Below are positions 1 through 64,000 of a DNA stretch of 64,000 bases, one piece after another. The first letter of the stretch is position 1, and every line of letters starts with the position of its first letter. Made by a program: the position numbers and the translations under genes. This stretch comes from a virus, in IMG/VR virus record IMGVR_UViG_3300042898_000852, positions 13,937 to 77,936 of that record; one strand, given 5' to 3'. Below the pieces are notes generated by a model, which had not been told where the DNA came from, ran no database searches, and saw nothing but the letters and a program-made list of their open reading frames with translations.

Positions 1-3000
1 TTGCTGTGCGACAAGCACGTAAACATTATTAAATCTATTCAATTTGCAAAAAAATCTTATACAGAATTTAAAAATAACTTTATTAAATTTGCTGAAACTG
101 CCACATACAATCTAGATCCTGTTGAATTTGTTGATGATATATTGGCCACTATGTCCAAAATTAAAACACAAAAAGATGCGTTTGCAGATTCTGACATGGT
201 AGGTAGTGGCGCCTACAATCTCAAAGAATACATTGTAGAAGACACAGAAATCACGACCTTTGCACTGAATACAAAATTTAATTTAACTCAACTTAGTAGA
301 ACAGCAGTTTATATCTATATCAACAATACGCAGTTGACACACGGTATTGATTATACATTCAATGATACGTTTGGATTTGTTAGTATTTCTAAATCTCTAG
401 CAGAAGGAGATGTTATTCAAATAAAAGAATACGTTTCTTCAAGTTTCTGTTTTATTCCACCAACTCCTTCAAAATTGGGTCTATATAAAACTTTTATTCC
501 GTCTTTGTTTTTAGATGATACTTATGTGACGCCAATTAATGTTATCCAAGGACATGATGGCAGTATCACAGTGGCCTACGGTGATTTTAGAGATGATGTG
601 CTATTGGAATTAGAAAAACGCATCTACAACAACATCAAGCAAGTATACACAGAAGATTTGTTTAGTCAAGATGCTATCCTTGGAGGATACTACGGATCAT
701 CTACATATACCAAACAAGAATTAGACAGCGTGATTAGTTCTGAATTCCTAAGATGGTTTAGTGAAACAAATGTAGACTATCTGACCAACACATTTTTTGA
801 CAGTGAAGATTCTTTCACATATACCTATTCAAATATGGGAGACCCAACCGGTCAGCTAAATTTGCCCGGATGGTGGAGAGGAGTGTACACCTGGTTGTAC
901 GATACTGATAGGCCACATCGTTGTCCTTGGGAAATGTTGGGATTTAGCCAACAACCTAGTTGGTGGGAAGATCAATACGGTGCTGCACCGTATACAAAAA
1001 ATAATTTACTATTGTGGGAAGATCTAGCAAGTGGTATAATTCGCCAAGGACCTCGAGTAGGAACGTATGATAGATATAAAAGAGCCACTCTGCTAAATCA
1101 TATTCCTGTAGACGGTGACGGCAACCTATTAAGCCCATTTGAATCCGGAGCAGCTACTAATTTTGTTTTATACAACAACAAAGGCACATTTAAATTTGGT
1201 GATCTAGCTCCGGTGGAATATGCCTGGCGCAGCAGTAGTGATTATCCATTTGTTATTATGCTGGCTCTATGTCTAATGAGACCTTATGAATTTATCATTG
1301 AAACTCTTGATAAATCTAGAATCAAAGTTAACAAAATTGGTCAAACAGTTAATAAAAACACAAATTTATTCTTTAAAAATTCGGACATTGTTATTCCGAC
1401 GTCCGGAGGCAATCAAACTTCTGGACTTGTAAATTATGTTGTAGATTATTTGAGGTCAAGAGGACTAACTGAATCTGTGCTTCAGAAGAAAATAGACAAT
1501 CTAGATGTCAATTTATCTACCAGATTAAGCGGATTTGTAGATCAGAGTCAACAAAAATATATTTTAGACAGTAAAAATCCCAGCGCCAGCACCAGTAATA
1601 TTTTTCTTCCTCAAGAAAATTATGACATTAATTTTAATATCAGCGCACCAATTTCCAGTCCAAGTTACAGTGCAGTAGTAGTTGAAAAACTAGCTAGCGG
1701 CTTCAAACTTTTTGGTTATGACATCAGCGAACCTTATTTTAAATATTTTGAAGCTGTCAAAAGCGCCAATGATCCTTTGCTGTCAGTTGGCGGCGTGAGT
1801 GAAAATTTTATCGATTGGGAAGCCAACAAGATTTTTGGTAATGGAACAATAATTAGAGTATCTGATATTTTTTACAGATGTATTAAATCACACACAAGTG
1901 GCATAGAATTTGACGCACAATTTTGGCAAAGAATCGCAAAATTACCGTTAGTAGGTGCAGTAGAAGTTTTTAGAAGAAGAACGGTAAACAGTGCCGCAGT
2001 AAAAGAACTACCTTACGGCACAGTATTTTCATCTCTACAAGACATAGCAGATTTTATCATAGGGTATGATGCATATCTACAATCACAGGGATTTGAGTTC
2101 ACCGGCTATGACGGAAATCTAGAATCGGCTAAAGATTGGATAACATCGATAAAAGAGTTGTTGTTTTGGTCAAAACATAAATGGGCCGAAAGTTCACTAA
2201 TCACGTTAAGTCCAGCTGCTGCAAAAATAGAGTTGAATATTGATATCGGAGTTGCTGACAATCTGCTTGATAGCTTTTATGATTATAATATTTTAAAAGT
2301 TGATGGAACCATTTTGCCTGTGGAATTTATAAATGTCAACAGAGAGTTTAAAAAAATAACGGTAGATGTTGTCAACGACTCGGACGGCATATACTTTTTT
2401 AGATGTTATTTTGTTTTGAAAGAACACGTAACAATTTTTGATGATCGTACAGTTTTTAATGATGTGTTATATGACAAGCCAACAGGCTATCGTCAAGAAC
2501 GTATAAAGAGTCGCGGATTCCGTACAGTTGACTGGGACGGTGATTATACTAGTCCGGGATTCTTGTTTGACAATGTCAATATACAGATATGGCAACCCTT
2601 CACAGATTACAAACTAGGTGACATTGTCAATTATAAATCTTACAATTGGACCAGCCTTGTAAATCAACAGGGTGCTATTCAATTCAAAGACAGTAATTGG
2701 ACTAAATTAGACACAACTCCTGCCAAAGGATTGATCAGCAATTTTGATGTCAGAGTCAGCCAGTTTGAAGATTACTATAATGTAGATGCCGACGGCGCCG
2801 GCGCCAGTCAGCGTGAACTAGCAAGACACCTCATAGGATATCAAACTAGAGAATATTTACAAAATCTTGCAGAAGATAATGTTACTCAATTTAAATTGTA
2901 TCAAGGATTTATTAGAGAAAAAGGCACAGCCAATGCTGTGGTCAAGGTTTTTGACAAGCTCAGCAGAATCACTGCCGACAGCATTGTGTTAGATGAAGAA

Positions 3001-6000
3001 TGGGCATTTAATGTTGGTAGATTGGGAGGCATAGATCAACTCAACGAAATAGAATTTGAAATTGTCAAAGATAATCTACTAGTAAATCCTCAGGCCATAG
3101 TTATTACTAACGGACCAATTTCTAAAAATTCATTGGACAAATATCTAAGAGTAAATCAAACTAACTTTACTAGGTCCTTGATTCCTTATAGTGTTGACAT
3201 CAATCCATTGACCGTCTATCAAGGAATTACTAGAAATGCTGGATACGTTAAAACAGATCAAATAGAATTATTTGTAAGATCAAGAGAAGACATATTATCA
3301 CTGGATATTTCGTCTTTGGTTGAAAATTCTCATATATGGATTACCTTTGATAATGCATCTTGGACAGTGTTGAGATTAAACCTCAACACAGCCCTAATAA
3401 TTGAAGACATCGTCAAAGATTCTACCACAAGCGTAATTACTGTAACTGTGAGTCGAAAACACGGACTAACAGTAGATGAAATTGTAGGCATAAAAGACAT
3501 TGTAAATTTCACCGGATTTTATAAAGTTGTAGCTGTTACTGATTATACCTTTGGTGTCCAAGACGGCCCCGGTCCTGTGCCAAGTGCTCCAGATATAAGT
3601 TCTATACAATACAACATATATCAGTTGACACAATCCAGATTTAATTCTTATCAAGACCTTGGAGATCAAACCGCAGCTCTGTTAAAACAAGGATCAAAGT
3701 TATGGATCGACAACACCGACGCAACTGTAGGCAATTGGGAAGTTGTTGAAAAACAAAGACTGTACGTTGAAAAACCAATCACCAATTTTGGAGCCACTGA
3801 TCCCAGAAATACAGGAAGAGCTGTGGTATATGCTGACAACCTCAAACAGGTTATTACAGGAATACCCTCTGCCAACTCTGTAATGGTTTACTCAGAAACT
3901 GTCACAGGATTATCTGTAAAAGAAATACTACAACCAGAAACTGAATTTACAAATACAACGGCAAATAGTTTTGGAGATGCCATTGCTATCAGTCCTGATA
4001 ATGTTTGGTTAGCAGTAGGAGCTCCTTTGGCTTCTGGAGTACCTAGTAGATTCAAAGGAATTTATGAGGACAGCTATATAGATCCACTTATACCAGCAGC
4101 ATCTTATCGTGCCGGCGATATAGTGTTGCAAAATGGAAAATTATGGGAAGCCACTAACGATCAACAGCCCGGCGATGGCAGCACCAATACTCTGAACACA
4201 TTGTCTGTGAATTTTAGAAATGAAGATTGGAAACTGGTTGACGTAGTCTATGCCAATTCATCGGGATCGCTAGGACCAGTAAAACAAGGTATGGTGGTTC
4301 TATACAAACGAAAAAATAATGCATGGGAATTGCAACATACAATTCTTAGCCCTCGAATTGAAGCAAATGAAAAGTTTGGATCGAGTATCTCTATTGGAGT
4401 TTCTGGCGCAAATTATTATATGTCAATCTCTGCTCCTGGATCTCTTAACGATCTAGGCAGAGTTTATCTTTACAAATATACTGGTACAACAGCAGGATCA
4501 ACAACACAGATTCTGACGTTTAATGGAACCAGTGCTGTAAATTATGCAGTGAATACAATTACGTTTTCAAGAAATCATAATTATATTACCGGCCAACTTG
4601 TGAGGTATCTCAACGGCACATATGCCGGAGATGATAAATCTCTAGCTACATCGCCTCCACCACCTGAAGATTACACAATCTTATACGCAATAAGAATTAC
4701 AGATACTGTTATACAATTGGCAACTTCAGTAGTAAACGCCACAACCGGAACAGAAATTGATCTCAAAGATTTTGGTATAGATGATTCAAGTTCCCATACC
4801 TTAATCAGCACAGCGACTGTTGGTTGGAAACAGATGGGAGATCCTGAATACCGAGGACTTTATACTAGTAGCGTTAGTGCTATTTACAGCCAAGGATCTA
4901 AAGTTTGGTATGAAGGAAGAATATATCAAGCACTAGAAGATACCTATGGTGACGGAACATCACTTGATTTATCTACCAGCAATTCTTGGCAGGTCCTAGA
5001 TGAATCAGTAACTGAAGTTTCATTACCATCTAACATTGCCTTGATTGACAGTGGAAATGTTCTTCCAATTCTTCAAGACAGCTCTACAGCTATTCTGGGA
5101 TCGATATATCCTTTGGTCACAGCTGGCAATTTTAAACTAGGTGAAATCTATAGAATTGAAGATTATGGTACTACAAATTTTCAACTTATCGGTAATAATC
5201 CTGCAGCTGGTGACGGCCTAACGTTTAAAGCCACTGGAGTTGGTTCAGGTACAGGTACAGCAAGATGGATATCCTATCAGTTTGCAGAATTGATTAAAGC
5301 TGGTGATATGTTTGGCCAAAGTCAGGCCATGAGTCGAGACGGCAGTGTATTAGTAGTCGGGGCTCCTGAAAGTGACGGAATATACATTGCCAACTATAAA
5401 GGAGTATGGACAGATTATCAAACATATTACGAAGATGATATAGTAAAATATAATGGAGATTATTATAGATTAGTCGACTATGATCCTCTTACAGGCGGCG
5501 AAGCAGATTCGTCTGAAGATTCTACTTATATAACTACTAGTAAAAATGATGTGCCCACAAACAGCAGTCTACAAGGTCCGTGGACTTTTGTTAGCTCTGA
5601 AATTTCTAATCCTTCTGGGAAGATTTTTATCTATAAAAGAAATACCAATGATGTTTACGAACTAGCTCAAACTATCACTGCTGGGTCGTTGATTGAAATT
5701 AGCGATGTATTAAATATTGACAACCTAAATACCGGAGACAAGTTTGGAGCAGCAGTAGACATTGACTATAACGGAACTACAATTATTGCCAGTAGCCCAC
5801 AAGCAGATGTAAAATCCACCGATCAAGGTGCAGTGTTTGTGTTTAAGTCCGCACAGTCGGATACTATTTCTTATAGATTGAAACAAAGACTAATCAGCCA
5901 CGAAAATTATGCCAACGAGTATTTTGGGTCTGCTATCAGCATTAGTCCCGCAACAGAAAAAATAGTTGTAGGTGCCAGTAATGCCAGTTTTAACCTGTTT

Positions 6001-9000
6001 ACAATATATGATCAAGGTTCAACATCTTTTGATAATACTAACACCACATTTAGTTCTGACGAAGGCAATACAGGCCAGGTCTATGTGTTTGAAAGAAAAG
6101 ATCAAACATATCACCTAACAGAAAAATTATATGTACCAGACCTACAAGACTGGGAATCATTTGGTTCTAGTGTAGACTGTGTGGGATCTGTGATAGCAGT
6201 GGGATCTCCTACATATCGAGATACAGTTTATAGAATAGGTGTTAATTTTACAACTACTATTCTATTGGGAGCCAGCGGCAATAATGCACTCACAGTAGAT
6301 GTAATAATACAAGACGGAGTTATTGTATCTGCTATAGCTAAAGATTCTGGAGCTGGATATACTGTTAGTGACTTCGACGATGATACCGATGCTATTGAAA
6401 TTAATGGATCTGCAGACAAAGCTCGTATCAAAGTACAGTCGATGTCTGCTGGTACTATAACTAAGTTGTTTGTGTCCTATGGAGGTAGCGGATATACCGG
6501 CAGCGCAGAAGTTATTGAAACTGGCCAGGTTAGATTGTTTACTAAAGATACAACTAAAAATCCGTGGAATACCATCGCCTCAAGACAAGACCTAACTGAT
6601 ATAGAATTGTTTAAAAACATTTCAATATACGACAATGAAACCAATGTGAAAATTTCAGATATTGAAATAGTTGATCATTACAAATTAAAAATACTAGGTG
6701 CAGCCGAACAAGAATTAAAATTCAAAACGCTGTACGATCCTGCAACATATACCAACGGCACCGATCAACAAGAAGTTGATGAATCCCAGGCCTGGTTTGA
6801 AAAACACGTTGGAGAACTGTGGTGGGACCTAAGTACTGCCAAGTGGTTGCTCTATGAACAGGGTGATATTTCCTATCGAATTGGCAACTGGAATCAATTA
6901 GCCTACGGCGCCAGCATAGATGTGTATGAATGGGTAGAATCAAAATATTTGCCCAGCAGATGGAATGTGTTAGCAGATACAACTGAAGGTCTTGCACAAG
7001 GAATTTCAGGCCAGCCGCTATACCCGGATAACACAGCGTATTCTGTAAAGATTTTAACCAATTCTTCAACAGGTGAAACTACAGATACAAAATATTATTA
7101 TTGGGTCAAGAATAAAAATATAGTGCCAAAAAATGTTCCAGGCAGAAGAATTACAGCATTGGATGTAAAGAGCTATATTGAAAATCCAATAGGCACAGGA
7201 CAGCCTATACTATCTCCGATAGCCGCAGATACTTTATTGGCTTTCAATTTTGAATCTTTGATTTCTTCAAATACCGCGTTGATTAATATTCAATATAGAA
7301 AAAATCTAAAAGCCTTGAATTCTATTCACAATGAATATCAGTTATTGACCGAAGGGGTTGCAGACAGTCTCCCAACAGAAACCCTAGAAGCCAAATGGAT
7401 AGACAGTTTGGTAGGGTATGACCTTGCTGGTAACATAGTGCCGGACGCCGGTATACCTATCAAGCAGCGATATGGTCTAAGTTTTAGACCCCGTCAGACA
7501 ATGTTCAAAGATAGATTTGCCATTTTAAAAACAGTAATTATCAACATCAATTCAGTATTAAAAACTCGAGCGTTTTCCGATACTTTGAATTTTATCAATC
7601 TTGGATCAGTTGATCCAGAACCTTCCAGTGTATTAAATCAATATGATGTACGTGTGGACACACTAACTGATCTTGCAGAAGTAGGAACAACAAGAGTTAA
7701 AAAAGCTGTGCTTAGAGCTAATATTGTTGACGGAGAAATTGATACTATTGATATCACAGATTCTGGATTTGGTTATAGAAATGCTCCATTTGTCAACATT
7801 GAAGGGAATGGACAAGGAGCCACAGCACGAGTCACTATAGACAGTCAAGGTAGAATAAATTCTGTCACAGTGTTGTCTAAAGGTCGTCGCTACACATCAG
7901 CTGTAGCAGAAATAAGATATTTTTCTGTGTTAGTTGCACAAGATAGTTCGATCAATAATTATTGGAGTATCTATTCCTGGGATGATATAAGAAAAACTTT
8001 CTTTAGATCTAAGTCTCAGGCATTCAATACTAGCAAATATTGGGAATACATTGATTGGTGGCAAGATGGTTACGGAGTAACTTCTAGAATAGTCAAAGAA
8101 ATCACCGACCTTTATCAAGAACCTTCAATTTCTGTCAAGGTTGGAGATCTAATACGTATCCAAGAATTTGCCAATGGCGGATGGGCAGTATTAGAAAAAA
8201 CTGATCCAACCCAAGGAAATATTCTAGATAATTACATTCTTGTTGGCAGAAAAAATGGTACCATCAATTTAATTATTGATGATCTAGTGTCGGTGCAAAA
8301 TATAGGATACGACAATACCATTGCCTTTGATGCTGATGTATATGATATAAATCCCACACAAGAATTACGCAATATATTAAAAGCGGCCAAAGAAGATATA
8401 TTCACAGAAGACCTTAGAGTAGAATGGAATAAATTATTCTTTACCAGTATTCGATATGCGTTTGTAGAGCAGCCGTATATTGATTGGGCGTTCAAAACAA
8501 GTTTCTTAAATGCCACTCACAATGTTGGAGATTTAGAGCAAAAAATAAATTATAAAAATGATAATTTAGAAAATTTCCAAGAATACATAGAAGAAATCAA
8601 ACCCTATAGAACCACAATTAGAGAATATATTTCTAAATACACAGATAGGGACATTTCATATTCGGGAACCACTGATTTTGACCTACCTCCAGAGTACTCT
8701 ACTCAAGATGGAAAAATATTACCAATTAGATCAAACAGCGACAGATTCACTAGTTATCCTTGGAAATGGTGGACTGACAACAACGGATACGTTGTTACTG
8801 AAATTACTGTGTCTAACGGGGGTGCTGATTACACAGAAGTCCCTAGTGTAATAATCGAAGGCAACGGCACCGGCGCAACAGCTCAGGCATTTGTGGCCAA
8901 TGGCAGTGTTGTAGCTGTAAAGGTTCTAACCAAAGGTCAGGGTTATACACAGGCCCCTAGTGTCAGTCTAGTTGGCGGCAATGGTACCAGTCAAAGCATT

Positions 9001-12000
9001 GCCAAAGCTGTGGCCACAATTGGTGAAACTGCGGTAAGAACATTTGATCTTACTGTGAAATTTGATAGAATTGCTAAACAAGGAATATACCAAACATTTA
9101 CCAAATCTGAAATTTTTACAGCCACAGGAGTTTCTGCAGTTTTCCAATTGCAATATGCACCTAATAGAGACAAGAGCAAGATTTCAATAACTAAAAATAA
9201 TCAAATTGTATTGAACAGTGAATATACAATCACATTGTATACTTCCACAACGGATACATATAGCTTGATCAAAGGCAAACTAATTTTCAATACAACCCCA
9301 ACTCTAGGTGATATAATAGAAATCAACTACGAAAAGAATGTAGAATTATTTGACAGTATAAACAGAATCGAAAACTACTATTCACCCACTGACGGAATGC
9401 GAGGCAATGAACTGGCACAACTAATGACCGGTATAGATTTTGGCGGTGTACAAATTCAAGGAACAACTTTTGATGTTACCGGCGGCTGGGATGCTCTTCC
9501 GTGGTTTACTGACAGTTGGGACAGCGTGGAATCTAACAGTGATTTTTATTATGTGGCCGACGGAAGTACTATTGCAGTAACATTGCCATTTATTCCTGCA
9601 GCGGGAGAACAGATTTCTGTATATTGGAAACCTTCGGGAACCAGGATTCCGGGCGATATACAAACACTCGGCGGCACCACAAATCCACAAGTTATTATAG
9701 AATCAGGAATCACTGCCCCTAAAACAATTAGAGTAGATGATCCTAATTGGATTCAAAATTGGGATAGCTCAAATGCCACTAATCCCAACGCCCAGATGCC
9801 TACATTTGTAGGAGATGGATCTACTAGAGTAGTTGAAATCGGTCAATATATCAGTGTAGAACCAGGTGATACATTGATCTTCCGCAAGTTAGACAGTGAC
9901 GGATCAGTGACCATCACCGACGTAAATCTTTTAGATACTAAATTGAGTGGCGGATCACTATCAAATATTAGTGGTGCGTATCAAACAGCCAACGGCCTCA
10001 CAGCCGAAGAAATTGTCGTAGACGGCGATAAATTTATTAGCCCAGATCAAGTGCCAGCGCCCGAAGAAAACATTCCCGGCCAAGTGCTAGAAAGTGTAAG
10101 CATCAAAGTGTTCCACACCTATCCTCAAGGATCTGCCCTGATACAAAATACCATTGCATATTCGGACGGTGTAAAATTTAAATATGCCATAGGTATTAAT
10201 ATATTAGAAAACAATTCAGTAATTGTTTACATTAATAAAATCAAACAAGAACTGGTTCAAGATTATATTATAGACTATGAAACCAATGAGGTGGTATTTA
10301 ATTATGTACCGATCAGTACCACCATAATTGAAATACTGGCATTTGGTCTAGGCGGTATACATTTATTAGATTATCAAGAATTTGTTGCAGACGGTGCAAC
10401 TACATTGTTTTTAACTAAAGCAATTTTCAGTCAAACTTCGTCAATATTAGTTACAGTCAACGGTGATGCCGTTGATGCTGGATTCCTAGACAGTGCTGAT
10501 TTTACAGATACACTAGATAAAACTTTAGTACAGTTTGGTATTGCTCCGGCTATTGACAGTGTGGTCAAGGTGGTATGTCTAGGACCCGGCCTAGATGCAG
10601 ACTCCACAGGACAGAGTATAATTAGAGTTAATAATCAAACTATTGTCTACGATGGATCAACCACTAGATTTGTAGTAGACAAATTTGTTAATTTATCTAG
10701 GGCCTCCGCGGTATCTAACTTACTGATAAACATTAATGGACAACAGATCAAAGGACCTGATACTGTGTTAACAGTCTACGACGGAACCAACAATCAAATT
10801 ACTATTGGAGTAGATCCAATAAGATTTCCAGGTTCAATAACTTATCCTGATATTCGAGTATTTGTAAACAACGACCCAACGATTCAGGTGGTAGACTATA
10901 CGCTTAATTCTGGATCTAATATTATTACAGTGCGTTCAGATATTCTAGATATAGGTGATGTTATTAGAATTGTTGTTACCGCATTTGCAGATTATCAAAT
11001 AGACAGTGATGAAATTGTTTTCACAGATGCAATTATGGCCACTCTGGAAAACAATGATGACAGCACTGCAAAAGATATAATTGAAATTGTTTGGTTTAGT
11101 GAATATCCTAGTATGGATATTGTAGCTGATCAATTTGCAGGCGGAAAAGTTCAATATCAACTTTCTAGAACTCCTATAAATTCAAATTATGTATGGGTCT
11201 ATGTAAACGGAGTGAGACAAACACAGGACCGTGATTTTAGTGTATCTTTGCCGAGAGGTGTGGTATATCTAGATGTTGAAACAACTACCGAAGATGATGT
11301 AAAAATTGTTGAATTTGGCAATGACGTATATAGATTTCCTAGTGCATATGAAATTTACAAAGACATGTTAAACATATACCATTTCAAACGCTACAGCAGA
11401 AATGATGTTAAACTAGCCGTAGCATTGAATTACTACGATCAAAGTATTACAGTGGTCAATGGTGATCAACTGTATGACCCGACCGACCGACCAGTATCAG
11501 GTATTGTATACATCAACAACGAAAGAATAGAATATTTACAAAAGTCTGGAAATGTACTTACACAGCTTCGTAGAGGAAGTCTAGGAACTGCTATTGCAAT
11601 AATTCACGAAGCGGGTAGTTTTGTAACAGACAGCGGCCCATTAGAAACTATTCCGTATAATGAAACACAACACCGTTTGGATTTTGTCAGCGACGGTAGT
11701 ACATTATTAGTTGGTCCTTTAGATTTTGTTCCTACACAAGGAACTAGAAGTTCATGGTACCGTGGAATTGACATTGCAACAGGTGGCCCCAACATTCCTG
11801 TAACACACGGACCGTGTGATCAATTGGAAATATTTGTAGCTGGTACTAGATTACGTAAAAACCCTGTCGATGTATTTGATGAAGATCTAGGCCCTAACGG
11901 AAGCAAAGAAATAGAAGCAGAATTCAGTGTAGATGGAACAAGCTCTTATATAAGGCTAACAAAAGCAATACCGGCGGGCACCCGTATCACGGTAATTAGG

Positions 12001-12123
12001 AAAACAGGAAGAACTTGGTATGATCGAGGTGTTACAACGGCATCAGCCGGAAGAACTCTACAGAAAAATGCTACTGCGATCAGCAATTTTATTTTACAAA
12101 AGACAACCATCATACCAGAATAA
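1..12123 (+). CDS. Giant virion structural protein (baseplate/tail-associated), 5'-truncated, >4040 aa
   Basis: Open from the window edge. Contains FG-GAP-like propeller repeats (FGDAIAIS..LAVGAP, FGQSQAMS..LVVGAP, FGSAISIS..IVVGA), CBM5/12-like inserts (YxxGDIVxxNG) and GxGY..P.V.IEGNG.GA repeats typical of myovirus baseplate/tail proteins. Sits upstream of the fibre genes. Confidence 0.75.
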   Translation: MLCDKHVNIIKSIQFAKKSYTEFKNNFIKFAETATYNLDPVEFVDDILATMSKIKTQKDAFADSDMVGSGAYNLKEYIVEDTEITTFALNTKFNLTQLSRTAVYIYINNTQLTHGIDYTFNDTFGFVSISKSLAEGDVIQIKEYVSSSFCFIPPTPSKLGLYKTFIPSLFLDDTYVTPINVIQGHDGSITVAYGDFRDDVLLELEKRIYNNIKQVYTEDLFSQDAILGGYYGSSTYTKQELDSVISSEFLRWFSETNVDYLTNTFFDSEDSFTYTYSNMGDPTGQLNLPGWWRGVYTWLYDTDRPHRCPWEMLGFSQQPSWWEDQYGAAPYTKNNLLLWEDLASGIIRQGPRVGTYDRYKRATLLNHIPVDGDGNLLSPFESGAATNFVLYNNKGTFKFGDLAPVEYAWRSSSDYPFVIMLALCLMRPYEFIIETLDKSRIKVNKIGQTVNKNTNLFFKNSDIVIPTSGGNQTSGLVNYVVDYLRSRGLTESVLQKKIDNLDVNLSTRLSGFVDQSQQKYILDSKNPSASTSNIFLPQENYDINFNISAPISSPSYSAVVVEKLASGFKLFGYDISEPYFKYFEAVKSANDPLLSVGGVSENFIDWEANKIFGNGTIIRVSDIFYRCIKSHTSGIEFDAQFWQRIAKLPLVGAVEVFRRRTVNSAAVKELPYGTVFSSLQDIADFIIGYDAYLQSQGFEFTGYDGNLESAKDWITSIKELLFWSKHKWAESSLITLSPAAAKIELNIDIGVADNLLDSFYDYNILKVDGTILPVEFINVNREFKKITVDVVNDSDGIYFFRCYFVLKEHVTIFDDRTVFNDVLYDKPTGYRQERIKSRGFRTVDWDGDYTSPGFLFDNVNIQIWQPFTDYKLGDIVNYKSYNWTSLVNQQGAIQFKDSNWTKLDTTPAKGLISNFDVRVSQFEDYYNVDADGAGASQRELARHLIGYQTREYLQNLAEDNVTQFKLYQGFIREKGTANAVVKVFDKLSRITADSIVLDEEWAFNVGRLGGIDQLNEIEFEIVKDNLLVNPQAIVITNGPISKNSLDKYLRVNQTNFTRSLIPYSVDINPLTVYQGITRNAGYVKTDQIELFVRSREDILSLDISSLVENSHIWITFDNASWTVLRLNLNTALIIEDIVKDSTTSVITVTVSRKHGLTVDEIVGIKDIVNFTGFYKVVAVTDYTFGVQDGPGPVPSAPDISSIQYNIYQLTQSRFNSYQDLGDQTAALLKQGSKLWIDNTDATVGNWEVVEKQRLYVEKPITNFGATDPRNTGRAVVYADNLKQVITGIPSANSVMVYSETVTGLSVKEILQPETEFTNTTANSFGDAIAISPDNVWLAVGAPLASGVPSRFKGIYEDSYIDPLIPAASYRAGDIVLQNGKLWEATNDQQPGDGSTNTLNTLSVNFRNEDWKLVDVVYANSSGSLGPVKQGMVVLYKRKNNAWELQHTILSPRIEANEKFGSSISIGVSGANYYMSISAPGSLNDLGRVYLYKYTGTTAGSTTQILTFNGTSAVNYAVNTITFSRNHNYITGQLVRYLNGTYAGDDKSLATSPPPPEDYTILYAIRITDTVIQLATSVVNATTGTEIDLKDFGIDDSSSHTLISTATVGWKQMGDPEYRGLYTSSVSAIYSQGSKVWYEGRIYQALEDTYGDGTSLDLSTSNSWQVLDESVTEVSLPSNIALIDSGNVLPILQDSSTAILGSIYPLVTAGNFKLGEIYRIEDYGTTNFQLIGNNPAAGDGLTFKATGVGSGTGTARWISYQFAELIKAGDMFGQSQAMSRDGSVLVVGAPESDGIYIANYKGVWTDYQTYYEDDIVKYNGDYYRLVDYDPLTGGEADSSEDSTYITTSKNDVPTNSSLQGPWTFVSSEISNPSGKIFIYKRNTNDVYELAQTITAGSLIEISDVLNIDNLNTGDKFGAAVDIDYNGTTIIASSPQADVKSTDQGAVFVFKSAQSDTISYRLKQRLISHENYANEYFGSAISISPATEKIVVGASNASFNLFTIYDQGSTSFDNTNTTFSSDEGNTGQVYVFERKDQTYHLTEKLYVPDLQDWESFGSSVDCVGSVIAVGSPTYRDTVYRIGVNFTTTILLGASGNNALTVDVIIQDGVIVSAIAKDSGAGYTVSDFDDDTDAIEINGSADKARIKVQSMSAGTITKLFVSYGGSGYTGSAEVIETGQVRLFTKDTTKNPWNTIASRQDLTDIELFKNISIYDNETNVKISDIEIVDHYKLKILGAAEQELKFKTLYDPATYTNGTDQQEVDESQAWFEKHVGELWWDLSTAKWLLYEQGDISYRIGNWNQLAYGASIDVYEWVESKYLPSRWNVLADTTEGLAQGISGQPLYPDNTAYSVKILTNSSTGETTDTKYYYWVKNKNIVPKNVPGRRITALDVKSYIENPIGTGQPILSPIAADTLLAFNFESLISSNTALINIQYRKNLKALNSIHNEYQLLTEGVADSLPTETLEAKWIDSLVGYDLAGNIVPDAGIPIKQRYGLSFRPRQTMFKDRFAILKTVIININSVLKTRAFSDTLNFINLGSVDPEPSSVLNQYDVRVDTLTDLAEVGTTRVKKAVLRANIVDGEIDTIDITDSGFGYRNAPFVNIEGNGQGATARVTIDSQGRINSVTVLSKGRRYTSAVAEIRYFSVLVAQDSSINNYWSIYSWDDIRKTFFRSKSQAFNTSKYWEYIDWWQDGYGVTSRIVKEITDLYQEPSISVKVGDLIRIQEFANGGWAVLEKTDPTQGNILDNYILVGRKNGTINLIIDDLVSVQNIGYDNTIAFDADVYDINPTQELRNILKAAKEDIFTEDLRVEWNKLFFTSIRYAFVEQPYIDWAFKTSFLNATHNVGDLEQKINYKNDNLENFQEYIEEIKPYRTTIREYISKYTDRDISYSGTTDFDLPPEYSTQDGKILPIRSNSDRFTSYPWKWWTDNNGYVVTEITVSNGGADYTEVPSVIIEGNGTGATAQAFVANGSVVAVKVLTKGQGYTQAPSVSLVGGNGTSQSIAKAVATIGETAVRTFDLTVKFDRIAKQGIYQTFTKSEIFTATGVSAVFQLQYAPNRDKSKISITKNNQIVLNSEYTITLYTSTTDTYSLIKGKLIFNTTPTLGDIIEINYEKNVELFDSINRIENYYSPTDGMRGNELAQLMTGIDFGGVQIQGTTFDVTGGWDALPWFTDSWDSVESNSDFYYVADGSTIAVTLPFIPAAGEQISVYWKPSGTRIPGDIQTLGGTTNPQVIIESGITAPKTIRVDDPNWIQNWDSSNATNPNAQMPTFVGDGSTRVVEIGQYISVEPGDTLIFRKLDSDGSVTITDVNLLDTKLSGGSLSNISGAYQTANGLTAEEIVVDGDKFISPDQVPAPEENIPGQVLESVSIKVFHTYPQGSALIQNTIAYSDGVKFKYAIGINILENNSVIVYINKIKQELVQDYIIDYETNEVVFNYVPISTTIIEILAFGLGGIHLLDYQEFVADGATTLFLTKAIFSQTSSILVTVNGDAVDAGFLDSADFTDTLDKTLVQFGIAPAIDSVVKVVCLGPGLDADSTGQSIIRVNNQTIVYDGSTTRFVVDKFVNLSRASAVSNLLININGQQIKGPDTVLTVYDGTNNQITIGVDPIRFPGSITYPDIRVFVNNDPTIQVVDYTLNSGSNIITVRSDILDIGDVIRIVVTAFADYQIDSDEIVFTDAIMATLENNDDSTAKDIIEIVWFSEYPSMDIVADQFAGGKVQYQLSRTPINSNYVWVYVNGVRQTQDRDFSVSLPRGVVYLDVETTTEDDVKIVEFGNDVYRFPSAYEIYKDMLNIYHFKRYSRNDVKLAVALNYYDQSITVVNGDQLYDPTDRPVSGIVYINNERIEYLQKSGNVLTQLRRGSLGTAIAIIHEAGSFVTDSGPLETIPYNETQHRLDFVSDGSTLLVGPLDFVPTQGTRSSWYRGIDIATGGPNIPVTHGPCDQLEIFVAGTRLRKNPVDVFDEDLGPNGSKEIEAEFSVDGTSSYIRLTKAIPAGTRITVIRKTGRTWYDRGVTTASAGRTLQKNATAISNFILQKTTIIPE

Positions 12124-12126
12124 ATA
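12121..12126 (+). promoter_or_regulatory. TAAATA late-promoter-like motif, 4 nt before ATG 12131
   Basis: TAAATAcactATG; matches the core of the T4 late promoter TATAAATA and recurs before many genes here. Confidence 0.5.
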
Positions 12127-12130
12127 CACT

Positions 12131-12793
12131 ATGAATAATAATTTCAACGAGCTCGATATGCCCAACGAACAAAAACAACCAGAAAAAACACCCAACGAAA
12201 GTGGTGGATTCCACGTCGAAGGACACATAAAAATATTTGATCCCCAAACAGGCGAGGTATTTCAAGACAAACGCAATGCCATTCATTATGAAAATATGAG
12301 TGTGGCAATGGTCAACAGTCTTAGTAATCAAGGCCAAGGCTGGATTTATCAAATGGTTTTTGGCAACGGCGGAACCACAGTAGACCCAACTGGACTGATT
12401 AGCTATCTAACACCAAACACTGTAGGAGTTAACACCAGTCTGTATAATCAAACCTATGCCAAAGTGGTGGATAAAAATGCTACAGAAAATACAGATCCTA
12501 TTAGAAATAAAATGGAAATTAGGCATATAAGTGGAGCCACTTACAGTGATATTATTATTAGTTGTTTGTTAGATTACGGCGAACCAGACGGACAAGATGC
12601 ATTTGACAACAGTCAAGATATGAGTGGTAATTTTGTTTTTGATGAATTGGGTCTAAGATCGTATAGCGACAGCGGCACAGGCAAATTATTAACCCATGTG
12701 ATTTTTCACCCTGTTCAAAAATCTCTGAACAGACTATTACAAATTGATTATACAATTCGTGTACAGAGTTTAACTGGATTCACGGAGGTGTAA
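12131..12793 (+). CDS. Conserved virion/baseplate protein (hypothetical)
   Basis: Start reassigned from 12020 to ATG 12131 after the upstream stop. GHIKIFD...NAIHYEN and FDELGL...LLTHVIFHPVQKSLNR motifs; structural-block context. Confidence 0.6.
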   Translation: MNNNFNELDMPNEQKQPEKTPNESGGFHVEGHIKIFDPQTGEVFQDKRNAIHYENMSVAMVNSLSNQGQGWIYQMVFGNGGTTVDPTGLISYLTPNTVGVNTSLYNQTYAKVVDKNATENTDPIRNKMEIRHISGATYSDIIISCLLDYGEPDGQDAFDNSQDMSGNFVFDELGLRSYSDSGTGKLLTHVIFHPVQKSLNRLLQIDYTIRVQSLTGFTEV

Positions 12794-12796
12794 TAA

Positions 12797-14878
12797 ATGC
12801 CATATATTGTAAATTTTACTGATAACGAAAATAAGACACCGATCACGGTGTACGATAACACCTCAAACACAGATACCAGCTTGACATTTCCAGGAAGAAA
12901 TGTAACTGGGTATGGTCAGACTATTGGTCAAAATTTTCTAGCCCTGTTAGAAAATTTTGCAGGCCCGGCTCAACCAGTCAACCCTACTGAAGGACAGTTA
13001 TGGTTTGATACCAACACAAGAACACTACAAATCTATGACGGTGTTGGTTGGAAAGCAGCCAGCGACATTCAAAAGAGTGTTGTAGCTCCTTCTGTTGAAC
13101 AAAGCAAAGTTGGCGAACTTTGGGTAGATACCGTAAATCAACAATTATATGTTTTCTCAGGCACAGACTGGATTTTAGTTGGACCTAATTTTTCAACAGG
13201 ACTATTGAGCGGCCCGCTAGTTGAGCAGATTGTAGACACCAACAATATTACCAAAGTAGTTTTAACCTTTTATGTAGAAGATAAACCGGTTGTAATTATC
13301 AGCAAAGACAGTTTTACTCCAAAAAATTCTATCACAGGATTCCTTGCAGTAAGATCAGGAGTGAATATATCATCTACAACAGATCTAGGACTGGGTGGAT
13401 TTAGTCCCAAACTGTACGGAACAGCCACTTCAGCAGACGGATTAAATGTCAGTGGTGTGGTGATTGACAGCGGTAAATTTCTTAGATCGGATATCACTAA
13501 TACCACTGAATTTGGATTGAACATTAGAAACAACTCAGGTATCAATATCGGAGTAGACAGTTCATTTAATCTTTCTAATTCAGCTACCGCTGCTAAAATC
13601 TATAATTCCTCAGCAGGTAGCAGTATTGATATTCAACTGAACAGTGACGGTATACCTAACACAATATTACGAGTAATTGATAATAAAGTTGGAGTTAATA
13701 ATCTCAGCCCACAAGAATCGTTGGACATAATTGGTAACACTAAAATTAGTGGAAACTTGATTGTTGATAGCACAGTAGGAACCACTAATCTCAGCAATGG
13801 TTCAATTAGAACTGCTGGGGGACTAGCTGTAACCAAAAATGCATTAATCGGTACAACTTTAGAAGTAGTCGGAACTACTACCGCACGGAATATTGATCCA
13901 GCACTGAATGATACTTTTGAATTTGGTAGTGCTACCAAGCGTTGGAAAACAATCAGAGCACAGACTATTATTGCAGAAACTGTGGAAGGAGTACTTGGAG
14001 GAGATATCAGTGGTAATGCTGTTACTGCCACAAGTTTACAAAACACCACAGCATTCTCTATCACAGGAGACATAGCTTCAACGGCTCCAATAACTTTTAA
14101 CGGCAGCACAGGCGGTTATACAAAAACATTTAATACAACACTTTCTTCTTCTATCATTAGTAGTAAAGCAGAACCTATTCCTAATAGATCTAAAACAGAT
14201 GATTTTGTTTTGGTTTTTAGATCAAGTACCAGCGGCCTGCTTAAACAATCTAGAGATACATTTATAGCTGATTTAGGATTGCCAATTGGTGCTATTCTGC
14301 CTTATGCAGGTTCTAGTGCTCCTTATGGATTTTTGTTTTGCGATGGTGGCGAAGTAGAAAGAGGAAAATTTTCTGATTTGTACGATATCATTGGCACAAC
14401 CTACAACGGTGTTGATCCGTTAGTTGGAGTTAATACTTTTAGAATTCCCGATCTAAGAGGTAGATTTGCTCTAGGAAGAGATAATATGGACAACGGTATC
14501 ACAGTGCCTAACAGCACTGGTGGATATGTAGAAGGCGGTGGCGGCGCGGTAGGAAGAGTATCTGGAACTGAACCACAAAATATTGGTCAAGGCAGCGGTA
14601 CATCAACTCAAACACTGTTGATTAGAAATCTTCCAGATCATGAACACGATATGGTAGGTAGCACCGGCGGACAATATGCTGCGGTAAAATTAGACACCGC
14701 TTTGCCAACTGATTTTGGTGCATTTTTAGATGCAGGGCCAACAGCAGCAGGTAAATTCAATTACCTTCCTAATTCAGGGGGTATTAAAACTACAAATCCG
14801 TTAAGCGAAGCATTTTCATTAATGAATCCGTTTCTAACAATAAACTACATTATTAGGTCAGGACCTCCTGCATTCTAA
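12797..14878 (+). CDS. Tail fibre protein with C-terminal tail-collar domain
   Basis: PIGAILPYAGSSAPYGFLFCDG...LYDIIGTTY...FRIPDLRGRF tail-collar motif; C-terminal NPFLTINYIIR; N-terminal module shared with the next three genes. Confidence 0.8.
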   Translation: MPYIVNFTDNENKTPITVYDNTSNTDTSLTFPGRNVTGYGQTIGQNFLALLENFAGPAQPVNPTEGQLWFDTNTRTLQIYDGVGWKAASDIQKSVVAPSVEQSKVGELWVDTVNQQLYVFSGTDWILVGPNFSTGLLSGPLVEQIVDTNNITKVVLTFYVEDKPVVIISKDSFTPKNSITGFLAVRSGVNISSTTDLGLGGFSPKLYGTATSADGLNVSGVVIDSGKFLRSDITNTTEFGLNIRNNSGINIGVDSSFNLSNSATAAKIYNSSAGSSIDIQLNSDGIPNTILRVIDNKVGVNNLSPQESLDIIGNTKISGNLIVDSTVGTTNLSNGSIRTAGGLAVTKNALIGTTLEVVGTTTARNIDPALNDTFEFGSATKRWKTIRAQTIIAETVEGVLGGDISGNAVTATSLQNTTAFSITGDIASTAPITFNGSTGGYTKTFNTTLSSSIISSKAEPIPNRSKTDDFVLVFRSSTSGLLKQSRDTFIADLGLPIGAILPYAGSSAPYGFLFCDGGEVERGKFSDLYDIIGTTYNGVDPLVGVNTFRIPDLRGRFALGRDNMDNGITVPNSTGGYVEGGGGAVGRVSGTEPQNIGQGSGTSTQTLLIRNLPDHEHDMVGSTGGQYAAVKLDTALPTDFGAFLDAGPTAAGKFNYLPNSGGIKTTNPLSEAFSLMNPFLTINYIIRSGPPAF

Positions 14879-14888
14879 AGGATAAAAA

Positions 14889-16712
14889 ATGGCGTATTCG
14901 ATTAATAAAACAGACGGAACACTATTAGCTACTGTGGCTGATGGTCAAGTTGATGACCTAACAACTGACATTACCTTGATAGGAAAAAATTACAGTGGCT
15001 TTGGTGAATCGTTAAATGAAAATTTTATAAAACTTTTAGAAAATTTTGCAGGCACCGGTAGACCTGAGCATCCAATTAGGGGACAGCTATGGTTTGACTC
15101 TAGCGAAGCAAAACTAAAAGTTTACACGGGTACAGGATTTGTTCCAGTAAGCTCGGCTAGTATTTCAAATTCTCAGCCCAGTCAACCGGGTGCCGGAGAT
15201 CTATGGTTTAACAACATCAGTAAACAACTATACTTCTATGACGGTGTTAGTTTTATTTTGCTTGGTCCTGCTTATTCTCAGGCACAGGGACTTAGTGGAT
15301 TCAAAGTTGAAACTATTTTAGATTCGTTAAATGCATCCCGTGTTGTAACCTATCTATACAATAATGGAATTTTGTTAGGAATATTTGCCAAAGACACATT
15401 TACTCCTAAATTAAACATTGAAGGTTTTAGTGGAAGTATTATTCCTGGATTTAATGTCGGAACACTAGCGGGCATAAAATTCAATGTCACCGCAACCAAC
15501 GCAGATCGACTTGACACTGTCATTGCATCCCTTTATGCTCGACGTGATCAAGCAAACAATTTTGCAGAGCCGTTAATTATTACCAATAACAGCGGACTTA
15601 ATGTAGGAGCTGGAACTGAAGGAGCATTTAATGTTGCCGCCGGCAATGTGAGATTGTACAATACAGCTTCAAATAAAAATCTCAGTTTTGCTGTACAAAA
15701 GGGAGTTGTTAGCGAAACAGCTGTTAACATTATTTCACCAACTCGAGAAATAAAAATTTATGATGGGTTTACTGATAGTTTAACCACAGTTGGGGGTAAT
15801 CTAACAGTGGTAGGCGATCTTGTGGTTCAAGGAAATACAACCACAATCAATACCAGTGTACTTACTATTGAAGATAAAAATGTTGTTTTAGCCAGTCTTG
15901 GCGATAGTTCTTCCAATACCGACGAATATGCTGACGGCGGTGGAATTATTCTAAGGGGAAATAGTGACCATGAATTTACTTGGGATAAAAATGTTGGATG
16001 GTTTAGCACAGAAAATATTAATTTAGCCGCCGGACAAAATTATAAAATTGCTGGAAATACAGTGTTAACTTCAACACAATGTTTTTCAAGTTCTTTTCCT
16101 AATTTGAACAATGTGGGAACTTTGGTAAATTTATCAGTAGACAATATTTTTATAGACAATCAACGAATATCTACTATAAGTTCTTTAGATCTAGAACTAG
16201 CGCCAGATGGCAGCGGGAATATTGTATTAATTGGTTCACCTTTGCTGACGGGATTGATTACTACTAGTCAAAATTCACCTGTACAAACTACTGAAAATAC
16301 TGGATCAATTGGCACTGCATTGGGTGCTACTGAATTATCTGAAGCCACAAACAAGAAATATGTTTTGAATGTGGTAAGAACTCGATCACTAGTATTCAGC
16401 ATAGATGTATCAGATTTTCCAACTGACGGAGATATTGCTATAATTTTAACAAGTCTGGCTCCTGTAAACGAATATGAAAACGGCACATTAGCTAGAATTT
16501 TGTGTACAAGACTAGCAAATATAAGTTCTACTGCTACTACCAGTCTCGGAGCCCCGTCTACCGCTGAATTTGTTACCCCAACAGGCACTGCATTTGCTAT
16601 AACAAATCAAACAATTGTGAGTCCTATTACTGTTGGTGCTCAACCTATCAGCGTTTTTAGAACTGTTAAAACTTTTATACTACAGGCCGGTGTCTGGACA
16701 TTTAGCTCTTAA
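14889..16712 (+). CDS. Tail fibre-like protein
   Basis: Shared N-terminal module (GKNYSGFGESLNENFIKLLENFA...GQLWFD); GNLTVVGDLVVQGNTTTINT fibre-shaft motif. Confidence 0.7.
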   Translation: MAYSINKTDGTLLATVADGQVDDLTTDITLIGKNYSGFGESLNENFIKLLENFAGTGRPEHPIRGQLWFDSSEAKLKVYTGTGFVPVSSASISNSQPSQPGAGDLWFNNISKQLYFYDGVSFILLGPAYSQAQGLSGFKVETILDSLNASRVVTYLYNNGILLGIFAKDTFTPKLNIEGFSGSIIPGFNVGTLAGIKFNVTATNADRLDTVIASLYARRDQANNFAEPLIITNNSGLNVGAGTEGAFNVAAGNVRLYNTASNKNLSFAVQKGVVSETAVNIISPTREIKIYDGFTDSLTTVGGNLTVVGDLVVQGNTTTINTSVLTIEDKNVVLASLGDSSSNTDEYADGGGIILRGNSDHEFTWDKNVGWFSTENINLAAGQNYKIAGNTVLTSTQCFSSSFPNLNNVGTLVNLSVDNIFIDNQRISTISSLDLELAPDGSGNIVLIGSPLLTGLITTSQNSPVQTTENTGSIGTALGATELSEATNKKYVLNVVRTRSLVFSIDVSDFPTDGDIAIILTSLAPVNEYENGTLARILCTRLANISSTATTSLGAPSTAEFVTPTGTAFAITNQTIVSPITVGAQPISVFRTVKTFILQAGVWTFSS

Positions 16713-16730
16713 GTTAAATACATAAGGAGC
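16705..16730 (+). promoter_or_regulatory. TAAATA promoter in the loop of an SD-sequestering hairpin
   Basis: GCTCTTA (16705-11) pairs with TAAGGAGC (16723-30, one G bulged); TAAATA at 16715-20. Confidence 0.5.
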
Positions 16731-16736
16731 GAATCA

Positions 16737-18548
16737 ATGCCATACATCATAAACAAATATAACGGGTCAGAACTTGTTGTTCTTCAAGACGGAACTTTAG
16801 ATACTTCTACAAGTATTGGGTTACTTGGTAGAAATTATGTGGGCTACGGTGAAGTACAGAACGAAAATTTTCTATTTCTTTTAGAAAATTTTGCCGGAAC
16901 AAATCCTCCTGCTCGTGCGGTAGAAGGTCAAACCTGGTATGATAGTGTCAATAACAAATTAAATACCTATGACGGCACCAATTGGGTGCCTGTGGGAGCT
17001 GCTACAGCTTTGGAAAATGCACCTTCTGGACCAACTGAAGGTGCTCTTTGGTATAAAATTTCAACCAAACAATTGTATGTTTATTCTACTATATCAGGTT
17101 GGACGCTTGTAGGACCTGAGGGAGTATCTGGCTTTGGTGAAACACGGATCAAAGCAGCAATTTTAAGAGATGTTAACAGTATCAATCATGCAGTGTTATT
17201 GGTATTGGTTAATGATGAAGTATTGTCCATACACAGTTCAGATACTTTTACAATCAATGCTTTAGACGCTATTATTGGTTTTAATGAATTACAAAAAGGT
17301 GTTACACTGTCAACAAACACCGTAATCAACGGTAATCTTTTAGGTAATTCGTCCACTGCCACTAGATTACAAAACGGAAGATTTATCAACGGTGCTTATT
17401 TTGATGGTAACAATGATATTACTATTACTGCTAATACTCCTGCTATCCTTACTAGAGGCACATATTTAACAGGCAGTAATTTTAACGGCAGTGCAGCTGC
17501 CACTTGGTCAGTAGATGCATCGTCGATCAATACCATAGGTAAGGTAGTTGCTAGAGATAGCACAGGCAGTTTTGCAGGCGGCACAATCTCCGCAGATCAA
17601 TTTATTGGACCATTAACAGGCAATGTTACTGCAATATCTGGTACTAGTTCATTTTATAGTCTTGTAGCTAACAATATACAGGGTTTTACTTTCAGCGGGC
17701 TTGCAGCGCAGGCCAGCACACTAGCGCCCGGACGAGCCATTAATGGTGTGCAGTTTAACGGATCGCAAGATATTACAGTTACAGCCGCAGCTAACACCTT
17801 GAGTGGAACAACTCTAGCTGCTGGCATAATTGATTCATCGTTGACTTCGGTGGGAACATTAGCAGGTGTCTCAGTTACTGATGCAGGAGCAACCATAGGA
17901 GATGCAGGAGAAATACATTTTTTTATAAATGGAAACGCTCCTACTTTAGCTATTACTAATGGTCTGGGTCTTACAATCACTATCAATGATGCGTTTCAAA
18001 CCGGCGATGAAGCAAGTTTTGAGTTTATTTCAAGCTCTGTAGCACTTGCTGCCGGCGGCACATCAGATCCTACTTTTGTAGGAGATGCTAACAGTAAATG
18101 TAATATAGGACTACCGGGACGAACGTTTGGCAGCGTATATGCAGATATTTTTAACGGTGTTGCCACCAGCGCACAATATGCTGACTTGGCTGAAAATTAC
18201 ACAGCAGATGCAGAATATGCCCCGGGTACAGTGCTAGAATTTGGTGGTGAATTTGAAGTTACACTGGCACAAGATGGTACTAACAGAGTAGCAGGAGTTG
18301 TCACTACAAATCCTGCTTATTTAATGAACAGTAACTGTCAAGGAACATATGTGGCAGCTGTGGCTTTACAGGGAAGAACACCTTGTAAAGTTAGAGGCCT
18401 GATAAGAAAGGGCGATATGTTGATCAGCGGTGGAAACGGGTTTGCTAGAACTACCCAAACTCTACAAATGGGCACTGTTATAGGCAAAGCACTGGGTGAT
18501 TTCGATGGCATAGAAGGCATAATCGAAGTTGCTGTGGGTAGATTATAA
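16737..18548 (+). CDS. Tail fibre protein with C-terminal intramolecular-chaperone/autocleavage-like domain
   Basis: Shared N-terminal module; RxINGxxFDG/FNG.DIT repeats; TSAQYADLAENY...GVVTTNPAYLMN...VALQGRTPCKV C-terminal domain. Confidence 0.75.
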   Translation: MPYIINKYNGSELVVLQDGTLDTSTSIGLLGRNYVGYGEVQNENFLFLLENFAGTNPPARAVEGQTWYDSVNNKLNTYDGTNWVPVGAATALENAPSGPTEGALWYKISTKQLYVYSTISGWTLVGPEGVSGFGETRIKAAILRDVNSINHAVLLVLVNDEVLSIHSSDTFTINALDAIIGFNELQKGVTLSTNTVINGNLLGNSSTATRLQNGRFINGAYFDGNNDITITANTPAILTRGTYLTGSNFNGSAAATWSVDASSINTIGKVVARDSTGSFAGGTISADQFIGPLTGNVTAISGTSSFYSLVANNIQGFTFSGLAAQASTLAPGRAINGVQFNGSQDITVTAAANTLSGTTLAAGIIDSSLTSVGTLAGVSVTDAGATIGDAGEIHFFINGNAPTLAITNGLGLTITINDAFQTGDEASFEFISSSVALAAGGTSDPTFVGDANSKCNIGLPGRTFGSVYADIFNGVATSAQYADLAENYTADAEYAPGTVLEFGGEFEVTLAQDGTNRVAGVVTTNPAYLMNSNCQGTYVAAVALQGRTPCKVRGLIRKGDMLISGGNGFARTTQTLQMGTVIGKALGDFDGIEGIIEVAVGRL

Positions 18549-18550
18549 TA

Positions 18551-18591
18551 AATCTACTCAGATAAATAATAGAATAATATTGGAGTAGATT
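18551..18591 (+). promoter_or_regulatory. TAAATA promoter in the loop of an SD-sequestering hairpin
   Basis: Perfect 9-bp inverted repeat AATCTACTC (18551-59) / GAGTAGATT (18583-91) overlapping SD GGAG; TAAATA at 18563-68. Confidence 0.6.
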
Positions 18592-18592
18592 G

Positions 18593-20341
18593 ATGGCATA
18601 TCAAGTAGACAAATTTAATGGCACGTTTTTAGTCTCAGTAGAAGACGGTACCATTGATACCACTACTGATCTACGCTTCTTAGGTAAAAATTACGCAGGC
18701 TATGGCGAAGTACAGAACGAAAATTTCTTACACCTTTTAGAGAATTTTGCCAATACTTCTGCTCCACCGAGAGCTGTGTTAGGTCAAGTTTGGTACGACA
18801 GCACAAACAAAAAGATTAAATTCTATGATGGATCTAGATTTAGAACATCTGGCGGATCGGAAGTTAGTGCAACAGCACCTTCCGGACTTGTTGCAGGAGA
18901 TTTTTGGCTAGACACTACCACTGAGCAACTGTATGTATCTAATGGTACATCCTTTGTGCTGGTAGGACCGCAAATAGCAGAAGACCCCGGAGCCACAGCT
19001 GTAGAAGTGGTGGTAGTAAAAGATGTCAGTAACGTAAATCACACAATTATTAAATTTACTGTTAGCAGCGATACGCAATATATAATGAGCAAGACTGCGT
19101 TTACATTGAGTCCGTCAGTGAATCCTATTACTGGTTTTAGTGAAATCAAGAAAGGTCTTACTTTAATCAATACTCCGTCTACCGGGGTGACCACAGATGA
19201 TCATATTCATTGGGGCACAACTTCTAATGCAGCTAAACTAGGAGGATTTGCAGCCAGTGAATATCTAAGAAATACCAATGCACTGTTTCCAAACGGTGCC
19301 AAGTTTTATGATGTTGGTTACACCTTGGGTGACACTGATGATTTAAAAGTATTTGTTGAATCCGGTGATCAACCGATTATTTCTAATCAACTAGGATCTT
19401 CTGGATCTCAAACAATCACAGTGAGAATTGTGACATCTGGCGGTGATAGAGACTATGTATTTGGTGCAGATGCCATCTACCCAGCAGCAAACAATGCAAG
19501 AAATCTAGGTGCTACATCTGCAAGATGGGCCACAGTGTTTGCTACCACATTTAATGGGGCTCTTACTGGCAACGTCACTGGCAACGTCACTGGCAACGTC
19601 ACTGGCAACGTCACTGGCTCAGTCAACGGATCGTTGACTGGTAATATAATTTCGTCCACAGGAGTCACTGTATTAAATTCCGGTGCAGGTGCAGGTACAG
19701 CGGTATATGTGGGATCTGTAAACGGAACGGCCAGTAATGCCTTGCAATTGAATAATAAAATACAAGATGTTACTGCTGCTGCCGATACCATTGCGCTAAG
19801 AGATGCTAGTGGTAATCTAGTGGCCAATCAATTCACCGGCACAGCTACCCAAGCAGACACACTATTGTGGAGCGGCTCGTATAGAACAGCAGCTAGTACT
19901 TCAACAGCTAACACTGTTGTGATTAGGGATGCAAGTTCTAACATTTATTGTAATGTTTTAAATGGAACTGCTACTTCAGCACAGTATGCTGACCTTGCAG
20001 AAAAGTACCTAACAGATCAAGAATACGATACCGGCACAGTGGTAGTTGTCGGCGGCGAAAAAGAAGTCACTGCTAGCACTTGGGGTAAACGTGCTATTGG
20101 TGTAGTAAGTGCTAATCCTGCATTTATGATGAATCGAGATCTAGAAGGCGGTACATATATTGCCCTTAAAGGTCGAGTTCCAGTAAAAGTAATAGGATCA
20201 GTTAAAAAGGGAGACAATCTAATAGCAGCCAATGACGGTTGTGCTTCTGTAGCAGTTCACCATTCCAGTGAAGTGTTTGCAGTGGCATTAGAATCTAATA
20301 GCGATACAAGTGTGAAACTTGTTGAAGCTGTAATATTGTAA
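18593..20341 (+). CDS. Tail fibre protein with C-terminal intramolecular-chaperone/autocleavage-like domain
   Basis: Paralogue of 16737-18548 (TSAQYADLAEKY...ALKGRVPVKV); ATG 18593 lies 7 nt after GGAG. Confidence 0.75.
   Translation: MAYQVDKFNGTFLVSVEDGTIDTTTDLRFLGKNYAGYGEVQNENFLHLLENFANTSAPPRAVLGQVWYDSTNKKIKFYDGSRFRTSGGSEVSATAPSGLVAGDFWLDTTTEQLYVSNGTSFVLVGPQIAEDPGATAVEVVVVKDVSNVNHTIIKFTVSSDTQYIMSKTAFTLSPSVNPITGFSEIKKGLTLINTPSTGVTTDDHIHWGTTSNAAKLGGFAASEYLRNTNALFPNGAKFYDVGYTLGDTDDLKVFVESGDQPIISNQLGSSGSQTITVRIVTSGGDRDYVFGADAIYPAANNARNLGATSARWATVFATTFNGALTGNVTGNVTGNVTGNVTGSVNGSLTGNIISSTGVTVLNSGAGAGTAVYVGSVNGTASNALQLNNKIQDVTAAADTIALRDASGNLVANQFTGTATQADTLLWSGSYRTAASTSTANTVVIRDASSNIYCNVLNGTATSAQYADLAEKYLTDQEYDTGTVVVVGGEKEVTASTWGKRAIGVVSANPAFMMNRDLEGGTYIALKGRVPVKVIGSVKKGDNLIAANDGCASVAVHHSSEVFAVALESNSDTSVKLVEAVIL
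19565..19618 (+). repeat. Perfect 12-bp tandem repeat (ACTGGCAACGTC)x4.5 encoding (TGNV)n
   Basis: Read directly; identical codons in all copies. Confidence 0.95.
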
Positions 20342-20350
20342 GGATTTAAA

Positions 20351-21238
20351 ATGGCTGCAGGTACAGGATCAATAATTGAAGCAGTAGACTATAATACAAT
20401 AAGAACAAAAATTATTGGTATTATGGGAACAGGAGCCGGCCAATCGGGCTACGGCCAAACACTGTTAAGTTCGGCTGTGGCCTTTGGCAATACAGTGACA
20501 AAAGTACAATGGGACAATTTGAGATTTGACATATTCAACGCTAGACTTCATCAAGATGGCTTATCACCAACTATTGTCAATGCAGTATCAGGGCAACCTG
20601 TGAGATTTGGTGCAGGACATCCCAACAATCAATACAACACTCAAGCAGATACTGCAATTGCAAATAAATTTAATATAGGCACTGGCCAATTTGTTGTTGA
20701 GTCAGCCACGTCGGCTACTCGTTCTACAGCATGGAATTCAAGTCTTACAGCAACAGTTACAGTGACTTTTTCCACAGCTGATCAAGCTCGTCACTTTTTT
20801 AACAGCGGCAGCAAGGTAAGGTGTGCAAGTTCTAGAACAGGTGGTACAGCAAGTCCACAAAATTCTTCATGGTCAAATATACTAGATACTGCTGGTACAG
20901 TGGCTTTTGGTGGAAATACCGCAGTATTGAATTTTTATAATTTGACAAATAGTTATCAAACATTTTTTAACTTGACCTCTAGTGCTCCGTATTCAGCAAA
21001 TCAATATAGAATCGAAGTGGTTTCAAATGTGGCTGACAACAGTGTGGGCGGCGCAACTGTTTTGACCTTTAGAGTCACGTATACTGATACCTATTCGAAT
21101 TCTCCAGATAACGTTGATGGTACATTGACTCTTACTGTAGATGAATTAAGAGCATCAGGTACACTGCAACCATTAGGGACTGGGCCATTTGTTATAACAA
21201 GACCCGGTTACTCCATCTCTGGTATATCTGGCTCTTAA
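20351..21238 (+). CDS. Virion structural protein (paralogue of next gene)
   Basis: GYGQTL, WDNLRFDI, ARHFFNSG, FYNLTNSYQ and DGTLT motifs shared with 21280-22185; S/T/G-rich. Confidence 0.6.
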   Translation: MAAGTGSIIEAVDYNTIRTKIIGIMGTGAGQSGYGQTLLSSAVAFGNTVTKVQWDNLRFDIFNARLHQDGLSPTIVNAVSGQPVRFGAGHPNNQYNTQADTAIANKFNIGTGQFVVESATSATRSTAWNSSLTATVTVTFSTADQARHFFNSGSKVRCASSRTGGTASPQNSSWSNILDTAGTVAFGGNTAVLNFYNLTNSYQTFFNLTSSAPYSANQYRIEVVSNVADNSVGGATVLTFRVTYTDTYSNSPDNVDGTLTLTVDELRASGTLQPLGTGPFVITRPGYSISGISGS

Positions 21239-21244
21239 CACCCG

Positions 21245-21277
21245 TATAAATAGTCTTATGAAAAGGATTAAGGACTA
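21245..21277 (+). promoter_or_regulatory. T4-type late promoter TATAAATA plus SD-sequestering hairpin
   Basis: TATAAATA 21245-52; TAGTCTTA (21251-58) pairs with TAAGGACTA (21269-77), which contains SD AAGGA. Confidence 0.55.
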
Positions 21278-21279
21278 CA

Positions 21280-22185
21280 ATGGCTGTTAATGATCTTATA
21301 AAGACCACAGACTACAATAATCTACGTGCCAACATAATTGATATCATTGGCAACGGTTCAGCTACCTATGGATACGGTCAAACTTTGCAGAGTTCAGACA
21401 AATCTACCCACGAAAAGATTAGTCAAACTGATTGGGATTTACTTCGATTTGATATTGTAAATGCAAGAACACATCAAGATGGAGTAGCACCAACAATCAC
21501 AGATATCGATGAAGGTCAACTTTTATCTTTTAGTAATAACACTCAGTATAGCGGAGTAATTACGCCTGCCGTAACAAATAGATTCAATATAGGTTCAGGT
21601 AGATTTTTGACTGAAAGTGCAGTGAGTTCTACCAGGTCCACACAATGGAATAGTTTAGTTGTGTGTGAAGTCACAGCAACTTTCGCCAATGCCAATCTAT
21701 GTCGTTGGTTTTTTAACAGCGGAGGACAGATTAGAATTCAATCTTCTAGAATCGACGGAGCCGGCACTGCTCAAAACAATGATTGGTCTAATTTAACCAC
21801 CACCGCCGGAATGCAAGCATTTGGAAGTCAAACACCGTCTGCTGGATTTAGTCCAATGAACGGTCAAAATTTTTATAGATTAACTAACTCTTATCAAAAT
21901 TTCTATACTTTATCTTCATCCGCCCCATATTCGTCAAATAGTTATAATTTAGATGCCAAGTGTGATGTTGCAGATAATTCTGCTGGTACAGCTACCACGG
22001 TGTTTATCCGAGTTAGATTTGTTGACAATTACACTGATCCAGGAGCACCAGGCCCCGACGACATTATCGACGGAACACTAACAGTTACAGTTACTGAAAA
22101 AAGAGCCACAGGATCTTTAGTTCCATCTGGAACCTTCACTATCACTAGACCCACATATTCAATCACCGCAATCGGCGGAACATAA
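21280..22185 (+). CDS. Virion structural protein (paralogue of previous gene)
   Basis: Clear colinear similarity to 20351-21238. Confidence 0.6.
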   Translation: MAVNDLIKTTDYNNLRANIIDIIGNGSATYGYGQTLQSSDKSTHEKISQTDWDLLRFDIVNARTHQDGVAPTITDIDEGQLLSFSNNTQYSGVITPAVTNRFNIGSGRFLTESAVSSTRSTQWNSLVVCEVTATFANANLCRWFFNSGGQIRIQSSRIDGAGTAQNNDWSNLTTTAGMQAFGSQTPSAGFSPMNGQNFYRLTNSYQNFYTLSSSAPYSSNSYNLDAKCDVADNSAGTATTVFIRVRFVDNYTDPGAPGPDDIIDGTLTVTVTEKRATGSLVPSGTFTITRPTYSITAIGGT

Positions 22186-22203
22186 TTTTTCATCGATGAC
22201 AGC

Positions 22204-22222
22204 AGCATATAAATAATATGCT
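22204..22222 (+). promoter_or_regulatory. T4-type late promoter TATAAATA heading the glycosyltransferase cluster
   Basis: TATAAATA at 22208-15 within inverted repeat AGCATAT/ATATGCT. Confidence 0.55.
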
Positions 22223-22241
22223 ACTATAACTGAGGATGATT

Positions 22242-22592
22242 ATGGACGACCGTTTACAAACTGCATTGGATTTTTCTAAGTATCGCCAAACACTTTCAAT
22301 ACAACGAAGGCTTCTAAAAGAAAAACTACAAGCTAAATTAACCTATGGCACTGCCGGTGGCATTTTTTACATTGATCATTCTTTAATTTCTTTTGTACAA
22401 TTATGTATTGATCAAGGGAGAGTATCTGGTATACCGTTAATTGATAGCAATGAAAATCCTGTCCTAATCGATGACTTAATTAAATTTCGAGATGAAATTT
22501 TTGATAGATATTTCTCAGCTAGTTTCCAATATATGAGCGAATATGACGCTATTAAAAAAAGTAGAACAGTTGAAAAATTAGTAGATTTATGA
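22242..22592 (+). CDS. Hypothetical protein
   Basis: SD GAGGA before ATG 22242; ATGA overlap with next gene. Confidence 0.6.
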   Translation: MDDRLQTALDFSKYRQTLSIQRRLLKEKLQAKLTYGTAGGIFYIDHSLISFVQLCIDQGRVSGIPLIDSNENPVLIDDLIKFRDEIFDRYFSASFQYMSEYDAIKKSRTVEKLVDL

Positions 22593-23446
22593 AAAGAGGA
22601 ATATTAATATTTGCTCACAACAGCAGAGACGTCGATTATGCTTTAATGTCTTTGGTATCTGCAAAGTTTGCAAAAGCAAATTTACAAGTTCCTGTATCTT
22701 TAGTAGTTGATAAATTTACTGTGGAATGGATGCAGACATCTAATATCTATAATCTTTCTCAGGAAATTTTTGATAAAATTATAGAAATTGAAAAACCAGT
22801 AACTCAAAATACTCGTGTGTTACACGATGGATATACTTCTAAAACAGTTCCTTTTGTAAATTCAAATAGGGCTTCAGTTTGGGATCTTACTCCATATGAC
22901 AGAACATTATTAATAGACAGTGATTTTTTGATAATGTCTGACAGACTCGAAGAGTATTGGGAAGTTGATTCGAGTGTAATGTTATCTTCATCTATGCAAG
23001 ATGTTAGGGGAGATAGGAAAGGTATTTTAGATTCTTGGGTGTCTGAAACTGGAATTGCCTTATATTGGGCTACCACAGTGATGTTTACTAAGAATAATGA
23101 ATCTAAAATATTTTTTGATCTAGTAGATGTTATTAGAACAAACTACAATTATTTTGCAGACTTATTTAGATTTAATCCTAAACAATACAGAAATGACATT
23201 GCTTTTAGTATAGCAAAGCATATGCTAAATGGCTTTGAAACTAGAGGAGAAAATCTTCCTCCGATACTAACATTATTAGATAAAGACCTAATTCATTCTA
23301 TTGACAAAAATCAACTGCGTGTTTATCTAAATGACAATATGTCTGAGGATCATGTGGTTATTGCATCAATCAAAGATTTAGATGTTCACGTAATGAATAA
23401 ACAAAGCATAATTAGGAATGCAAAAGAATTTTTGGAAATACTATGA
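22589..23446 (+). CDS. Putative GT-A glycosyltransferase
   Basis: KRGILIFA N-terminal strand; TPYDRTLLIDSDF DxD motif; RNDIAFSIA. Confidence 0.6.
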   Translation: MKRGILIFAHNSRDVDYALMSLVSAKFAKANLQVPVSLVVDKFTVEWMQTSNIYNLSQEIFDKIIEIEKPVTQNTRVLHDGYTSKTVPFVNSNRASVWDLTPYDRTLLIDSDFLIMSDRLEEYWEVDSSVMLSSSMQDVRGDRKGILDSWVSETGIALYWATTVMFTKNNESKIFFDLVDVIRTNYNYFADLFRFNPKQYRNDIAFSIAKHMLNGFETRGENLPPILTLLDKDLIHSIDKNQLRVYLNDNMSEDHVVIASIKDLDVHVMNKQSIIRNAKEFLEIL

Positions 23447-24282
23447 CTTTTGGATATCTTATTGTAGTTTCTAAAAACGATTCGGTTGATTATTTAAAAT
23501 TGGCCTATGCTCTAGCATTAAGCATTAAAAATACTCAACAAAAAGGATTTGACAAAGTAGCATTAGTAACCGATAATATTGAAGATGTTAAAAAACTAAA
23601 AAGTTCCTGGGTGTTTGATAAAATTATTGAATGGAATCAAGAAACTTTTTGGGATGGTCGAAGTTGGATGGATAAATTAAGTCCTTGGGATCACACTATA
23701 TGTCTAGATGCAGACATGTTGTTTTTTAGAGACTGCAGACATTGGGTTGAATACTTTATTGAGAACACTGAATTATATATTCCCAACAAGGCGTATACCT
23801 ATCGCGGAGAACTTGTAAAAGATTCATATTATAGAAAAACATTTGAACGTAACGATCTACCTAATTTATATTCTTTTTATACATTCTTTAAAAAAGATTC
23901 TAAACTAGCTGAAGAATTCTTTTTACTAGGTAGGTATATTTTAAAAAATCCTAATGAATTTAAAAATCTATTTCTAGAAAATTATCTTCCAAAAGTTGTA
24001 GGCACAGACGAAGCATTTTCTCTAGCTGCAAAAATTTTAGACATTCAAGATGATATAAGCTATGATTTAGAATTTCCCAAGGTAGTACATTTAAAACCAA
24101 TGATACAAAATTGGCCGTGGCCTGCTGATAAAGTTTCTGATCATGTTGGATTTTATTTTGATCTGCAAGGTAAATTAAAAATTGGAAATTATCAGCAACA
24201 GGATATTGTTCATTACAACGAAAAAAATTACATAACCGACGAAATCACTAACATTTTAGAGGAAATATTATGGAAGAAATAA
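23443..24282 (+). CDS. Putative GT-A glycosyltransferase (paralogue of previous gene)
   Basis: SPWDHTICLDADML DxD motif; TDEAFSLA; VHLK/VHY C-terminal His motifs as in GT8-like enzymes. Confidence 0.6.
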   Translation: MTFGYLIVVSKNDSVDYLKLAYALALSIKNTQQKGFDKVALVTDNIEDVKKLKSSWVFDKIIEWNQETFWDGRSWMDKLSPWDHTICLDADMLFFRDCRHWVEYFIENTELYIPNKAYTYRGELVKDSYYRKTFERNDLPNLYSFYTFFKKDSKLAEEFFLLGRYILKNPNEFKNLFLENYLPKVVGTDEAFSLAAKILDIQDDISYDLEFPKVVHLKPMIQNWPWPADKVSDHVGFYFDLQGKLKIGNYQQQDIVHYNEKNYITDEITNILEEILWKK

Positions 24283-24860
24283 TTGATTTTGACAGTTGGT
24301 TACAACAATATACTGCACCACAAGTAGAATACTGGGCAATTTTTGAACCTACTACTGGTGAAGTCACTGGAATTTATCCCGATTCTGCTGCTGATGATAA
24401 ACAATATAAAATAAAAATTGATAGCGATCTGGCAGAAGATATACATAACGGAATAATTCAAATGAGTTCTTGTTTTGTAGATATAGATTCCGAAACAATT
24501 GAAATTGTTACTAAGCACAGTCTTATTAAAATTGACGATGTTTTGCATAGAGTAATTGATAAAAAATATAGGGCAACTCAAAAAAATGATATTATTATTC
24601 AATTTAACGAATTAGAAAATAAAATAATTTTTGTTTTATACAGTTCAACTAACACTAGAAAAATACATCGGGACGGCAGTACTGAAATGCAGTTTTTTAT
24701 CACCTCCTATAATGATCCACATAATCTTTACCAAACAATAACTTTTCAACTAAAAGATTTAGAACAAGGTTCTAAAGAATTTATATACACTGGCCCCCAC
24801 AAACGATTTAGTATTTTTACAAGAAGAATATTAAAAAATTATGTTTTTGAAAAAATATGA
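24270..24860 (+). CDS. Hypothetical protein
   Basis: 196-aa ORF overlapping both neighbours in the operon. Confidence 0.6.
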   Translation: MEEIIDFDSWLQQYTAPQVEYWAIFEPTTGEVTGIYPDSAADDKQYKIKIDSDLAEDIHNGIIQMSSCFVDIDSETIEIVTKHSLIKIDDVLHRVIDKKYRATQKNDIIIQFNELENKIIFVLYSSTNTRKIHRDGSTEMQFFITSYNDPHNLYQTITFQLKDLEQGSKEFIYTGPHKRFSIFTRRILKNYVFEKI

Positions 24861-25753
24861 AAACCATAGAACTAGATATTGTATTTTTAAGCTATGACGA
24901 GCCTAATGCAGATTTACATTATGCAGATCTATGCAATAAAGTTCCTTGGGCTAAACGAGTACACGGAATAAAAGGCAGTGATGAAGCACACAAAGAAGCT
25001 GCAAGACAATCAGAAACAGATTGGGTTGTTACTATAGATGCAGACAATATTGTTGACACAAAATTTTTTAACACAGAGTTTGATTCCGATCAAAAAAATT
25101 TACAAGTAGTTAGCTGGTTAGCACGTAATAGAATTAATGGATTAAGATATGGCAATGGCGGCCTTAAAATTTGGCGTAAAGATTTTATTCTAAATATGAA
25201 AACGCACGAAGCTAGTAACAATGAAAGAGCACAGGTAGACTTTTGTTGGGAACAAGGTTATCAACAATTTAAAGAGTGCTATAGCGAAACAGTTATCACA
25301 GGATCGCCTTTTCAGGCCTGGAGAGCAGGATTTCGTGAAGGAGTAAAAATGACATTGCTTGACGGAGTTCGAGTCCCGCCGGATGAAATTCGTGAACGAG
25401 TGTGGTGGCATAACTTACATAGACTGCGTATGTGGTCAACTGTGGGCTCACATGAAGAAAATGGTATATATGCTGTCTACGGAGCTAGACTGGGTACTTG
25501 GTTAGCAAATTGCACTAAGTGGAATTATGTGGAAGTTAGAGATTTTGAAATCCTTAAAGATATTTGGAATCAATATGGACGTCCGTACGAAAAGGTTAAT
25601 CAAGAAGGACTGGTTGAAGAAATAAAATTACTTGGTGAAAAAATTAAATTAGGATTGGGATTTGATTATCCTTATTTAGATCCCAAACAAAGTAAGTATA
25701 CCTTGGACTTGTATAACGAAACAATAAATTTAACAAATACCTATTTAAAATGA
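24857..25753 (+). CDS. Putative GT-A (GT2-like) glycosyltransferase
   Basis: DIVFLSYDEPNA...RVHGIKGSDEAH...VTIDADN (DxD)...YGNGGLK...AWRAGFREG. Confidence 0.55.
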   Translation: MKTIELDIVFLSYDEPNADLHYADLCNKVPWAKRVHGIKGSDEAHKEAARQSETDWVVTIDADNIVDTKFFNTEFDSDQKNLQVVSWLARNRINGLRYGNGGLKIWRKDFILNMKTHEASNNERAQVDFCWEQGYQQFKECYSETVITGSPFQAWRAGFREGVKMTLLDGVRVPPDEIRERVWWHNLHRLRMWSTVGSHEENGIYAVYGARLGTWLANCTKWNYVEVRDFEILKDIWNQYGRPYEKVNQEGLVEEIKLLGEKIKLGLGFDYPYLDPKQSKYTLDLYNETINLTNTYLK

Positions 25754-26838
25754 TCTACGATATTTTTTATGTAAGCAAAAACACCGTTAATGACACCAAG
25801 TGGCTATCTTTTAATAAAAGATTTCCATTATCTCAAAAAATTGAAAATATAAAATGTTTCTCAGATATTTCTAACAAAACATTTACTAAATTATTTTGGG
25901 TAGTTTGGGATGATTTAATTATTTCGAATGATTTTAATTTTAATTATATTGTTCCAAAATGGGATGAAAAATATATTCATGTTTTTAAAAATGCAGAGCA
26001 CTTTGATGGCGTAGCATTATTCTCAAAATATTCAGATGTAAGTGACAAAGAATTTGAAAAAAGATTTTACAGAAATCACAAAAAAATAGATATAATTGCC
26101 AGCAACCCAACAGACACTGAACTTTATGATATAGTGTTTATCAGTTATAATGAGCCGACCGCTGATATTAATTTTATAAATTTAAAATCAAAATTTCCAA
26201 GAGCTAAAAGAGTTCACGGAATAAAAGGAATACACCAAGCACATATTACAGCTGCCAAACTAGCAGATACCTGTATGTTTTGGGTAGTAGATGGTGATGC
26301 TGAAATTTTAGAAGATTTTAATTTTGATCATGAAGTATCTACTCATGAAAAAGATATCGTACACGTTTGGCGTAGTAAAAATCCTATTAATGATTTAGTA
26401 TACGGATATGGTGGTGTGAAACTATTGCCAACTTTGTTGACTATGGGTATGGATGTATCTAAGCCAGATATGACAACTAGTATATCTAATAAATTTAAAG
26501 CAGTTAAAGCTATATCAAACATCACGGCATTTAATACTGATCCGTTTAACACTTGGAAATCAGCGTTTAGAGAATGTTGTAAATTATCTAGTAAAATTAT
26601 TGATAGACAAAAAAGCGAAGAAACATTGTATAGACTTGACGTATGGTGTACGCTAGGTATTGATCGACCGTTTGGACAAGATGCGATTGCCGGAGCAATA
26701 GCAGGTAAGGAATATGGTAGTGCAAATATAGATAATTTAGAAGCACTAAAAAAGATTAATGATTTTGATTGGTTAAAAGAATATTATGAACAACAAACAA
26801 AAAATAAACCTCAAGCAGGCATCAATCGTCTTGACTAA
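25750..26838 (+). CDS. Putative GT-A glycosyltransferase with a degenerate N-terminal duplicate domain
   Basis: C-terminal half is paralogous to the previous gene (DIVFISYNEP, RVHGIKGIHQAH, FWVVDGDA, YGYGGVK, WKSAFREC); N-terminal half repeats YDIFYVS...FWVVWDD. Confidence 0.55.
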   Translation: MIYDIFYVSKNTVNDTKWLSFNKRFPLSQKIENIKCFSDISNKTFTKLFWVVWDDLIISNDFNFNYIVPKWDEKYIHVFKNAEHFDGVALFSKYSDVSDKEFEKRFYRNHKKIDIIASNPTDTELYDIVFISYNEPTADINFINLKSKFPRAKRVHGIKGIHQAHITAAKLADTCMFWVVDGDAEILEDFNFDHEVSTHEKDIVHVWRSKNPINDLVYGYGGVKLLPTLLTMGMDVSKPDMTTSISNKFKAVKAISNITAFNTDPFNTWKSAFRECCKLSSKIIDRQKSEETLYRLDVWCTLGIDRPFGQDAIAGAIAGKEYGSANIDNLEALKKINDFDWLKEYYEQQTKNKPQAGINRLD

Positions 26839-26883
26839 TCAAATCACAAGACAGTCGTTAGGCCTAAATAAGAAAAAACTATA

Positions 26884-28140
26884 ATGACATCATCTACCCT
26901 ATGCGCCGTGCCATGGATGCATTTAAATTTTGAACCTAACGGAAAAGTTGTACCATGTTGTTTAACTTCGGCACACAACTACTTTGCAGGTGACCTCAAT
27001 ACTCAATCTATTGAGGAGATTTGGAATAGCAATAATATGAAAAATCTCCGTAAAGATATGATAAATGGTGTTGAGCCTAAAGTGTGCGATAAGTGTTTCA
27101 ACAGAGAAAAGGTAACTGGTGAAAGTGGCAGATTTTATCACAACCACGACTTTCCAGAGGTAGTGGCAAAAATTCCAAACATTACGTTAGCAGATGGAAC
27201 GTGTACTACTATGGAGTTAAAGTACTGGGACTTCCGTTTTAGTAATCTTTGCAATTTCAAATGTCGAAGTTGTGGCCCACGTTATAGTTCAGCCTGGGTC
27301 CCAGATGCTAAAAAACTAGGACACACTGATCAAGAAAAAGTATGGAACATCGATTCGATAGATAACCAAACCAATTTTGATTTTCTTAAAGATCAAATTG
27401 ATGTTGTTAAACGCATTTATTTTGCGGGTGGTGAGCCGTTGTTAATGCCTGAACATTGGCAAATTTTAGACATGCTGGTAGAGAAGAAACGTTTTGATGT
27501 CAAGCTAAGTTATAATACCAATGCGTCCGTATTATCCTATGGCAAAAAGAATATCATCGATTATTGGAGTCAATGGCAGTTCGGTAAACTGGAAGTATGG
27601 CCAAGTATTGATGAAATAGGTGAACGTGCTGAACTAATTCGCTCAGGTACAGTATGGTCCAAGGTAGAAGAAAACTTAAAAGAACTTGCTAAACACGCTA
27701 ACATTATGCTTCGCCCAGGGCTTACTATTGGTGCGTGGAATGTACATCGCTTACCTGAAATTATTAATCATTTGATTAGCATCGGGGTAATTAGATCTCA
27801 CCCAACGTCTAAGAATAGCAATTACAATAATTTCTTTATCAACTTGCTAGAACATCCTGTCCACTATCATGTAAACATCCTCTCCGACGAATATAAAGAA
27901 CAGATATCTGCTAAACTAAAAGCGTTTGTTATCGAACATAACAAAAAGTATAATACAGATATTACAGCAACATTTAAACACATCTTGCACGAATTAGAAA
28001 AGCCGTTTAACTTAGAAGCCGCAAAGGAATTCTTAAAGATAACTAGTCAATTGGATATACTGCGGAACGAAGATACATTTAAGATATTGCCAGAAATGGA
28101 AGATGTTAGACGTAGTGTTTTAAAGACGTTTGATGTTTAA
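26884..28140 (+). CDS. Radical SAM protein with N-terminal SPASM/twitch-like Cys cluster
   Basis: CNFKCRSC (CxxxCxxC); YFAGGEPLL; YNTN; N-terminal CAVPW..PCC..CDKC. Confidence 0.85.
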   Translation: MTSSTLCAVPWMHLNFEPNGKVVPCCLTSAHNYFAGDLNTQSIEEIWNSNNMKNLRKDMINGVEPKVCDKCFNREKVTGESGRFYHNHDFPEVVAKIPNITLADGTCTTMELKYWDFRFSNLCNFKCRSCGPRYSSAWVPDAKKLGHTDQEKVWNIDSIDNQTNFDFLKDQIDVVKRIYFAGGEPLLMPEHWQILDMLVEKKRFDVKLSYNTNASVLSYGKKNIIDYWSQWQFGKLEVWPSIDEIGERAELIRSGTVWSKVEENLKELAKHANIMLRPGLTIGAWNVHRLPEIINHLISIGVIRSHPTSKNSNYNNFFINLLEHPVHYHVNILSDEYKEQISAKLKAFVIEHNKKYNTDITATFKHILHELEKPFNLEAAKEFLKITSQLDILRNEDTFKILPEMEDVRRSVLKTFDV

Positions 28141-28191
28141 GATAACAAAATGTATTAAACTTTGCAGAGATCCAGTTTTTAAACAAATTGT

Positions 28192-28497
28192 TTAAAACAA
28201 TTTTTTAGTTTTGTCAGTTATGTCTTGCTTCAGCCGTTGAATATCTATAGTAAAATCTACTTTAGTAATTTCTTCTTTATATTCTTGAAATGTATCCAAG
28301 AGTTTTTCAGCAACGATGTCATTGGTTGCATTGCCAAGCTGCTCTTGAATATCTATTTCCCATATTCTACCATTGTTAAATTCTAATCGAACACTTTTTA
28401 AATATGCCACCGGCATGGTGTTCATATACATATCTTCAAAAACTTCCGGCCACTCCTTAACCAAATGACTAGGTGGCCTAAATAAATGTTTAGGCAC
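28192..28497 (-). CDS. Hypothetical protein
   Basis: 101-aa ORF, GTG start, last gene of the - strand array. Confidence 0.55.
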   Translation of the reverse strand: MPKHLFRPPSHLVKEWPEVFEDMYMNTMPVAYLKSVRLEFNNGRIWEIDIQEQLGNATNDIVAEKLLDTFQEYKEEITKVDFTIDIQRLKQDITDKTKKLF

Positions 28498-29098
28498 CTT
28501 CGGTTTCTTTAGATTTGGTAGCTTTCTTTGCTGGAGGATCTAAATCGTCTGCTTGTTTTCTCAGCCTAGCTGCTTCTTTGTACATGGCATCTGCTTGACT
28601 TCTAAAATTGCGAGCTATGTCACGATCAGTAAGTACTTCATTAGCTGAGGCAGGTACACTAGTAGATTCTTGAACTGTTTTTGCAGGTTCTTTCTTAGTA
28701 GGAGCACCTTTGGTAAACGTATACAAATCATCTATTGCACAATTTTTTTGTTCTGCAATAAATGAATTTAGTTCATGCAACGAAATTTCTGAATTCGGAG
28801 TGGGCGTCATGATAACAGTATCAGTGGCCACTTTTATCAAACGATTATCTGCCTGCAGGGCCTGTAGCATAGGGCGGCCGTCGGGGAATGGTCGAGTAAA
28901 AAGAATTTCTCCGAATTCCCATGCATCTTGTGCAACATCTTGATCTACAAGATCAATGATTGCATTGTGATATTGATCTGGCAACGGAGATGTTTGCACA
29001 ACCAATGCCATATTTGACTCACCGGGTAAGGTTCTAAAAACTACAAGAACTTTTGATCCTGTGTTTTTTATCTTACCTACGTGTTTGAGATTTTTCAT
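28490..29098 (-). CDS. Hypothetical protein
   Basis: Start MKNLKH after AAGGA SD; tightly packed. Confidence 0.6.
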   Translation of the reverse strand: MKNLKHVGKIKNTGSKVLVVFRTLPGESNMALVVQTSPLPDQYHNAIIDLVDQDVAQDAWEFGEILFTRPFPDGRPMLQALQADNRLIKVATDTVIMTPTPNSEISLHELNSFIAEQKNCAIDDLYTFTKGAPTKKEPAKTVQESTSVPASANEVLTDRDIARNFRSQADAMYKEAARLRKQADDLDPPAKKATKSKETEGA

Positions 29099-29099
29099 A

Positions 29100-29321
29100 T
29101 TATTCCTTTTTGGCTGCAACAGATTCTAGAAAGGTATTTAACTTATTGTAAGCCTTACCTACTGCTTCTAATTCTGCAGCTTTGAACGCCCCTCGACTAC
29201 TGGCAACTTCTAGAATACTACGCAAGGAAGCTAGGTCGCTGAGATTAAGATCAGCACTTGCAGCACTTGGTGGTTGTTGAGGTTGCTCTTGTTCTGGGGT
29301 TGTTGTTACTTCTTGGTCCAT
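29100..29321 (-). CDS. Hypothetical protein
   Basis: Start MDQEV after AGGAG; SRGAFKAAEL..VG..YNKL motif common in large phages. Confidence 0.6.
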   Translation of the reverse strand: MDQEVTTTPEQEQPQQPPSAASADLNLSDLASLRSILEVASSRGAFKAAELEAVGKAYNKLNTFLESVAAKKE

Positions 29322-29593
29322 TAGTTTCTCCTTAGATATGGGCAAGCTAACATAAAATATGTTAGTTCTTTATGATCTTCAAATCCCGCAAACATTGCGG
29401 ATTTCAATCTGCTGTCGTTTTCTATACTTGAAAGTTTCACGACAGCATATCTACCTTTTAATTTGATTCGAATCCAGTTTTCAACTTCGTTTGTAAAAAA
29501 ATTTATCTCTTCAAGTTTAATTTTTCCAAAATGTGGAGGCATCACTTGAAGTGATCTTTTGTTTAAAATTTCTAAAGGATTATATTCGATCAT
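29321..29593 (-). CDS. Hypothetical protein
   Basis: ATG 29593 downstream of a TATAAATA motif. Confidence 0.55.
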   Translation of the reverse strand: MIEYNPLEILNKRSLQVMPPHFGKIKLEEINFFTNEVENWIRIKLKGRYAVVKLSSIENDSRLKSAMFAGFEDHKELTYFMLACPYLRRN

Positions 29594-29626
29594 TGTGAAA
29601 ATATTTATAGATAACAAATAAATTGT

Positions 29627-30019
29627 TCAGGATTCTTGGCTAAGTCTTTGATGCATTGCTTTGGCATAACCCATTTTTCTTACATCTCCGTGAAACAGAT
29701 ATAATTCAAATGCAGATTTTTCTTTTAGAACAACAATGTGTTTTTTGGTTAAGTGATAGGGAGATTCGATAAATTGATCTAACCAAACTAGTATTTGTGG
29801 AGTTATACTAATTTCTTTTAATATTTCAACTTTATATGTTTTGATTTGAGAATAAGTTTCTACAAATTCTAGTCCTTGATCAGTGAGTCTTAGACCGCCA
29901 CAGTCTTTACCTCTGACATTTTGCCACCAGGCACTGCGGAATTTTTTTATGATATTCTCGTCAAAAGATTGACCAGCAGCTTTGAGGAATACCGAAGTAT
30001 AGGTATCCTTTAAATCCAT
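29627..30019 (-). CDS. Hypothetical protein
   Basis: 130-aa ORF with GLRLTDQG motif. Confidence 0.55.
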   Translation of the reverse strand: MDLKDTYTSVFLKAAGQSFDENIIKKFRSAWWQNVRGKDCGGLRLTDQGLEFVETYSQIKTYKVEILKEISITPQILVWLDQFIESPYHLTKKHIVVLKEKSAFELYLFHGDVRKMGYAKAMHQRLSQES

Positions 30020-30304
30020 TTAGTCTACTCGCTCTCCAGCATTTAACTTAAACACTGCAAAGTCTGTGGTCTTAAACAACTTGTTTAACTTTTTGGCCAA
30101 GTTTCTTGCGTGTCCTGGATTACTAAAACTGACCTTTTTGTATTTCGGGCCAGGATAACTGGATACCATACTACCACTTTTTAAGTTGAAAGGTTGTTCT
30201 TTGTAAAACACAGCCCAAATGGCATCGCTATCGAGAATTTGCTCAACTTTGTATGTTTCCTTGTTGGTGTATTCAAGAATAACTTTGGGTTTTGGTCTAC
30301 TCAT
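30020..30304 (-). CDS. Conserved basic hypothetical protein
   Basis: MSRPKP...PGPKYKKVSFSNPGHA; preceded by TATAAATA and a hairpin. Confidence 0.6.
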   Translation of the reverse strand: MSRPKPKVILEYTNKETYKVEQILDSDAIWAVFYKEQPFNLKSGSMVSSYPGPKYKKVSFSNPGHARNLAKKLNKLFKTTDFAVFKLNAGERVD

Positions 30305-30307
30305 ATC

Positions 30308-30342
30308 TATACGTGTAATAATAAAGCACGTATATATTTATA
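30308..30342 (-). promoter_or_regulatory. TATAAATA late promoter followed by 8-bp inverted repeat
   Basis: TATAAATA (30335-42 on -) then TATACGTG-N11-CACGTATA just before ATG 30304; no SD. Confidence 0.5.
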
Positions 30343-30343
30343 C

Positions 30344-30595
30344 CTAACTGAAGTTGCCCCCATCAAATTTAACATTGATATTGGTAGTAGATTCACGTAT
30401 TTCCGCCAGCATTGCGTGTATTTCCTGAACGGTTTTTCCTAATTTACTAGTCATTACTGCTAATTCTTGGGTAAGCTCTCTTGCTTCTTGAATTGTTAAT
30501 CTTATATCTTTTTGCTGACCACGCTCTGCAACTGCTATGCGTTGAATAAGTTTTTCAACGCCTGGTAACGTATTTGGAATGTTATTTTGAGACAT
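30344..30595 (-). CDS. Hypothetical coiled-coil protein
   Basis: 83-aa ORF in the operon. Confidence 0.55.
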   Translation of the reverse strand: MSQNNIPNTLPGVEKLIQRIAVAERGQQKDIRLTIQEARELTQELAVMTSKLGKTVQEIHAMLAEIRESTTNINVKFDGGNFS

Positions 30596-31058
30596 TAGCT
30601 AATACCTGTTTCATTTCAATTTCGGATTGAAACGGACCTTGATACTCATACCTTTGTAATGTTATCAATTTAGGGCAAAAACTTTTTACCCATCCTTTAT
30701 CAAACCGTATCACATAAAAGCCTGCACAGTATAAACTCTTGCTATCGCCGCTTTTTGTAAACAACGGTAACTTTCTTTTTATATCATACATTGCATTGTG
30801 CGGCTCGGCACTTGTGGCATAACCGTGAACTTCGTTGGGTAATGCATCGTTGGCTTCTTTAATAATTTTAGCTACAAAGAAATTTTTACCAAATTGTCTA
30901 GTAAGGCTTTCTTTTGTGTCGTAGATTTTTACACCTAATTCATTGCTCATAACAAATCTATTATCTTCATTTTTTCTTAGAGTGGCGAACTTTTCACCAT
31001 CTCGTTCAACAATCCAAAATTTATCTTTAATAATTGGCTTTGCTTGTATATCGGACAT
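30582..31058 (-). CDS. Hypothetical protein
   Basis: Start MSDIQ after GGGAG; LPLFTK..SKSLYCAGFY..FCPKLITLQRY. Confidence 0.6.
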   Translation of the reverse strand: MSDIQAKPIIKDKFWIVERDGEKFATLRKNEDNRFVMSNELGVKIYDTKESLTRQFGKNFFVAKIIKEANDALPNEVHGYATSAEPHNAMYDIKRKLPLFTKSGDSKSLYCAGFYVIRFDKGWVKSFCPKLITLQRYEYQGPFQSEIEMKQVLANVSK

Positions 31059-31101
31059 GTTATTCTCCCAGCAGTCAACAGTTTTTGATTGACACGTATC
31101 T

Positions 31102-32109
31102 TCATACGGACAAAGTTTTAATTTCATTTGAATACCTCGCATTCAGTGGCTCAGCATATGCCTGTGCCTGATCAGCAATCTTTTTAAGATCATAAAGATT
31201 ACAAAATTTCATTAATCTAATTCCAACTTGACTGATATTTTTATTTGCACCTGTTGCTGTAGCAATTGTTTCTGTAATGATGTTTTTAATTTCTTCGGGC
31301 TGTGCAGAGAGATCAATTAAAATACGATTACGTTCGTAATCATCTAACACACGATGTTCTTTACCTTCGTGGTCGGACCAACGCTGAAGCATGAGATTGT
31401 TCCACGAGTAGCCTTTTGAGTCTCGGTCACCGTAGGCTTCACGGAGACCAACCTTATTCTTTGTGCCTTTTTCCCGTACTCCCGGATATGCAGAGAATAC
31501 ATTGTCTGAGGTATCGCCTCGCATACACTTCTCAAAGAGTAACCACTGAGGGTCCGGAATGGCTTTTGGCTCTTGAGTCTTTTTATCAATAACTCTCTTA
31601 CCTTTTGCATCAAATATACCTTCATGTGTGATAGTAGTTTCCATAACACCGTTAAATTGTTTAACATTGGGTGCAATTAGTTGTACAAAATCTGTGTCTG
31701 TCGAAATGATCACGTGATTGTCGTTTGGATGACTCTGTATCCAGCCAGCAATAAGATCATCTGCTTCTAGGCGTGAATGTTGTAAGACTGTGCAATTTGT
31801 CTTTTCTGTCACAAATTCTTTAAAAGTATCAAAGGCTTCCCAAAACACTTTCTCTTCTTCTGCTTCTCGTTCTGTATGTGCTGCACGACTAGCAGCTCGT
31901 TGTGCTTTGTAAGGCTTGTAATGATCTTTACGCCAACTGCGTCCCTCTAAACAGAATACTACATGACTTCCACTAAAGTCTTGCCAGGCCTTTTTAATGC
32001 TGTTTAGTGTAATGTGAAAAGCCATGCCTAACTTAATGTCAGCATCACCGTTGATAACGTGTCTAGCACGAAAAAAAGTATTAGCAGTATCAACTAAAAT
32101 ATATGTCAT
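31102..32109 (-). CDS. rnh: RNase H / 5'-3' exonuclease (T4 Rnh-like, FEN family)
   Basis: ILVDTAN, SWRK..YK.YKA.R, LEADDLIA, IISTDTDFVQL, GDTSDNV motifs. Confidence 0.85.
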   Translation of the reverse strand: MTYILVDTANTFFRARHVINGDADIKLGMAFHITLNSIKKAWQDFSGSHVVFCLEGRSWRKDHYKPYKAQRAASRAAHTEREAEEEKVFWEAFDTFKEFVTEKTNCTVLQHSRLEADDLIAGWIQSHPNDNHVIISTDTDFVQLIAPNVKQFNGVMETTITHEGIFDAKGKRVIDKKTQEPKAIPDPQWLLFEKCMRGDTSDNVFSAYPGVREKGTKNKVGLREAYGDRDSKGYSWNNLMLQRWSDHEGKEHRVLDDYERNRILIDLSAQPEEIKNIITETIATATGANKNISQVGIRLMKFCNLYDLKKIADQAQAYAEPLNARYSNEIKTLSV

Positions 32110-32546
32110 AGATTCTTTTTTCTAACAGAGTTGATATCAATAACGCCAGTATTTACAGCGCCACCAAAATCACCATCAACTACTACATTAGCACACAGTT
32201 CACGGAACCAACGATCCACAATTTCTTCGTCTTTGTCACCGTCAAAACCATATCCCTCTTGCTTTAATTTTAACACAAAAAGCTCGTTCCAGTCAAGCTC
32301 AAAAAAGCCATTACGTATGTTATCTTTGTTGATGTGTGTATTAAGCACCCCTACCCACGGTTCTTTCAATTTGGTTGCTCGATCTTTTGGACTTAGTTTG
32401 GCAGTTTCTTCTGCTTCTACAGCACGTTCTGCAGATGCAACTGCGTCTTTAGCAATCTTTGTGGATTCTTCAGCCAACTGTACTGCTGCTGCTGTTTCGG
32501 CCTTGAGTTTATCAATGCCAAATAATTTTTCTACAAATCGTCTCAT
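32106..32546 (-). CDS. Hypothetical protein
   Basis: EPWVGV...GFFELDWN...EEIVDRWF; coupled to queE and rnh. Confidence 0.6.
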   Translation of the reverse strand: MRRFVEKLFGIDKLKAETAAAVQLAEESTKIAKDAVASAERAVEAEETAKLSPKDRATKLKEPWVGVLNTHINKDNIRNGFFELDWNELFVLKLKQEGYGFDGDKDEEIVDRWFRELCANVVVDGDFGGAVNTGVIDINSVRKKNL

Positions 32547-33391
32547 CAAGTACCCCACTCATTTTTAAATAACGGCACTTGTAATCTATCACTATAACGC
32601 CATCCACGTTTCATAGCTGCCAGTGCCACATTCTTTGCGTTGAGTGTATAAACACTTTCCACACCACCAACTGGCATTAGATAAACATGCCCGTTAAATC
32701 CAGCATTACGGAATGCACCCACAGCACATTCAGCATCTGAAATATCCTGCTCTGTTGCAACAACAAATTTAAGATAAACTGTTCCTACTTGTTCATACTC
32801 ACACACAATTTCTGGACAGATAGCTTCCTCCCACTTCTCTCCACTTGCTGGAAGTTTAGCACTTACACTGAATGTAAGTTCTTTATTATCTGTCCATTCA
32901 ATTAGATATTCTTTAAATTTAGGATCAAGTTTTTGAGTACCATTTGTTTCAAAAGTAATCTCTTGCAAGTCACGCATCTTAGGATGATCTAGTAGATCTG
33001 GATAAGCACGTTGCCACCCTAACAATGGTTCGCCGCCTGTAATAACTAAGTGTTCGTCAATCCAATGATCCTGCGGAAGCATTTCCATAATTCGATCTAC
33101 AATAGCTTCGCTAGTAAGCATAGGCGACAAATCTTTAAAGCGTGGATCCCAACTAGCATAGCTGTCACAGCCTGTGCTAACAAGTGGCAAATCTTTATAA
33201 TCCTTGTAAGGAATATTGTCGTGAGCAAAAGCAATAGTTTCAACTTCTGTACTTATTTCACCCCGCGGCATACCGAAGCCTGCACATTTAAAGTTACAGC
33301 CGAAGGTTCTAAGGAACACACTGGGCACCCCCATATATCTACCCTCGCCCTGTATAGAGTAGAAAAGTTCCGCTATTTTAATCTTGCTCAT
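32546..33391 (-). CDS. queE: 7-carboxy-7-deazaguanine synthase (radical SAM)
   Basis: ELFYSIQGEG, VFLRTFGCNFKC...GCDS, VITGGEPLL, FETNGT, SVSAKL, YLMPVG, RLQV. Confidence 0.9.
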   Translation of the reverse strand: MSKIKIAELFYSIQGEGRYMGVPSVFLRTFGCNFKCAGFGMPRGEISTEVETIAFAHDNIPYKDYKDLPLVSTGCDSYASWDPRFKDLSPMLTSEAIVDRIMEMLPQDHWIDEHLVITGGEPLLGWQRAYPDLLDHPKMRDLQEITFETNGTQKLDPKFKEYLIEWTDNKELTFSVSAKLPASGEKWEEAICPEIVCEYEQVGTVYLKFVVATEQDISDAECAVGAFRNAGFNGHVYLMPVGGVESVYTLNAKNVALAAMKRGWRYSDRLQVPLFKNEWGT

Positions 33392-33845
33392 GCTCAACCC
33401 CACTTTTAAATATATTTGACCATTTTTTTAATTTGGCAATTTTGTTACCTGCTGCCGCAAGCACTTCCTCTTTATCTACTATATTATGATCAATACAAAG
33501 ATCGATCATGGCCTGTAAATCTCCTAGTTCTTCTGCTAGATGTTGTCTGTTAGTAAGTGGCTTACCGGGTTTGACATTATCTAAACCGAATCGACTTATC
33601 TTGCTGATAGCAACAATTACTTCTGCACATTCCTCTTGAGTAATGTCTAGGATTTCTTTTTCTTTATTATTCATATTACTAGTATACACTCTTTTTGTCA
33701 AAGACCAAGAGCCATTTTGATTATCTTTCCAGTCTAATACATCACCTTCTTTCCAACCTGTTTCTTCGATCATATCTTCAGGGAATGGTAGTATCAAGTC
33801 ACCGGTTTCGGGATCGTCTTGTAGTTCAATTGTCCAATTTTTCAA
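33378..33845 (-). CDS. AbrB/SpoVT-like domain in frame with a MazG-like NTP pyrophosphohydrolase
   Basis: TTG start with AGGAG SD; GDLILPFPEDMIEETGWKEGDVLDW (AbrB-like) then QEECAEVI..LAEELGDL (MazG ExxE..ExxD); second ATG at 33674. Confidence 0.65.
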   Translation of the reverse strand: MKNWTIELQDDPETGDLILPFPEDMIEETGWKEGDVLDWKDNQNGSWSLTKRVYTSNMNNKEKEILDITQEECAEVIVAISKISRFGLDNVKPGKPLTNRQHLAEELGDLQAMIDLCIDHNIVDKEEVLAAAGNKIAKLKKWSNIFKSGVEHEQD

Positions 33846-34347
33846 TGCTAACTCCTGATTTTTTAAGGAACTCGATTCCTGCATCGTCTCTATAGTTTTC
33901 ACCGTAGTAGACACCATTTATGCCAGACTGGTATATAAGTTTGGCGCATTCAATACAAGGGGCATGAGTAATAAAAATATCAGCACCAAGCCCACTTTCA
34001 TTGGACTTTGCCAATTTTGCAATAGCATTTGATTCAGCATGAAGTACTTCTGGTTTAGTTTTTAAGGCATATCTTCTAGCATATCCTAGATCGGGATCGA
34101 TATCCTCTTCTTCAAATGGCCATCGATCATAAATCTCTTCGGGGCTTAGCCAACCCCCAGCATCACCGCCCATGTACTCTTTGTGCTCACAATCATTATT
34201 CCAACCTGCCGGCATACCATTGTAGCCAATACTAATAATACGATCATCTTTAACAACAATAGCACCAACGTGCAATCTACGTGCGTGACTAAGTTCTGCG
34301 AATACCTTTGCGGTCTTCATATAAGTTTGTTTGAACTTTTCCTTCAT
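33826..34347 (-). CDS. dCMP deaminase
   Basis: VGAIVV..IISIGYNG, HAESNAI, THAPCIECAKLI zinc motifs. Confidence 0.9.
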   Translation of the reverse strand: MKEKFKQTYMKTAKVFAELSHARRLHVGAIVVKDDRIISIGYNGMPAGWNNDCEHKEYMGGDAGGWLSPEEIYDRWPFEEEDIDPDLGYARRYALKTKPEVLHAESNAIAKLAKSNESGLGADIFITHAPCIECAKLIYQSGINGVYYGENYRDDAGIEFLKKSGVSIEKLDN

Positions 34348-34528
34348 TTTGTTTCTTCCATTCTTGTTGTTTAAGTTCTCGACATTGCTTTTTTACTTCT
34401 ACGGGAATATCAGGATGCCATTCAGCCATACCACAATCGTATACTCTATATTCAGGCATTGGTGTCAGACTGAGTACTACTACCCACATTAAAAATCCTA
34501 TTGCAAATCCCACTAGATATTTTGTCAT
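34289..34528 (-). CDS. Small membrane-anchored hypothetical protein
   Basis: N-terminal hydrophobic helix; YDC.MAEWHPDIP.EVK.QCR. Confidence 0.55.
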   Translation of the reverse strand: MTKYLVGFAIGFLMWVVVLSLTPMPEYRVYDCGMAEWHPDIPVEVKKQCRELKQQEWKKQNEGKVQTNLYEDRKGIRRT

Positions 34529-34719
34529 AGTCTATCACTTAGTAATAGATTACACATTAATACATCTTGTTCTGTTTTAAAGAAAAATTTCATATAGTCT
34601 GCAGAAACTTCTGTGGTATATCTATGTCCCGGCAATCCGAAATGTTCAATTACCATAGCGCAACTTTCGTTCCACCATTTATTTTCCTGCGAGTTCCAAG
34701 TTAGATTAACGACGTTCAT
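34525..34719 (-). CDS. Hypothetical protein
   Basis: Small coupled ORF (EHFGLPG.RY). Confidence 0.5.
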   Translation of the reverse strand: MNVVNLTWNSQENKWWNESCAMVIEHFGLPGHRYTTEVSADYMKFFFKTEQDVLMCNLLLSDRL

Positions 34720-34897
34720 CAACTAATACTTTTCTAAACCTATGTGTAAAACTTTCTTTTAGGCACGAATATTCGAGATTGTCTCGGAGACGCATATAGT
34801 GTACCCAAGTTTGATTTCCTATATCAACTACATAAATTACTCGAAAATATTCTCGAGCCCCTGCTTCCCACACTTCGCCATTACTAACTTCTTGCAT
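34706..34897 (-). CDS. Hypothetical protein
   Basis: Small coupled ORF (WVHY...YSCL.ESF..RF). Confidence 0.5.
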   Translation of the reverse strand: MQEVSNGEVWEAGAREYFRVIYVVDIGNQTWVHYMRLRDNLEYSCLKESFTHRFRKVLVDERR

Positions 34898-35351
34898 TTT
34901 TAGCCCTTTCAGATAGATATGTTTCATTATGAATCCACCTGTTATTTACTAAAAATCCCCATTCACGCTTTTGCGGCCCTGGCATAAACATAGTCCAGGC
35001 AGTCACACTAGGATCAAGCTCAATACGATGATAGCTGTTAGCCCTACATACACGAAAATGGCCGGGTCCTCGCCATTTACATATCTCATTAAATTTACGA
35101 CCCTGTTCGTCAAATTGAGGAATCCATTCATAATATCCACCTTTAAGTATTAGTGTTGCGTATGGCCAAGGATGATCATGAACATCATCTGGATCTGATT
35201 TAAGAAATTTATGAATAAAAACATTAAACGGAAACCAATCTCTATCTTTTAGAAAAACGTAATATCTTTCAAGATATGGCTGATCGTTCACACGATCCAT
35301 TATGATTCTTTTACGTTCTAATCGTTCTAAAAAATCGAGAAACCATTTCAT
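34884..35351 (-). CDS. Cupin-fold protein (putative metal-dependent oxygenase/isomerase)
   Basis: HDHPW...LILKGGYYE...YHRIEL cupin-like HxH..E..H ligands. Confidence 0.55.
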   Translation of the reverse strand: MKWFLDFLERLERKRIIMDRVNDQPYLERYYVFLKDRDWFPFNVFIHKFLKSDPDDVHDHPWPYATLILKGGYYEWIPQFDEQGRKFNEICKWRGPGHFRVCRANSYHRIELDPSVTAWTMFMPGPQKREWGFLVNNRWIHNETYLSERAKNARS

Positions 35352-35572
35352 TTACAAGTCTCCAGAAATTCATTTAACCTATGGGCAGCCTCGTTAAAAT
35401 CTACAGCCCAAACCTTTGCTTTAATTTGATTATCAACAATACTCATATCAAACGGAACAACGCCATTAAATCTGAAGTTATCTGGGACTTCGGTAGTGAC
35501 AGTAAACTCGTGCAAGTTCTTCGCTCTAAAAATAAGATTAGTTGCCATGTCTACTGAATTCATATTATCCAC
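35348..35572 (-). CDS. Hypothetical protein
   Basis: 74-aa coupled ORF. Confidence 0.5.
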   Translation of the reverse strand: MDNMNSVDMATNLIFRAKNLHEFTVTTEVPDNFRFNGVVPFDMSIVDNQIKAKVWAVDFNEAAHRLNEFLETCK

Positions 35573-36074
35573 CTTGTGTTGAGTCTTTTGGAAATACTTC
35601 GCTGAACGGCCACGATGTATTTGGATCTGGGCGAGATTTAAGTTTTACATTTTCTTCAATAACTGTACCATCATCTTCGCACAGGTCAATTTGATACGGT
35701 GCAATAATATGTACGGCAGTGTCTTCTTCTGCCCAATCATGCTCGCCGTCAAATAACCAACCTGCTCCACCTTCGTAGTAGAGTTCTTTTAGTTCTTGCT
35801 GTTCTAGTTCACCAATGTCATCACTGAATTCCCACTCAACGCTAACACTGTCATCAAACTCACAGCCCCAACCACAATCGGTTCGAGCATAGGCAACTGT
35901 ATCACCTTCCCAGGGAAGATTGCAATCTAAATCACCTTCGACAAAACCTTGACCCCAACGATATGTTTCGTCAATGTTAAACCAACTGACGCTATCATCG
36001 GGGTTCCTACGATACATTTCTACATGGTAGACAATGCTTTTCTTTTCTAATGGTTTGATTACGTATACAGTCAT
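35565..36074 (-). CDS. Acidic hypothetical protein
   Basis: 169-aa ORF. Confidence 0.6.
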   Translation of the reverse strand: MTVYVIKPLEKKSIVYHVEMYRRNPDDSVSWFNIDETYRWGQGFVEGDLDCNLPWEGDTVAYARTDCGWGCEFDDSVSVEWEFSDDIGELEQQELKELYYEGGAGWLFDGEHDWAEEDTAVHIIAPYQIDLCEDDGTVIEENVKLKSRPDPNTSWPFSEVFPKDSTQGG

Positions 36075-36075
36075 A

Positions 36076-36189
36076 TTAGAGTTCCATAATAAAATATTTC
36101 GATGCAGGATATTGCGTCTGCAACCATTCTAACAGGCCTTCTTCAACTGGCAAACGAACGCTGTCAAATTTGTTAGTAATGTATCTCAT
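36076..36189 (-). CDS. Small protein not in the ORF track (37 aa, MRYITNKFDSVRLPVEEGLLEWLQTQYPASKYFIMEL)
   Basis: ATGA overlap with the folE stop; fills the gap exactly and ends 1 nt before the next ATG. Confidence 0.6.
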   Translation of the reverse strand: MRYITNKFDSVRLPVEEGLLEWLQTQYPASKYFIMEL

Positions 36190-36932
36190 CGCGGTGCAAA
36201 CTCCTGTTGTAGTTTAATATTGTCAAAGAATTCTTTCTTTGTATGTGGATCATCTTTAAATGAACCTTTCAATACAGTAGTCTGTGTTAGACTTGAGTGT
36301 GCCATGATGCCGCGATTCTCACAACAGCCATGAACTGCCTGCACGTAGACTGCTACGTTTTCTGATTCGGTTGCTTTGCTGATTTCGCGGGCGATGTCGT
36401 TGCACAATTCTTCTTGTAATGTTCCACGACGAGCACACCACTGTGCTATTCTGGTATACTTTGAGAGACCAATAAGTTTATTAGCGGCAATGATACCGAT
36501 GTAGGCAACCCCAGAAACAGGCTGGTGGTGATGAGAACACATACTTCGTAGCTCACTACGTACCACAAGCATACCCTCGTAACGGTCGGCGCTGTCATTT
36601 GGAAAAGCTGTTGCATCTGGTGCCGGATCATATCTACCTGCCATTACTTCGTTAAAATACATTTTAGCAAGACGTCTTGCGGTACCTTTACTATTGGGAT
36701 CGGTTTCGCGATCAATAAGTAATTTATCAAGCACTTGTTCAAATGCAGGTGTTGCTTCGTCAATTAGTTTCTCTAGATCACCTTGCCAAAGGTATTCACT
36801 AATATTGTCACCGGCCCAAAATCTTTTACCATCACGTTTCATTTTAAAGCGAATATGGTCGCCTAGGTAAGCTTCTGAATATCCGCCATCGCCTGCCATT
36901 GCGTCTAGGCCTGTTTCTGTTTTATCTGTCAA
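36186..36932 (-). CDS. folE: GTP cyclohydrolase I
   Basis: TARRLAKMY, SMCSHHHQP, IGLSKYTRI, LQEEL, HGCCENRG motifs; TTG start with GGAG SD. Confidence 0.92.
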   Translation of the reverse strand: MTDKTETGLDAMAGDGGYSEAYLGDHIRFKMKRDGKRFWAGDNISEYLWQGDLEKLIDEATPAFEQVLDKLLIDRETDPNSKGTARRLAKMYFNEVMAGRYDPAPDATAFPNDSADRYEGMLVVRSELRSMCSHHHQPVSGVAYIGIIAANKLIGLSKYTRIAQWCARRGTLQEELCNDIAREISKATESENVAVYVQAVHGCCENRGIMAHSSLTQTTVLKGSFKDDPHTKKEFFDNIKLQQEFAPR

Positions 36933-36972
36933 TTTATATTCTCCGAGTTAGTGTCGTGGATGACATACATTA

Positions 36973-38073
36973 TTATTTTAACATCTTTAATAGTTGAGTG
37001 CAACTAAAAAAGTTTTCTTTCAGTATATCTACTTGTTTATTTAGGCTAGGCAAGAATTTTTCGTAATTATTCATGTATTGAATAATCTTATTACAAATAT
37101 CAGGTCTGTGTGCCTCGTATGCACTATAGCTTTCAGTCCATTCGCTAGGATATTTAAATGTATCTAATGCCATTTCGCTGTAGCTTAGTCTATCGGGAAC
37201 CATAGGAATCGCATCTACAATAGCACCTTCATACCAACTGATGCCAAGCGTTTCTTGTAGGTTAGCACTGAATATCAGTTTAGCTTCTCCTAACAAATTG
37301 TGATATTCATTTTTGGTCAACTGTTGATCTTGACAAACAACAAATTCATATTGCGGCAACTGATGTTTTAGATCACGGAAAATTTCTACCTGCTTCTCAG
37401 GAGCAATTCGATGTGGGAACAAGATAAGATCACGCTTGGGCATACCTTTGTACATTGCTAATGTATCCTGCATATACTCCATGGGCCAACCTGTGCGTAC
37501 AAACTTAGGATACTCGCCTGCAAGTATTTCTTTAAGTTCTTCTTCGTACCAAGGATTTTCTACAGAATGCCCATTGTTCAACAGTTCTCTATTAAACATT
37601 TCTATATGAAAGTCAGTGGCAAAGTAGTTGTGATCAAAGGCTGAAAAGAATGATTTCTCTGCATTACGCACCCAAGGCTTATTACCAACAAGTCTGCCTA
37701 GAAAGTCTTGAGGATCATAACTGCCAGCATGCCACAAGCCATGTGTAACAACTGGAATGCCCAGCAGTTCACTCATGTACTTGAGATTGATGATGCCAGG
37801 GTGCCAAGCATCAGTAAATAAGAAGTGATCATTGGCGCGAATGCTTCCGTCGCAAAATAACCGACCCATCTGCTCAACTTGACTAGCCTTGTAGATATTA
37901 GTGCCGCCAAAGTTGAGAAATGCCCCAGGAGTGGTAGCACTAGGAATATCCGTAGGACCTGATATAATGTTGACATTGTGTCCTGCCTTTCGTAGGAGGG
38001 TAGGTACATGAGTCTTCCATTGACCAGTGTACCTTGTCTCGACTGCTTCTAGATCAACGAGAAAAACTGTCAT
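36973..38073 (-). CDS. GT-B (GT4-like) glycosyltransferase resembling the GTDC1/QTMAN-DUF3524 family
   Basis: Start reassigned to MTVFLVD; LFPHRIAPEKQ, ETLGISWYE (Ex7E) and PMVPDRLSYSEM motifs. Confidence 0.75.
   Translation of the reverse strand: MTVFLVDLEAVETRYTGQWKTHVPTLLRKAGHNVNIISGPTDIPSATTPGAFLNFGGTNIYKASQVEQMGRLFCDGSIRANDHFLFTDAWHPGIINLKYMSELLGIPVVTHGLWHAGSYDPQDFLGRLVGNKPWVRNAEKSFFSAFDHNYFATDFHIEMFNRELLNNGHSVENPWYEEELKEILAGEYPKFVRTGWPMEYMQDTLAMYKGMPKRDLILFPHRIAPEKQVEIFRDLKHQLPQYEFVVCQDQQLTKNEYHNLLGEAKLIFSANLQETLGISWYEGAIVDAIPMVPDRLSYSEMALDTFKYPSEWTESYSAYEAHRPDICNKIIQYMNNYEKFLPSLNKQVDILKENFFSCTQLLKMLK
36975..37003 (-). promoter_or_regulatory. Sigma70-type promoter for folE
   Basis: TTGCAC-N17-TAAAAT with TGn extended -10. 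Confidence 0.55.
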
Positions 38074-38329
38074 TGCGCTGACGGAAGTTATTGTTTCCGC
38101 TACGATTGTACTCGCCGCGATTGTTAGTGTACTCACCACGTGGACGACGTGGGCGTGTGCTGTAGTAATAATTATTCCAAATCTGACTATCTCTATTGTA
38201 GAGATTAGCCTCGTTAAAATCACACAGTTCAAAGCGACAGAAGTCTTTAAACTTTTCCAGATCATCAAAGATTTTAACAATGTCTGGACGATCTTCGAAA
38301 TACGAAACGTTTTTATAATTCTTAGCCAT
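38054..38329 (-). CDS. Hypothetical protein with R/N-rich tail
   Basis: IFDDLEKFKDFCRFE; AGGA SD. Confidence 0.6.
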   Translation of the reverse strand: MAKNYKNVSYFEDRPDIVKIFDDLEKFKDFCRFELCDFNEANLYNRDSQIWNNYYYSTRPRRPRGEYTNNRGEYNRSGNNNFRQRNDSFSR

Positions 38330-38343
38330 TTTAGCTTTTCCTA

Positions 38344-38733
38344 TTAATACTTAATAAATGAACCATTTTCTCCGTCTTCGGAGACCTCAATCCAAACCTC
38401 ACGGTTGGGATACTTTTTGGAGATAGCGTCATATAAATCACCTGACATCATCTCACAACTCTTGTAGTCTAACGCTAGTATACTATCTTTATAAAGATTT
38501 AGCAACCATCGTTTGAACTGAATAAACTCAATATCGCGATCATCGTGTGTTACACCTATCCAAACTTTAAAGTGGAAGATATGGCGATGCGGATAGCCTA
38601 GAAAACTTACATCATACTCGTCACCTGTAGCAAGATTAGCGTCTGTAAGTGCGGCTGGATATTTGTGCATACCTTCTTTGTTAAAGGTAACCCAAATCAT
38701 TTTGTTTGGTCGAATGTCTTGTTTAATAATCAT
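38344..38733 (-). CDS. T-fold QueD-like protein with DpdL-type signature
   Basis: EGMHKYP...LGYPHRHIFHF (LxxxHRHxF instead of QueD CxxxHGH)...IEFI..SCE...VSEDGENG. Confidence 0.7.
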   Translation of the reverse strand: MIIKQDIRPNKMIWVTFNKEGMHKYPAALTDANLATGDEYDVSFLGYPHRHIFHFKVWIGVTHDDRDIEFIQFKRWLLNLYKDSILALDYKSCEMMSGDLYDAISKKYPNREVWIEVSEDGENGSFIKY

Positions 38734-38957
38734 ACTGATAACAATCCTTTGGCAAATGTTTGAATTTCTTCTTTAGTCATATGGAAGTTATAGGTGCTGG
38801 TAAAATCTACTTGACCGTTGTCATTGAGGCATTCTTGAATAACATCAAGAGATAAGCAACCTTTAGGACTTACTGCTTCCCATGATTCTACACGCACTCT
38901 AAATGCAGAATCTTCTTTAACTGTAAACTTTTTTACTTTTAAACTTTCGTGTTTCAT
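38730..38957 (-). CDS. Hypothetical protein
   Basis: 75-aa coupled ORF. Confidence 0.5.
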   Translation of the reverse strand: MKHESLKVKKFTVKEDSAFRVRVESWEAVSPKGCLSLDVIQECLNDNGQVDFTSTYNFHMTKEEIQTFAKGLLSV

Positions 38958-39316
38958 CTCAAACTCTCCATAGTGATAATTTTTGCTAGCTCTTCACCTA
39001 GGTCTTTATCGTCTGTGACCACGTGCAGACTGTGTCTATGATCGTCCTTTTGACGATCATACTTGGTTGTTTCAATAATAGTTCCACCACCAGCACTGTA
39101 AACATTTAATCTAAACCCTTGTGACTGAATGTTTGGCCCTTCACTGTCAACGCTGATAACATTTCCACTGTAATCGGCACTATCATCCATTATCCAGTTT
39201 CGAATTCTTTGTTTAAATGTTAGTTTCATAGGTTTATTTGTCATGTATGATCTGGTCATTGATTTCTGCAATCGATTAACGGACTTAGCAGTCGAGGCAT
39301 ACGGGTTTGTTGCCAT
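38954..39316 (-). CDS. Hypothetical protein
   Basis: 120-aa coupled ORF. Confidence 0.55.
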   Translation of the reverse strand: MATNPYASTAKSVNRLQKSMTRSYMTNKPMKLTFKQRIRNWIMDDSADYSGNVISVDSEGPNIQSQGFRLNVYSAGGGTIIETTKYDRQKDDHRHSLHVVTDDKDLGEELAKIITMESLR

Positions 39317-39849
39317 TATTTGATAATCTCATCTTTGCCATATTGATCCCAACTAGTAAACTTATTTCTATCTAGTAGGTCATGGAGGTTATGGCACCAC
39401 ACTCCGGGATTAGTTGCTTTAAAATCTTTGTCGTCTATCTTTATTGTAGCATTATATCCCAGCTGTTGTAAATAGGGCAGTTTAACCGAAATCTGTGGAA
39501 TGAACTGACGCTTCTCAACCAGACCGCTTTCAAGAAGTCCTTCTACTTGTGCTAGATCTAGATCTAGTGTACACCAAAATTCATCATCGGCATCTAGACA
39601 AACATAGATCATATTTTCCCAAAGACGCCATTGATCTGCATCGTTGAATTTTAGATTAGGAAAACTTTGATTAGCACCAAAGTAGATGTGAGTACATCTA
39701 TGGTTGCGAGCAAGTTCCATGATCATATACTCGTCGTGTACACCTGTTACAAACAAAGTTTTCATTCCGTAAGCAGGAGTCTTTTCGATCTCGATTCCTG
39801 TAAAGAATGTGATGCTGTCTGCAACACCTGATTCGTAATTTCTTTTCAT
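39316..39849 (-). CDS. Hypothetical protein in the deazaguanine locus
   Basis: FFTGIEIEKTPAYGMKTLFV, HIYFGANQSF, KIDDKDFKATNPGVWCH enzyme-like motifs. Confidence 0.6.
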   Translation of the reverse strand: MKRNYESGVADSITFFTGIEIEKTPAYGMKTLFVTGVHDEYMIMELARNHRCTHIYFGANQSFPNLKFNDADQWRLWENMIYVCLDADDEFWCTLDLDLAQVEGLLESGLVEKRQFIPQISVKLPYLQQLGYNATIKIDDKDFKATNPGVWCHNLHDLLDRNKFTSWDQYGKDEIIK

Positions 39850-40262
39850 TCTGCAAACCTTTCTTTCATACGTTGTTGACGTTCTGCTTCGTGATGATCA
39901 CAGAGAGTCTTAATCCACCCACCTTGTCTACTTTTACCAGGAGCACCACATTCTTCACAACTGGCATCGGCCCACGTTTCCGCCATACGAACCATTCCAT
40001 TGATATTTTCGTCACCACCATCGTAGTAGAAACGTAGTCCGCCAAACTTCTCTTTAATCTGTGCTACTGTTACCTGCGGCACTACTTCAGACTGTTTGTT
40101 CTTCCAATCAATATGATGCTGAATATTACTGCACAACTTTTCTAGAATTGGCCACCAACCTTCACCACATGCAAATCCACCATACTTACCACTAAACATC
40201 TTTGGAAATCGTTCTTCCATGTGTTTGGCAAAAGCGTCATATTTTTCAAATTCGTCACTCAT
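39846..40262 (-). CDS. Conserved phage protein with C-terminal zinc-ribbon-like motif
   Basis: QIKEKFGGLRFY...CEECG...TLCDHH. Confidence 0.6.
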   Translation of the reverse strand: MSDEFEKYDAFAKHMEERFPKMFSGKYGGFACGEGWWPILEKLCSNIQHHIDWKNKQSEVVPQVTVAQIKEKFGGLRFYYDGGDENINGMVRMAETWADASCEECGAPGKSRQGGWIKTLCDHHEAERQQRMKERFAE

Positions 40263-40450
40263 TACCAAGTACTCACGTCAGTGTTATCAACTTTAATATC
40301 CTTGCCCAGCAATTCAAAATGAACTGTTGTGGTAGGCCCAATACCACTAGAGTGTTCCTCAACAATTTCAAATTGAGGAACCTCCGGAAAACGATTGGCA
40401 ATATCTGTCAATGTTTTAATTTGAGTCTGTGTTAATATATATTTTTTCAT
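40262..40450 (-). CDS. Hypothetical protein
   Basis: SSGIGP...DVSTW small phage protein. Confidence 0.5.
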   Translation of the reverse strand: MKKYILTQTQIKTLTDIANRFPEVPQFEIVEEHSSGIGPTTTVHFELLGKDIKVDNTDVSTW

Positions 40451-40656
40451 CGCTCGTCATCAAAGTCAACAGTTTCGTGATCGTGTTCCCATTGCTTACG
40501 TCTTAGTATAGCAAGTTCGTCTCTTAAAAGCAACCTCTGTTTCTTCAATTCTTGCATTTTCATATCTTCAAACAGTCCATTCTTTTCTAGTGTATCGATT
40601 TTTTGGTCCAACACTCTATGAGATTCCTCTAAATGTTTAATTCTGTTTTCGTACAT
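40447..40656 (-). CDS. DUF465/YdcH-like coiled-coil protein
   Basis: HLEESHRVLDQKI...LKKQRLLLRDEL; AAGGAG SD. Confidence 0.55.
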   Translation of the reverse strand: MYENRIKHLEESHRVLDQKIDTLEKNGLFEDMKMQELKKQRLLLRDELAILRRKQWEHDHETVDFDDER

Positions 40657-40665
40657 AGTTACTCC

Positions 40666-42201
40666 TTATTCAGCTACAAGTTTATCCAATTCACCATCTT
40701 CACGATCGTCGTTCCATGAGTCTTTATCTTCGCTGCCTTCTTCGTAGAACAGGTCATTAGAGATATTTGTAACACCACCACGTAGGCGTGAGCCTTCCAA
40801 ATTCTGCATAAAGCCTCTGGTCTCTGCATCAGCAATCATTTCAAATGCAGATTCTTTGTTAGGACAATTAAACAGTTCTTCAACAAAGCGATCAAAGTAC
40901 AAGATGTTGCGTGGAACCCAATCACTGTACTCATCACTCATATCACGATCTTTGTTTTTCTTCCACATTCTCCAGTCAGGTCGAATCTTAGCTTGTTCAA
41001 TATCTGCCAAGTTGTTAGCACGTTGTACAGCAACAATGTGTTGATAGACATTATGTCCCATCATTAGTGCATAACCGAAGCTATCCCACGATGTTTTGCC
41101 TTCTTTACCGATCTTGTTTAACATTCCTGGCTTGTAATGACACACATCTGAAACATTAAGTCTACGTCCAATTTCGCTTTCGAACGGAAACGGAATGTCT
41201 GGACGTGATGCAAGTGCTTTGTTATCTGGGGCCTTGTCCATAATAACACTCCAACGCTTGGCTGTATGCTGACTGTTAGTATAGACCAGTCCGTGTGCAG
41301 TTGCAATAAACGGTGATGCACAGTCAAAGCTGATGGTAAAGTTAGGATTGACGTGTTTACGGATCTGACGTTGAATACTGGTCAAGTAGCATGACCAATC
41401 TAACTGTGCAGTACCCAAGAAGTGCATCCAATCCTTGCCTTCTAACATACCGTCGAAGCGCATAGTGATCAATCGGCGAAGAGTAATATGCATCTTGCAC
41501 ATGTTAGCACCGCCCATCGCCCAACCTTCGGCGGCTTTATCGCCCCAGACAGTCTTGTCACTGAACTCTTTAACGCCTTCATACCATGCTTCAGCAGTAT
41601 CCCAGTTACTGCCCTGTAGAACGTTTAAGAACTTAGTAGCACCTAAACGATTTTCTAAGAAGTACTTGTTGTTGTGACGAGTTTTTTCTAGACAGTCTTC
41701 AAAAGACTTCAATCCAGTCTTTGGGGAGTGAATATGATCGCAGGCCCAAGTCGGAACGTCAAGCATCATTGACCAGTCAGCAGTTAATTCAAGCCAGTTA
41801 AGAATATCATCTCGAGTTTTGTTAGCTGCTTTACCTTCAAAGTCTAGCCAATCAAACTTAAGAATACCTTTACCAATCTGATAACCGCCAGAGTCACCCA
41901 AGATCATTGTCTTGCTACGATCACGTTGTTGAATCATTGAATCATGATCCATTGTTTTAGTAAGATCTAATTGTGCGTGACCTGCTGAATACAAACCATA
42001 CTTGTAATAAAAGTATCCTTGCTCCGGGTTTAAAAAGTTCATACCTTCAATGCCACGATCAAATCCTTTAGGAATACGATCTTTAGGTACGAACTCTTCC
42101 TTACGTTGTTTTGCAATGTAAGTGCTGTAGAAACTACTGATTGCAGGCAAATAGACTGCGTAGTCTTTCTGTAGGGGTGTTAAATCAACTGGTTGTTTCA
42201 T
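40666..42201 (-). CDS. dpdA: TGT-family DNA 7-deazaguanine transglycosylase
   Basis: TGT motifs GDSGGYQ, MMLDVP, LNVLQG, GWAMGG, HFLG, SFDCASP; no tRNA-TGT zinc motif; co-located with folE/queE and the DNA polymerase. Confidence 0.8.
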   Translation of the reverse strand: MKQPVDLTPLQKDYAVYLPAISSFYSTYIAKQRKEEFVPKDRIPKGFDRGIEGMNFLNPEQGYFYYKYGLYSAGHAQLDLTKTMDHDSMIQQRDRSKTMILGDSGGYQIGKGILKFDWLDFEGKAANKTRDDILNWLELTADWSMMLDVPTWACDHIHSPKTGLKSFEDCLEKTRHNNKYFLENRLGATKFLNVLQGSNWDTAEAWYEGVKEFSDKTVWGDKAAEGWAMGGANMCKMHITLRRLITMRFDGMLEGKDWMHFLGTAQLDWSCYLTSIQRQIRKHVNPNFTISFDCASPFIATAHGLVYTNSQHTAKRWSVIMDKAPDNKALASRPDIPFPFESEIGRRLNVSDVCHYKPGMLNKIGKEGKTSWDSFGYALMMGHNVYQHIVAVQRANNLADIEQAKIRPDWRMWKKNKDRDMSDEYSDWVPRNILYFDRFVEELFNCPNKESAFEMIADAETRGFMQNLEGSRLRGGVTNISNDLFYEEGSEDKDSWNDDREDGELDKLVAE

Positions 42202-42568
42202 GTTCTCTCGCTAATTTTGCTGTAATGTCTAATTGACGTTTTGCCTGTTCTACGTTTTCTAATGCTATTTTAACAGCCTTGTTTTCATTTGCCAAGCTCT
42301 TCCACATCATTTCTTCGTTACGTTTCTCACGGGCCCAATCTAATAAAGATTCTGCTTCACCATTTAGACCTACACTGGCATAATACATATTCAGTATAAC
42401 CCAATTAGATCCGTCAAACACTTCCATATTTTGATTAGAAGTGTTATAACGCATATTGCCAACACCTTGTGCTCCGTTATAGCCTCCGCTATAGCCGTTC
42501 ACATGGGTACTGGTATTACTGCCAGTGACTTGAACATAACGACTCGAAGAAGTAATGTTCTTAATCAT
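42185..42568 (-). CDS. Hypothetical protein
   Basis: GNMRYN...MEVFDGSNW then a coiled coil. Confidence 0.55.
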   Translation of the reverse strand: MIKNITSSSRYVQVTGSNTSTHVNGYSGGYNGAQGVGNMRYNTSNQNMEVFDGSNWVILNMYYASVGLNGEAESLLDWAREKRNEEMMWKSLANENKAVKIALENVEQAKRQLDITAKLAREHETTS

Positions 42569-42570
42569 AT

Positions 42571-43308
42571 TTAGGCCGCCTGTGCTGGAATGATATATTT
42601 GTAAGTAGCAAGTCCGCTGTCCAAAGTAATCTGAATAGCACCTTCATTGCTCAAGGACATCTTTGTGTTGTTGACATCTGCAATCTTGAGAATACTCAAG
42701 ATTGGTAGCACTGGCCAAGTCCAACCACGATCTAATTTACCAGTAATGCCCATGGCAAATATAAACTCTCCGCCGTGTGTTGAAGCATCGCCAAAGATAA
42801 ATTTCAATTTATCACCATCAGTCTTTGCCAAGAATGTTGGATGTTCGTTGTTAGCACCTGCTTGAAAGTTGAAACGTTGCACAGCACTAACTGTGGGTTC
42901 AACCTCCACGTCCCACTTAACACCTCGAAACTTAACTGTTTTCATTTTTTCATTAATGATCTCAGTATTCATAAAACGATAATCGTTTTTAAAATCGCCA
43001 TCTTTGTTTTCAAAGTGTAGACCAGTTGGAATTGTTTCGCCATTGCGATCTGCGGTAGTGATACTAATCTTGGCATTTTCTTTGTACTCAGCACCGTCTA
43101 ACAAATATTTTAATTTGTTTAGTTGCGGCATACCAAATACACCCATCATATCTGGATACGGTGCATTAGTTTCAGCTTCCATAATCACTGAACGGTCCTC
43201 AGCCATTGAATTGATCACGGTTTTATTTTGATCGCCGGTGACTTTAACTGTGGTTAAAAAGCCTAGGTTCTGTGTGTGCGATACGATATCTTGTAAAATG
43301 TCTTTCAT
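42571..43308 (-). CDS. Probable DNA polymerase sliding clamp (gp45/PCNA-like)
   Basis: 245 aa, directly downstream of polB; alternating beta pattern ending ITLDSGLATYKYIIPA. Confidence 0.55.
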   Translation of the reverse strand: MKDILQDIVSHTQNLGFLTTVKVTGDQNKTVINSMAEDRSVIMEAETNAPYPDMMGVFGMPQLNKLKYLLDGAEYKENAKISITTADRNGETIPTGLHFENKDGDFKNDYRFMNTEIINEKMKTVKFRGVKWDVEVEPTVSAVQRFNFQAGANNEHPTFLAKTDGDKLKFIFGDASTHGGEFIFAMGITGKLDRGWTWPVLPILSILKIADVNNTKMSLSNEGAIQITLDSGLATYKYIIPAQAA

Positions 43309-43331
43309 TGAAAGTTCTCCTGTATATTAAG

Positions 43332-43360
43332 ATTATATTTAGATCTAGAGTAAAAAGCAA
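43332..43360 (-). promoter_or_regulatory. Sigma70-type promoter for clamp/dpdA operon, overlapping a TAAATA motif
   Basis: TTGCTT-N17-TATAAT; AGGAG SD downstream. Confidence 0.55.
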
Positions 43361-43367
43361 CCGCAAT

Positions 43368-46037
43368 TTACTCAAAGTCAAACAATTTTGCAAATGTGTT
43401 ATCACTGCGAGTTGAACTGATATCCCATTCCAAGACACCAATCAAGTTTTCTAGCTTTTCATCGATGACTGCGTTTTCCATTTCAGCATCGTTGAAGGGC
43501 AAGTCTTTGAACCATTGAGGTAATCTCAGTTCATCTACCGGATAGGCCACTGATGTATACCCCATTGGATTATCTTTGACCTTGCAGACAATGACTTTAG
43601 CACCGTCTGTAATGGCTACAGAGTATTTGTCATCCATCATACGTTTCAAAGTATTCCAGTTAAGACTTGCTCGAACGTGTCCGGGCATGTTAGTCTTACC
43701 TGCTTTCTTTTCTTTGTCGCGATATTGAGAAATGTTATTGGCACGTTTTGGACTACCCTTCTCCCAACCCGGTCTAGTTTTAAATTCAGTGCGGAAGTTA
43801 GTGATATATTCTAACACTTCCTCCTTACCTGCACCGTTGAGCACTTTAGTAAGTACTTCACTAAGAAAATCTTGAATTACTACAGGAGTATCAGATCTTT
43901 TTAAATCAAGTCCCATTGCTTTGATTTTTCCAGGAGTACCCCCAGTGTCTGTTCTTTTTCCTTCTTTGTCGTAATAAAGGACTGCATATCTCTTCTTGGT
44001 GATGAATAGTCCTTTGGAAGCAACAATCTCGCGACCTGCTTTGATGACCTCTCCTCGAGACTTCGGGCAGTGAAAAGCATCTTGCATAAATTTTGGGAAA
44101 GTTCCATTGACAGTTTCTCCTATAGTATCATAAAGTTCAACAACTGATTCCTTACTCCAAGGAATTGCTCCTTTCTCAATGTCCTTCTTTAACGTAGCAT
44201 ACGCTGAGAAGTAACAAGAGTCTGTGTCACCGTAAATGATTGCTTTGCCTATATGATCATTTTCTCCGGTGATAATTTCGTTTACTTTACCTGCCATGTG
44301 ACGAGCAATGGCACGCCCTGTAAGTGTAGTCGACTGTCCAATTCGATTGTCAAAGAAACGGCAACCTGGATTCAAAATAGCACCATACAGGCTGTTCAAG
44401 TTAATTTTCTTGACCAACTGACGTTTGTCCCAATATTCTTCTTCAATTTTATTACCGGCTGCAATACAATCCTTTAACTTAGCCTGCATGTCTTTACGTT
44501 CAGCATACCACCGCTTGAGTAGTCCTGGAATGATACCTTCTTTCTCATAGGTAAAGATTGTACCGTTTGCTGAAAGCATCCAAGGCTGATTACTTTCAAA
44601 GATTAGATCATAGGCCTGTGCTGCACTTAGTGTATCTACTCCTCCATCTTCCCAATCAATAGTAATTTCTCTTCCAACATTTCGTTCTAACACAGCGGAA
44701 TATTCTAGTGAACCAAATACGCCTTCCCATGCTGATGCAAATGATTTACCTTTAGCAATTTCGGCAGCAATATAATCTTTAGTACCATCTTGACGCAGTT
44801 GTCCTACAATAGTTTCCGGACCCATGTTCAACGCTCTAATTGCAGAGGGATACAATGAATTAATGTCTAATGAGCCAATCCACTCGTGAATGCCTTTTTT
44901 GGGATAAGCAACATAAGCACCAGCGGCTTGATTACTAAATCCTTCCTCTCGACTTATTCTATTAGGAACAATCATTCCGCGTTTGTGAGCTTCGTTGATA
45001 ATGGCCTGCTCTGTAACAGCCACCGCACCCATTGTTGTTTGAAGTAGCACAGTACATTCATGAGCCAGTGTGTTAGCAAGGGCTAAGAACTTTAATTTCT
45101 TGTCCAACTTTTCCAATAGCATACAGTCTTGTCTATTGTATTCGATAAATCTACGGAAGTCATTGTTGTACAATTGATCAAGTGTGCCTTCGTAGACAGT
45201 TTTATTTTCTCCAATCTCCATCTCACCGATAGCATCTAATCGATATGTATGACGTTCTTCATATGTGTATTTTCGATATAGTTCGAGACTGTCTAAGTGT
45301 ACACGACCTATAAGATCATATGTAACCGCAGCCTTGCCATACTTTTCGTATTCACGTTTCTTGGGGAATTGATTCCATAAACAAAAACGTCTTGTATCTT
45401 CTTTACTGAGCACTTTGGTAACACGATTAACTGTATAAGGAATATCAAAGCCTTCTGAGTTCCAACCACTCAGTACATCCGCATCTTGTATTAAATCCAA
45501 GAACATGTCTAACATATCTGCTTCGTTATCAAACAAATAAGTGTTAGGAAATTCTTCGACCTGCTTCTTAGCTTCTTCCATACTCAACGTTTTGGGCGGA
45601 ATTGCCAAACAGATCATGGTCTGCATCCATTGTAGGTAGACAGCAATGGCAGTGATTGGCATAAATGCATCTTCTGGTGATGCATAGCCACGTTCTGGAT
45701 CAAAGTCTACCTCAATGTCAAAGAACGCTATGTTTAATTTTGGTGCGTCTTGATTGAGATAATGATCTTCCAGGCAACGATATATGGGATTGATATCACT
45801 TTCAAACAGTTTTTTGTTTGAATGAATTGCAAGTTCTTTGCGATGTTCTTTGACATTTTTGGAACTCACTCTTGAAAGAGGTTGTCCAAAAATACTTGTG
45901 AATTTACCCTTGGCGTCTGGGTAATAAAATATATGACGGGCAGGGTATTCTTTGTAATGCCGTTCGCCTTTATCATTGCGCTCAACAACATTGATGATAT
46001 CCTGCTCTCGATTATAGAAAGCGTCTACGTAACTCAA
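43368..46037 (-). CDS. Family B DNA polymerase (T4 gp43-like)
   Basis: Exo FDIEVD, GWNSEGFD, YNRQD; pol SLDINSLYPS, KINLNSLYG, YGDTDS, KKRYA; TTG start with AGGAG SD. Confidence 0.95.
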   Translation of the reverse strand: MSYVDAFYNREQDIINVVERNDKGERHYKEYPARHIFYYPDAKGKFTSIFGQPLSRVSSKNVKEHRKELAIHSNKKLFESDINPIYRCLEDHYLNQDAPKLNIAFFDIEVDFDPERGYASPEDAFMPITAIAVYLQWMQTMICLAIPPKTLSMEEAKKQVEEFPNTYLFDNEADMLDMFLDLIQDADVLSGWNSEGFDIPYTVNRVTKVLSKEDTRRFCLWNQFPKKREYEKYGKAAVTYDLIGRVHLDSLELYRKYTYEERHTYRLDAIGEMEIGENKTVYEGTLDQLYNNDFRRFIEYNRQDCMLLEKLDKKLKFLALANTLAHECTVLLQTTMGAVAVTEQAIINEAHKRGMIVPNRISREEGFSNQAAGAYVAYPKKGIHEWIGSLDINSLYPSAIRALNMGPETIVGQLRQDGTKDYIAAEIAKGKSFASAWEGVFGSLEYSAVLERNVGREITIDWEDGGVDTLSAAQAYDLIFESNQPWMLSANGTIFTYEKEGIIPGLLKRWYAERKDMQAKLKDCIAAGNKIEEEYWDKRQLVKKINLNSLYGAILNPGCRFFDNRIGQSTTLTGRAIARHMAGKVNEIITGENDHIGKAIIYGDTDSCYFSAYATLKKDIEKGAIPWSKESVVELYDTIGETVNGTFPKFMQDAFHCPKSRGEVIKAGREIVASKGLFITKKRYAVLYYDKEGKRTDTGGTPGKIKAMGLDLKRSDTPVVIQDFLSEVLTKVLNGAGKEEVLEYITNFRTEFKTRPGWEKGSPKRANNISQYRDKEKKAGKTNMPGHVRASLNWNTLKRMMDDKYSVAITDGAKVIVCKVKDNPMGYTSVAYPVDELRLPQWFKDLPFNDAEMENAVIDEKLENLIGVLEWDISSTRSDNTFAKLFDFE

Positions 46038-46115
46038 ATTTTTCTCCTATGCAATTTACGGCTTGCAAATACCAGTGTGCGGATTATGGCCTCGCCTACC
46101 TTCTAACTTTATTTA
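46038..46115 (-). promoter_or_regulatory. Structured 5' leader of the DNA polymerase: twin hairpins with GCCRUAAW loops
   Basis: TAAATA 46110-15; GCGAG-GCCATAAT-CCGC (46079-95) and TGCAA-GCCGTAAA-TTGCA (46050-67) abutting the SD. Confidence 0.55.
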
Positions 46116-46403
46116 ACTAATTAGCATCCGGACGAGTCCGACGGTGTCGATTGCGGTAAGCAAGATATAATTAGCCAGCATACCAAAGGAACGACGACTA
46201 TAAGCACACCAAGCGTATATAGCACAACCTGCAATCCAAATGGGGTACAAGACCAGAAGAGGAGGATTAGGCACGGTTGCGGCCATAGTGATAGAACAGC
46301 CAATAGATATAGCCCAAGCAAGGACCTCAAGACAAAAACGTACTCTATGACTTTTGTAGTCCTCTCGGATCCAGCTAAATGTTCCACCTAGTATCTCATT
46401 CAT
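46113..46403 (-). CDS. Small multi-pass membrane protein
   Basis: Three hydrophobic segments. Confidence 0.55.
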   Translation of the reverse strand: MNEILGGTFSWIREDYKSHRVRFCLEVLAWAISIGCSITMAATVPNPPLLVLYPIWIAGCAIYAWCAYSRRSFGMLANYILLTAIDTVGLVRMLIS

Positions 46404-46663
46404 TCCGGTAGACGTTTAGTGACACCGAGAATCATTTCAATGTCATTCCATTCTTGTTCGTGGTCTTTCCAGTTGTCTTTGTGTGCAATTCGAATTGCCT
46501 TGTTTATGATACTGGGTTTGATCTGCAGTTCTTCTGCCACAGCTTTAACAGTTTCTTTAAGACCCTCTTGCAGATCTTCTAATTCACGAAGCACATTAGA
46601 ACCTTCACTGATCAAACGTTCTAGTTTGGCTTTTTCTTCGGGACCGTACATTCTTGTTGACAT
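46400..46663 (-). CDS. Double-stranded DNA-binding protein (T4 DsbA/GapR-like)
   Basis: Coiled coil, LKETVKAVAEELQIKPSIINKAIRIAHK; AGGAG SD. Confidence 0.6.
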   Translation of the reverse strand: MSTRMYGPEEKAKLERLISEGSNVLRELEDLQEGLKETVKAVAEELQIKPSIINKAIRIAHKDNWKDHEQEWNDIEMILGVTKRLPE

Positions 46664-46682
46664 AATTCTCTCCTATAGGACT

Positions 46683-46711
46683 ATTATATAGTCAAAGAAA
46701 AAGCCGGTCAA
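46683..46711 (-). promoter_or_regulatory. Sigma70 promoter overlapping the upstream terminator
   Basis: TTGACC-N17-TATAAT. Confidence 0.65.
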
Positions 46712-46726
46712 CTAATTGCCGGCTTT
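46694..46726 (-). terminator. Rho-independent terminator of the head-protein block
   Basis: AAAGCCGG-N11-CCGGCTTT followed by TTCTTT on -. Confidence 0.75.
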
Positions 46727-46749
46727 ATGTTACCAAACGGCAAATCTAT

Positions 46750-48177
46750 TTAACTAGATCCGTCTCTGCTCATTCCGACTTGGCTCAAGATCATAATACT
46801 TAGTACGCCTGGAATAATTAACCAAGCTGGGCCACCGAAAATTCCTGCGATCGTTGCGGCTGCGCCTCCTAGTATTCCTGTTAAACTTGTAAGTTTTTCG
46901 CCCAAGGTTGCACTTGGATGCCAAGCATCGATGCCACCTAATGTTCCCATACCGCTCTTTGGATCTTTTTTCTTCTGACCAAAGAAGTCACCAATTGGAC
47001 CTTCTTCAATGGATTCACTAGCAGCTTCTGGTTTAACACCTAGTGCCTTAGAAATTGCTTTGATATTTGCTAATGTAAAATCGCTTTTATCTGCACGGTC
47101 TTTACCTAACACTTGTTTAGCAACTGATGCCATTTTATCTTTTTCTTCATCTGAAAGTTTTGGTGCTAGTTTAGACATCAGCATGCTTTTGACTTTGTCC
47201 ATCGTGCCTTCATCTAAACGTGAGCGATTTTCAACTATTTTTTTTTTCGACTCGCTCAATACATCATACATTTCAAATGCACCACCCATACGTTCGTAGA
47301 CCATACCAGCATAAACATCAGCCTTCATGCCTTCGCCAATCTTGGTTTTAGCAACACGTTGTGCCCAAGCCCACAGTTGATTGTCTACGGGATCAATCTG
47401 TTGCTGGCCACCACTTTCAACAACCAGTGCCATCATTTCTTTGAATGATAGATTAGATTCAATTGATTCTTTAACGGTCTTCTTTTTTCCAAAGAATTTT
47501 TCTTGAGCAGCACTCATTCCCTTCTTGCCGGCTGGCTTGTTACCGCCTTTGTCAGCAACTGCCTTCTTCATTGGCTCTTTCTTGTCACCGTCTTTGTCCA
47601 TGTCTAAGAAGTCTGGCTTAGCACCTTCGTCCATGATCTTGGACATCTTCTTTTTCTTATCTTCTTTTTTCTTCTTGGCCTCAGCGGCGCTTTCTTCTTT
47701 CTTGGCCTCAACCATCTTCATGAACTTGCTTTTGAATTGTGGCTCAATGCTTTCTACTTTCTTGCCATCTTTAACACGAGTCACTGAACCCTTGCCGTGT
47801 GCTTTTTCATAGTCCTTGCTGTCTTTGGCATGGGCTTTGTCTGCTGCCTTGTCGCCTTCCTTGTCTGCTGCACTTTGTGATTTAGCATTTGACTTAGGTT
47901 CAGTATGCGGGTCATCGCTGAAACGATTTGGATTTTGTTTATGCTTGGTTACGCCTTTTGTTGAACGATCAATAGTTCCACCTGTAGACGATTTTTCTTC
48001 TTTTACATCTTCTTCTTTCTTCTTCTTGGCTTCAGCAACATAAGTTGTTTGGCCAGCTAGAACACGAAGTTGCGCATCTTCGTTGAGCTGCACAGCTTTG
48101 TCTAGTACAGGGGCTGCAGGAGTTGTCGGTGGTGCTTCCATCCCGTCAAGTTTGCTGAGTATTGCTTTAAAGTCCAT
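46750..48177 (-). CDS. Lys/Glu-rich modular protein, probable internal-head/core polyprotein
   Basis: Many hydrophobic-x-E sites (LNE, VAE, VKE, MVE, MDE, LSE, LDE, IEE); KPDFLDMDKDGDKKEPMKKA module; C-terminal hydrophobic segment. Confidence 0.5.
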   Translation of the reverse strand: MDFKAILSKLDGMEAPPTTPAAPVLDKAVQLNEDAQLRVLAGQTTYVAEAKKKKEEDVKEEKSSTGGTIDRSTKGVTKHKQNPNRFSDDPHTEPKSNAKSQSAADKEGDKAADKAHAKDSKDYEKAHGKGSVTRVKDGKKVESIEPQFKSKFMKMVEAKKEESAAEAKKKKEDKKKKMSKIMDEGAKPDFLDMDKDGDKKEPMKKAVADKGGNKPAGKKGMSAAQEKFFGKKKTVKESIESNLSFKEMMALVVESGGQQQIDPVDNQLWAWAQRVAKTKIGEGMKADVYAGMVYERMGGAFEMYDVLSESKKKIVENRSRLDEGTMDKVKSMLMSKLAPKLSDEEKDKMASVAKQVLGKDRADKSDFTLANIKAISKALGVKPEAASESIEEGPIGDFFGQKKKDPKSGMGTLGGIDAWHPSATLGEKLTSLTGILGGAAATIAGIFGGPAWLIIPGVLSIMILSQVGMSRDGSS

Positions 48178-48178
48178 T

Positions 48179-48490
48179 TTAGTTTCCTTGATTTTTTCTG
48201 TTCTGCCACTGATCTTTGAGGCTTTGTTTTACTGAGTTTTGAATAGATTCTTCAAAATCTCGAGGTCCTGATTCAATTTGTCCAGCTGCCATTTTTTCAT
48301 ATTCCATATAGTGATATACGGAACTGATATAATCAGCAGCTTTGGTAATTTTTGATTGTACCCATCCATCTAATTCGTCGTTTTCTCCGATCAGTTTAAA
48401 CAATTTGGCAGAGTACTGATTGAGCTTATATAGCTCAGCTCTGGCCATTTTGGCTTCGTGATCGTCGACTGGTTGTTTTTCTAGGTCCAT
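48179..48490 (-). CDS. Hypothetical (probable head) protein
   Basis: DHEAKMA...LDGWVQSKITKAADYI..VYHYMEYE; TAAATA 5 nt before ATG. Confidence 0.55.
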   Translation of the reverse strand: MDLEKQPVDDHEAKMARAELYKLNQYSAKLFKLIGENDELDGWVQSKITKAADYISSVYHYMEYEKMAAGQIESGPRDFEESIQNSVKQSLKDQWQNRKNQGN

Positions 48491-48498
48491 AAATGTAT

Positions 48499-48681
48499 TT
48501 ATCTTCTTATAATAGATTCGCTGGGAGACTTACGTTTTCTTTTTGCAGTGTTATTTTGTTTATAACTGCCGCCAAATAGTGTGCCTACAGCTGAACCCGT
48601 GCCACCTTTAATAAACGTGGCTCCCATACCAGCACTTGTAGCACCTGCTGTAGCTGTTTCCAACAGTTCTTTAATCTTCAT
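48499..48681 (-). CDS. Small protein with capsid-targeting-like N terminus
   Basis: MKIKELLE|TATAGATSAG. Confidence 0.5.
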   Translation of the reverse strand: MKIKELLETATAGATSAGMGATFIKGGTGSAVGTLFGGSYKQNNTAKRKRKSPSESIIRR

Positions 48682-48685
48682 ACTG

Positions 48686-49021
48686 TTATTTATTTTTCTT
48701 GGCGCGGCCTGCTTTCATGTTAGCTAACCAATGTGCTAGTTGCCCTTTACGCCCACCAGATTTAGCAGTTTTACGTAAACTACTTACTGATGCTTTAGTA
48801 TTAATACCATGACGTTTAGAATCACCTTTATCTTGTGGATTCCGCCCGTCAGCAAAGTTTTCGTGCTCTACGCTTTCTCCGCCCCCACCATCGCCACCTT
48901 CACCTGAGTCTCCGCTGTAGCCAGCATAGTATCCATAGCCGCCGTACGGTCCCGGTCCGTAAGCAGCCCAACGGGGTCGCTTACGTTTTTTTCTTTCAAT
49001 TATAAATTCTACAGCTCTCAT
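48686..49021 (-). CDS. Two-module basic protein with capsid-targeting-like N terminus
   Basis: MRAVEFIIE|RKKRKR...GGGE|SVEHE|NFADGRNP...[10 protein letters not shown]. Confidence 0.55.
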
Positions 49022-49377
49022 TCGTGAAATTGATGATCGTCATGATAATTATCGGCTACAGAGAAACTTGAACCACAGCCACAGGATGTTTCTGCATTAG
49101 GATTACTAATACTAAATTGACTGCCTGATAGATCTTCTTTATAATCTATACTGGCACCCTGCAGATATTGCATACTGGTAGCATCAACTAATACTTTAAA
49201 GTTACCTACAGGAAATTCGAAATCGTCTTCATTTTGTTCTTCGTCAAGAGTGAATCCGTAGCTCATACCACTACATCCTCCACCCTGCACAAACGTACGA
49301 AGTTTAAGATTTGGGTTGCTTTCTTCAGCAAGAAGATCGGTAATTTTAGACTGAGCGTTTTCTGTAATTGTAATCAT
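49018..49377 (-). CDS. erpA: Fe-S cluster insertion protein, HesB/IscA/ErpA family
   Basis: [43 protein letters not shown]. Confidence 0.9.
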
Positions 49378-49574
49378 ATTGGTTTTTCTCCTGTTAGGTA
49401 TGGCTTACTAAACCATAATTGAAACCATTCTTTTGTGCCTGGTTGAATATTATGTTTTTTCATTAGTTCGCCTTTTTCATTGCCTGTAATACTTATATTG
49501 CTGCCGTCGTAGAGTTGATAGCCTTTGAATTCATTAATGCCTGCTAATTTTTTAATATGTTCCAGCTCATCCAT
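49374..49574 (-). CDS. Hypothetical (probable head) protein
   Basis: Start [15 protein letters not shown]; [29 protein letters not shown]. Confidence 0.55.
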
Positions 49575-49575
49575 A

Positions 49576-50598
49576 TCACATTCCGCCGCCCACAAGGTCT
49601 CCTGGTTTAGCCGACTTATTTTTCTTAGCACCATCATTGCGCCACTGGCCTGCTGGTCCTTCCTTGTGTCCAATCTTGGCGCCAGCAAACATGGAACCCT
49701 CGCCGACCTTAGTATCCATTTGTTTTAATAGTTCTTGTGCCTTTTCAACACTAATCATATATCTACCAAAGCGATCGGGATTGGCAGCCTTTTGTAGATA
49801 CTGTTTACTAAATCCAGTCGGTGTCGCAGCCGCCGGTGCATCAGCCGCCGATTTATTGTCAGATGGTGCGGTTACTGTTGCTGTGGGTTTAAATCCACCA
49901 GTGTAGCCACCTTGTCCATCGGGTGTAACTCTAGCATTAGCACTACCTGCACCAAATGCCATAGCCCCTGCAAGTCCAGCAGCAGCAGCACCTTGTTTAA
50001 TTCCTTTCCAACTAACTTCATCTAAACTTTCTGTAGCTGTTTCGCCTGTAATAGAAACGGTCCATTGCTTACCACTTGATGCTGATTTTTTAGCAGCCCA
50101 ATCTTTTAGCTGTTGATAGTGCGCCTGTTCACGCTGATCATCTGCATACCGTCCTCGACCTTTGAATACTTTCCACTTTTTACCGTTGATGTAGACAGCA
50201 AAATTGTTAGGTGGTTCTGTATTGCCTTCATCCCAATCTTCGGGGTCTCTTACCCTCTCAGCCACACCTTTTTTAGCATCGTTGTCAAATTGTTTGTTAG
50301 TGGCTCGGTTGATGCCTTTGAAACGCTTGTCGCCTCGAGAATAGTTGCCATCTATATCTGCTTTCTTGGCATCTGCTCCAGCGGCCTTTTTATACTGTGC
50401 TAATTTTTCAGTAGACAATTCACTTAAAATACTTTCCATAGTGGCAAGTTCTTTCTTGTGTTTGACATCACCTTGCTTCTCAGCCTTCTTCTTGTCTTTG
50501 TGTTGCCCAGCTTTGCCAGCCAGCGAGGCGTTTTTAGCCACAAAGTTTCGAGGCTTTGATTCTTTTTTTAGTTCTATAATAAATTCTTTAGCTTTCAT
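49576..50598 (-). CDS. Modular internal-head-like polyprotein
   Basis: Start MKAKEFIIE; modules delimited by LSE, KGVAE, LDE, KVGE. Confidence 0.55.
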   Translation of the reverse strand: MKAKEFIIELKKESKPRNFVAKNASLAGKAGQHKDKKKAEKQGDVKHKKELATMESILSELSTEKLAQYKKAAGADAKKADIDGNYSRGDKRFKGINRATNKQFDNDAKKGVAERVRDPEDWDEGNTEPPNNFAVYINGKKWKVFKGRGRYADDQREQAHYQQLKDWAAKKSASSGKQWTVSITGETATESLDEVSWKGIKQGAAAAGLAGAMAFGAGSANARVTPDGQGGYTGGFKPTATVTAPSDNKSAADAPAAATPTGFSKQYLQKAANPDRFGRYMISVEKAQELLKQMDTKVGEGSMFAGAKIGHKEGPAGQWRNDGAKKNKSAKPGDLVGGGM

Positions 50599-51094
50599 AC
50601 TTGATCCTTTAGTCCAACCCAAATCCATCACGAATTTCGTCCATTAGTTCGCTTACACTGGCTTCTGTATTAGGTAGTCGTCCTTTGAAAGCATCATCGA
50701 TATGTGGATCACCTTCTTCTACTGTGCCTAATGCGTATGTAAAAAATCCATCCCCAGCATTATCAATAATAGCAATGTACCACTGATCCTCAACTTCTGC
50801 ACCTCTAGTGGTAAACATAAATGCATCATCGTTCATACGCTTGCCTTTCCAGCCCGTGGCTTTCATTGCACTGTTAACTTTGTTAACAACTTCGGGCCAA
50901 GGTAATACATTGCCTAACGATGCTTCCGCCACACCTTGCTTCAATGCAGCCTTTTTGGCTTCAAGGTCTTTAATCTTCTTGGCGTGCATCTTGTTCATAG
51001 AACCTTTGTATTGTGCTGCTGCTTGACCTTGTTGATGAAACGCAATCTTCTTATCAATGTCTGCGGCTGTTTCAGAGCCTTCCGCCATACCTTG
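50257..51094 (-). repeat. Dispersed 15-bp repeat encoding (Q/K)G(V/M)AE
   Basis: CAAGGTATGGCGGAA 51080-94, CAAGGTGTGGCGGAA 50924-38, AAAGGTGTGGCTGAG 50257-71 (all on -). Confidence 0.8.
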
Positions 51095-51688
51095 TTCAAG
51101 CCAAGGTTCTAATCCTTGACGAACAGCAGAAAATACTTCATCAGCATTTCTTTGTAAGCCTGCTGGCAATCCTGTTTTGAATGCATCAAAGTCATTCACA
51201 ATTGCCGCAGCCCGCATCTTACTTGCACTCATACCTTCAGCACCTTCTGCATCGGGATCTCTAGCACCACTAGACTCAATCTTGATTGATTTTAAATTAT
51301 AATCAATGCCGTTTTGTTTATTGAACAATTCTGTAAATGCAGGTACACGATCTGAGCCGCAGATAAAAATAACATTTTCAAAACCTTGTTTTTCTAAACT
51401 TTGAAGAACGCCAATGGCAGTACCTACAGATGTATCCCCAATATCAATATTGGGAAATGCCTGCTCAATGAACCCCAACTTGATATCAAAAGGTAACGGG
51501 TTTTCCAATCTTGTTTTGTTCTTGCCTGTGGATTTATGAGTTTGCGATACAAACAAGAAATGAGCATCAGCCTTCTGTTTTAAGATAGCCGCAACTACTT
51601 TCTGGTGACCAATCGTGGGAGGATTCATTCTGCCAAATGCAACGGCAGCAGTCTTACCTGCCTGCTCAAACAGTTCTAGAAGCTTCAT
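50609..51688 (-). CDS. HxGH-superfamily nucleotidyltransferase (cytidylyltransferase/NMNAT-like) with two appended C-terminal modules
   Basis: FGRMNPPTIGH, NPL, GSDR, MSASKMR; N-terminal MKLLELFE; QGMAE and QGVAE junctions. Confidence 0.75.
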   Translation of the reverse strand: MKLLELFEQAGKTAAVAFGRMNPPTIGHQKVVAAILKQKADAHFLFVSQTHKSTGKNKTRLENPLPFDIKLGFIEQAFPNIDIGDTSVGTAIGVLQSLEKQGFENVIFICGSDRVPAFTELFNKQNGIDYNLKSIKIESSGARDPDAEGAEGMSASKMRAAAIVNDFDAFKTGLPAGLQRNADEVFSAVRQGLEPWLEQGMAEGSETAADIDKKIAFHQQGQAAAQYKGSMNKMHAKKIKDLEAKKAALKQGVAEASLGNVLPWPEVVNKVNSAMKATGWKGKRMNDDAFMFTTRGAEVEDQWYIAIIDNAGDGFFTYALGTVEEGDPHIDDAFKGRLPNTEASVSELMDEIRDGFGLD

Positions 51689-52023
51689 TATTCGTAGTCG
51701 CCTTTTTCCATATGTTTTTCTTGTTCAGTGGCTATCATCTTGGCCAATTCTATCAGTTTGTCTTTGGGAAATTTGTCTTCAGCACTTTCAATTTCAAACT
51801 TTTCACAGTATGCTTCTTTACAAGATTCCAAAGGACGGATATATATTTTATATGCATTTGGATTACCTCGATGTTCTTTATGACGATTTACAGCTGGAAA
51901 AAAATAATTTTTTAATACAGTATCATCGTTATCGATAAAGAATTTCAAGTCATTAGTCCAGTCTATGTCAGTCTGGTCTGAAGTAGGTGCCCCTATCGCA
52001 CTAAACATTTCTCTTAATAACAT
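51688..52023 (-). CDS. Hypothetical (probable head) protein
   Basis: Start MLLREMFS; DLKFFIDNDD...FFP. Confidence 0.55.
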   Translation of the reverse strand: MLLREMFSAIGAPTSDQTDIDWTNDLKFFIDNDDTVLKNYFFPAVNRHKEHRGNPNAYKIYIRPLESCKEAYCEKFEIESAEDKFPKDKLIELAKMIATEQEKHMEKGDYE

Positions 52024-52610
52024 TACCAGCTCCTGCAACTCCAGTAACGGGCTTTGTGGCGCGGTCCTGGATTAGCACAATTGTGTCTAGCACGGAAACT
52101 TTTTCTACGTGCGGGATTTGATTTCTTAATACGCATTTTTTTATCGCCAAAGTTTACTTTGACAACGTTGCCCTGCGGATTTTTTACATATACTTTAGAT
52201 TTCTTTACATCACCAGCCATCTTCTTGCCCAGCTGTACTTCGCGACCTTGATATTTTGCTTCATCTACTTCGTCGTCTTCTTTGATCTTTTCGCAGTCGT
52301 TGACACGTTTGCCTGCGTTCTTGCCAGTACCTGGTTGAGTGCCAGTCTTTCTATAACCTTTCCAGCAGCTCTTAGGTCCAGCAACACCTTCTATAAGTTC
52401 ACCTTCAAAAAATTGTACGCCTTCGTTGGTTAGCATTTTTAGGGCAGTATCATCTAGTTCAACCACAATGCCGTCTTCTAAAACTTCTACTACGTGGGTA
52501 GAAATTTCAAAATCAGGACTAAAACTGATACCAAACTCATCTCCAATTTCCGGTGTATTAGGTTCTTCTAAATTTTCTAGTATAGATAATTTGTCTAAAA
52601 GGTCTCTCAT
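52023..52610 (-). CDS. Modular protein ending in a basic Cys/His domain
   Basis: LIE|...SCWKGY...VNDC module; VDE|AKYQGREV...VNFGD...RKSFRARHNC...ARYWSC module. Confidence 0.6.
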   Translation of the reverse strand: MRDLLDKLSILENLEEPNTPEIGDEFGISFSPDFEISTHVVEVLEDGIVVELDDTALKMLTNEGVQFFEGELIEGVAGPKSCWKGYRKTGTQPGTGKNAGKRVNDCEKIKEDDEVDEAKYQGREVQLGKKMAGDVKKSKVYVKNPQGNVVKVNFGDKKMRIKKSNPARRKSFRARHNCANPGPRHKARYWSCRSW

Positions 52611-52614
52611 AGCA

Positions 52615-52650
52615 TTTCCTAAAGTAATACTATATTTATCGCTTTAGAAA
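52615..52650 (-). promoter_or_regulatory. TAAATA promoter in the loop of an SD-sequestering hairpin
   Basis: On -: TTTCTAAAG pairs with CTTTAGGAAA (one G bulged, contains AGGA); TAAATA at 52633-38. Confidence 0.5.
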
Positions 52651-52652
52651 AT

Positions 52653-53030
52653 TTAATAATTATAACGAACTTGCGTTATTGTGCCTTCGATCAGCCTATA
52701 ACCGAGACGGATCCAAACAAAATTGCCGGTGAAGTTGCGTATTTCGTTGATTGCAAGCGGTGTGCTATCTAGTGATTCTAGATTTTCTGCAGAATTGTCA
52801 TAGACAACATCTACCCAGTCATTGTCTCCGGGATAAAGTTCTAGTGAACCCTGTAGTTTAACTGATCCTTTGAAGTTGTTAAACTCAAACATCACAGTAT
52901 GCAAGCCACCATTCTTTCTATGATAGCCTGCTGCTTTGAATTTATCAGTGAATACATAGGAAATTCCCGAAGTACCATCCCAGGTTTCGGTGCTAGTTGC
53001 GGATAATAAAATAATGCTTTCTGTGGACAT
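52653..53030 (-). CDS. Hypothetical beta-rich (probable virion) protein
   Basis: GLHTV...FKGSVKLQGSL...NFTGNFVWIR; TAAATA 4 nt before ATG. Confidence 0.55.
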   Translation of the reverse strand: MSTESIILLSATSTETWDGTSGISYVFTDKFKAAGYHRKNGGLHTVMFEFNNFKGSVKLQGSLELYPGDNDWVDVVYDNSAENLESLDSTPLAINEIRNFTGNFVWIRLGYRLIEGTITQVRYNY

Positions 53031-53708
53031 CTAGTATTTATCGACTATGATGTATTCGTAGATCTTGCCTAGCACCTGTGAATCACGCATTTTCAACATC
53101 AGCAAGGTATTTGCATCTTCAACATACATATATCTTCGATCCCAATACCAATCAGTGTACTGGAACCAACTTTTAACAGATTCTGAAATCAAAATCCTAT
53201 GTTGTTGAGTATCTAACCAAGTAAGATAATTGTTTTTCGAATCTGGGTTACCTTTTAATTTATGCGGCAATAGATAAATTTTGTATCTATACTTGTTATG
53301 AGGTAATTTTTTTGTTAGAATAAAATCAGTATTTTCCAGCAGTTCTAAATTATTTCCCGTGGGTGCGTATCTGTTTACAACAATAGATTCAAATGTTGAT
53401 GATAGACTATCAAAAATAGATTCATCGTTCACATACAAATCAATAGTGTTGGATTCAATACGTTGTGCAAAGTCTTGTTTATTCAAATTTGATAAAAATG
53501 TAGTGAGTGCTAGAAAATTTATCTTATTTTTAAGAGCTTTGTGATGCGAGGAAAACACACTTTTCTTATAGGTTGTGGGACTTATAAGATAACTAATAGT
53601 TTCATTATAGTTCAGTAGTCTATACAAAGACACACCGGGACAAAACAGTGTGATTTTATACAACCACTTGTTGTAAAATTTTCTCTTTGTAAGTTTAGGT
53701 TTCTGCAT
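53031..53708 (-). CDS. Hypothetical protein
   Basis: 225-aa ORF coupled to clpA. Confidence 0.55.
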   Translation of the reverse strand: MQKPKLTKRKFYNKWLYKITLFCPGVSLYRLLNYNETISYLISPTTYKKSVFSSHHKALKNKINFLALTTFLSNLNKQDFAQRIESNTIDLYVNDESIFDSLSSTFESIVVNRYAPTGNNLELLENTDFILTKKLPHNKYRYKIYLLPHKLKGNPDSKNNYLTWLDTQQHRILISESVKSWFQYTDWYWDRRYMYVEDANTLLMLKMRDSQVLGKIYEYIIVDKY

Positions 53709-56016
53709 TTGATGTGTCGGCTGGCAATATCAAAGCATTTTTCATTGCTTTCTTTTCAGCCTTGGTCAACGGTTTTTGAATTTCTTCAACTACAAAATCT
53801 AAATCATCGTTAACAATATTGATCTTGACCAACCCACCTTCTTTTAAATCACCAAATAGCACTCTACGACTCAATGGAGATTTGATCTTGTTGTCGATCA
53901 ATCTTGCTAACGGTCGAGCACCCATCTTTTTATCATAGCCTTTGACTGCTAACCACTTGGTTGTTTCTGCATTTACACTGATTTCGATACCCTTGTCCTT
54001 TAACTGACTGTTTAGTTCTCCAACAAACTTCTTTACAATCTGTACAACAACTTCTTGACTGAGCTTGGTAAATTTAATTACAGCATCTAATCTATTACGA
54101 AACTCCGGAGCAAAGAATTTTTTAATTGCTTTGTCATCTTCTCCGTCCTTGGCTAGGTCTCCAAATCCTATGGTATTGTTTTCATTGTCTCTTGCCCCAA
54201 GATTGCTGGTCATAACAAGTATGCAATTACGACCATCTGCTTGTTTGCCATTTGATCCTGTGACAAATCCGTTATCCATAAACTGCAATAATATATTTGT
54301 GACATCTGGATGTGCTTTTTCTATTTCGTCTAGCAACAGCACACAGTTTGGTGTTTCCTGTAACTTGGTTATGAGTTGTCCAGCATTGTCTTCGTAGCCA
54401 ACATAACCAGGCGGCGCACCAATCAATCGAGCCACCGAATGTTTTTCTTGATATTCACTCATATCGAATCTCACCAAGGGCATTGACATTTTTTCACTGA
54501 GCTGTTTAGCAGTTTCAGTTTTGCCGCAGCCGGTCGGACCGAGAAACAAGAAACTGCCAATGGGTTTATTGGGAGTCTTCATTCCTGCCTGCGCCACAAA
54601 TATCTTATCCAATAGATTGTCCACAGCTTGATCTTGCCCAAACACAGCAGATTTCATGCCGTTTTCTAGATCAGCAAGATTTTTGCTTTCTTTCTGCGCT
54701 ACATTTTCCAAAGGCATATTGATCATTTTGCTGAGTTCATAGGTAACCTGTTCTACGTCAACAATTTGATCAATACCTTCTTCGATGACAGCATCTTTAA
54801 TTTTATATCTTGCGGCAGCGCAGTCTATGATGTCGATGGCCTTGTCCGGTAACTTTTTATCATTCATGTATTTCATTGACAGTTTTACAGCTTGATCAAT
54901 AGCAGCATCTGTGATTTTAACATTGTGATGTTGCTCATAGTACTTGCGAATACCTTTGATAATTTTTACACTAAGTTCCGGAGTAGGCTCGTCAACTGTA
55001 ACACGTTGGAATCTACGCATTAAGGCACGATCCTTTTCAAAGTGCTTGCGATATTCTTCCCAGGTAGTTGATGCAATTAATTTAATAACACCCTTAGTTA
55101 ACATAGGCTTTAACATATTGGCCATATCGTTGCTAGACTGATTAGATGCACCGGCACCTTGCATCATGTGAGCTTCGTCAATGAACAAGATAATCTTGCC
55201 TTTCTTTTCCAACGCAGTTAATACGGCCTTGATGCGTTCTTCAAAGTCGCCACGATATTTAGATCCAGCAAGTAACGCTGAGATATCGAGAGTATATACC
55301 TGATGGTCTTGAATAAACTTAGGAACTTTCTTTTCAAAGATCTTGCGGGCTAGTCCTTCTGCAATGGCAGTTTTACCTACACCGGGATCGCCCACCATTA
55401 AGACATTACATTTGCTACGGCGAGCAAGTATCAATTGTATTTTTTCTAATTCTTCATCTCGACCAATGACTGGATCTATCTTGCGTTGTTTGGCGTGCAA
55501 ACTTAAATTTGTACAGAATTGATTTAATATTTTTTCTACTTGATTTACATTCACTACTTGATGCTCGCTTTCTTCTTCTTCTTGAATTATGTTTTCGTGA
55601 ATGTATTTCACAAATTTTTCTTTGTGTATTCCGCCTTTATTAAAGAAATAAAACGCAAAACTATTTTTTTCACTTAGTATACTTGCAATAACATCAAATA
55701 TTTCAATCTTTTGTCTGCCACTGAACAACACCTGACTGAAACAACGATTGAGAACTCTTTCTACAGAATGAGTTTTTTTTGGTTTTTCAACGGCTGTATT
55801 TTTAATATCTTCGAGATTATTTTTGAGATAATGCTCTAGATTGGTTTTAATAAAATTAGCATCGGCACCGTATTGCTCTATGAGTTTGAATGTTGATTCG
55901 TCGCTCATCATACCAAATGCTAGATGTTCAATGGTGATATATTCGTGTGTTAGCTGTTTGGCAACTCCTACAGAAAATTCAAAGATATTTTGTAGACTTT
56001 GACTTGGTTCGATCAT
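53695..56016 (-). CDS. clpA: ATP-dependent Clp protease ATP-binding subunit, ClpA-like
   Basis: Clp N-domain (HEYITIEHL); GDPGVGKT and GPTGCGKT Walker A; KYRGDFEER; RFDMSEY; IGF loop; MGARPL. Confidence 0.92.
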
Positions 56017-56044
56017 TAGTATTATTTCCTTAATTCAACAACTT

Positions 56045-56073
56045 ATTTTAACAAATTATAAATCTATTGTCAA
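56045..56073 (-). promoter_or_regulatory. Strong sigma70 promoter for clpA
   Basis: TTGACA-N17-TAAAAT with TGn extension. Confidence 0.7.
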
Positions 56074-56903
56074 ATAAATTTCAACTTTGTTTGTTCAACA
56101 ACATCTTTTTGTTCAGAGTTTAAATTCTTTGGAATCTCTATCTGTACTTTGATCAACAGATTGCCTCTGACCTTGGTTCTCATATTAGGTAGACCTTCAC
56201 CACGGCAACTTAATACCGTGTCTGGTTGTGTACCTGCTGGAATACCTATAGTCAATGTTTTTTTGTCAATGGTTTCTATAGTTATTTCGGAGCCCAGTAT
56301 AGCATCCCAGGGAGAAATAAATTTCTTTATCATCAACATGTCGCCTTGTCTTTGAAACACAGAATGTGGTTTGACCAATATGTTGACAATTAAATCTCCC
56401 GGTGGCACATCTTTTAAGGTATGTTCTCCCATGCCTCTGTATCGTATCTGTTGTCCGCTTTCTATACCAGGCGGCACTTCAATGTTTACTAGCCGTTTAC
56501 TGCCATTGGGTATGCCTATCTCTGCATCTATTACTCTACCTTTGAGTATATCTTCGAGAGTAACCTCAATGTTTACATTCAATGTTTTGTTTTTTCTTAC
56601 TGCCCTGCCAGGACCAAATCCAAAATTACCAAAGACGTCTTCAAAGTTTCCTGTGTTGAAGTGAAATTCAAACGGACTTCCTTGCCTATAACTAGTATGT
56701 TGAGCATTGGGATCTACTCCCATATCAAACATCTGTTTTTTTTGAGGGTCACTGAGTGTTTCGTATGCCTCAGTTACTTCTTTAAATTTCTTCTCATCGC
56801 CGCCGCGATCAGGATGGTGTTTCATGGCCATCTTTCTGTAGGCAGCTTTGATATCTGCTTCCGAAGCAGATTTTGATATACCGAGTGTATTATAATAATC
56901 CAT
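56070..56903 (-). CDS. dnaJ: DnaJ-class chaperone lacking zinc finger (CbpA-like)
   Basis: J domain with HPD; G/F linker; C-terminal domain GDLIVNI, GEGLP. Confidence 0.9.
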   Translation of the reverse strand: MDYYNTLGISKSASEADIKAAYRKMAMKHHPDRGGDEKKFKEVTEAYETLSDPQKKQMFDMGVDPNAQHTSYRQGSPFEFHFNTGNFEDVFGNFGFGPGRAVRKNKTLNVNIEVTLEDILKGRVIDAEIGIPNGSKRLVNIEVPPGIESGQQIRYRGMGEHTLKDVPPGDLIVNILVKPHSVFQRQGDMLMIKKFISPWDAILGSEITIETIDKKTLTIGIPAGTQPDTVLSCRGEGLPNMRTKVRGNLLIKVQIEIPKNLNSEQKDVVEQTKLKFI

Positions 56904-56906
56904 GTT

Positions 56907-56947
56907 CTTAAATAAAAATAGGGTCGCTTGCGACCCTATTATTTAAG
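56907..56947 (-). terminator. Hairpin terminator after the lysis block
   Basis: AATAGGGTCG-CAAG-CGACCCTATT followed by TTTATTT on -. Confidence 0.65.
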
Positions 56948-56960
56948 CGAAATCTTTTAG

Positions 56961-57191
56961 TTACACAATTTTTATCAATGCAGAAACTCCATACACCAAC
57001 ATGGTTTTAAATTGTATATCGTCTGCTTCGGATTCTAATATATCGGTTCGAATTAAATCTTGAAGCAGCTCATTGTATTCTGATTGGCTAATTTGGCCAG
57101 CTTGAAATGCTTCTGTTATCTGCAGAGCATATTGGGCTCTTTGGGCCATTGGACCTTGCCCTTGTGCTAACTGGTGTAATTCTTGACTCAT
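56961..57191 (-). CDS. Hypothetical protein
   Basis: 76-aa ORF coupled to the upstream lipoprotein. Confidence 0.55.
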   Translation of the reverse strand: MSQELHQLAQGQGPMAQRAQYALQITEAFQAGQISQSEYNELLQDLIRTDILESEADDIQFKTMLVYGVSALIKIV

Positions 57192-57589
57192 TAGAATCTC
57201 CCTATAACAGTTTTAGCCACTGTAGAGCTTTGTGTAATTAAAATCTTCTTTTTTATATCGCAATAGATTTCTGTACCTTGTTTTTCCAGGCTACGTTTAT
57301 AAAAGTCGTCTACTGTAGATTCCATAGGTTTAACAAGTGTTAGCACATCTTTGGTTCCCTTGCTATCACTGTACAAAATAAACCATTGTATGTTATCTTT
57401 AATAATTTTGACCTGTGCAGCATGAGGTTCTTTGCAGTTTAATTTTTCAACACTTTGTCTAATATCAATCACGCTTCTACTTTGATTGTCATCCCAAAAA
57501 CTAGGTATTTGATCTTTAATATTTTGAAAAGAAAAGGTTGCACACCCTTGTAGAAGTGCAACCAGGCCTATAAGAACTAGACGTTTCAT
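57191..57589 (-). CDS. Putative lipoprotein
   Basis: MKRLVLIGLVALLQGC lipobox. Confidence 0.65.
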   Translation of the reverse strand: MKRLVLIGLVALLQGCATFSFQNIKDQIPSFWDDNQSRSVIDIRQSVEKLNCKEPHAAQVKIIKDNIQWFILYSDSKGTKDVLTLVKPMESTVDDFYKRSLEKQGTEIYCDIKKKILITQSSTVAKTVIGRF

Positions 57590-57810
57590 TTTTTCTTACC
57601 GTCAGGTACTTCTGTAGCTTCGTGTTTTTTGTGCTTCTTAACTTCTTTGCACTCTTGCTTGGGCTTTTTGGTTTTTGGATCAATAACAGGCTTGCCGTCT
57701 TTGCCCTGTAGGTCAACACAGATTTTTTTAGTTTCTGGCGTCTCGCAAGCACCGGCTACAGGAGCCATAGCAACTGCCGAAACTAATAATAATGCTAATA
57801 AATTTTTCAT
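57586..57810 (-). CDS. Small secreted protein
   Basis: MKNLLALLLVSAVAMAPVAGA signal peptide; Cys pair; Lys-rich. Confidence 0.6.
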   Translation of the reverse strand: MKNLLALLLVSAVAMAPVAGACETPETKKICVDLQGKDGKPVIDPKTKKPKQECKEVKKHKKHEATEVPDGKKK

Positions 57811-57820
57811 GATCATTCCT

Positions 57821-58366
57821 TTAAATTTGTGGTTGCTCTGGTTGCATGGGTGCAGGCTTTCCGCCAAACCCTGCAACTACTGCTGGTGATGAGACTGGAG
57901 TTGTTCCCCAGCTTGGTGCTGAATTAAACCCGCCACCTGTTGGTGCTCCAAATCCTGAATTGCCACCAAAGCTGCTCGGTGCTGGTGAATTATAACCACC
58001 GGATGAGCCGAAGCCTCCTGCTTGAGGTTGGCTAAATGTTGAAGGCCCGCTTGCAAATCCTGTTCCTGGTGTTTGTAGTCCGCCATTGTTTGCTCCTCCT
58101 AGTTTTTCCTGTGTGCGACCAAATGCCGCAATACCTAAAACTGCACCCATAGCAATATGGAATAGACCAGCACCTTGAAGTGTTAGCGGATTCCATTGTG
58201 TGAGACCTGTGCCTACAGTAGTTTGTAGCAGACTCCATAAGATAGGAAATACAACCATGTCCATAGTACAAACAAGCATATACATCCAACCCATCATTGG
58301 ACGCCATTTTGAGTTCATCCAATCTTCTTTTTTCTGTTCGCTTGCGCTTTTAGTTTCTTCAGCCAT
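57821..58366 (-). CDS. Putative holin (3TM GTA-type holin-like) with G/S/P-rich tail
   Basis: KWRPMMGWMY..VC..D...P.LW...LFHIAMGAVLGIAAFGRTQEK; lysis-cassette context. Confidence 0.6.
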   Translation of the reverse strand: MAEETKSASEQKKEDWMNSKWRPMMGWMYMLVCTMDMVVFPILWSLLQTTVGTGLTQWNPLTLQGAGLFHIAMGAVLGIAAFGRTQEKLGGANNGGLQTPGTGFASGPSTFSQPQAGGFGSSGGYNSPAPSSFGGNSGFGAPTGGGFNSAPSWGTTPVSSPAVVAGFGGKPAPMQPEQPQI

Positions 58367-58368
58367 GA

Positions 58369-58746
58369 TTACTTCTTCCCACCATTAGACAATTGTCTGT
58401 CTTTGTGCTTTTCCAACTCTGCTACACGCCATGACAAAGTATCAATGATGGCACGGTTTGCGGCCTCACGGCTCACAGCGTCTGTGTTGGCTTGCATAAA
58501 GTCTTGGCGCAGTTTTTCACGAGCCAGTTCAGCACCCATGTTTGGTGCTTGTTTGTTGTCTGATGTCACCACCAACTGCATCTTGCCTTCAAGAATGGTA
58601 AGTTGATGACTCACACCACTCAGTGCATTCATCAAGTACACCACACAGGCAAACATGATTGGTAGCACAGCAAATGTTACCTTTTCGATCAGTGCGCCCT
58701 TGGCTTCGCCAGCACTCATCTTTTCTTTGATTTGTTCCAATTCCAT
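58369..58746 (-). CDS. Membrane-anchored coiled-coil protein
   Basis: Single TM (VTFAVLPIMFACVVYLM) plus coiled coil. Confidence 0.55.
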   Translation of the reverse strand: MELEQIKEKMSAGEAKGALIEKVTFAVLPIMFACVVYLMNALSGVSHQLTILEGKMQLVVTSDNKQAPNMGAELAREKLRQDFMQANTDAVSREAANRAIIDTLSWRVAELEKHKDRQLSNGGKK

Positions 58747-58747
58747 T

Positions 58748-59473
58748 TTATTCTTCTCCTGCTTTTTCTAATTTGGCAATATAGTTTGCCATCATGTGAT
58801 CAAACACACCAATGTACTTTTGCCCTTTGGCTCTAGCTTTTAGTCTACTACGGGCCATGTCTTTCACACGTTGCCAAGGAGTTAGATCTCTAAACTCACC
58901 GTAGAAGTTCATATACTTGTGTGTTCCGTGGTGTGTAAATCCCATCAACATAAAAGGAACTTTGGTCACATCATCACAGTTGTTCTGCACTCTGTAGTGT
59001 TCAACAAACACACTGTCAACAAACTCTTTGTTACCCACTCTCGGCGAACCGAATGTTACCAATGCTGTCACACGATCCTGTATACGACTGGCAGCGATGG
59101 TGGCCATGGCAGCACCAAGACTATGACCGGTCACGTATAGGTTACCTGGATTGGCTTCTAGTGCGGCAGTGATACTGGGCCACAATTTATTGATCTCACC
59201 TTTGAAACCAACATGTACCTTACCACCACAGGCTTCTAAGTTCTTACCAGATTTTAGGTCTGCCAACACATCTGACTTTTCAGTTACCTCAGTGCCTCTA
59301 AAACTCAGCACAGTAATAGTATCATTGGTTAACAGATATGCCTGTGCTCCGTCTATGTCGAAGAACTGAATAATCTTATATCCTAACGCTTTAAACTTGG
59401 CAGTGGAGGTTTTAGGATTGTCATATGTAGTTTGCGCTATGTTGGCAAACTCTAATAGTAGTTGTGTTTTCAT
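58748..59473 (-). CDS. Class 3 lipase (alpha/beta hydrolase)
   Basis: SFRGTE, VHVGF, VTGHSLGAAMA, TFGSPRVG, DDVTKVP, DH. Confidence 0.9.
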   Translation of the reverse strand: MKTQLLLEFANIAQTTYDNPKTSTAKFKALGYKIIQFFDIDGAQAYLLTNDTITVLSFRGTEVTEKSDVLADLKSGKNLEACGGKVHVGFKGEINKLWPSITAALEANPGNLYVTGHSLGAAMATIAASRIQDRVTALVTFGSPRVGNKEFVDSVFVEHYRVQNNCDDVTKVPFMLMGFTHHGTHKYMNFYGEFRDLTPWQRVKDMARSRLKARAKGQKYIGVFDHMMANYIAKLEKAGEE

Positions 59474-59475
59474 TT

Positions 59476-60039
59476 TTATATCCAAAGGTATAGGCCGTTT
59501 AGGCTTAGTAGTATACCAACGCCTGCTACTACAAAACTGCCCCAGAACATGGCTACACTAACTGCTAAAATACTTGCTGATAGCACAACAATAGCCAATT
59601 GGTAGGCCGTGCTTGCATAACCAATCCAAGGACTAGACTTTTTAGCTTCTTCACGAACTGCTTCCATTTCTCTTGCTTTAACAGCAATTTCTTTCTTGTC
59701 AACATCCATGCGTTCTTTTTCAGCTTGGAATTCTTCTTTTAGTTTTGGATCAGCAGTTGTCTTGGCGGCAATTTCGTATGTAACCCCACGACCTGCTTTG
59801 GCTTGGTATTGTGCCCAAGTATTGTTGGCACCTAGTGTATTGTTTAATACTGTGCTGGATAGTTTGCCACCATACCATGCATTAACTGCCAGCAACAGAG
59901 CAAAGATGGAAATAACCATACCTGCTTTGTCTTTTAATTTTGCTTCACGCTCTGATCTTGATCCTACTGGAGGCTTAGGTGCGTCTGGATCTTTTGGTTG
60001 TTTGTTTACTAAATTTAATACTGAATCTATTAATGCCAT
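59476..60039 (-). CDS. Membrane protein, DUF4337-like
   Basis: ISIFALLLA, N.WAQYQAK, YQLAIVVLSASIL. Confidence 0.6.
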   Translation of the reverse strand: MALIDSVLNLVNKQPKDPDAPKPPVGSRSEREAKLKDKAGMVISIFALLLAVNAWYGGKLSSTVLNNTLGANNTWAQYQAKAGRGVTYEIAAKTTADPKLKEEFQAEKERMDVDKKEIAVKAREMEAVREEAKKSSPWIGYASTAYQLAIVVLSASILAVSVAMFWGSFVVAGVGILLSLNGLYLWI

Positions 60040-60071
60040 CTTTCGCTCCTGCTTAATATACTACTATTTAA

Positions 60072-60299
60072 TCAAAATCCAAATAAGTTCTTTTTGGGTT
60101 CTGTTAAAAACTTCTCTGCAATTGTAGCACCCTTTGCTCTTACGTGAGCATCTGGACTGTGCAACATATCGTTAATCAATGCAGCCTTGGCCATTTGTTC
60201 CATGGTTTTATCTCTAGACACAGATTTTTCAACTTCTGGATTAGACATAATCGCGCAACCCGACAGCATTAGGGCTATAATACCAATTGTAATTTTCAT
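60072..60299 (-). CDS. Putative lipoprotein
   Basis: MKITIGIIALMLSGC lipobox. Confidence 0.6.
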   Translation of the reverse strand: MKITIGIIALMLSGCAIMSNPEVEKSVSRDKTMEQMAKAALINDMLHSPDAHVRAKGATIAEKFLTEPKKNLFGF

Positions 60300-60562
60300 T
60301 TTACACTCTCATAAATGCGTTTTTGTTCCTGATACCAATCATTCCAGCCGTCAACTTTGGCTGCACACTCGTAATACATACCGTAGTTTTGTACAACTAC
60401 CTTAAGCATTTCTGTAATAGCAACTCGATCGCCTTCTATTTTTTTAAGACTGTCGCATCTTTCTACTAGGGCTTTAGGAACATCTGGAAACTTTTGTTTT
60501 ACTGGAACAGGAGTAGAACAAGCAGCTAGAACTAGAGTAAGACTTAGAATAATGTATTTCAT
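60296..60562 (-). CDS. o-spanin (Rz1-like lipoprotein)
   Basis: LAAC lipobox, Pro-rich start, NY..YYEC; follows the i-spanin. Confidence 0.7.
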   Translation of the reverse strand: MKYIILSLTLVLAACSTPVPVKQKFPDVPKALVERCDSLKKIEGDRVAITEMLKVVVQNYGMYYECAAKVDGWNDWYQEQKRIYESVK

Positions 60563-61047
60563 TTCTTACCCTCTGCTGCCTTGTTCATATCAGCAGCTTG
60601 GTTATGTATATCGATGATCTCTTTAGGCACAGGACATTGTTCAATGTATTTGATGATTTCTTCTTTCTTTACAACTTCACGGTCAAGATATTGTGTAATG
60701 TATTCAGTCTTGCCTTTGATTACTTTGGTTTTTTCAACTATTTTTTGTTCTATGACTGTGTTGGTTTCTTTTGATTGTTGTTCAGCAACAGCAACTCGTG
60801 CTTCAGCTTCGGCAACCTTTGCTCGCCATGCCATTTCTGTATCATAACCGCCACGTAGCCACACGCCCAACACCAGCAACACAATGCCAACTGGTTGTAG
60901 TATCTTTACATAGTTTCCGTAGAATGGAATCCACTTGCCTAACCAACCAGCAAGTACTCCAGTAACACCAGCAGCAATGATGAGCCAATATAAGCCGCTT
61001 AGTACAGCATCAGGTACTAGACCAATCATCCATGCTACTTGGCTCAT
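60559..61047 (-). CDS. i-spanin (Rz-like)
   Basis: N-terminal TM segments, coiled coil, C-terminal Cys; immediately after the endolysin. Confidence 0.65.
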   Translation of the reverse strand: MSQVAWMIGLVPDAVLSGLYWLIIAAGVTGVLAGWLGKWIPFYGNYVKILQPVGIVLLVLGVWLRGGYDTEMAWRAKVAEAEARVAVAEQQSKETNTVIEQKIVEKTKVIKGKTEYITQYLDREVVKKEEIIKYIEQCPVPKEIIDIHNQAADMNKAAEGKK

Positions 61048-61676
61048 TAGTGTGCTCCGAAGATATGCAGAGCGTGTTCGTAATGTTTAATGCGATCTTC
61101 TAGGCCGATAGTCCCGCCGTTGATGCGTTTGGTTAATGTTAGGATATCACCTGCATCTGCCCACTGGTTTAGTTTGTTTTGTTCCCAGAAGAAACAGGCC
61201 GACTGTACAGCACCTTCAAATGTCTGTAGGTATTCGCTGGCTTCTTCAACAGGAATATCTAATGAACCTGCAAAGAATGTGTAATTGTTCTTGCCAGTCA
61301 ATTGAATAAGTCCACGACCACAATAACGGAATCCGTCACCACTTGCTTCGTCCCCGTTGCCCATACGGTTAGCGTACACTCGGTTAGCAATCATTTCACC
61401 CTTGCCTGCATATTGAGCAGCCGTAGCATCATCCGGGAAGTACTTGGGAAACACTCTGCGTAGGCTAGCTGCCTTGTAGTTTAAATTTTCTTTTAGAAAA
61501 ACAAAGCCACCGCTTTCGTGAGCGCATTGTGCTAGGAAAGCAGCCACCCGTTGTGGAGTTGTAATTTCGTATTCTGGAAGTATTTCGTAAATTGCTTCAA
61601 ACCATTGATCCGCATAGGGATTCTTTGGAATCATTTCTTTTAGCTGTTGTTTGGTAAAATCAAATGTAAAACTCAT
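61047..61676 (-). CDS. Endolysin, glycoside hydrolase family 19
   Basis: AAFLAQCAHESGG, ENLNY, YCGRGLIQLTGKNNY, TKRINGG. Confidence 0.9.
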   Translation of the reverse strand: MSFTFDFTKQQLKEMIPKNPYADQWFEAIYEILPEYEITTPQRVAAFLAQCAHESGGFVFLKENLNYKAASLRRVFPKYFPDDATAAQYAGKGEMIANRVYANRMGNGDEASGDGFRYCGRGLIQLTGKNNYTFFAGSLDIPVEEASEYLQTFEGAVQSACFFWEQNKLNQWADAGDILTLTKRINGGTIGLEDRIKHYEHALHIFGAH

Positions 61677-62422
61677 TGCTCAATCCTTTGTAGTAGCATT
61701 GCTTGACCACGGTTGTCAAACATAAATTTGTCGCCTACCTTGTTGATATTGTAGTCGCCTAGTATTTTAGTTAGCCAAAATATTTCACTAGTGGCTGCAT
61801 CATCCATTATGATTGCGTCTACTACACCTTCTAGGATAGAATCAGTAGCAGCTTCTTTAACCATACGCAGTTTGACCTGCTTGTTAAAAGGTTTATGGAT
61901 TGTGATAACATCACCTTCTAGTGTTAGATCGTCCATTAGAGTTTTGTTGAAGAAACGTTTAATGCCTTCCGTTTGTAATTTATTTAGATTGCGATCGTAT
62001 TTGTCGGGAGTAGGAGGAACAATTCGATCCAATGATTCTTGAGTCATATCAAATTCATCAGTCATCTTGTGATATTTAAATTTCCAGTTATCTATTCCTG
62101 TAAGTTTCTCAACTCCGTGAGTAATTTCTTCAATTTGTTTAGAAATTTGGGGGGTACGATTTAGTTCGACAAATACAAAATATTCACCTTTGGCGTTTTC
62201 TCCAGAGCTGACATCGGAATCAAGAACAAACTCAAATCCTTTTTCTATAAATTCCATGACGTCCTTGGCAGGATTTCGATCTTTGACTTTAAAGGTAATT
62301 ACGCAAACATCTCGGTCTTCACCCATTTTAGATCTATGACTGTCAATCTCGAATAGTGGATAGATCATTTCTTGTAGATCTAACGATCTCAATCCTTCGT
62401 TAAGCTGCTGGTTGTTCTGCAT
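61673..62422 (-). CDS. Conserved hypothetical protein
   Basis: Start MQNNQQLNE; IDSHRSKMG, FIEKGFEFVLDSDVS. Confidence 0.6.
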   Translation of the reverse strand: MQNNQQLNEGLRSLDLQEMIYPLFEIDSHRSKMGEDRDVCVITFKVKDRNPAKDVMEFIEKGFEFVLDSDVSSGENAKGEYFVFVELNRTPQISKQIEEITHGVEKLTGIDNWKFKYHKMTDEFDMTQESLDRIVPPTPDKYDRNLNKLQTEGIKRFFNKTLMDDLTLEGDVITIHKPFNKQVKLRMVKEAATDSILEGVVDAIIMDDAATSEIFWLTKILGDYNINKVGDKFMFDNRGQAMLLQRIEQ

Positions 62423-62933
62423 TTGCCATATCCTGTACTTGTGCTTCTGCTGCATCGGCCTGAATGTTAACAGCACCCTGTTGATTTAGAATATCTTCAA
62501 CTTTATTTTTATCTAGATTACGGTATCCGCGGTTGATATCATTCATTAATTTTTTAGGCATAGTAATTTTGACCATCCATACATCTTCTTGATCAATTTT
62601 ACCTTTCTTCGTTCCGGGTCTAATATCATCGGGCTTTTTAATTTTTCTAACTTTAGCCAGTTTAGTTTCTGCAAACTGCACTTTACAGCCATAGTCCAAC
62701 AGGCGTTTGCCACCTTGCGGTTCGGGCATTTTTTCTTTGGGCCACATGAATGTACACTGCACCCAGTATCTACTTTCAATAGGACCTTGGACTAGTTCGC
62801 CTTCTATCCAATTATCGTAGACGTAGGTGTCTAATTCATCAATAACTCTTTCAAAATCTTTCAAAAGATTGAGACTATTGTTAGATCCGTATACGTTTTC
62901 TATATTAGCTATAATGTCTTTGATGTCGGCCAT
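62400..62933 (-). CDS. Conserved hypothetical protein
   Basis: Start MADIK after GGGAG; LKDFERVIDELD.YVY.NW..GELV.GP; TAAATA at 62948-53. Confidence 0.6.
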   Translation of the reverse strand: MADIKDIIANIENVYGSNNSLNLLKDFERVIDELDTYVYDNWIEGELVQGPIESRYWVQCTFMWPKEKMPEPQGGKRLLDYGCKVQFAETKLAKVRKIKKPDDIRPGTKKGKIDQEDVWMVKITMPKKLMNDINRGYRNLDKNKVEDILNQQGAVNIQADAAEAQVQDMANAEQPAA

Positions 62934-63000
62934 AGTATCTCCCATTGTATTTATTCCGGTAGTTTCTTTAACACAACTTATAACTTTTGAAACTTGTTGT

Positions 63001-63066
63001 TAAATACTGTTGTGTTCGGCCACGGACACCAACGGTTTGAGGTCCGTGCCTAACACTTACAGGAGG
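63001..63066 (+). promoter_or_regulatory. TAAATA promoter plus long hairpin leader of phoH
   Basis: GTGTT/AACAC, GG/CC and CACGGAC/GTCCGTG stems; AGGAGG SD just 3'. Confidence 0.5.
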
Positions 63067-63077
63067 GCTAACCTTAT

Positions 63078-63821
63078 ATGAAGAGAAGAAAAGCAGCACC
63101 GCTGAAAACAGCTAATGCTCATCATTACCAAACGTCTAACGTCATTAACTTAGTAGATAACACATCTTACAAAAAACGTCCTAGAGTTCAAATATATCCC
63201 AAAAATCTCAGTCAAGAAGACTACCTGTTAAAGCTAAACGATCCAAATAAAATGATTGTGTTTGCTACAGGTCCTGCAGGCACGGGTAAAACCATGCTGG
63301 CTGTGCAATGGGCTATTGATCAACTCAAATACGGAGATGCTAGCAAGATAATAATTACAAGACCAGCTGTATCAGTAGATGAAGATCACGGGTTTTTACC
63401 CGGGGATCTAAATGAAAAAATGGCCCCTTGGACAAGGCCTATAATGGATGTGATAGCTGAAAATTACAATTCCAAAGAAATTGAACATATGGTAGCGGAA
63501 GGAATCATTGAGACCAGTCCTCTAGCATATATGAGAGGTCGGACTTTTAAAAATTCAGTAATTATAGCAGACGAAATGCAGAACGCTACGCCTAGTCAAA
63601 TGAAAATGCTGCTTACTAGGCTGGGTATTGGATCTAAGATGGTAGTCACTGGAGATTTGCAACAAGCAGATAGACCCGCTAATAACGGTCTTCTCGAGTT
63701 CCTAGGATTGTATAACAACTTTGCAAATCACAGGTATGTAGATCTTTGCAAATTTACTGCAGGAGACATTGAACGCCACGAGGCAGTAAAGGAGATCTTA
63801 ACAATATATGGTGATGATTAA
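63078..63821 (+). CDS. phoH: PhoH-family ATPase
   Basis: GPAGTGKT, TRPAV, GFLPG, YMRGRTF, DEMQN, LTRLG, GDLQQAD. Confidence 0.93.
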   Translation: MKRRKAAPLKTANAHHYQTSNVINLVDNTSYKKRPRVQIYPKNLSQEDYLLKLNDPNKMIVFATGPAGTGKTMLAVQWAIDQLKYGDASKIIITRPAVSVDEDHGFLPGDLNEKMAPWTRPIMDVIAENYNSKEIEHMVAEGIIETSPLAYMRGRTFKNSVIIADEMQNATPSQMKMLLTRLGIGSKMVVTGDLQQADRPANNGLLEFLGLYNNFANHRYVDLCKFTAGDIERHEAVKEILTIYGDD

Positions 63822-64000
63822 TCTTTAGGGAGATGGGGGGTCAACTGATCCCCCAATACTCTTTTATACATTTCTAACATATCATCAAATGTAGCTTCTC
63901 TGTTGAGACTGTTTACAACACATTTCTTTTCTTTAAAGTCTAGGATAACCTTGGCACTTTGAATGTGCTTGGTTCTAATATTGTTTTTAAACTCTGTTAA
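63818..64000 (-). CDS. 3' end of a hypothetical protein (runs off the window)
   Basis: Open frame LTEFKNNIRTKH...DQLTPHLPKD*; stop overlaps the phoH stop (TTAA). Confidence 0.55.
   Translation of the reverse strand, partial: LTEFKNNIRTKHIQSAKVILDFKEKKCVVNSLNREATFDDMLEMYKRVLGDQLTPHLPKD

Follow-up and report, generated by a model that had tools for sequence, protein, structure and literature searches.

The stretch of DNA analysed here (the window: 64,000 nt, positions 13,937 to 77,936 of IMG/VR record IMGVR_UViG_3300042898_000852, from an uncultured giant phage) appears to carry a deazaguanine DNA-modification module of the DpdL type, with a dedicated glycosyltransferase that is predicted to glycosylate the deazaguanine base in DNA; the probability of this reading is put at roughly 0.55. 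That FolE and QueE, together with a QueD from elsewhere in the genome, make CDG is well supported. DpdL would then convert CDG to 7-deazaguanine, as has been proposed for phiST, the TGT-fold DpdA-like enzyme would exchange guanine in DNA for the 7-deazaguanine base, and the glycosyltransferase, drawing on a host nucleotide sugar, would glycosylate the inserted deazaguanine. The likely role of such a sugar-bearing base would be to shield the DNA against restriction and other DNA-targeting defences. No description of a glycosylated deazaguanine in DNA was found in the literature.

The features of the locus are given in Table 1. As originally predicted, dpdA and the genes for the glycosyltransferase, FolE and QueE are co-directional, on the minus strand, just downstream of polB and the clamp-like gene, with the glycosyltransferase gene flanked by the T-fold gene and folE. 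The polymerase is 50.7% identical to that of Phosso and 46% to that of Atu_ph07, the clamp-like protein shares 34% identity with PA5oct EST35_0314 and with a Phosso protein that carries the annotation DNA pol III sliding clamp, and FolE is 60% identical to its Phosso counterpart. QueE matches five NCBIfam QueE models, all below their cut-offs, as well as Pfam Fer4_12 and Radical_SAM. Chance does not account for the array, which is seen again in 76 of 80 close IMG/VR relatives as well as in many distant lineages.

Table 1. Features of the array, in order from polB (positions of the window)
Feature	Position	Strand	Basis
Family B DNA polymerase (polB), heads the array	43368..46037	-	Pfam DNA_pol_B 2.7e-34; exo domain 4e-20
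Sliding-clamp-like protein	42571..43308	-	phrog_12062 1.2e-35
Putative DpdA-like guanine transglycosylase of DNA (or nucleic acid), TGT fold, 511 aa	40666..42201	-	Foldseek of model, motifs
o177, conserved soluble protein between dpdA and dpdL	39316..39849	-	Conservation in relatives
DpdL homologue (QueD-paralogous T-fold protein)	38344..38733	-	tblastn, LGYPHRHIF motif, phrog_17812 1e-28
o91, small Arg-rich basic protein, pI 8.95	38054..38329	-	Conservation in relatives
GT-B glycosyltransferase, 366 aa	36973..38073	-	Model, structure search, profile comparison
FolE, GTP cyclohydrolase I	36186..36932	-	Pfam GTP_cyclohydroI 5.2e-39
o155, conserved protein	34884..35351	-	Conservation in relatives
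dCMP/cytidine deaminase	33826..34347	-	Pfam dCMP_cyt_deam_1 6.2e-21
MazG-like nucleoside triphosphate pyrophosphohydrolase	33378..33917	-	Pfam MazG 8.4e-5
QueE, 7-carboxy-7-deazaguanine synthase, radical SAM	32546..33403	-	phrog_2076 QueE-like 2e-51

Among the remaining genes, o177 is full-length in 72 of the 80 close relatives and its profile matches the ORF immediately upstream of ACP17 dpdA (E 4.8e-22), with zero matches in Pfam, PHROG, NCBIfam or Atlas searches. The small gene o91 overlaps the start of the glycosyltransferase gene by 20 nt; all 80 relatives give a tblastn match to it (62 of them over 80% of its length), and its profile also finds a match in the divergent locus L109. Family searches likewise gave zero matches for o155, which is present in 68 of the 80 relatives and in MAG loci L115-L117. 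The deaminase, found in only 12 of the 80, therefore lies outside the core of the module. Elsewhere, MazG genes stand next to DpdL in phiST and next to FolE in locus L108.

The T-fold gene had been called a QueD-fold gene in the original prediction; that it is QueD itself is rejected here: the protein is homologous to DpdL, lacks the catalytic Cys, and carries an LGYPHRHIF motif that fits LxxxHRHxF, the DpdL signature (PMC10516641) which replaces the CxxxHGH of QueD; its T-fold is itself predicted from sequence. By tblastn it is 70% identical to its Phosso counterpart, 53% to the DpdL of ACP17 and 29.5% (E 1e-5) to that of phiST. DpdL is a proposed CDG decarboxylase thought to use the free base; phiST DNA contains 100% dDG, and dDG was not obtained in E. 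coli expressing ACP17 dpdL and dpdA without the glycosyltransferase (PMC10516641). Canonical QueD and QueC are both absent from the 78-kb record, a genome fragment that is 22% complete, and a canonical QueD is encoded elsewhere in a 98%-complete 353-kb relative. A full QueC was found in none of five glycosyltransferase-bearing genomes, and without QueC the phage-encoded pathway ends at CDG.

The DpdA-like protein has no Pfam, NCBIfam or PDB sequence match. In a Foldseek search with its AlphaFold model (pLDDT 79.8), the best 50 matches were all tRNA-guanine transglycosylases, with E about 3e-8. Two segments, D103-S-G-G-x-Q108 and S291-F-D293-C-A-S-P (F292-D293-C294), are invariant in 30 sequences, and the Asp residues of DSGGxQ and FDC are presumably the catalytic Asp and nucleophile of TGT, as in the Z. 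mobilis enzyme. By hhalign the protein is clearly related to the DpdA class of ACP17, BUDD and BCSR5 (probability 97, E 8e-11), as against a probability of 25.5 with the single phiST DpdA3 sequence, and PA5oct, Phosso and Vibrio phage 2.275.O have homologues in their deazaguanine clusters. With the TGT fold, FolE, QueE and DpdL in place, and with phages of the phiST and PA5oct types having homologous clusters, the prediction of a 7-deazaguanine DNA-modification locus is supported.

The glycosyltransferase, whose ATG start is confirmed by homologues, is probably a retaining, GT4-like enzyme of the GT-B type; its model (pLDDT 94.6) has a GT-B fold with two Rossmann-like domains. Because of this model and the conservation of R222-x4-K227 (the R/K-x4-K diphosphate-binding motif) and E274-x7-E282, it looks catalytically intact. 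The family comprises more than 1000 clusters at 50% identity, and 35 of 49 members match PF00534. VIA comparison of the model gives Z of 20-25 over about 300 residues to SPS, BshA, PimA and PglA, with SPS (25.4) and BshA (24.2) above the HY126 glycosyltransferase (19.1) and T4 AGT (18.0). Also among the structural matches are tetrahydrobiopterin glucosyltransferases (5zer, Z 19.9; 9v0l), whose substrate is a pterin derived from FolE/PTPS. Along with the acidity of the enzyme (pI 5.6), the frequent translational coupling of DpdL and the glycosyltransferase, and the presumed action of DpdL on the free base, they would suit an enzyme whose substrate is a pterin or deazapurine intermediate not yet in DNA, and whose product is either a small molecule bearing a sugar or a glycosylated base for DpdA to insert. 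This is unlikely, since dozens of other GT4 enzymes rank at least as high as the pterin enzymes, the glycosyltransferase follows DpdA even where FolE, QueE and DpdL are missing (YhhQ-GT-DpdA loci), and an N9-glycosylated base is not insertable by a TGT-type enzyme.

QTMAN/GTDC1 is the tRNA-queuosine alpha-mannosyltransferase, which uses GDP-mannose to mannosylate queuosine-34 of tRNA-Asp. The likeness to it that had been claimed for the phage enzyme holds for the motifs and for the C-terminal donor domain, and fails for the N-terminal domain. HR-x3-EK in the phage family corresponds to HRWEYDK in QTMAN, while E-x7-E and P-x-RL[SA]Y-x-E are common to both. The glycosyltransferase matches bacterial QTMAN_N proteins by hhalign at E 9.7e-19, and the C-terminal domains alone at a probability of 99.4 and E 6.4e-22. 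When the glycosyltransferase-family HMM (A2) was run against five whole bacterial genomes, the QTMAN_N ORF was the best match in all five (E 4e-19 to 9e-14) and the next GT4 enzyme followed at E 0.004, and the reciprocal HMM from the QTMAN_N side matches the glycosyltransferase of the window at 2.5e-8. No similarity was seen between the N-terminal domain and that of 12 bacterial QTMAN_N proteins (hhalign probability 0.7, E 0.079), and QTMAN_N is not among the commonest 25 of the 36 Pfam families matched at E<=1 by 49 family members. As judged from sequence, then, the donor half is specifically closest to QTMAN-family proteins and the acceptor half is unrelated; the QTMAN link may reflect the donor only, and the QTMAN-type donor domain makes GDP-mannose the first candidate donor. 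Outside the QTMAN family, no enzymes are known that attach a sugar to a 7-deazaguanine nucleoside within a polynucleotide (PMC11755703).

These donor-domain relatives, and the classical use of tRNA by TGT-fold enzymes, could also be taken to mean that the glycosyltransferase modifies deazaguanine in tRNA, as QTMAN does, and that the role of the cluster lies in translation, not in protecting DNA. This is very improbable: QueC, QueF, QueA and QueG of the queuosine pathway are not encoded, no tRNA genes were found in the 64-kb window, and the acceptor domain is unrelated to QTMAN_N, while phiST-type clusters modify DNA (PMC10516641) and PA5oct DNA is resistant to restriction enzymes at G sites (PMC12191111).

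The proposed check of the co-occurrence of the glycosyltransferase with dpdA came out strongly positive. In a phage set of 50,697 records the glycosyltransferase is present in 22, DpdL in 28 and QueE-like genes in only 184; all 17 matches with E<1e-17 are in DpdL-bearing genomes, and the five remaining, distant matches make up the PhiXhv group, one member of which, PhiXhv-15, encodes QueD and a DpdA-like protein as well. The gene adjoins DpdA, DpdL or both in at least 10 unrelated lineages with shuffled gene order, including bacterial chromosomal loci, and it abuts them in differing orders in PA5oct, ACP17, BUDD, BCSR5 and Phosso. Such neighbourhoods were found in 76/80 close IMG/VR loci, 9/13 divergent loci and 10/12 loci on genome contigs. 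Some bacterial loci hold the glycosyltransferase and DpdA without DpdL, and in alphaproteobacterial loci this pair goes with a YhhQ-type deazapurine transporter. DpdL occurs without the glycosyltransferase (in the phiST group, RHph_I1_18, Ahp1 and others), whereas every cultured phage checked that has the glycosyltransferase also has a DpdA-like gene, DpdL or both, a pattern that fits a glycosyltransferase acting downstream.

The generic GT4 fold would also suit an enzyme that travels in the replication and nucleotide-metabolism module and whose target is a protein, a host structure or a different base in DNA; inheritance as one module would then account for its association with deazaguanine genes. 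Small phages without detectable deazaguanine genes do hold family members (a 97%-complete 33-kb phage, G002, has the glycosyltransferase and a SAM methyltransferase without FolE, DpdA or DpdL, and L105-L107 are similar), and in PhiXhv-15 the homologue has GlmS and an LmbE-like deacetylase as neighbours, with the DpdA-like gene about 90 kb away. The adjacency to DpdL and DpdA nevertheless persists through repeated reshuffling in unrelated phage families and bacterial chromosomes, and no thymidylate-synthase-like hydroxymethylase was found in four of five glycosyltransferase-bearing genomes (G001, ACP17, BUDD and BCSR5), which argues against a hydroxymethyl-pyrimidine as acceptor. With the cultured phages agreeing as well, a target of this other kind is improbable, and glycosylation of deazaguanine in DNA is preferred.

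The base 7-deazaguanine has neither a hydroxyl nor an amine side chain. With the T-fold gene identified as DpdL, the question of the acceptor is accordingly harder than the original prediction assumed: no conserved oxygenase or other acceptor-making enzyme was found to accompany the glycosyltransferase, and sugar addition to a base without a side chain would be unprecedented chemistry for a GT4-type enzyme. Candidate acceptors are ring C7 or C8, N2 or O6 of 7-deazaguanine, or the CDG carboxylate. Since DpdL leaves no side chain, it is tentatively suggested that PA5oct, ACP17, BUDD, BCSR5 and Phosso carry a sugar directly on the 7-deazaguanine ring in DNA, as a C7/C8 C-glycoside or an N2/O6 glycoside. 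If true, a glycosylated purine would be known for the first time from any DNA, possibly along with the first base decorated through a C-glycosidic bond, and the enzyme responsible would have its donor half in common with the queuosine mannosyltransferase.

Of known systems, the DpdL/DpdA3 dDG pathway of Cellulophaga phage phiST (Cui, Hutinet et al., NAR 2023, PMC10516641) is alike in having FolE, QueD and QueE without QueC, a DpdL with the same signature, a MazG-like gene and a divergent TGT-fold transglycosylase, in a cluster that adjoins the replicative polymerase. It differs in lacking the glycosyltransferase, which is here inserted beside DpdL, and in leaving plain dDG in DNA; its transglycosylase, at 259 aa, is about half the length of the one described here and only weakly similar. 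QTMAN/GTDC1 and the bacterial QTMAN_N proteins (PF12038, formerly DUF3524) have in common with the phage enzyme the GT4-type C-terminal donor domain and a 7-deazaguanine nucleic-acid context, but the N-terminal domains are dissimilar and the likely substrate here is DNA, not tRNA; in the absence of the queuosine pathway, a cyclopentenediol is not available as acceptor. The bacterial QTMAN_N genes, for their part, are flanked by NnrU and Ysc84-like genes and are not linked to deazaguanine genes. The T4 alpha- and beta-glucosyltransferases and the HY126 5-hydroxycytosine arabinosyltransferase (PDB 9iqz), which are not the closest structures to the phage enzyme, are likewise phage GT-B enzymes, with NDP-sugars of host or phage origin as donors, and they decorate a non-canonical base after DNA synthesis, as is predicted here. 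They target hydroxyls of modified pyrimidines, whereas the base here would be a purine analogue without a known hydroxyl; if the glycosyltransferase does glycosylate deazaguanine in DNA, its product would be the purine counterpart of T4 glucosyl-hmC.

The window comes from a viral record of 77.9 kb in IMG/VR (22% complete according to CheckV), and its polB shares 43-51% identity with polB of the jumbo phages Phosso and Atu_ph07 and of the Rak2-like group. Between roughly 46 and 31 kb every gene lies on the minus strand, adjacent genes of the array often overlapping by a few bases in an operon-like manner (see table). The gene order and coordinates of the original prediction proved correct, and the identification of a 7-deazaguanine DNA-modification locus holds, with FolE, QueE, a DpdL homologue and a TGT-fold DpdA-like protein all encoded.

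Genes of the deazaguanine array, in order along the minus strand
Feature	Position	Strand	Placement and basis of assignment
polB	43368-46037	-	first in array order; Pfam/PHROGs
clamp-like gene	42571-43308	-	after polB
127-aa ORF		-	between clamp-like gene and 511-aa ORF
511-aa ORF, DpdA-like	40666-42201	-	model and Foldseek; followed by several small ORFs
o177	39316-39849	-	after the small ORFs
T-fold gene, DpdL homologue	38344-38733	-	homology and motif
o91	38054-38329	-	between T-fold gene and GT
GT (glycosyltransferase)	36973-38073	-	between o91 and folE
folE	36186-36932	-	Pfam/PHROGs; followed by small ORFs including o155
dCMP deaminase		-	after the small ORFs with o155, before MazG; Pfam/PHROGs
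MazG		-	between dCMP deaminase and queE; Pfam/PHROGs
queE	32546-33403	-	Pfam/PHROGs
150-aa ORF, then 5'-3' exonuclease/RNase H		-	beyond queE

The radical-SAM motif of the QueE protein, CxxxCxxC(D-x-Y-[AS]-W), looks split: an insertion of ~37 residues separates GCNFKC from GCDSYASW, giving a C-x3-C-x37-C arrangement, and the NCBIfam QueE models align as two stretches flanking the insertion. The small, basic o91 product has an Arg/Asn-rich tail, and the end of its gene overlaps the start of GT (ATG at 38073) by 20 nt; it was matched by tblastn in 80/80 close relatives, over most of its length in 62 of them. PA5oct, a cultured phage with GT, is annotated as having a polB interrupted by the gene of a Hef-like homing endonuclease, which leaves it in two pieces (L001:2605-7831).

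The 511-aa protein has no family match at the sequence level in Pfam, NCBIfam, PHROGs or PDB sequences, nor when its profile is compared with PDB sequences. An AlphaFold model (pLDDT 79.8) was built from an alignment of 30 homologues, all from IMG/VR, and its best 50 Foldseek matches are all bacterial tRNA-guanine transglycosylases (E about 3e-8). Two motifs are invariant in the family, DSGGxQ and xFDCASP, matching the general-acid and the nucleophile Asp of Z. mobilis TGT, respectively. PA5oct, Phosso and Vibrio phage 2.275.O each have a homologue in their deazaguanine cluster. By hhalign, the family is clearly akin to the DpdA class found in ACP17, BUDD and BCSR5 (prob 97, E 8e-11) but shows only a faint relation to phiST DpdA3, a single sequence.

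The T-fold gene, first described as QueD-fold, does not encode QueD: it is 53% identical to DpdL of ACP17 and 29.5% to that of Cellulophaga phage phiST, and its LGYPHRHIF fits the LxxxHRHxF signature that separates DpdL, the proposed decarboxylase of 7-carboxy-7-deazaguanine (CDG), from QueD (Cui et al., PMC10516641). A canonical QueD is encoded elsewhere in G001, a 353-kb relative (98% complete) whose GT is 90% identical. A full QueC was found in none of five GT-bearing genomes. The one candidate, a 310-aa ORF of G001 (L085:991-1923, minus strand), resembles QueC over the N-terminal PP-loop region alone (E 1e-5); it adjoins a fatty-acid desaturase gene, some 75 kb away from the deazaguanine genes, and probably encodes a PP-loop enzyme other than QueC. 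This gene complement is of the DpdL type, and sequence comparison revealed no obvious class-specific residues between the DpdL proteins of phages with and without GT.

GT is strongly tied to the deazaguanine genes, and its predicted co-occurrence with dpdA was confirmed. Among 50,697 phage database records, GT occurs in 22, DpdL in 28, and QueE-like genes in only 184. All 17 clear GT matches are in genomes with DpdL; the remaining five records form the distant PhiXhv group, whose representative encodes QueD and a DpdA-like protein at other sites in its genome. The order is dpdA-GT-dpdL in PA5oct, dpdA-GT-dpdL-queE in ACP17, GT-dpdA-dpdL-queE in BUDD, GT-dpdA in BCSR5, and dpdL-GT-folE, with dpdA far away, in Phosso, so that adjacency survives although order varies among lineages; no cultured phage has GT while lacking both DpdL and DpdA. 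In PhiXhv-15 (Xanthomonas; L090:5669-8903, L139:7631-9337 and 14122-14586) the distant GT directly follows GlmS and an LmbE/BshB-like deacetylase, and about 90 kb away lie a DpdA-like ORF, matched by profile at E 1.2e-9, and a QueD-like gene; this suggests an amino-sugar variant.

DpdL lies within 1.5 kb of GT in 76 of 80 close IMG/VR loci, and of the four exceptions, three have a GT that starts within 350 bp of the contig end. The deazaguanine link is kept in 9/13 divergent loci, two of which carry two GT paralogues, and in 10/12 loci on bacterial and MAG contigs; two scans for further related loci, with divergent GTs as queries, found none. In the two divergent IMG/VR phages with paired GTs, L100 (1590-2636, 10007-11065) and L101 (4787-5680, 10007-11092), both GTs belong to a single deazaguanine cluster, one placed after DpdL and one before FolE, an arrangement that could reflect two sugars or two acceptor sites. 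A Methylobacterium phage-like element carries dpdA, a YhhQ-like gene, dpdL and GT, and roseobacter and Pelagibacterium loci have a YhhQ-type membrane protein, GT and dpdA together without dpdL. At four such alphaproteobacterial loci (L125:7404-10560, L124, L121 and L123:5593-9071; hosts Pseudooctadecabacter, Sulfitobacter, Pelagibacterium and Methylobacterium), a hydrophobic YhhQ/Vut_1-like protein with the motif FVFVxRDFAQREIG adjoins GT and the DpdA-like gene, and three have no DpdL, FolE or QueE nearby; these loci, whether chromosomal or prophage-borne, could represent a form of the system that relies on salvage. An exception to the linkage is the small phage G002 (L113/L114; 33 kb, 97% complete), in which a 34% identical GT at 949-2010 is followed by a SAM-dependent methyltransferase gene and none of FolE, QueD, QueE, DpdL and DpdA was detected. 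A second small-phage group (L105-L107) is a similar exception.

The GT family is large, with 1073 clusters at 50% identity (E<=1e-3), and more than 8000 metagenomic clusters at 90% identity are each at least 80% identical to the window GT. The model has a GT-B fold (pLDDT 94.6), and the enzyme looks active, since R222-x4-K227 and E274-x7-E282 are kept across 49 diverse members. No informative match came from direct searches of Pfam, NCBIfam, PHROGs or PDB sequences, and the profile drew only weak generic GT matches from PDB sequences. Structure search placed the protein among generic GT4 enzymes, identifying neither donor nor acceptor, and no QTMAN structure was in the match lists.

The predicted likeness to QTMAN/GTDC1 might have been one of generic GT4 motifs; of 36 Pfam families found at E<=1 with the 49 members, the 25 matched most often did not include QTMAN_N. 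That explanation was dropped after direct comparison with 12 bacterial QTMAN_N proteins (QTMAN_N was found in 22/301 Pseudomonadota genomes), to which the GT family is related at prob 99.1, E 9.7e-19, profile to profile. The GT-family HMM was also run on five whole bacterial genomes, all rich in GT4 enzymes; in 5/5 its best match is the QTMAN_N ORF (E 4e-19 to 9e-14), the next GT4 scoring E 0.004, and the reciprocal HMM recovers every phage GT. When the proteins were split by domain, the whole signal came from the donor domain at the C terminus (prob 99.4, E 6e-22), where P-x-RL[SA]Y-x-E is common to both; the N-terminal domains are unrelated (prob 0.7). The motifs of the original prediction and the donor-domain relation therefore stand, but GT is not, by sequence, a QTMAN family member in the strict sense, because the defining QTMAN_N acceptor domain is absent. 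The bacterial QTMAN_N (DUF3524) genes at the loci examined (L127-L138) are flanked by NnrU and Ysc84-like genes, with no queuosine link found among their neighbours.

The simplest reading is that GT acts downstream, glycosylating the deazaguanine that DpdA installs, because DpdL occurs without GT, yet cultured GT never without DpdL or DpdA. The DNA of phiST, which has DpdL and no GT, contains 100% dDG, the 7-deazaguanine deoxynucleoside (PMC10516641). A hydroxymethyl-pyrimidine acceptor was rejected for most GT-bearing genomes, with no PF00303 detected; it appears unlikely, since a thymidylate synthase-like hydroxymethylase is absent from four of five. The sugar donor for deazaguanine glycosylation would be supplied by the host, as no phage-encoded sugar nucleotidyltransferase was found. 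GDP-mannose would be a first guess because the donor domain is QTMAN-type, and the GlmS and deacetylase context hints at a GlcNAc-type donor in the PhiXhv branch. The acceptor is the weak point of the mechanism: the proposed DpdL product lacks a side chain and GT is not accompanied by an oxygenase, so the sugar would have to be held in a C-, N- or O-glycoside of the ring or in an acyl-glycoside of CDG. No further conserved acceptor-making gene was found among the GT neighbours; o177 is shared with ACP17 alone, has no Atlas neighbour and bears no relation to the YhhQ-like protein seen at bacterial loci, and o155, o91, o120 and o140 are lineage-specific. PA5oct DNA resists cleavage at five G-containing restriction sites (PMC12191111), and expression of ACP17 dpdL and dpdA without GT did not yield dDG (PMC10516641); both fit deazaguanine glycosylation. 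The original prediction is partly supported, its locus type and co-occurrence holding, its QTMAN relation being one of donor domains and its glycosylation chemistry being predicted.

In the literature on deazaguanine, DpdL/DpdA3 and QTMAN in phages, neither a glycosylated deazaguanine nor this GT was found, and a 2026 jumbo-phage review gives deazaguanine incorporation only as predicted. Glycosylation would, if true, account for the failure of ACP17 dpdL and dpdA to yield dDG, and for the nature of the G modification of PA5oct. The latter is a therapy-candidate jumbo phage and a target of END nucleases. Since five cultured phages carry the module, the prediction is directly testable. The structures nearest to that of GT are retaining enzymes of the GT4/GT5 type (SPS, Z 25.4; BshA, Z 24.2), whereas the DNA-modifying T4 AGT (Z 18.0) and phage HY126 DNA arabinosyltransferase (Z 19.1) score lower. 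To our knowledge, DNA glycosylation is confined to pyrimidines (glucosyl-hmC, arabinosyl-5-hydroxycytosine, base J), and the eight known 7-deazaguanine DNA bases are all sugar-free; a sugar-bearing deazaguanine would, if real, be a new class of DNA base, and would link a phage DNA enzyme with the animal tRNA enzyme QTMAN.

Follow-up and report, generated by a model that had tools for sequence, protein, structure and literature searches.

Two adjacent genes in a giant, uncultured lake phage of T4-like type encode chains of small protein modules separated by a short QGVAE linker

Layout of the two genes and their neighbors

The window analyzed here, a 64,000-nucleotide stretch of DNA from an uncultured giant T4-like lake phage, contains two adjacent genes that encode chains of small protein modules, with a short linker, QGVAE, between modules. 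All genes of the studied region lie on the minus strand, and genes 1 and 2 adjoin replication genes, outside the head gene block. Four linker sites reported here in a first-pass annotation are all in frame on the minus strand, and each proved to be a module junction when compared with relatives. The features are listed below, with their basis in parentheses; a slash marks a junction.

50609-51688, minus: gene 1, 359 aa; nucleotidyltransferase, linker, 47-aa module, linker, C-terminal domain (ORF list, module map, fold model)
51095-51688, minus: module NT, residues 1-198, a HIGH-type nucleotidyltransferase, the "cytidylyltransferase" of T4-like cyanophages (PHROG, Foldseek, tblastn)
51080-51094, minus: linker 1, QGMAE, residues 199-203, CAAGGTATGGCGGAA (left border of a 156-nt indel relative to contig L003)
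50939-51079, minus: m47, a 47-aa helical cassette (missing from a 99%-identical relative)
50924-50938, minus: linker 2, QGVAE, residues 251-255, CAAGGTGTGGCGGAA (156-nt indel comparison)
50612-50923, minus: Cdom, a C-terminal 104-aa alpha/beta domain, a mobile module (copies in relatives)
49576-50598, minus: gene 2, 340 aa, four modules A-B-C-D (ORF list, module map)
50572-50598, minus: N-terminal leader of gene 2, M-K-A-K-E-F-I-I-E, resembling the T4 capsid-targeting sequence (comparison with T4 IPII/IPIII)
50257-50271, minus: linker 3, KGVAE, residues 110-114, between modules A and B, AAAGGTGTGGCTGAG (relatives)
50029-50031, minus: Glu190 of the junction T-A-T-E/S at the border of modules B and C (relatives)
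49699-49710, minus: degenerate linker K-V-G-E/G-S at the border of modules C and D (relatives)
48686-49021, minus: neighbor of 111 aa with leader M-R-A-V-E-F-I-I-E (its relative in L038 has Cdom inserted)
48499-48681, minus: neighbor of 60 aa, leader ending L-L-E, then a 10-residue capsid-like motif (motif comparison)
46750-48177, minus: neighbor of 475 aa with a C-terminal cassette of ~166 aa, 46750-47250 (cassette absent in a 99%-identical relative)

By fold, motif and family matches, module NT belongs to the HIGH-motif nucleotidyltransferases (cytidylyltransferase/PPAT/NMNAT superfamily). It matches two PHROG cytidyltransferase families (E 1e-49 and 1e-33), its fold resembles PPAT/NMNAT structures (Foldseek E 4e-6; target TM-score 0.65-0.73), and its (H/T)xGH motif, T-I-G-H at residues 25-28, lies immediately past the first strand. 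Homologs were found by tblastn in 556 phage records, including gp154 of S-CREM2, annotated as a virion protein (30% identity, E 5e-23); Pfam and a PDB sequence search gave no match for this module. The N terminus of NT, M-K-L-L-E-L-F-E, is leader-like, and this leader ends in L-F-E followed by Gln, a less typical P1' residue.

The fold model of gene 1 comprises three structured parts, and its pLDDT drops below 50 internally only at the two linkers (residues 199-205 and 251-262). Cdom was modeled with a pLDDT of 82 and had no Foldseek match below E 0.01; its highest VIA Z, 8.1, lies at the value quoted as usual for models that match nothing, and its protein-atlas hit (score 0.77) is to an unnamed cluster. 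In gene 2, the Pfam family DUF7230 covers residues 26-60 of a 351-aa GTG-start ORF, equivalent to residues ~15-49 of the 340-aa ATG-start form used here, and module C starts with an export-signal-like stretch.

Linkers at the borders of exchanged modules

Taken by itself, the window gives the 15-base repeat no statistical significance: it contains 5 near pairs (15-mers no more than 300 nt apart that differ at one position at most), codon-block shuffles give 1.4 +/- 1.0, and the linker consensus, with up to 3 mismatches allowed, has 8 matches against 1.8 expected. The window-only repeat is thus weak, and its significance derives from evidence outside the window. A chance similarity with no common origin or role would sit comfortably with this modest excess of near pairs, but it is refuted by all of the comparative results presented below: the cassette indel, the breakpoints, the codon bias, the copies of the word in IMG/VR and the recurrence of m47.

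A 99%-identical contig (L003) differs over ~6 kb by just the 156-nt cassette, with the repeat at its borders. The two repeat copies in the window, at 51080-51094 and 50924-50938, are identical at 14 of 15 positions and flank the in-frame 47-residue module (50939-51079), as had been described. The 99%-identical contig also lacks the C-terminal module of the 475-aa neighbor, and the break of this ~166-aa cassette falls after V-L-S-E. Module m47 itself recurs, flanked by linkers, in two unrelated polyproteins, one in L039 and L427 (91% identity) and one in L428 (84%), the latter holding one junction variant, Q-G-V-A-G, that has no Glu.

All seven modules of genes 1 and 2 are found elsewhere in relatives with other partners. 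The nucleotidyltransferase has 32 distinct downstream partners, nearly all opening with a hydrophobic-x-Glu junction, and Cdom copies, 63-98% identical, occur in at least 5 different upstream contexts (L003, L004, L007, L037, L038 and L060). Module A has other partners downstream in relatives. Many relatives align to gene 2 over residues 1-189/190 only, and in L016 and L017 module C is instead attached to the nucleotidyltransferase after Y-A-E/S. The site at 49699-49710, previously noted as a degenerate fourth copy, indeed encodes K-V-G-E followed by G-S; module D, which begins there, has 17 distinct upstream contexts, and in L015 it is joined straight to the nucleotidyltransferase after K-V-S-E/A.

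We quantified the coincidence of linkers with the ends of homology. Breakpoints coincide with 41 of 50 linker sites (82%); the figure is 34% when positions are drawn at random and 0-36% when the motif is permuted. Counted in reverse, 40 of 1421 homology breakpoints fall at the strict motif against 13 expected, and most of the breakpoints are noise from low-complexity, Lys-rich sequence; the per-site measure (41/50) rather than the per-breakpoint count is the informative one. Orthologs differ in entire modules, and the breaks fall at the repeat, in agreement with the earlier proposal of a recombination joint for module gain and loss. Across the sequences compared, the linker marks the borders where modules are gained, lost and swapped as complete units among related phages. 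The proposal that QGVAE is the junction peptide stood in part: it does occupy junctions, but the rule is broader, a hydrophobic-x-Glu followed by a small residue, and the DNA word is present in only a subset of them.

Conservation of the linker DNA at silent positions

The canonical linker, QGVAE-G, is encoded by the DNA word CAAGGTGTGGCGGAAGG. Exact matches to this 17-mer were found in at least 120 IMG/VR stretches, many of them multi-copy, and 161 of 162 copies are in the QGVAEG frame, whereas a synonymous control word made of preferred codons occurs in 50 IMG/VR stretches, each single-copy. We counted codons in 49 distinct linkers that had been gathered by protein homology rather than by the DNA word. 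GTG accounts for 28 of 38 Val codons (74%, against a background of 13%) and GCG for 23 of 34 Ala codons (68% against 6.5%), so the reported retention of these two codons holds; for Gly, GGT is used in 39 of 49 cases against a 40% background. For this bias in linker codons, P is 1e-17 to 1e-20. Linkers that sit in unrelated flanks share 64% of their codons, compared with 39-51% for the flanks themselves; between linker pairs with homologous flanks, codon conservation is no greater than in the flanks, and the excess is seen only between unrelated contexts. The codon bias, the control word and this codon identity across unrelated flanks together show that the synonymous positions are not free to vary, as the first-pass annotation had anticipated.

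The word is kept in lineages whose nucleotidyltransferase is just 41-45% identical to that of the window. In large relatives the word is found 2-6 times in each, always on the coding strand, and a reversed control pattern has 0 matches. Four near-complete relatives (G001-G004) have 0-1 copies of the strict word, so its usage is uneven across the clade.

The retention of silent positions points to a short-homology joint for in-frame recombination. We infer the recombination mechanism and the cause of the silent-site conservation from these patterns: in-frame exchange at the DNA word would itself keep the word uniform. Alternatively, the word could have a separate nucleic-acid function, as the target of a nuclease or recombinase or as a translational pause combining rare codons with a Shine-Dalgarno-like AAGGTG. 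GTG and GCG, which these genomes use less than almost any other codon, dominate the linker, the word is identical across unrelated contexts, and two crossovers are required for the window's lineage to have gained its cassette, all of which such a function would accommodate. We nevertheless judge it improbable, since many functional-looking junctions lack the word, the Ser and Thr variants each differ from GCG by one base, as descent predicts, and the scattered single copies in bacterial genomes offer no lead. The word had also been considered as a clue to the host or as a Chi-like element; its bacterial occurrences were in unrelated, mostly GC-rich taxa, and we rejected both ideas.

Two known systems of T4-type phages invite comparison. 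PeSL (promoter-early stem-loop) cassettes are likewise short conserved DNA motifs that flank variable modules and act as recombination joints (PMC2839356, PMC4122927). However, PeSLs lie between genes, have a regulatory role, span ~50 nt and shuffle genes as complete units, whereas the word is 15-17 nt, coding, and associated with in-frame shuffling of modules within a gene. A PeSL is recognized by an intergenic early promoter and a stem-loop terminator, and the word lies inside ORFs; its likeness to PeSLs is one of role and does not extend to the type of element. In the gp38 adhesins of the T4 superfamily, variable segments are bounded by conserved glycine-rich in-frame motifs, which are believed to let recombination swap the segments within a coding sequence (PMC3157838). 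However, gp38 is one family with hypervariable loops rather than a set of unrelated modules, and its motifs have no proposed protease role. In-frame exchange of protein modules at a dual-coded site would be a new level of shuffling compared with that of whole genes at intergenic elements. An identity of 15-17 nt is short for classical homologous recombination.

Predicted cleavage and packaging of the modules

Judged from sequence, the linker is plausibly the cut site of the head-maturation protease. Proteases of the gp21 family cleave after Glu (PMC5694885, PMC9026906), and in T4 an Asp in place of this Glu blocks processing (PMC9026906). Peptidase_S77 (T4 gp21) was detected in all six related records that hold a gp23 capsid gene (6/6; E 1e-24 to 1e-27); in one near-complete relative (locus L123) its gene spans 1444-2070. 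On the window's own 78-kb contig, ~22% of a genome, we found neither the protease nor a capsid gene, and the protease link is therefore drawn from relatives. G007, listed as "99% complete", was considered as a protease-free relative and discarded because its capsid gene is missing as well, i.e., the head block is absent from the contig. In an alignment of capsid proteins, the T4 site L-T-E65/A lines up with L-A-E/S of the relatives. The 10-residue motif of the 60-aa neighbor is also the start of the predicted mature capsid protein; it occurs in 36 distinct contexts, with Glu before the motif in 36 of 36. At the gp21 sites in the T4 record P3 is Leu, Ile or Thr, and at the candidate linker sites here it is Val or Met. 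The P1 Glu is not universal: upstream of module B, which has 41 distinct upstream contexts, it is present in 34 and missing in 7.

Several observations bear on packaging. In the T4 record, IPII and IPIII start with MKTYQEFIAE followed by A, a capsid-targeting sequence whose role is described in PMC9026906, and the leaders of gene 2 and two neighbors fit this IPII/IPIII pattern. Targeting-like leaders begin 38% of linker-bearing ORFs compared with 1.7% of ORFs from unrelated phages, and in L227 and L206 the linker comes directly after the leader. CsCl-purified virions of two cyanophages, S-CREM2 and S-SZBM1, were found to contain cytidylyltransferases homologous to NT (PMC10665884, PMC9146016), and in translated homologs from cultured phages (S-CREM2, SynMITS9220M01 and Melnitz) the leader ends in hydrophobic-x-Glu, then Ala. 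Signal-peptide-like stretches begin 2-14 residues past a junction in 73% of cases, against 15% of random positions, and the predicted post-junction export signals are both Sec- and Tat-like.

We weighed two other readings of the linker peptide against cleavage in the capsid. It might be a flexible inter-domain spacer that is never cut, the word hitch-hiking with recombining modules and the proteins acting as intact fusions. The recombination role is well supported by itself, the DNA word is conserved beyond the needs of the peptide, and the disordered linkers fit a plain spacer equally well. Still, junctions that have diverged at the DNA level hold on to hydrophobic-x-Glu and a small residue, export-signal-like stretches right after junctions make sense only at a free N terminus, the linker directly follows the leader in some proteins, and the P1 Glu also stands before the motif that recurs at the maturation site of the capsid protein; we regard an uncut spacer as unlikely. 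Cutting could instead take place in the cytoplasm of the infected cell, by a phage or host protease, sending the signal-bearing modules to that cell's envelope. Sec- and Tat-like signals immediately past junctions and the position of the genes among early or replication genes, not head genes, would suit this. We consider it quite unlikely, however, given that T4-like targeting leaders are more than 20-fold enriched in linker ORFs, nucleotidyltransferase homologs occur in virions, no other candidate protease was identified, and the junction rule is that of the gp21 family.

We therefore favor cleavage in the capsid and suggest that the products of the two genes are probably mosaic "cargo" of a giant freshwater phage related to T4, with a linker at which modules are joined, swapped and released by protease inside the capsid. 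In this scheme a nucleotidyltransferase, a helical hairpin, an alpha/beta domain, basic peptides and signal-bearing modules would be strung together in frame, separated by linkers of the form hydrophobic-small-Glu, then Gly, Ala or Ser. The T4-like N-terminal leaders would address the proteins to the prohead, where a gp21-type protease would cut after the linker Glu and free the modules within the capsid. The freed modules would then enter the next host together with the DNA, and some of them may expose N-terminal export signals. More tentatively, and with somewhat less than even confidence, we propose that one 17-base word carries two meanings, being as DNA the crossover point for in-frame exchange of cassettes across a clade of giant lake phages and as peptide the prohead-protease site. 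The result in a phage population would be a combinatorial and quickly reshuffled library of proteins, enzymes among them, delivered by the capsid. Were this so, Sec and Tat signals would be exposed only after cutting, and the modules would reach the periplasm of the next host. It would, however, be unusual for the interior of a capsid to carry hydrophobic export signals.

If cutting does occur at the linker, many small, exchangeable proteins could be loaded into the capsid from a few polyprotein genes, an organization familiar from RNA viruses and not described before for tailed phages. A literature search on the motif returned only papers on alpha-synuclein and other unrelated subjects, and in the polyprotein and prohead-protease literature we found no description of this system. 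Linker and leader together would flag many modules as candidate early host-takeover or counter-defense factors in abundant freshwater phages, and the arrangement may serve as a natural template for T4-type phage vectors that package several cargoes.

The nearest parallel is with the T4 internal proteins. IPI, IPII, IPIII and Alt also have a short N-terminal leader of the pattern M-K-x-x-x-E-F-I-x-E, and gp21 cuts them after Glu in hydrophobic-x-Glu, the motif at which cutting is predicted here. They are diverse, fast-evolving cargo delivered with the DNA, as is predicted for the products of the window's genes, and the conserved T4 leader has been proposed to provide an evolutionary route by which varied proteins can be loaded (PMC9026906, PMC3012670). 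In contrast, T4 uses a separate gene and one leader per cargo protein, whereas here a single reading frame holds several modules, and the putative cut site is repeated within the protein and encoded by DNA that is conserved at silent positions. In the giant phages phiKZ, 201phi2-1 and SPN3US, many head-internal proteins are cut after Glu, at A-x-E or S/A/G-x-E and some at multiple sites (PMC5694885); these cuts mostly remove long propeptides, and chains of unrelated modules, a conserved DNA word or site-based module exchange are not described for them. Finally, the cytidylyltransferase of T4-like cyanophages is 30-40% identical to the window's enzyme and has a leader of the same type; the enzymes of cultured cyanophages carry other appended regions and no QGVAE linkers.

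Module borders in genes 1 and 2

Gene 1 encodes a nucleotidyltransferase, a 47-residue cassette and a C-terminal alpha/beta domain, and gene 2 encodes four modules (A to D), with short QGVAE-type linkers at module borders. The positions and sequences that the first-pass annotation had assigned to these linkers were borne out (a slash marks a cut position, putative in the linkers):

50609-51688, minus strand: gene 1, 359 aa, linkers QGMAE and QGVAE
51080-51094, minus strand: QGMAE linker of gene 1
50924-50938, minus strand: QGVAE linker of gene 1
49576-50598, minus strand: gene 2, 340 aa, linkers KGVAE and K-V-G-E/G-S
50257-50271, minus strand: KGVAE linker of gene 2
49699-49710, minus strand: K-V-G-E/G-S linker of gene 2

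The two linker DNAs of gene 1 are 14/15 identical and enclose the 47-residue module. The window contains 5 near pairs of 15-mers versus 1.4 expected, and the repeat alone is statistically uncompelling. In an AlphaFold model of gene 1, internal pLDDT dropped below 50 only at residues 199-205 and 251-262, i.e., the two linkers, which part a Rossmann domain, a helical hairpin and an alpha/beta domain. No function could be assigned to any module except the nucleotidyltransferase.

Gain, loss and exchange of modules at the linker

Comparison with related sequences gives good support to the linker as a recombination joint. The proposal that modules are gained and lost there was upheld by breaks at the linker, a cassette indel and partner exchange in relatives. 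First, one contig shares 99% identity with the window across 51079-53140 and 47251-50944, and its sole difference there is that it lacks a 156-nt cassette, made up of 47 residues and one linker; the two aligned blocks overlap by the repeated word, the conserved 15-17-nt DNA of the linker. The cassette is also missing from further relatives whose protein has this nucleotidyltransferase-plus-domain architecture, which makes a recent gain in the window's lineage most likely. It recurs, flanked by linkers on both sides, in two unrelated polyproteins. Second, modules change partners: 32 distinct contexts follow the nucleotidyltransferase among relatives, the C-terminal domain of gene 1 has at least five different upstream partners (identity mostly 93-98%, and 63-77% in three lineages) and in one copy is an insertion in a relative of a neighbouring gene, and each of the four modules of gene 2 recurs with other neighbours. 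Third, of the 50 strict linker sites that the fetched loci contain, 41 lie at homology breakpoints; random positions in these proteins do so in 34% of cases, and permuted control motifs in 0-36%. The identity at the joint is only 15-17 nt, short for homologous recombination, and this is a weak point.

A second cassette-level difference from the 99%-identical contig (L040) lies at a hydrophobic-x-Glu junction that lacks the QGVAE word:

46750-47250, minus strand: C-terminal ~166 aa of a 475-aa neighbour, two hydrophobic helices, missing from L040

The L040 gene stops three codons past V-L-S-E, and the break falls directly after V-L-S-E.

The cultured Methylophilales phage Melnitz-3 (L304:1495-3447) encodes a 650-aa multi-module protein that starts with the nucleotidyltransferase homologue and ends in a module matching the C-terminus of a 195-aa protein, which in the window has a gene of its own (52023-52610). 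Chains of modules, joined by different linkers, therefore also occur in marine T4-like phages in culture.

Peptide rule and silent positions

As read from the sequences, the peptide rule is wider than the DNA word. Junctions with differing DNA still read hydrophobic-small-Glu, then Gly, Ala or Ser; Glu occupies P1, the residue before the putative cut, in 34 of the 41 distinct contexts that precede module B and in almost all 32 after the nucleotidyltransferase.

We gathered 49 distinct linkers by protein homology to linker-free parts of genes 1 and 2. Of 38 Val codons, 28 were GTG (background 13%), and of 34 Ala codons, 23 were GCG (6.5%), confirming the earlier claim that the linker keeps these codons; GGT made up 39 of 49 Gly codons (40%). 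The word is retained even in lineages in which identity to the window's nucleotidyltransferase is down to 41-45%; free silent sites would there have been randomised long since. Between linkers with unrelated flanks, 64% of codons are identical, versus 39-51% in the flanks. The exact 17-mer occurs in at least 120 IMG/VR stretches, with at most 4 exact copies per stretch among those listed. Among the matches listed, 161 of 162 copies are in the QGVAEG frame, and ORFs holding the 17-mer reach ~1500 residues and seven linkers. A control encoding the same peptide in preferred codons was found in 50 stretches, each single-copy and on unrelated contigs. Large relatives carry 2-6 word copies each, all on the coding strand (reversed control pattern, 0), and other relatives 0-1, so that word usage is uneven. 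Silent-site conservation could be explained by exchange that homogenises the word, by a dedicated enzyme or by a translational pause.

A putative protease site and the fate of the modules

The window was taken from a 77.9-kb IMG/VR viral contig, which CheckV puts at ~22% of a genome; among the relatives that have the gene block are contigs of 353 and 364 kb, so the source is a giant freshwater phage that has not been cultured. The clade groups with T4-related phages: these relatives encode a gp23 homologue (Pfam Gp23, E 1e-82 to 1e-99) and a homologue of gp21, the prohead protease of T4 (Peptidase_S77, E 1e-24 to 1e-27). The 77.9-kb contig itself has no head genes, a weak point of the protease-site reading.

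Several independent lines of indirect evidence make the linker a likely but unproven prohead-protease site. Cleavage by gp21-family proteases follows a Glu residue (PMC5694885, PMC9026906). Known sites in the T4 record read hydrophobic-x-Glu then Ala or Ser, and L-A-E/S in the relatives' capsid protein aligns with T4 Glu65/Ala66. Leaders matching the T4 capsid-targeting sequence start gene 2 and two neighbours; this type occurs in 38% of linker-bearing ORFs versus 1.7% in unrelated phages, and at two loci the linker directly follows the leader, where T4 removes its own. Moreover, a 10-residue motif opening the predicted mature capsid protein also opens many small cargo proteins and modules, preceded by Glu in 36 of 36 distinct contexts in related loci, counting the following gene of the window as one:

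48499-48681, minus strand: 60-aa gene, leader ending L-L-E, then the 10-residue capsid-type motif

The shared motif could reflect substrate mimicry or a common capsid-interior contact. Against the protease-site reading, the polyprotein genes adjoin replication genes; its weak points are the Val or Met at linker P3 and some junctions without Glu. An IscA/HesB-type iron-sulphur cluster protein (49018-49377, minus strand; Pfam Fe-S_biosyn, E 4e-20) lies amid the leader-bearing genes.

The gene 1 nucleotidyltransferase is a member of the family that is called 'cytidylyltransferase' in T4-like cyanophages. Homologues were detected in purified virions of cyanophages S-CREM2 and S-SZBM1, and the authors of those studies noted that such enzymes are frequent in cyanophage virion proteomes (PMC10665884, PMC9146016). 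S-CREM2 gp154 matches the window protein (E 5e-23), and the same leader type starts gp154 and the Melnitz and SynMITS9220M01 homologues.

Signal-peptide-like stretches (basic start, Ala/Gly-rich core, A-x-A end; some Tat-like) begin 2-14 residues past a junction in 73% of cases, versus 15% for random positions, several of them directly after canonical QGVAE linkers. This placement is expected if the junction becomes a free N-terminus. The low pLDDT of both linkers in the gene 1 model is a further indirect line for a protease site. In L022, L231, L217, L222 and other related loci, Tat-like (S-R-R-G-F-L) and Sec-like signals immediately follow linkers inside polyproteins, which suggests that some released modules may be bound for the periplasm. 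On the first-pass annotation's proposal, released modules would be injected effectors.

Our literature search found no paper describing this linker system. It resembles T4 internal proteins, which are leader-addressed and gp21-processed (cutting here is putative), and shares motif-mediated shuffling with PeSL, the promoter-early stem-loop between genes of T4-type phages, and with the T4-superfamily adhesin gp38. Unlike these systems, the modules here are chained in one frame, and the presumed cut site recurs internally and is fixed as DNA. New from this window are a clean and very recent gain of a cassette by an enzyme, a tie to the virion proteomes of cultured relatives, the argument from export signals, and the fold model with its disordered linkers.

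Elsewhere in the window, a giant ORF (4896 aa in the full contig) enters from upstream (1-12123, plus strand), and a 12-nt tandem repeat, ~3.5 copies of ACTGGCAACGTC, lies within ORF 18590-20341 (19563-19605, plus strand).
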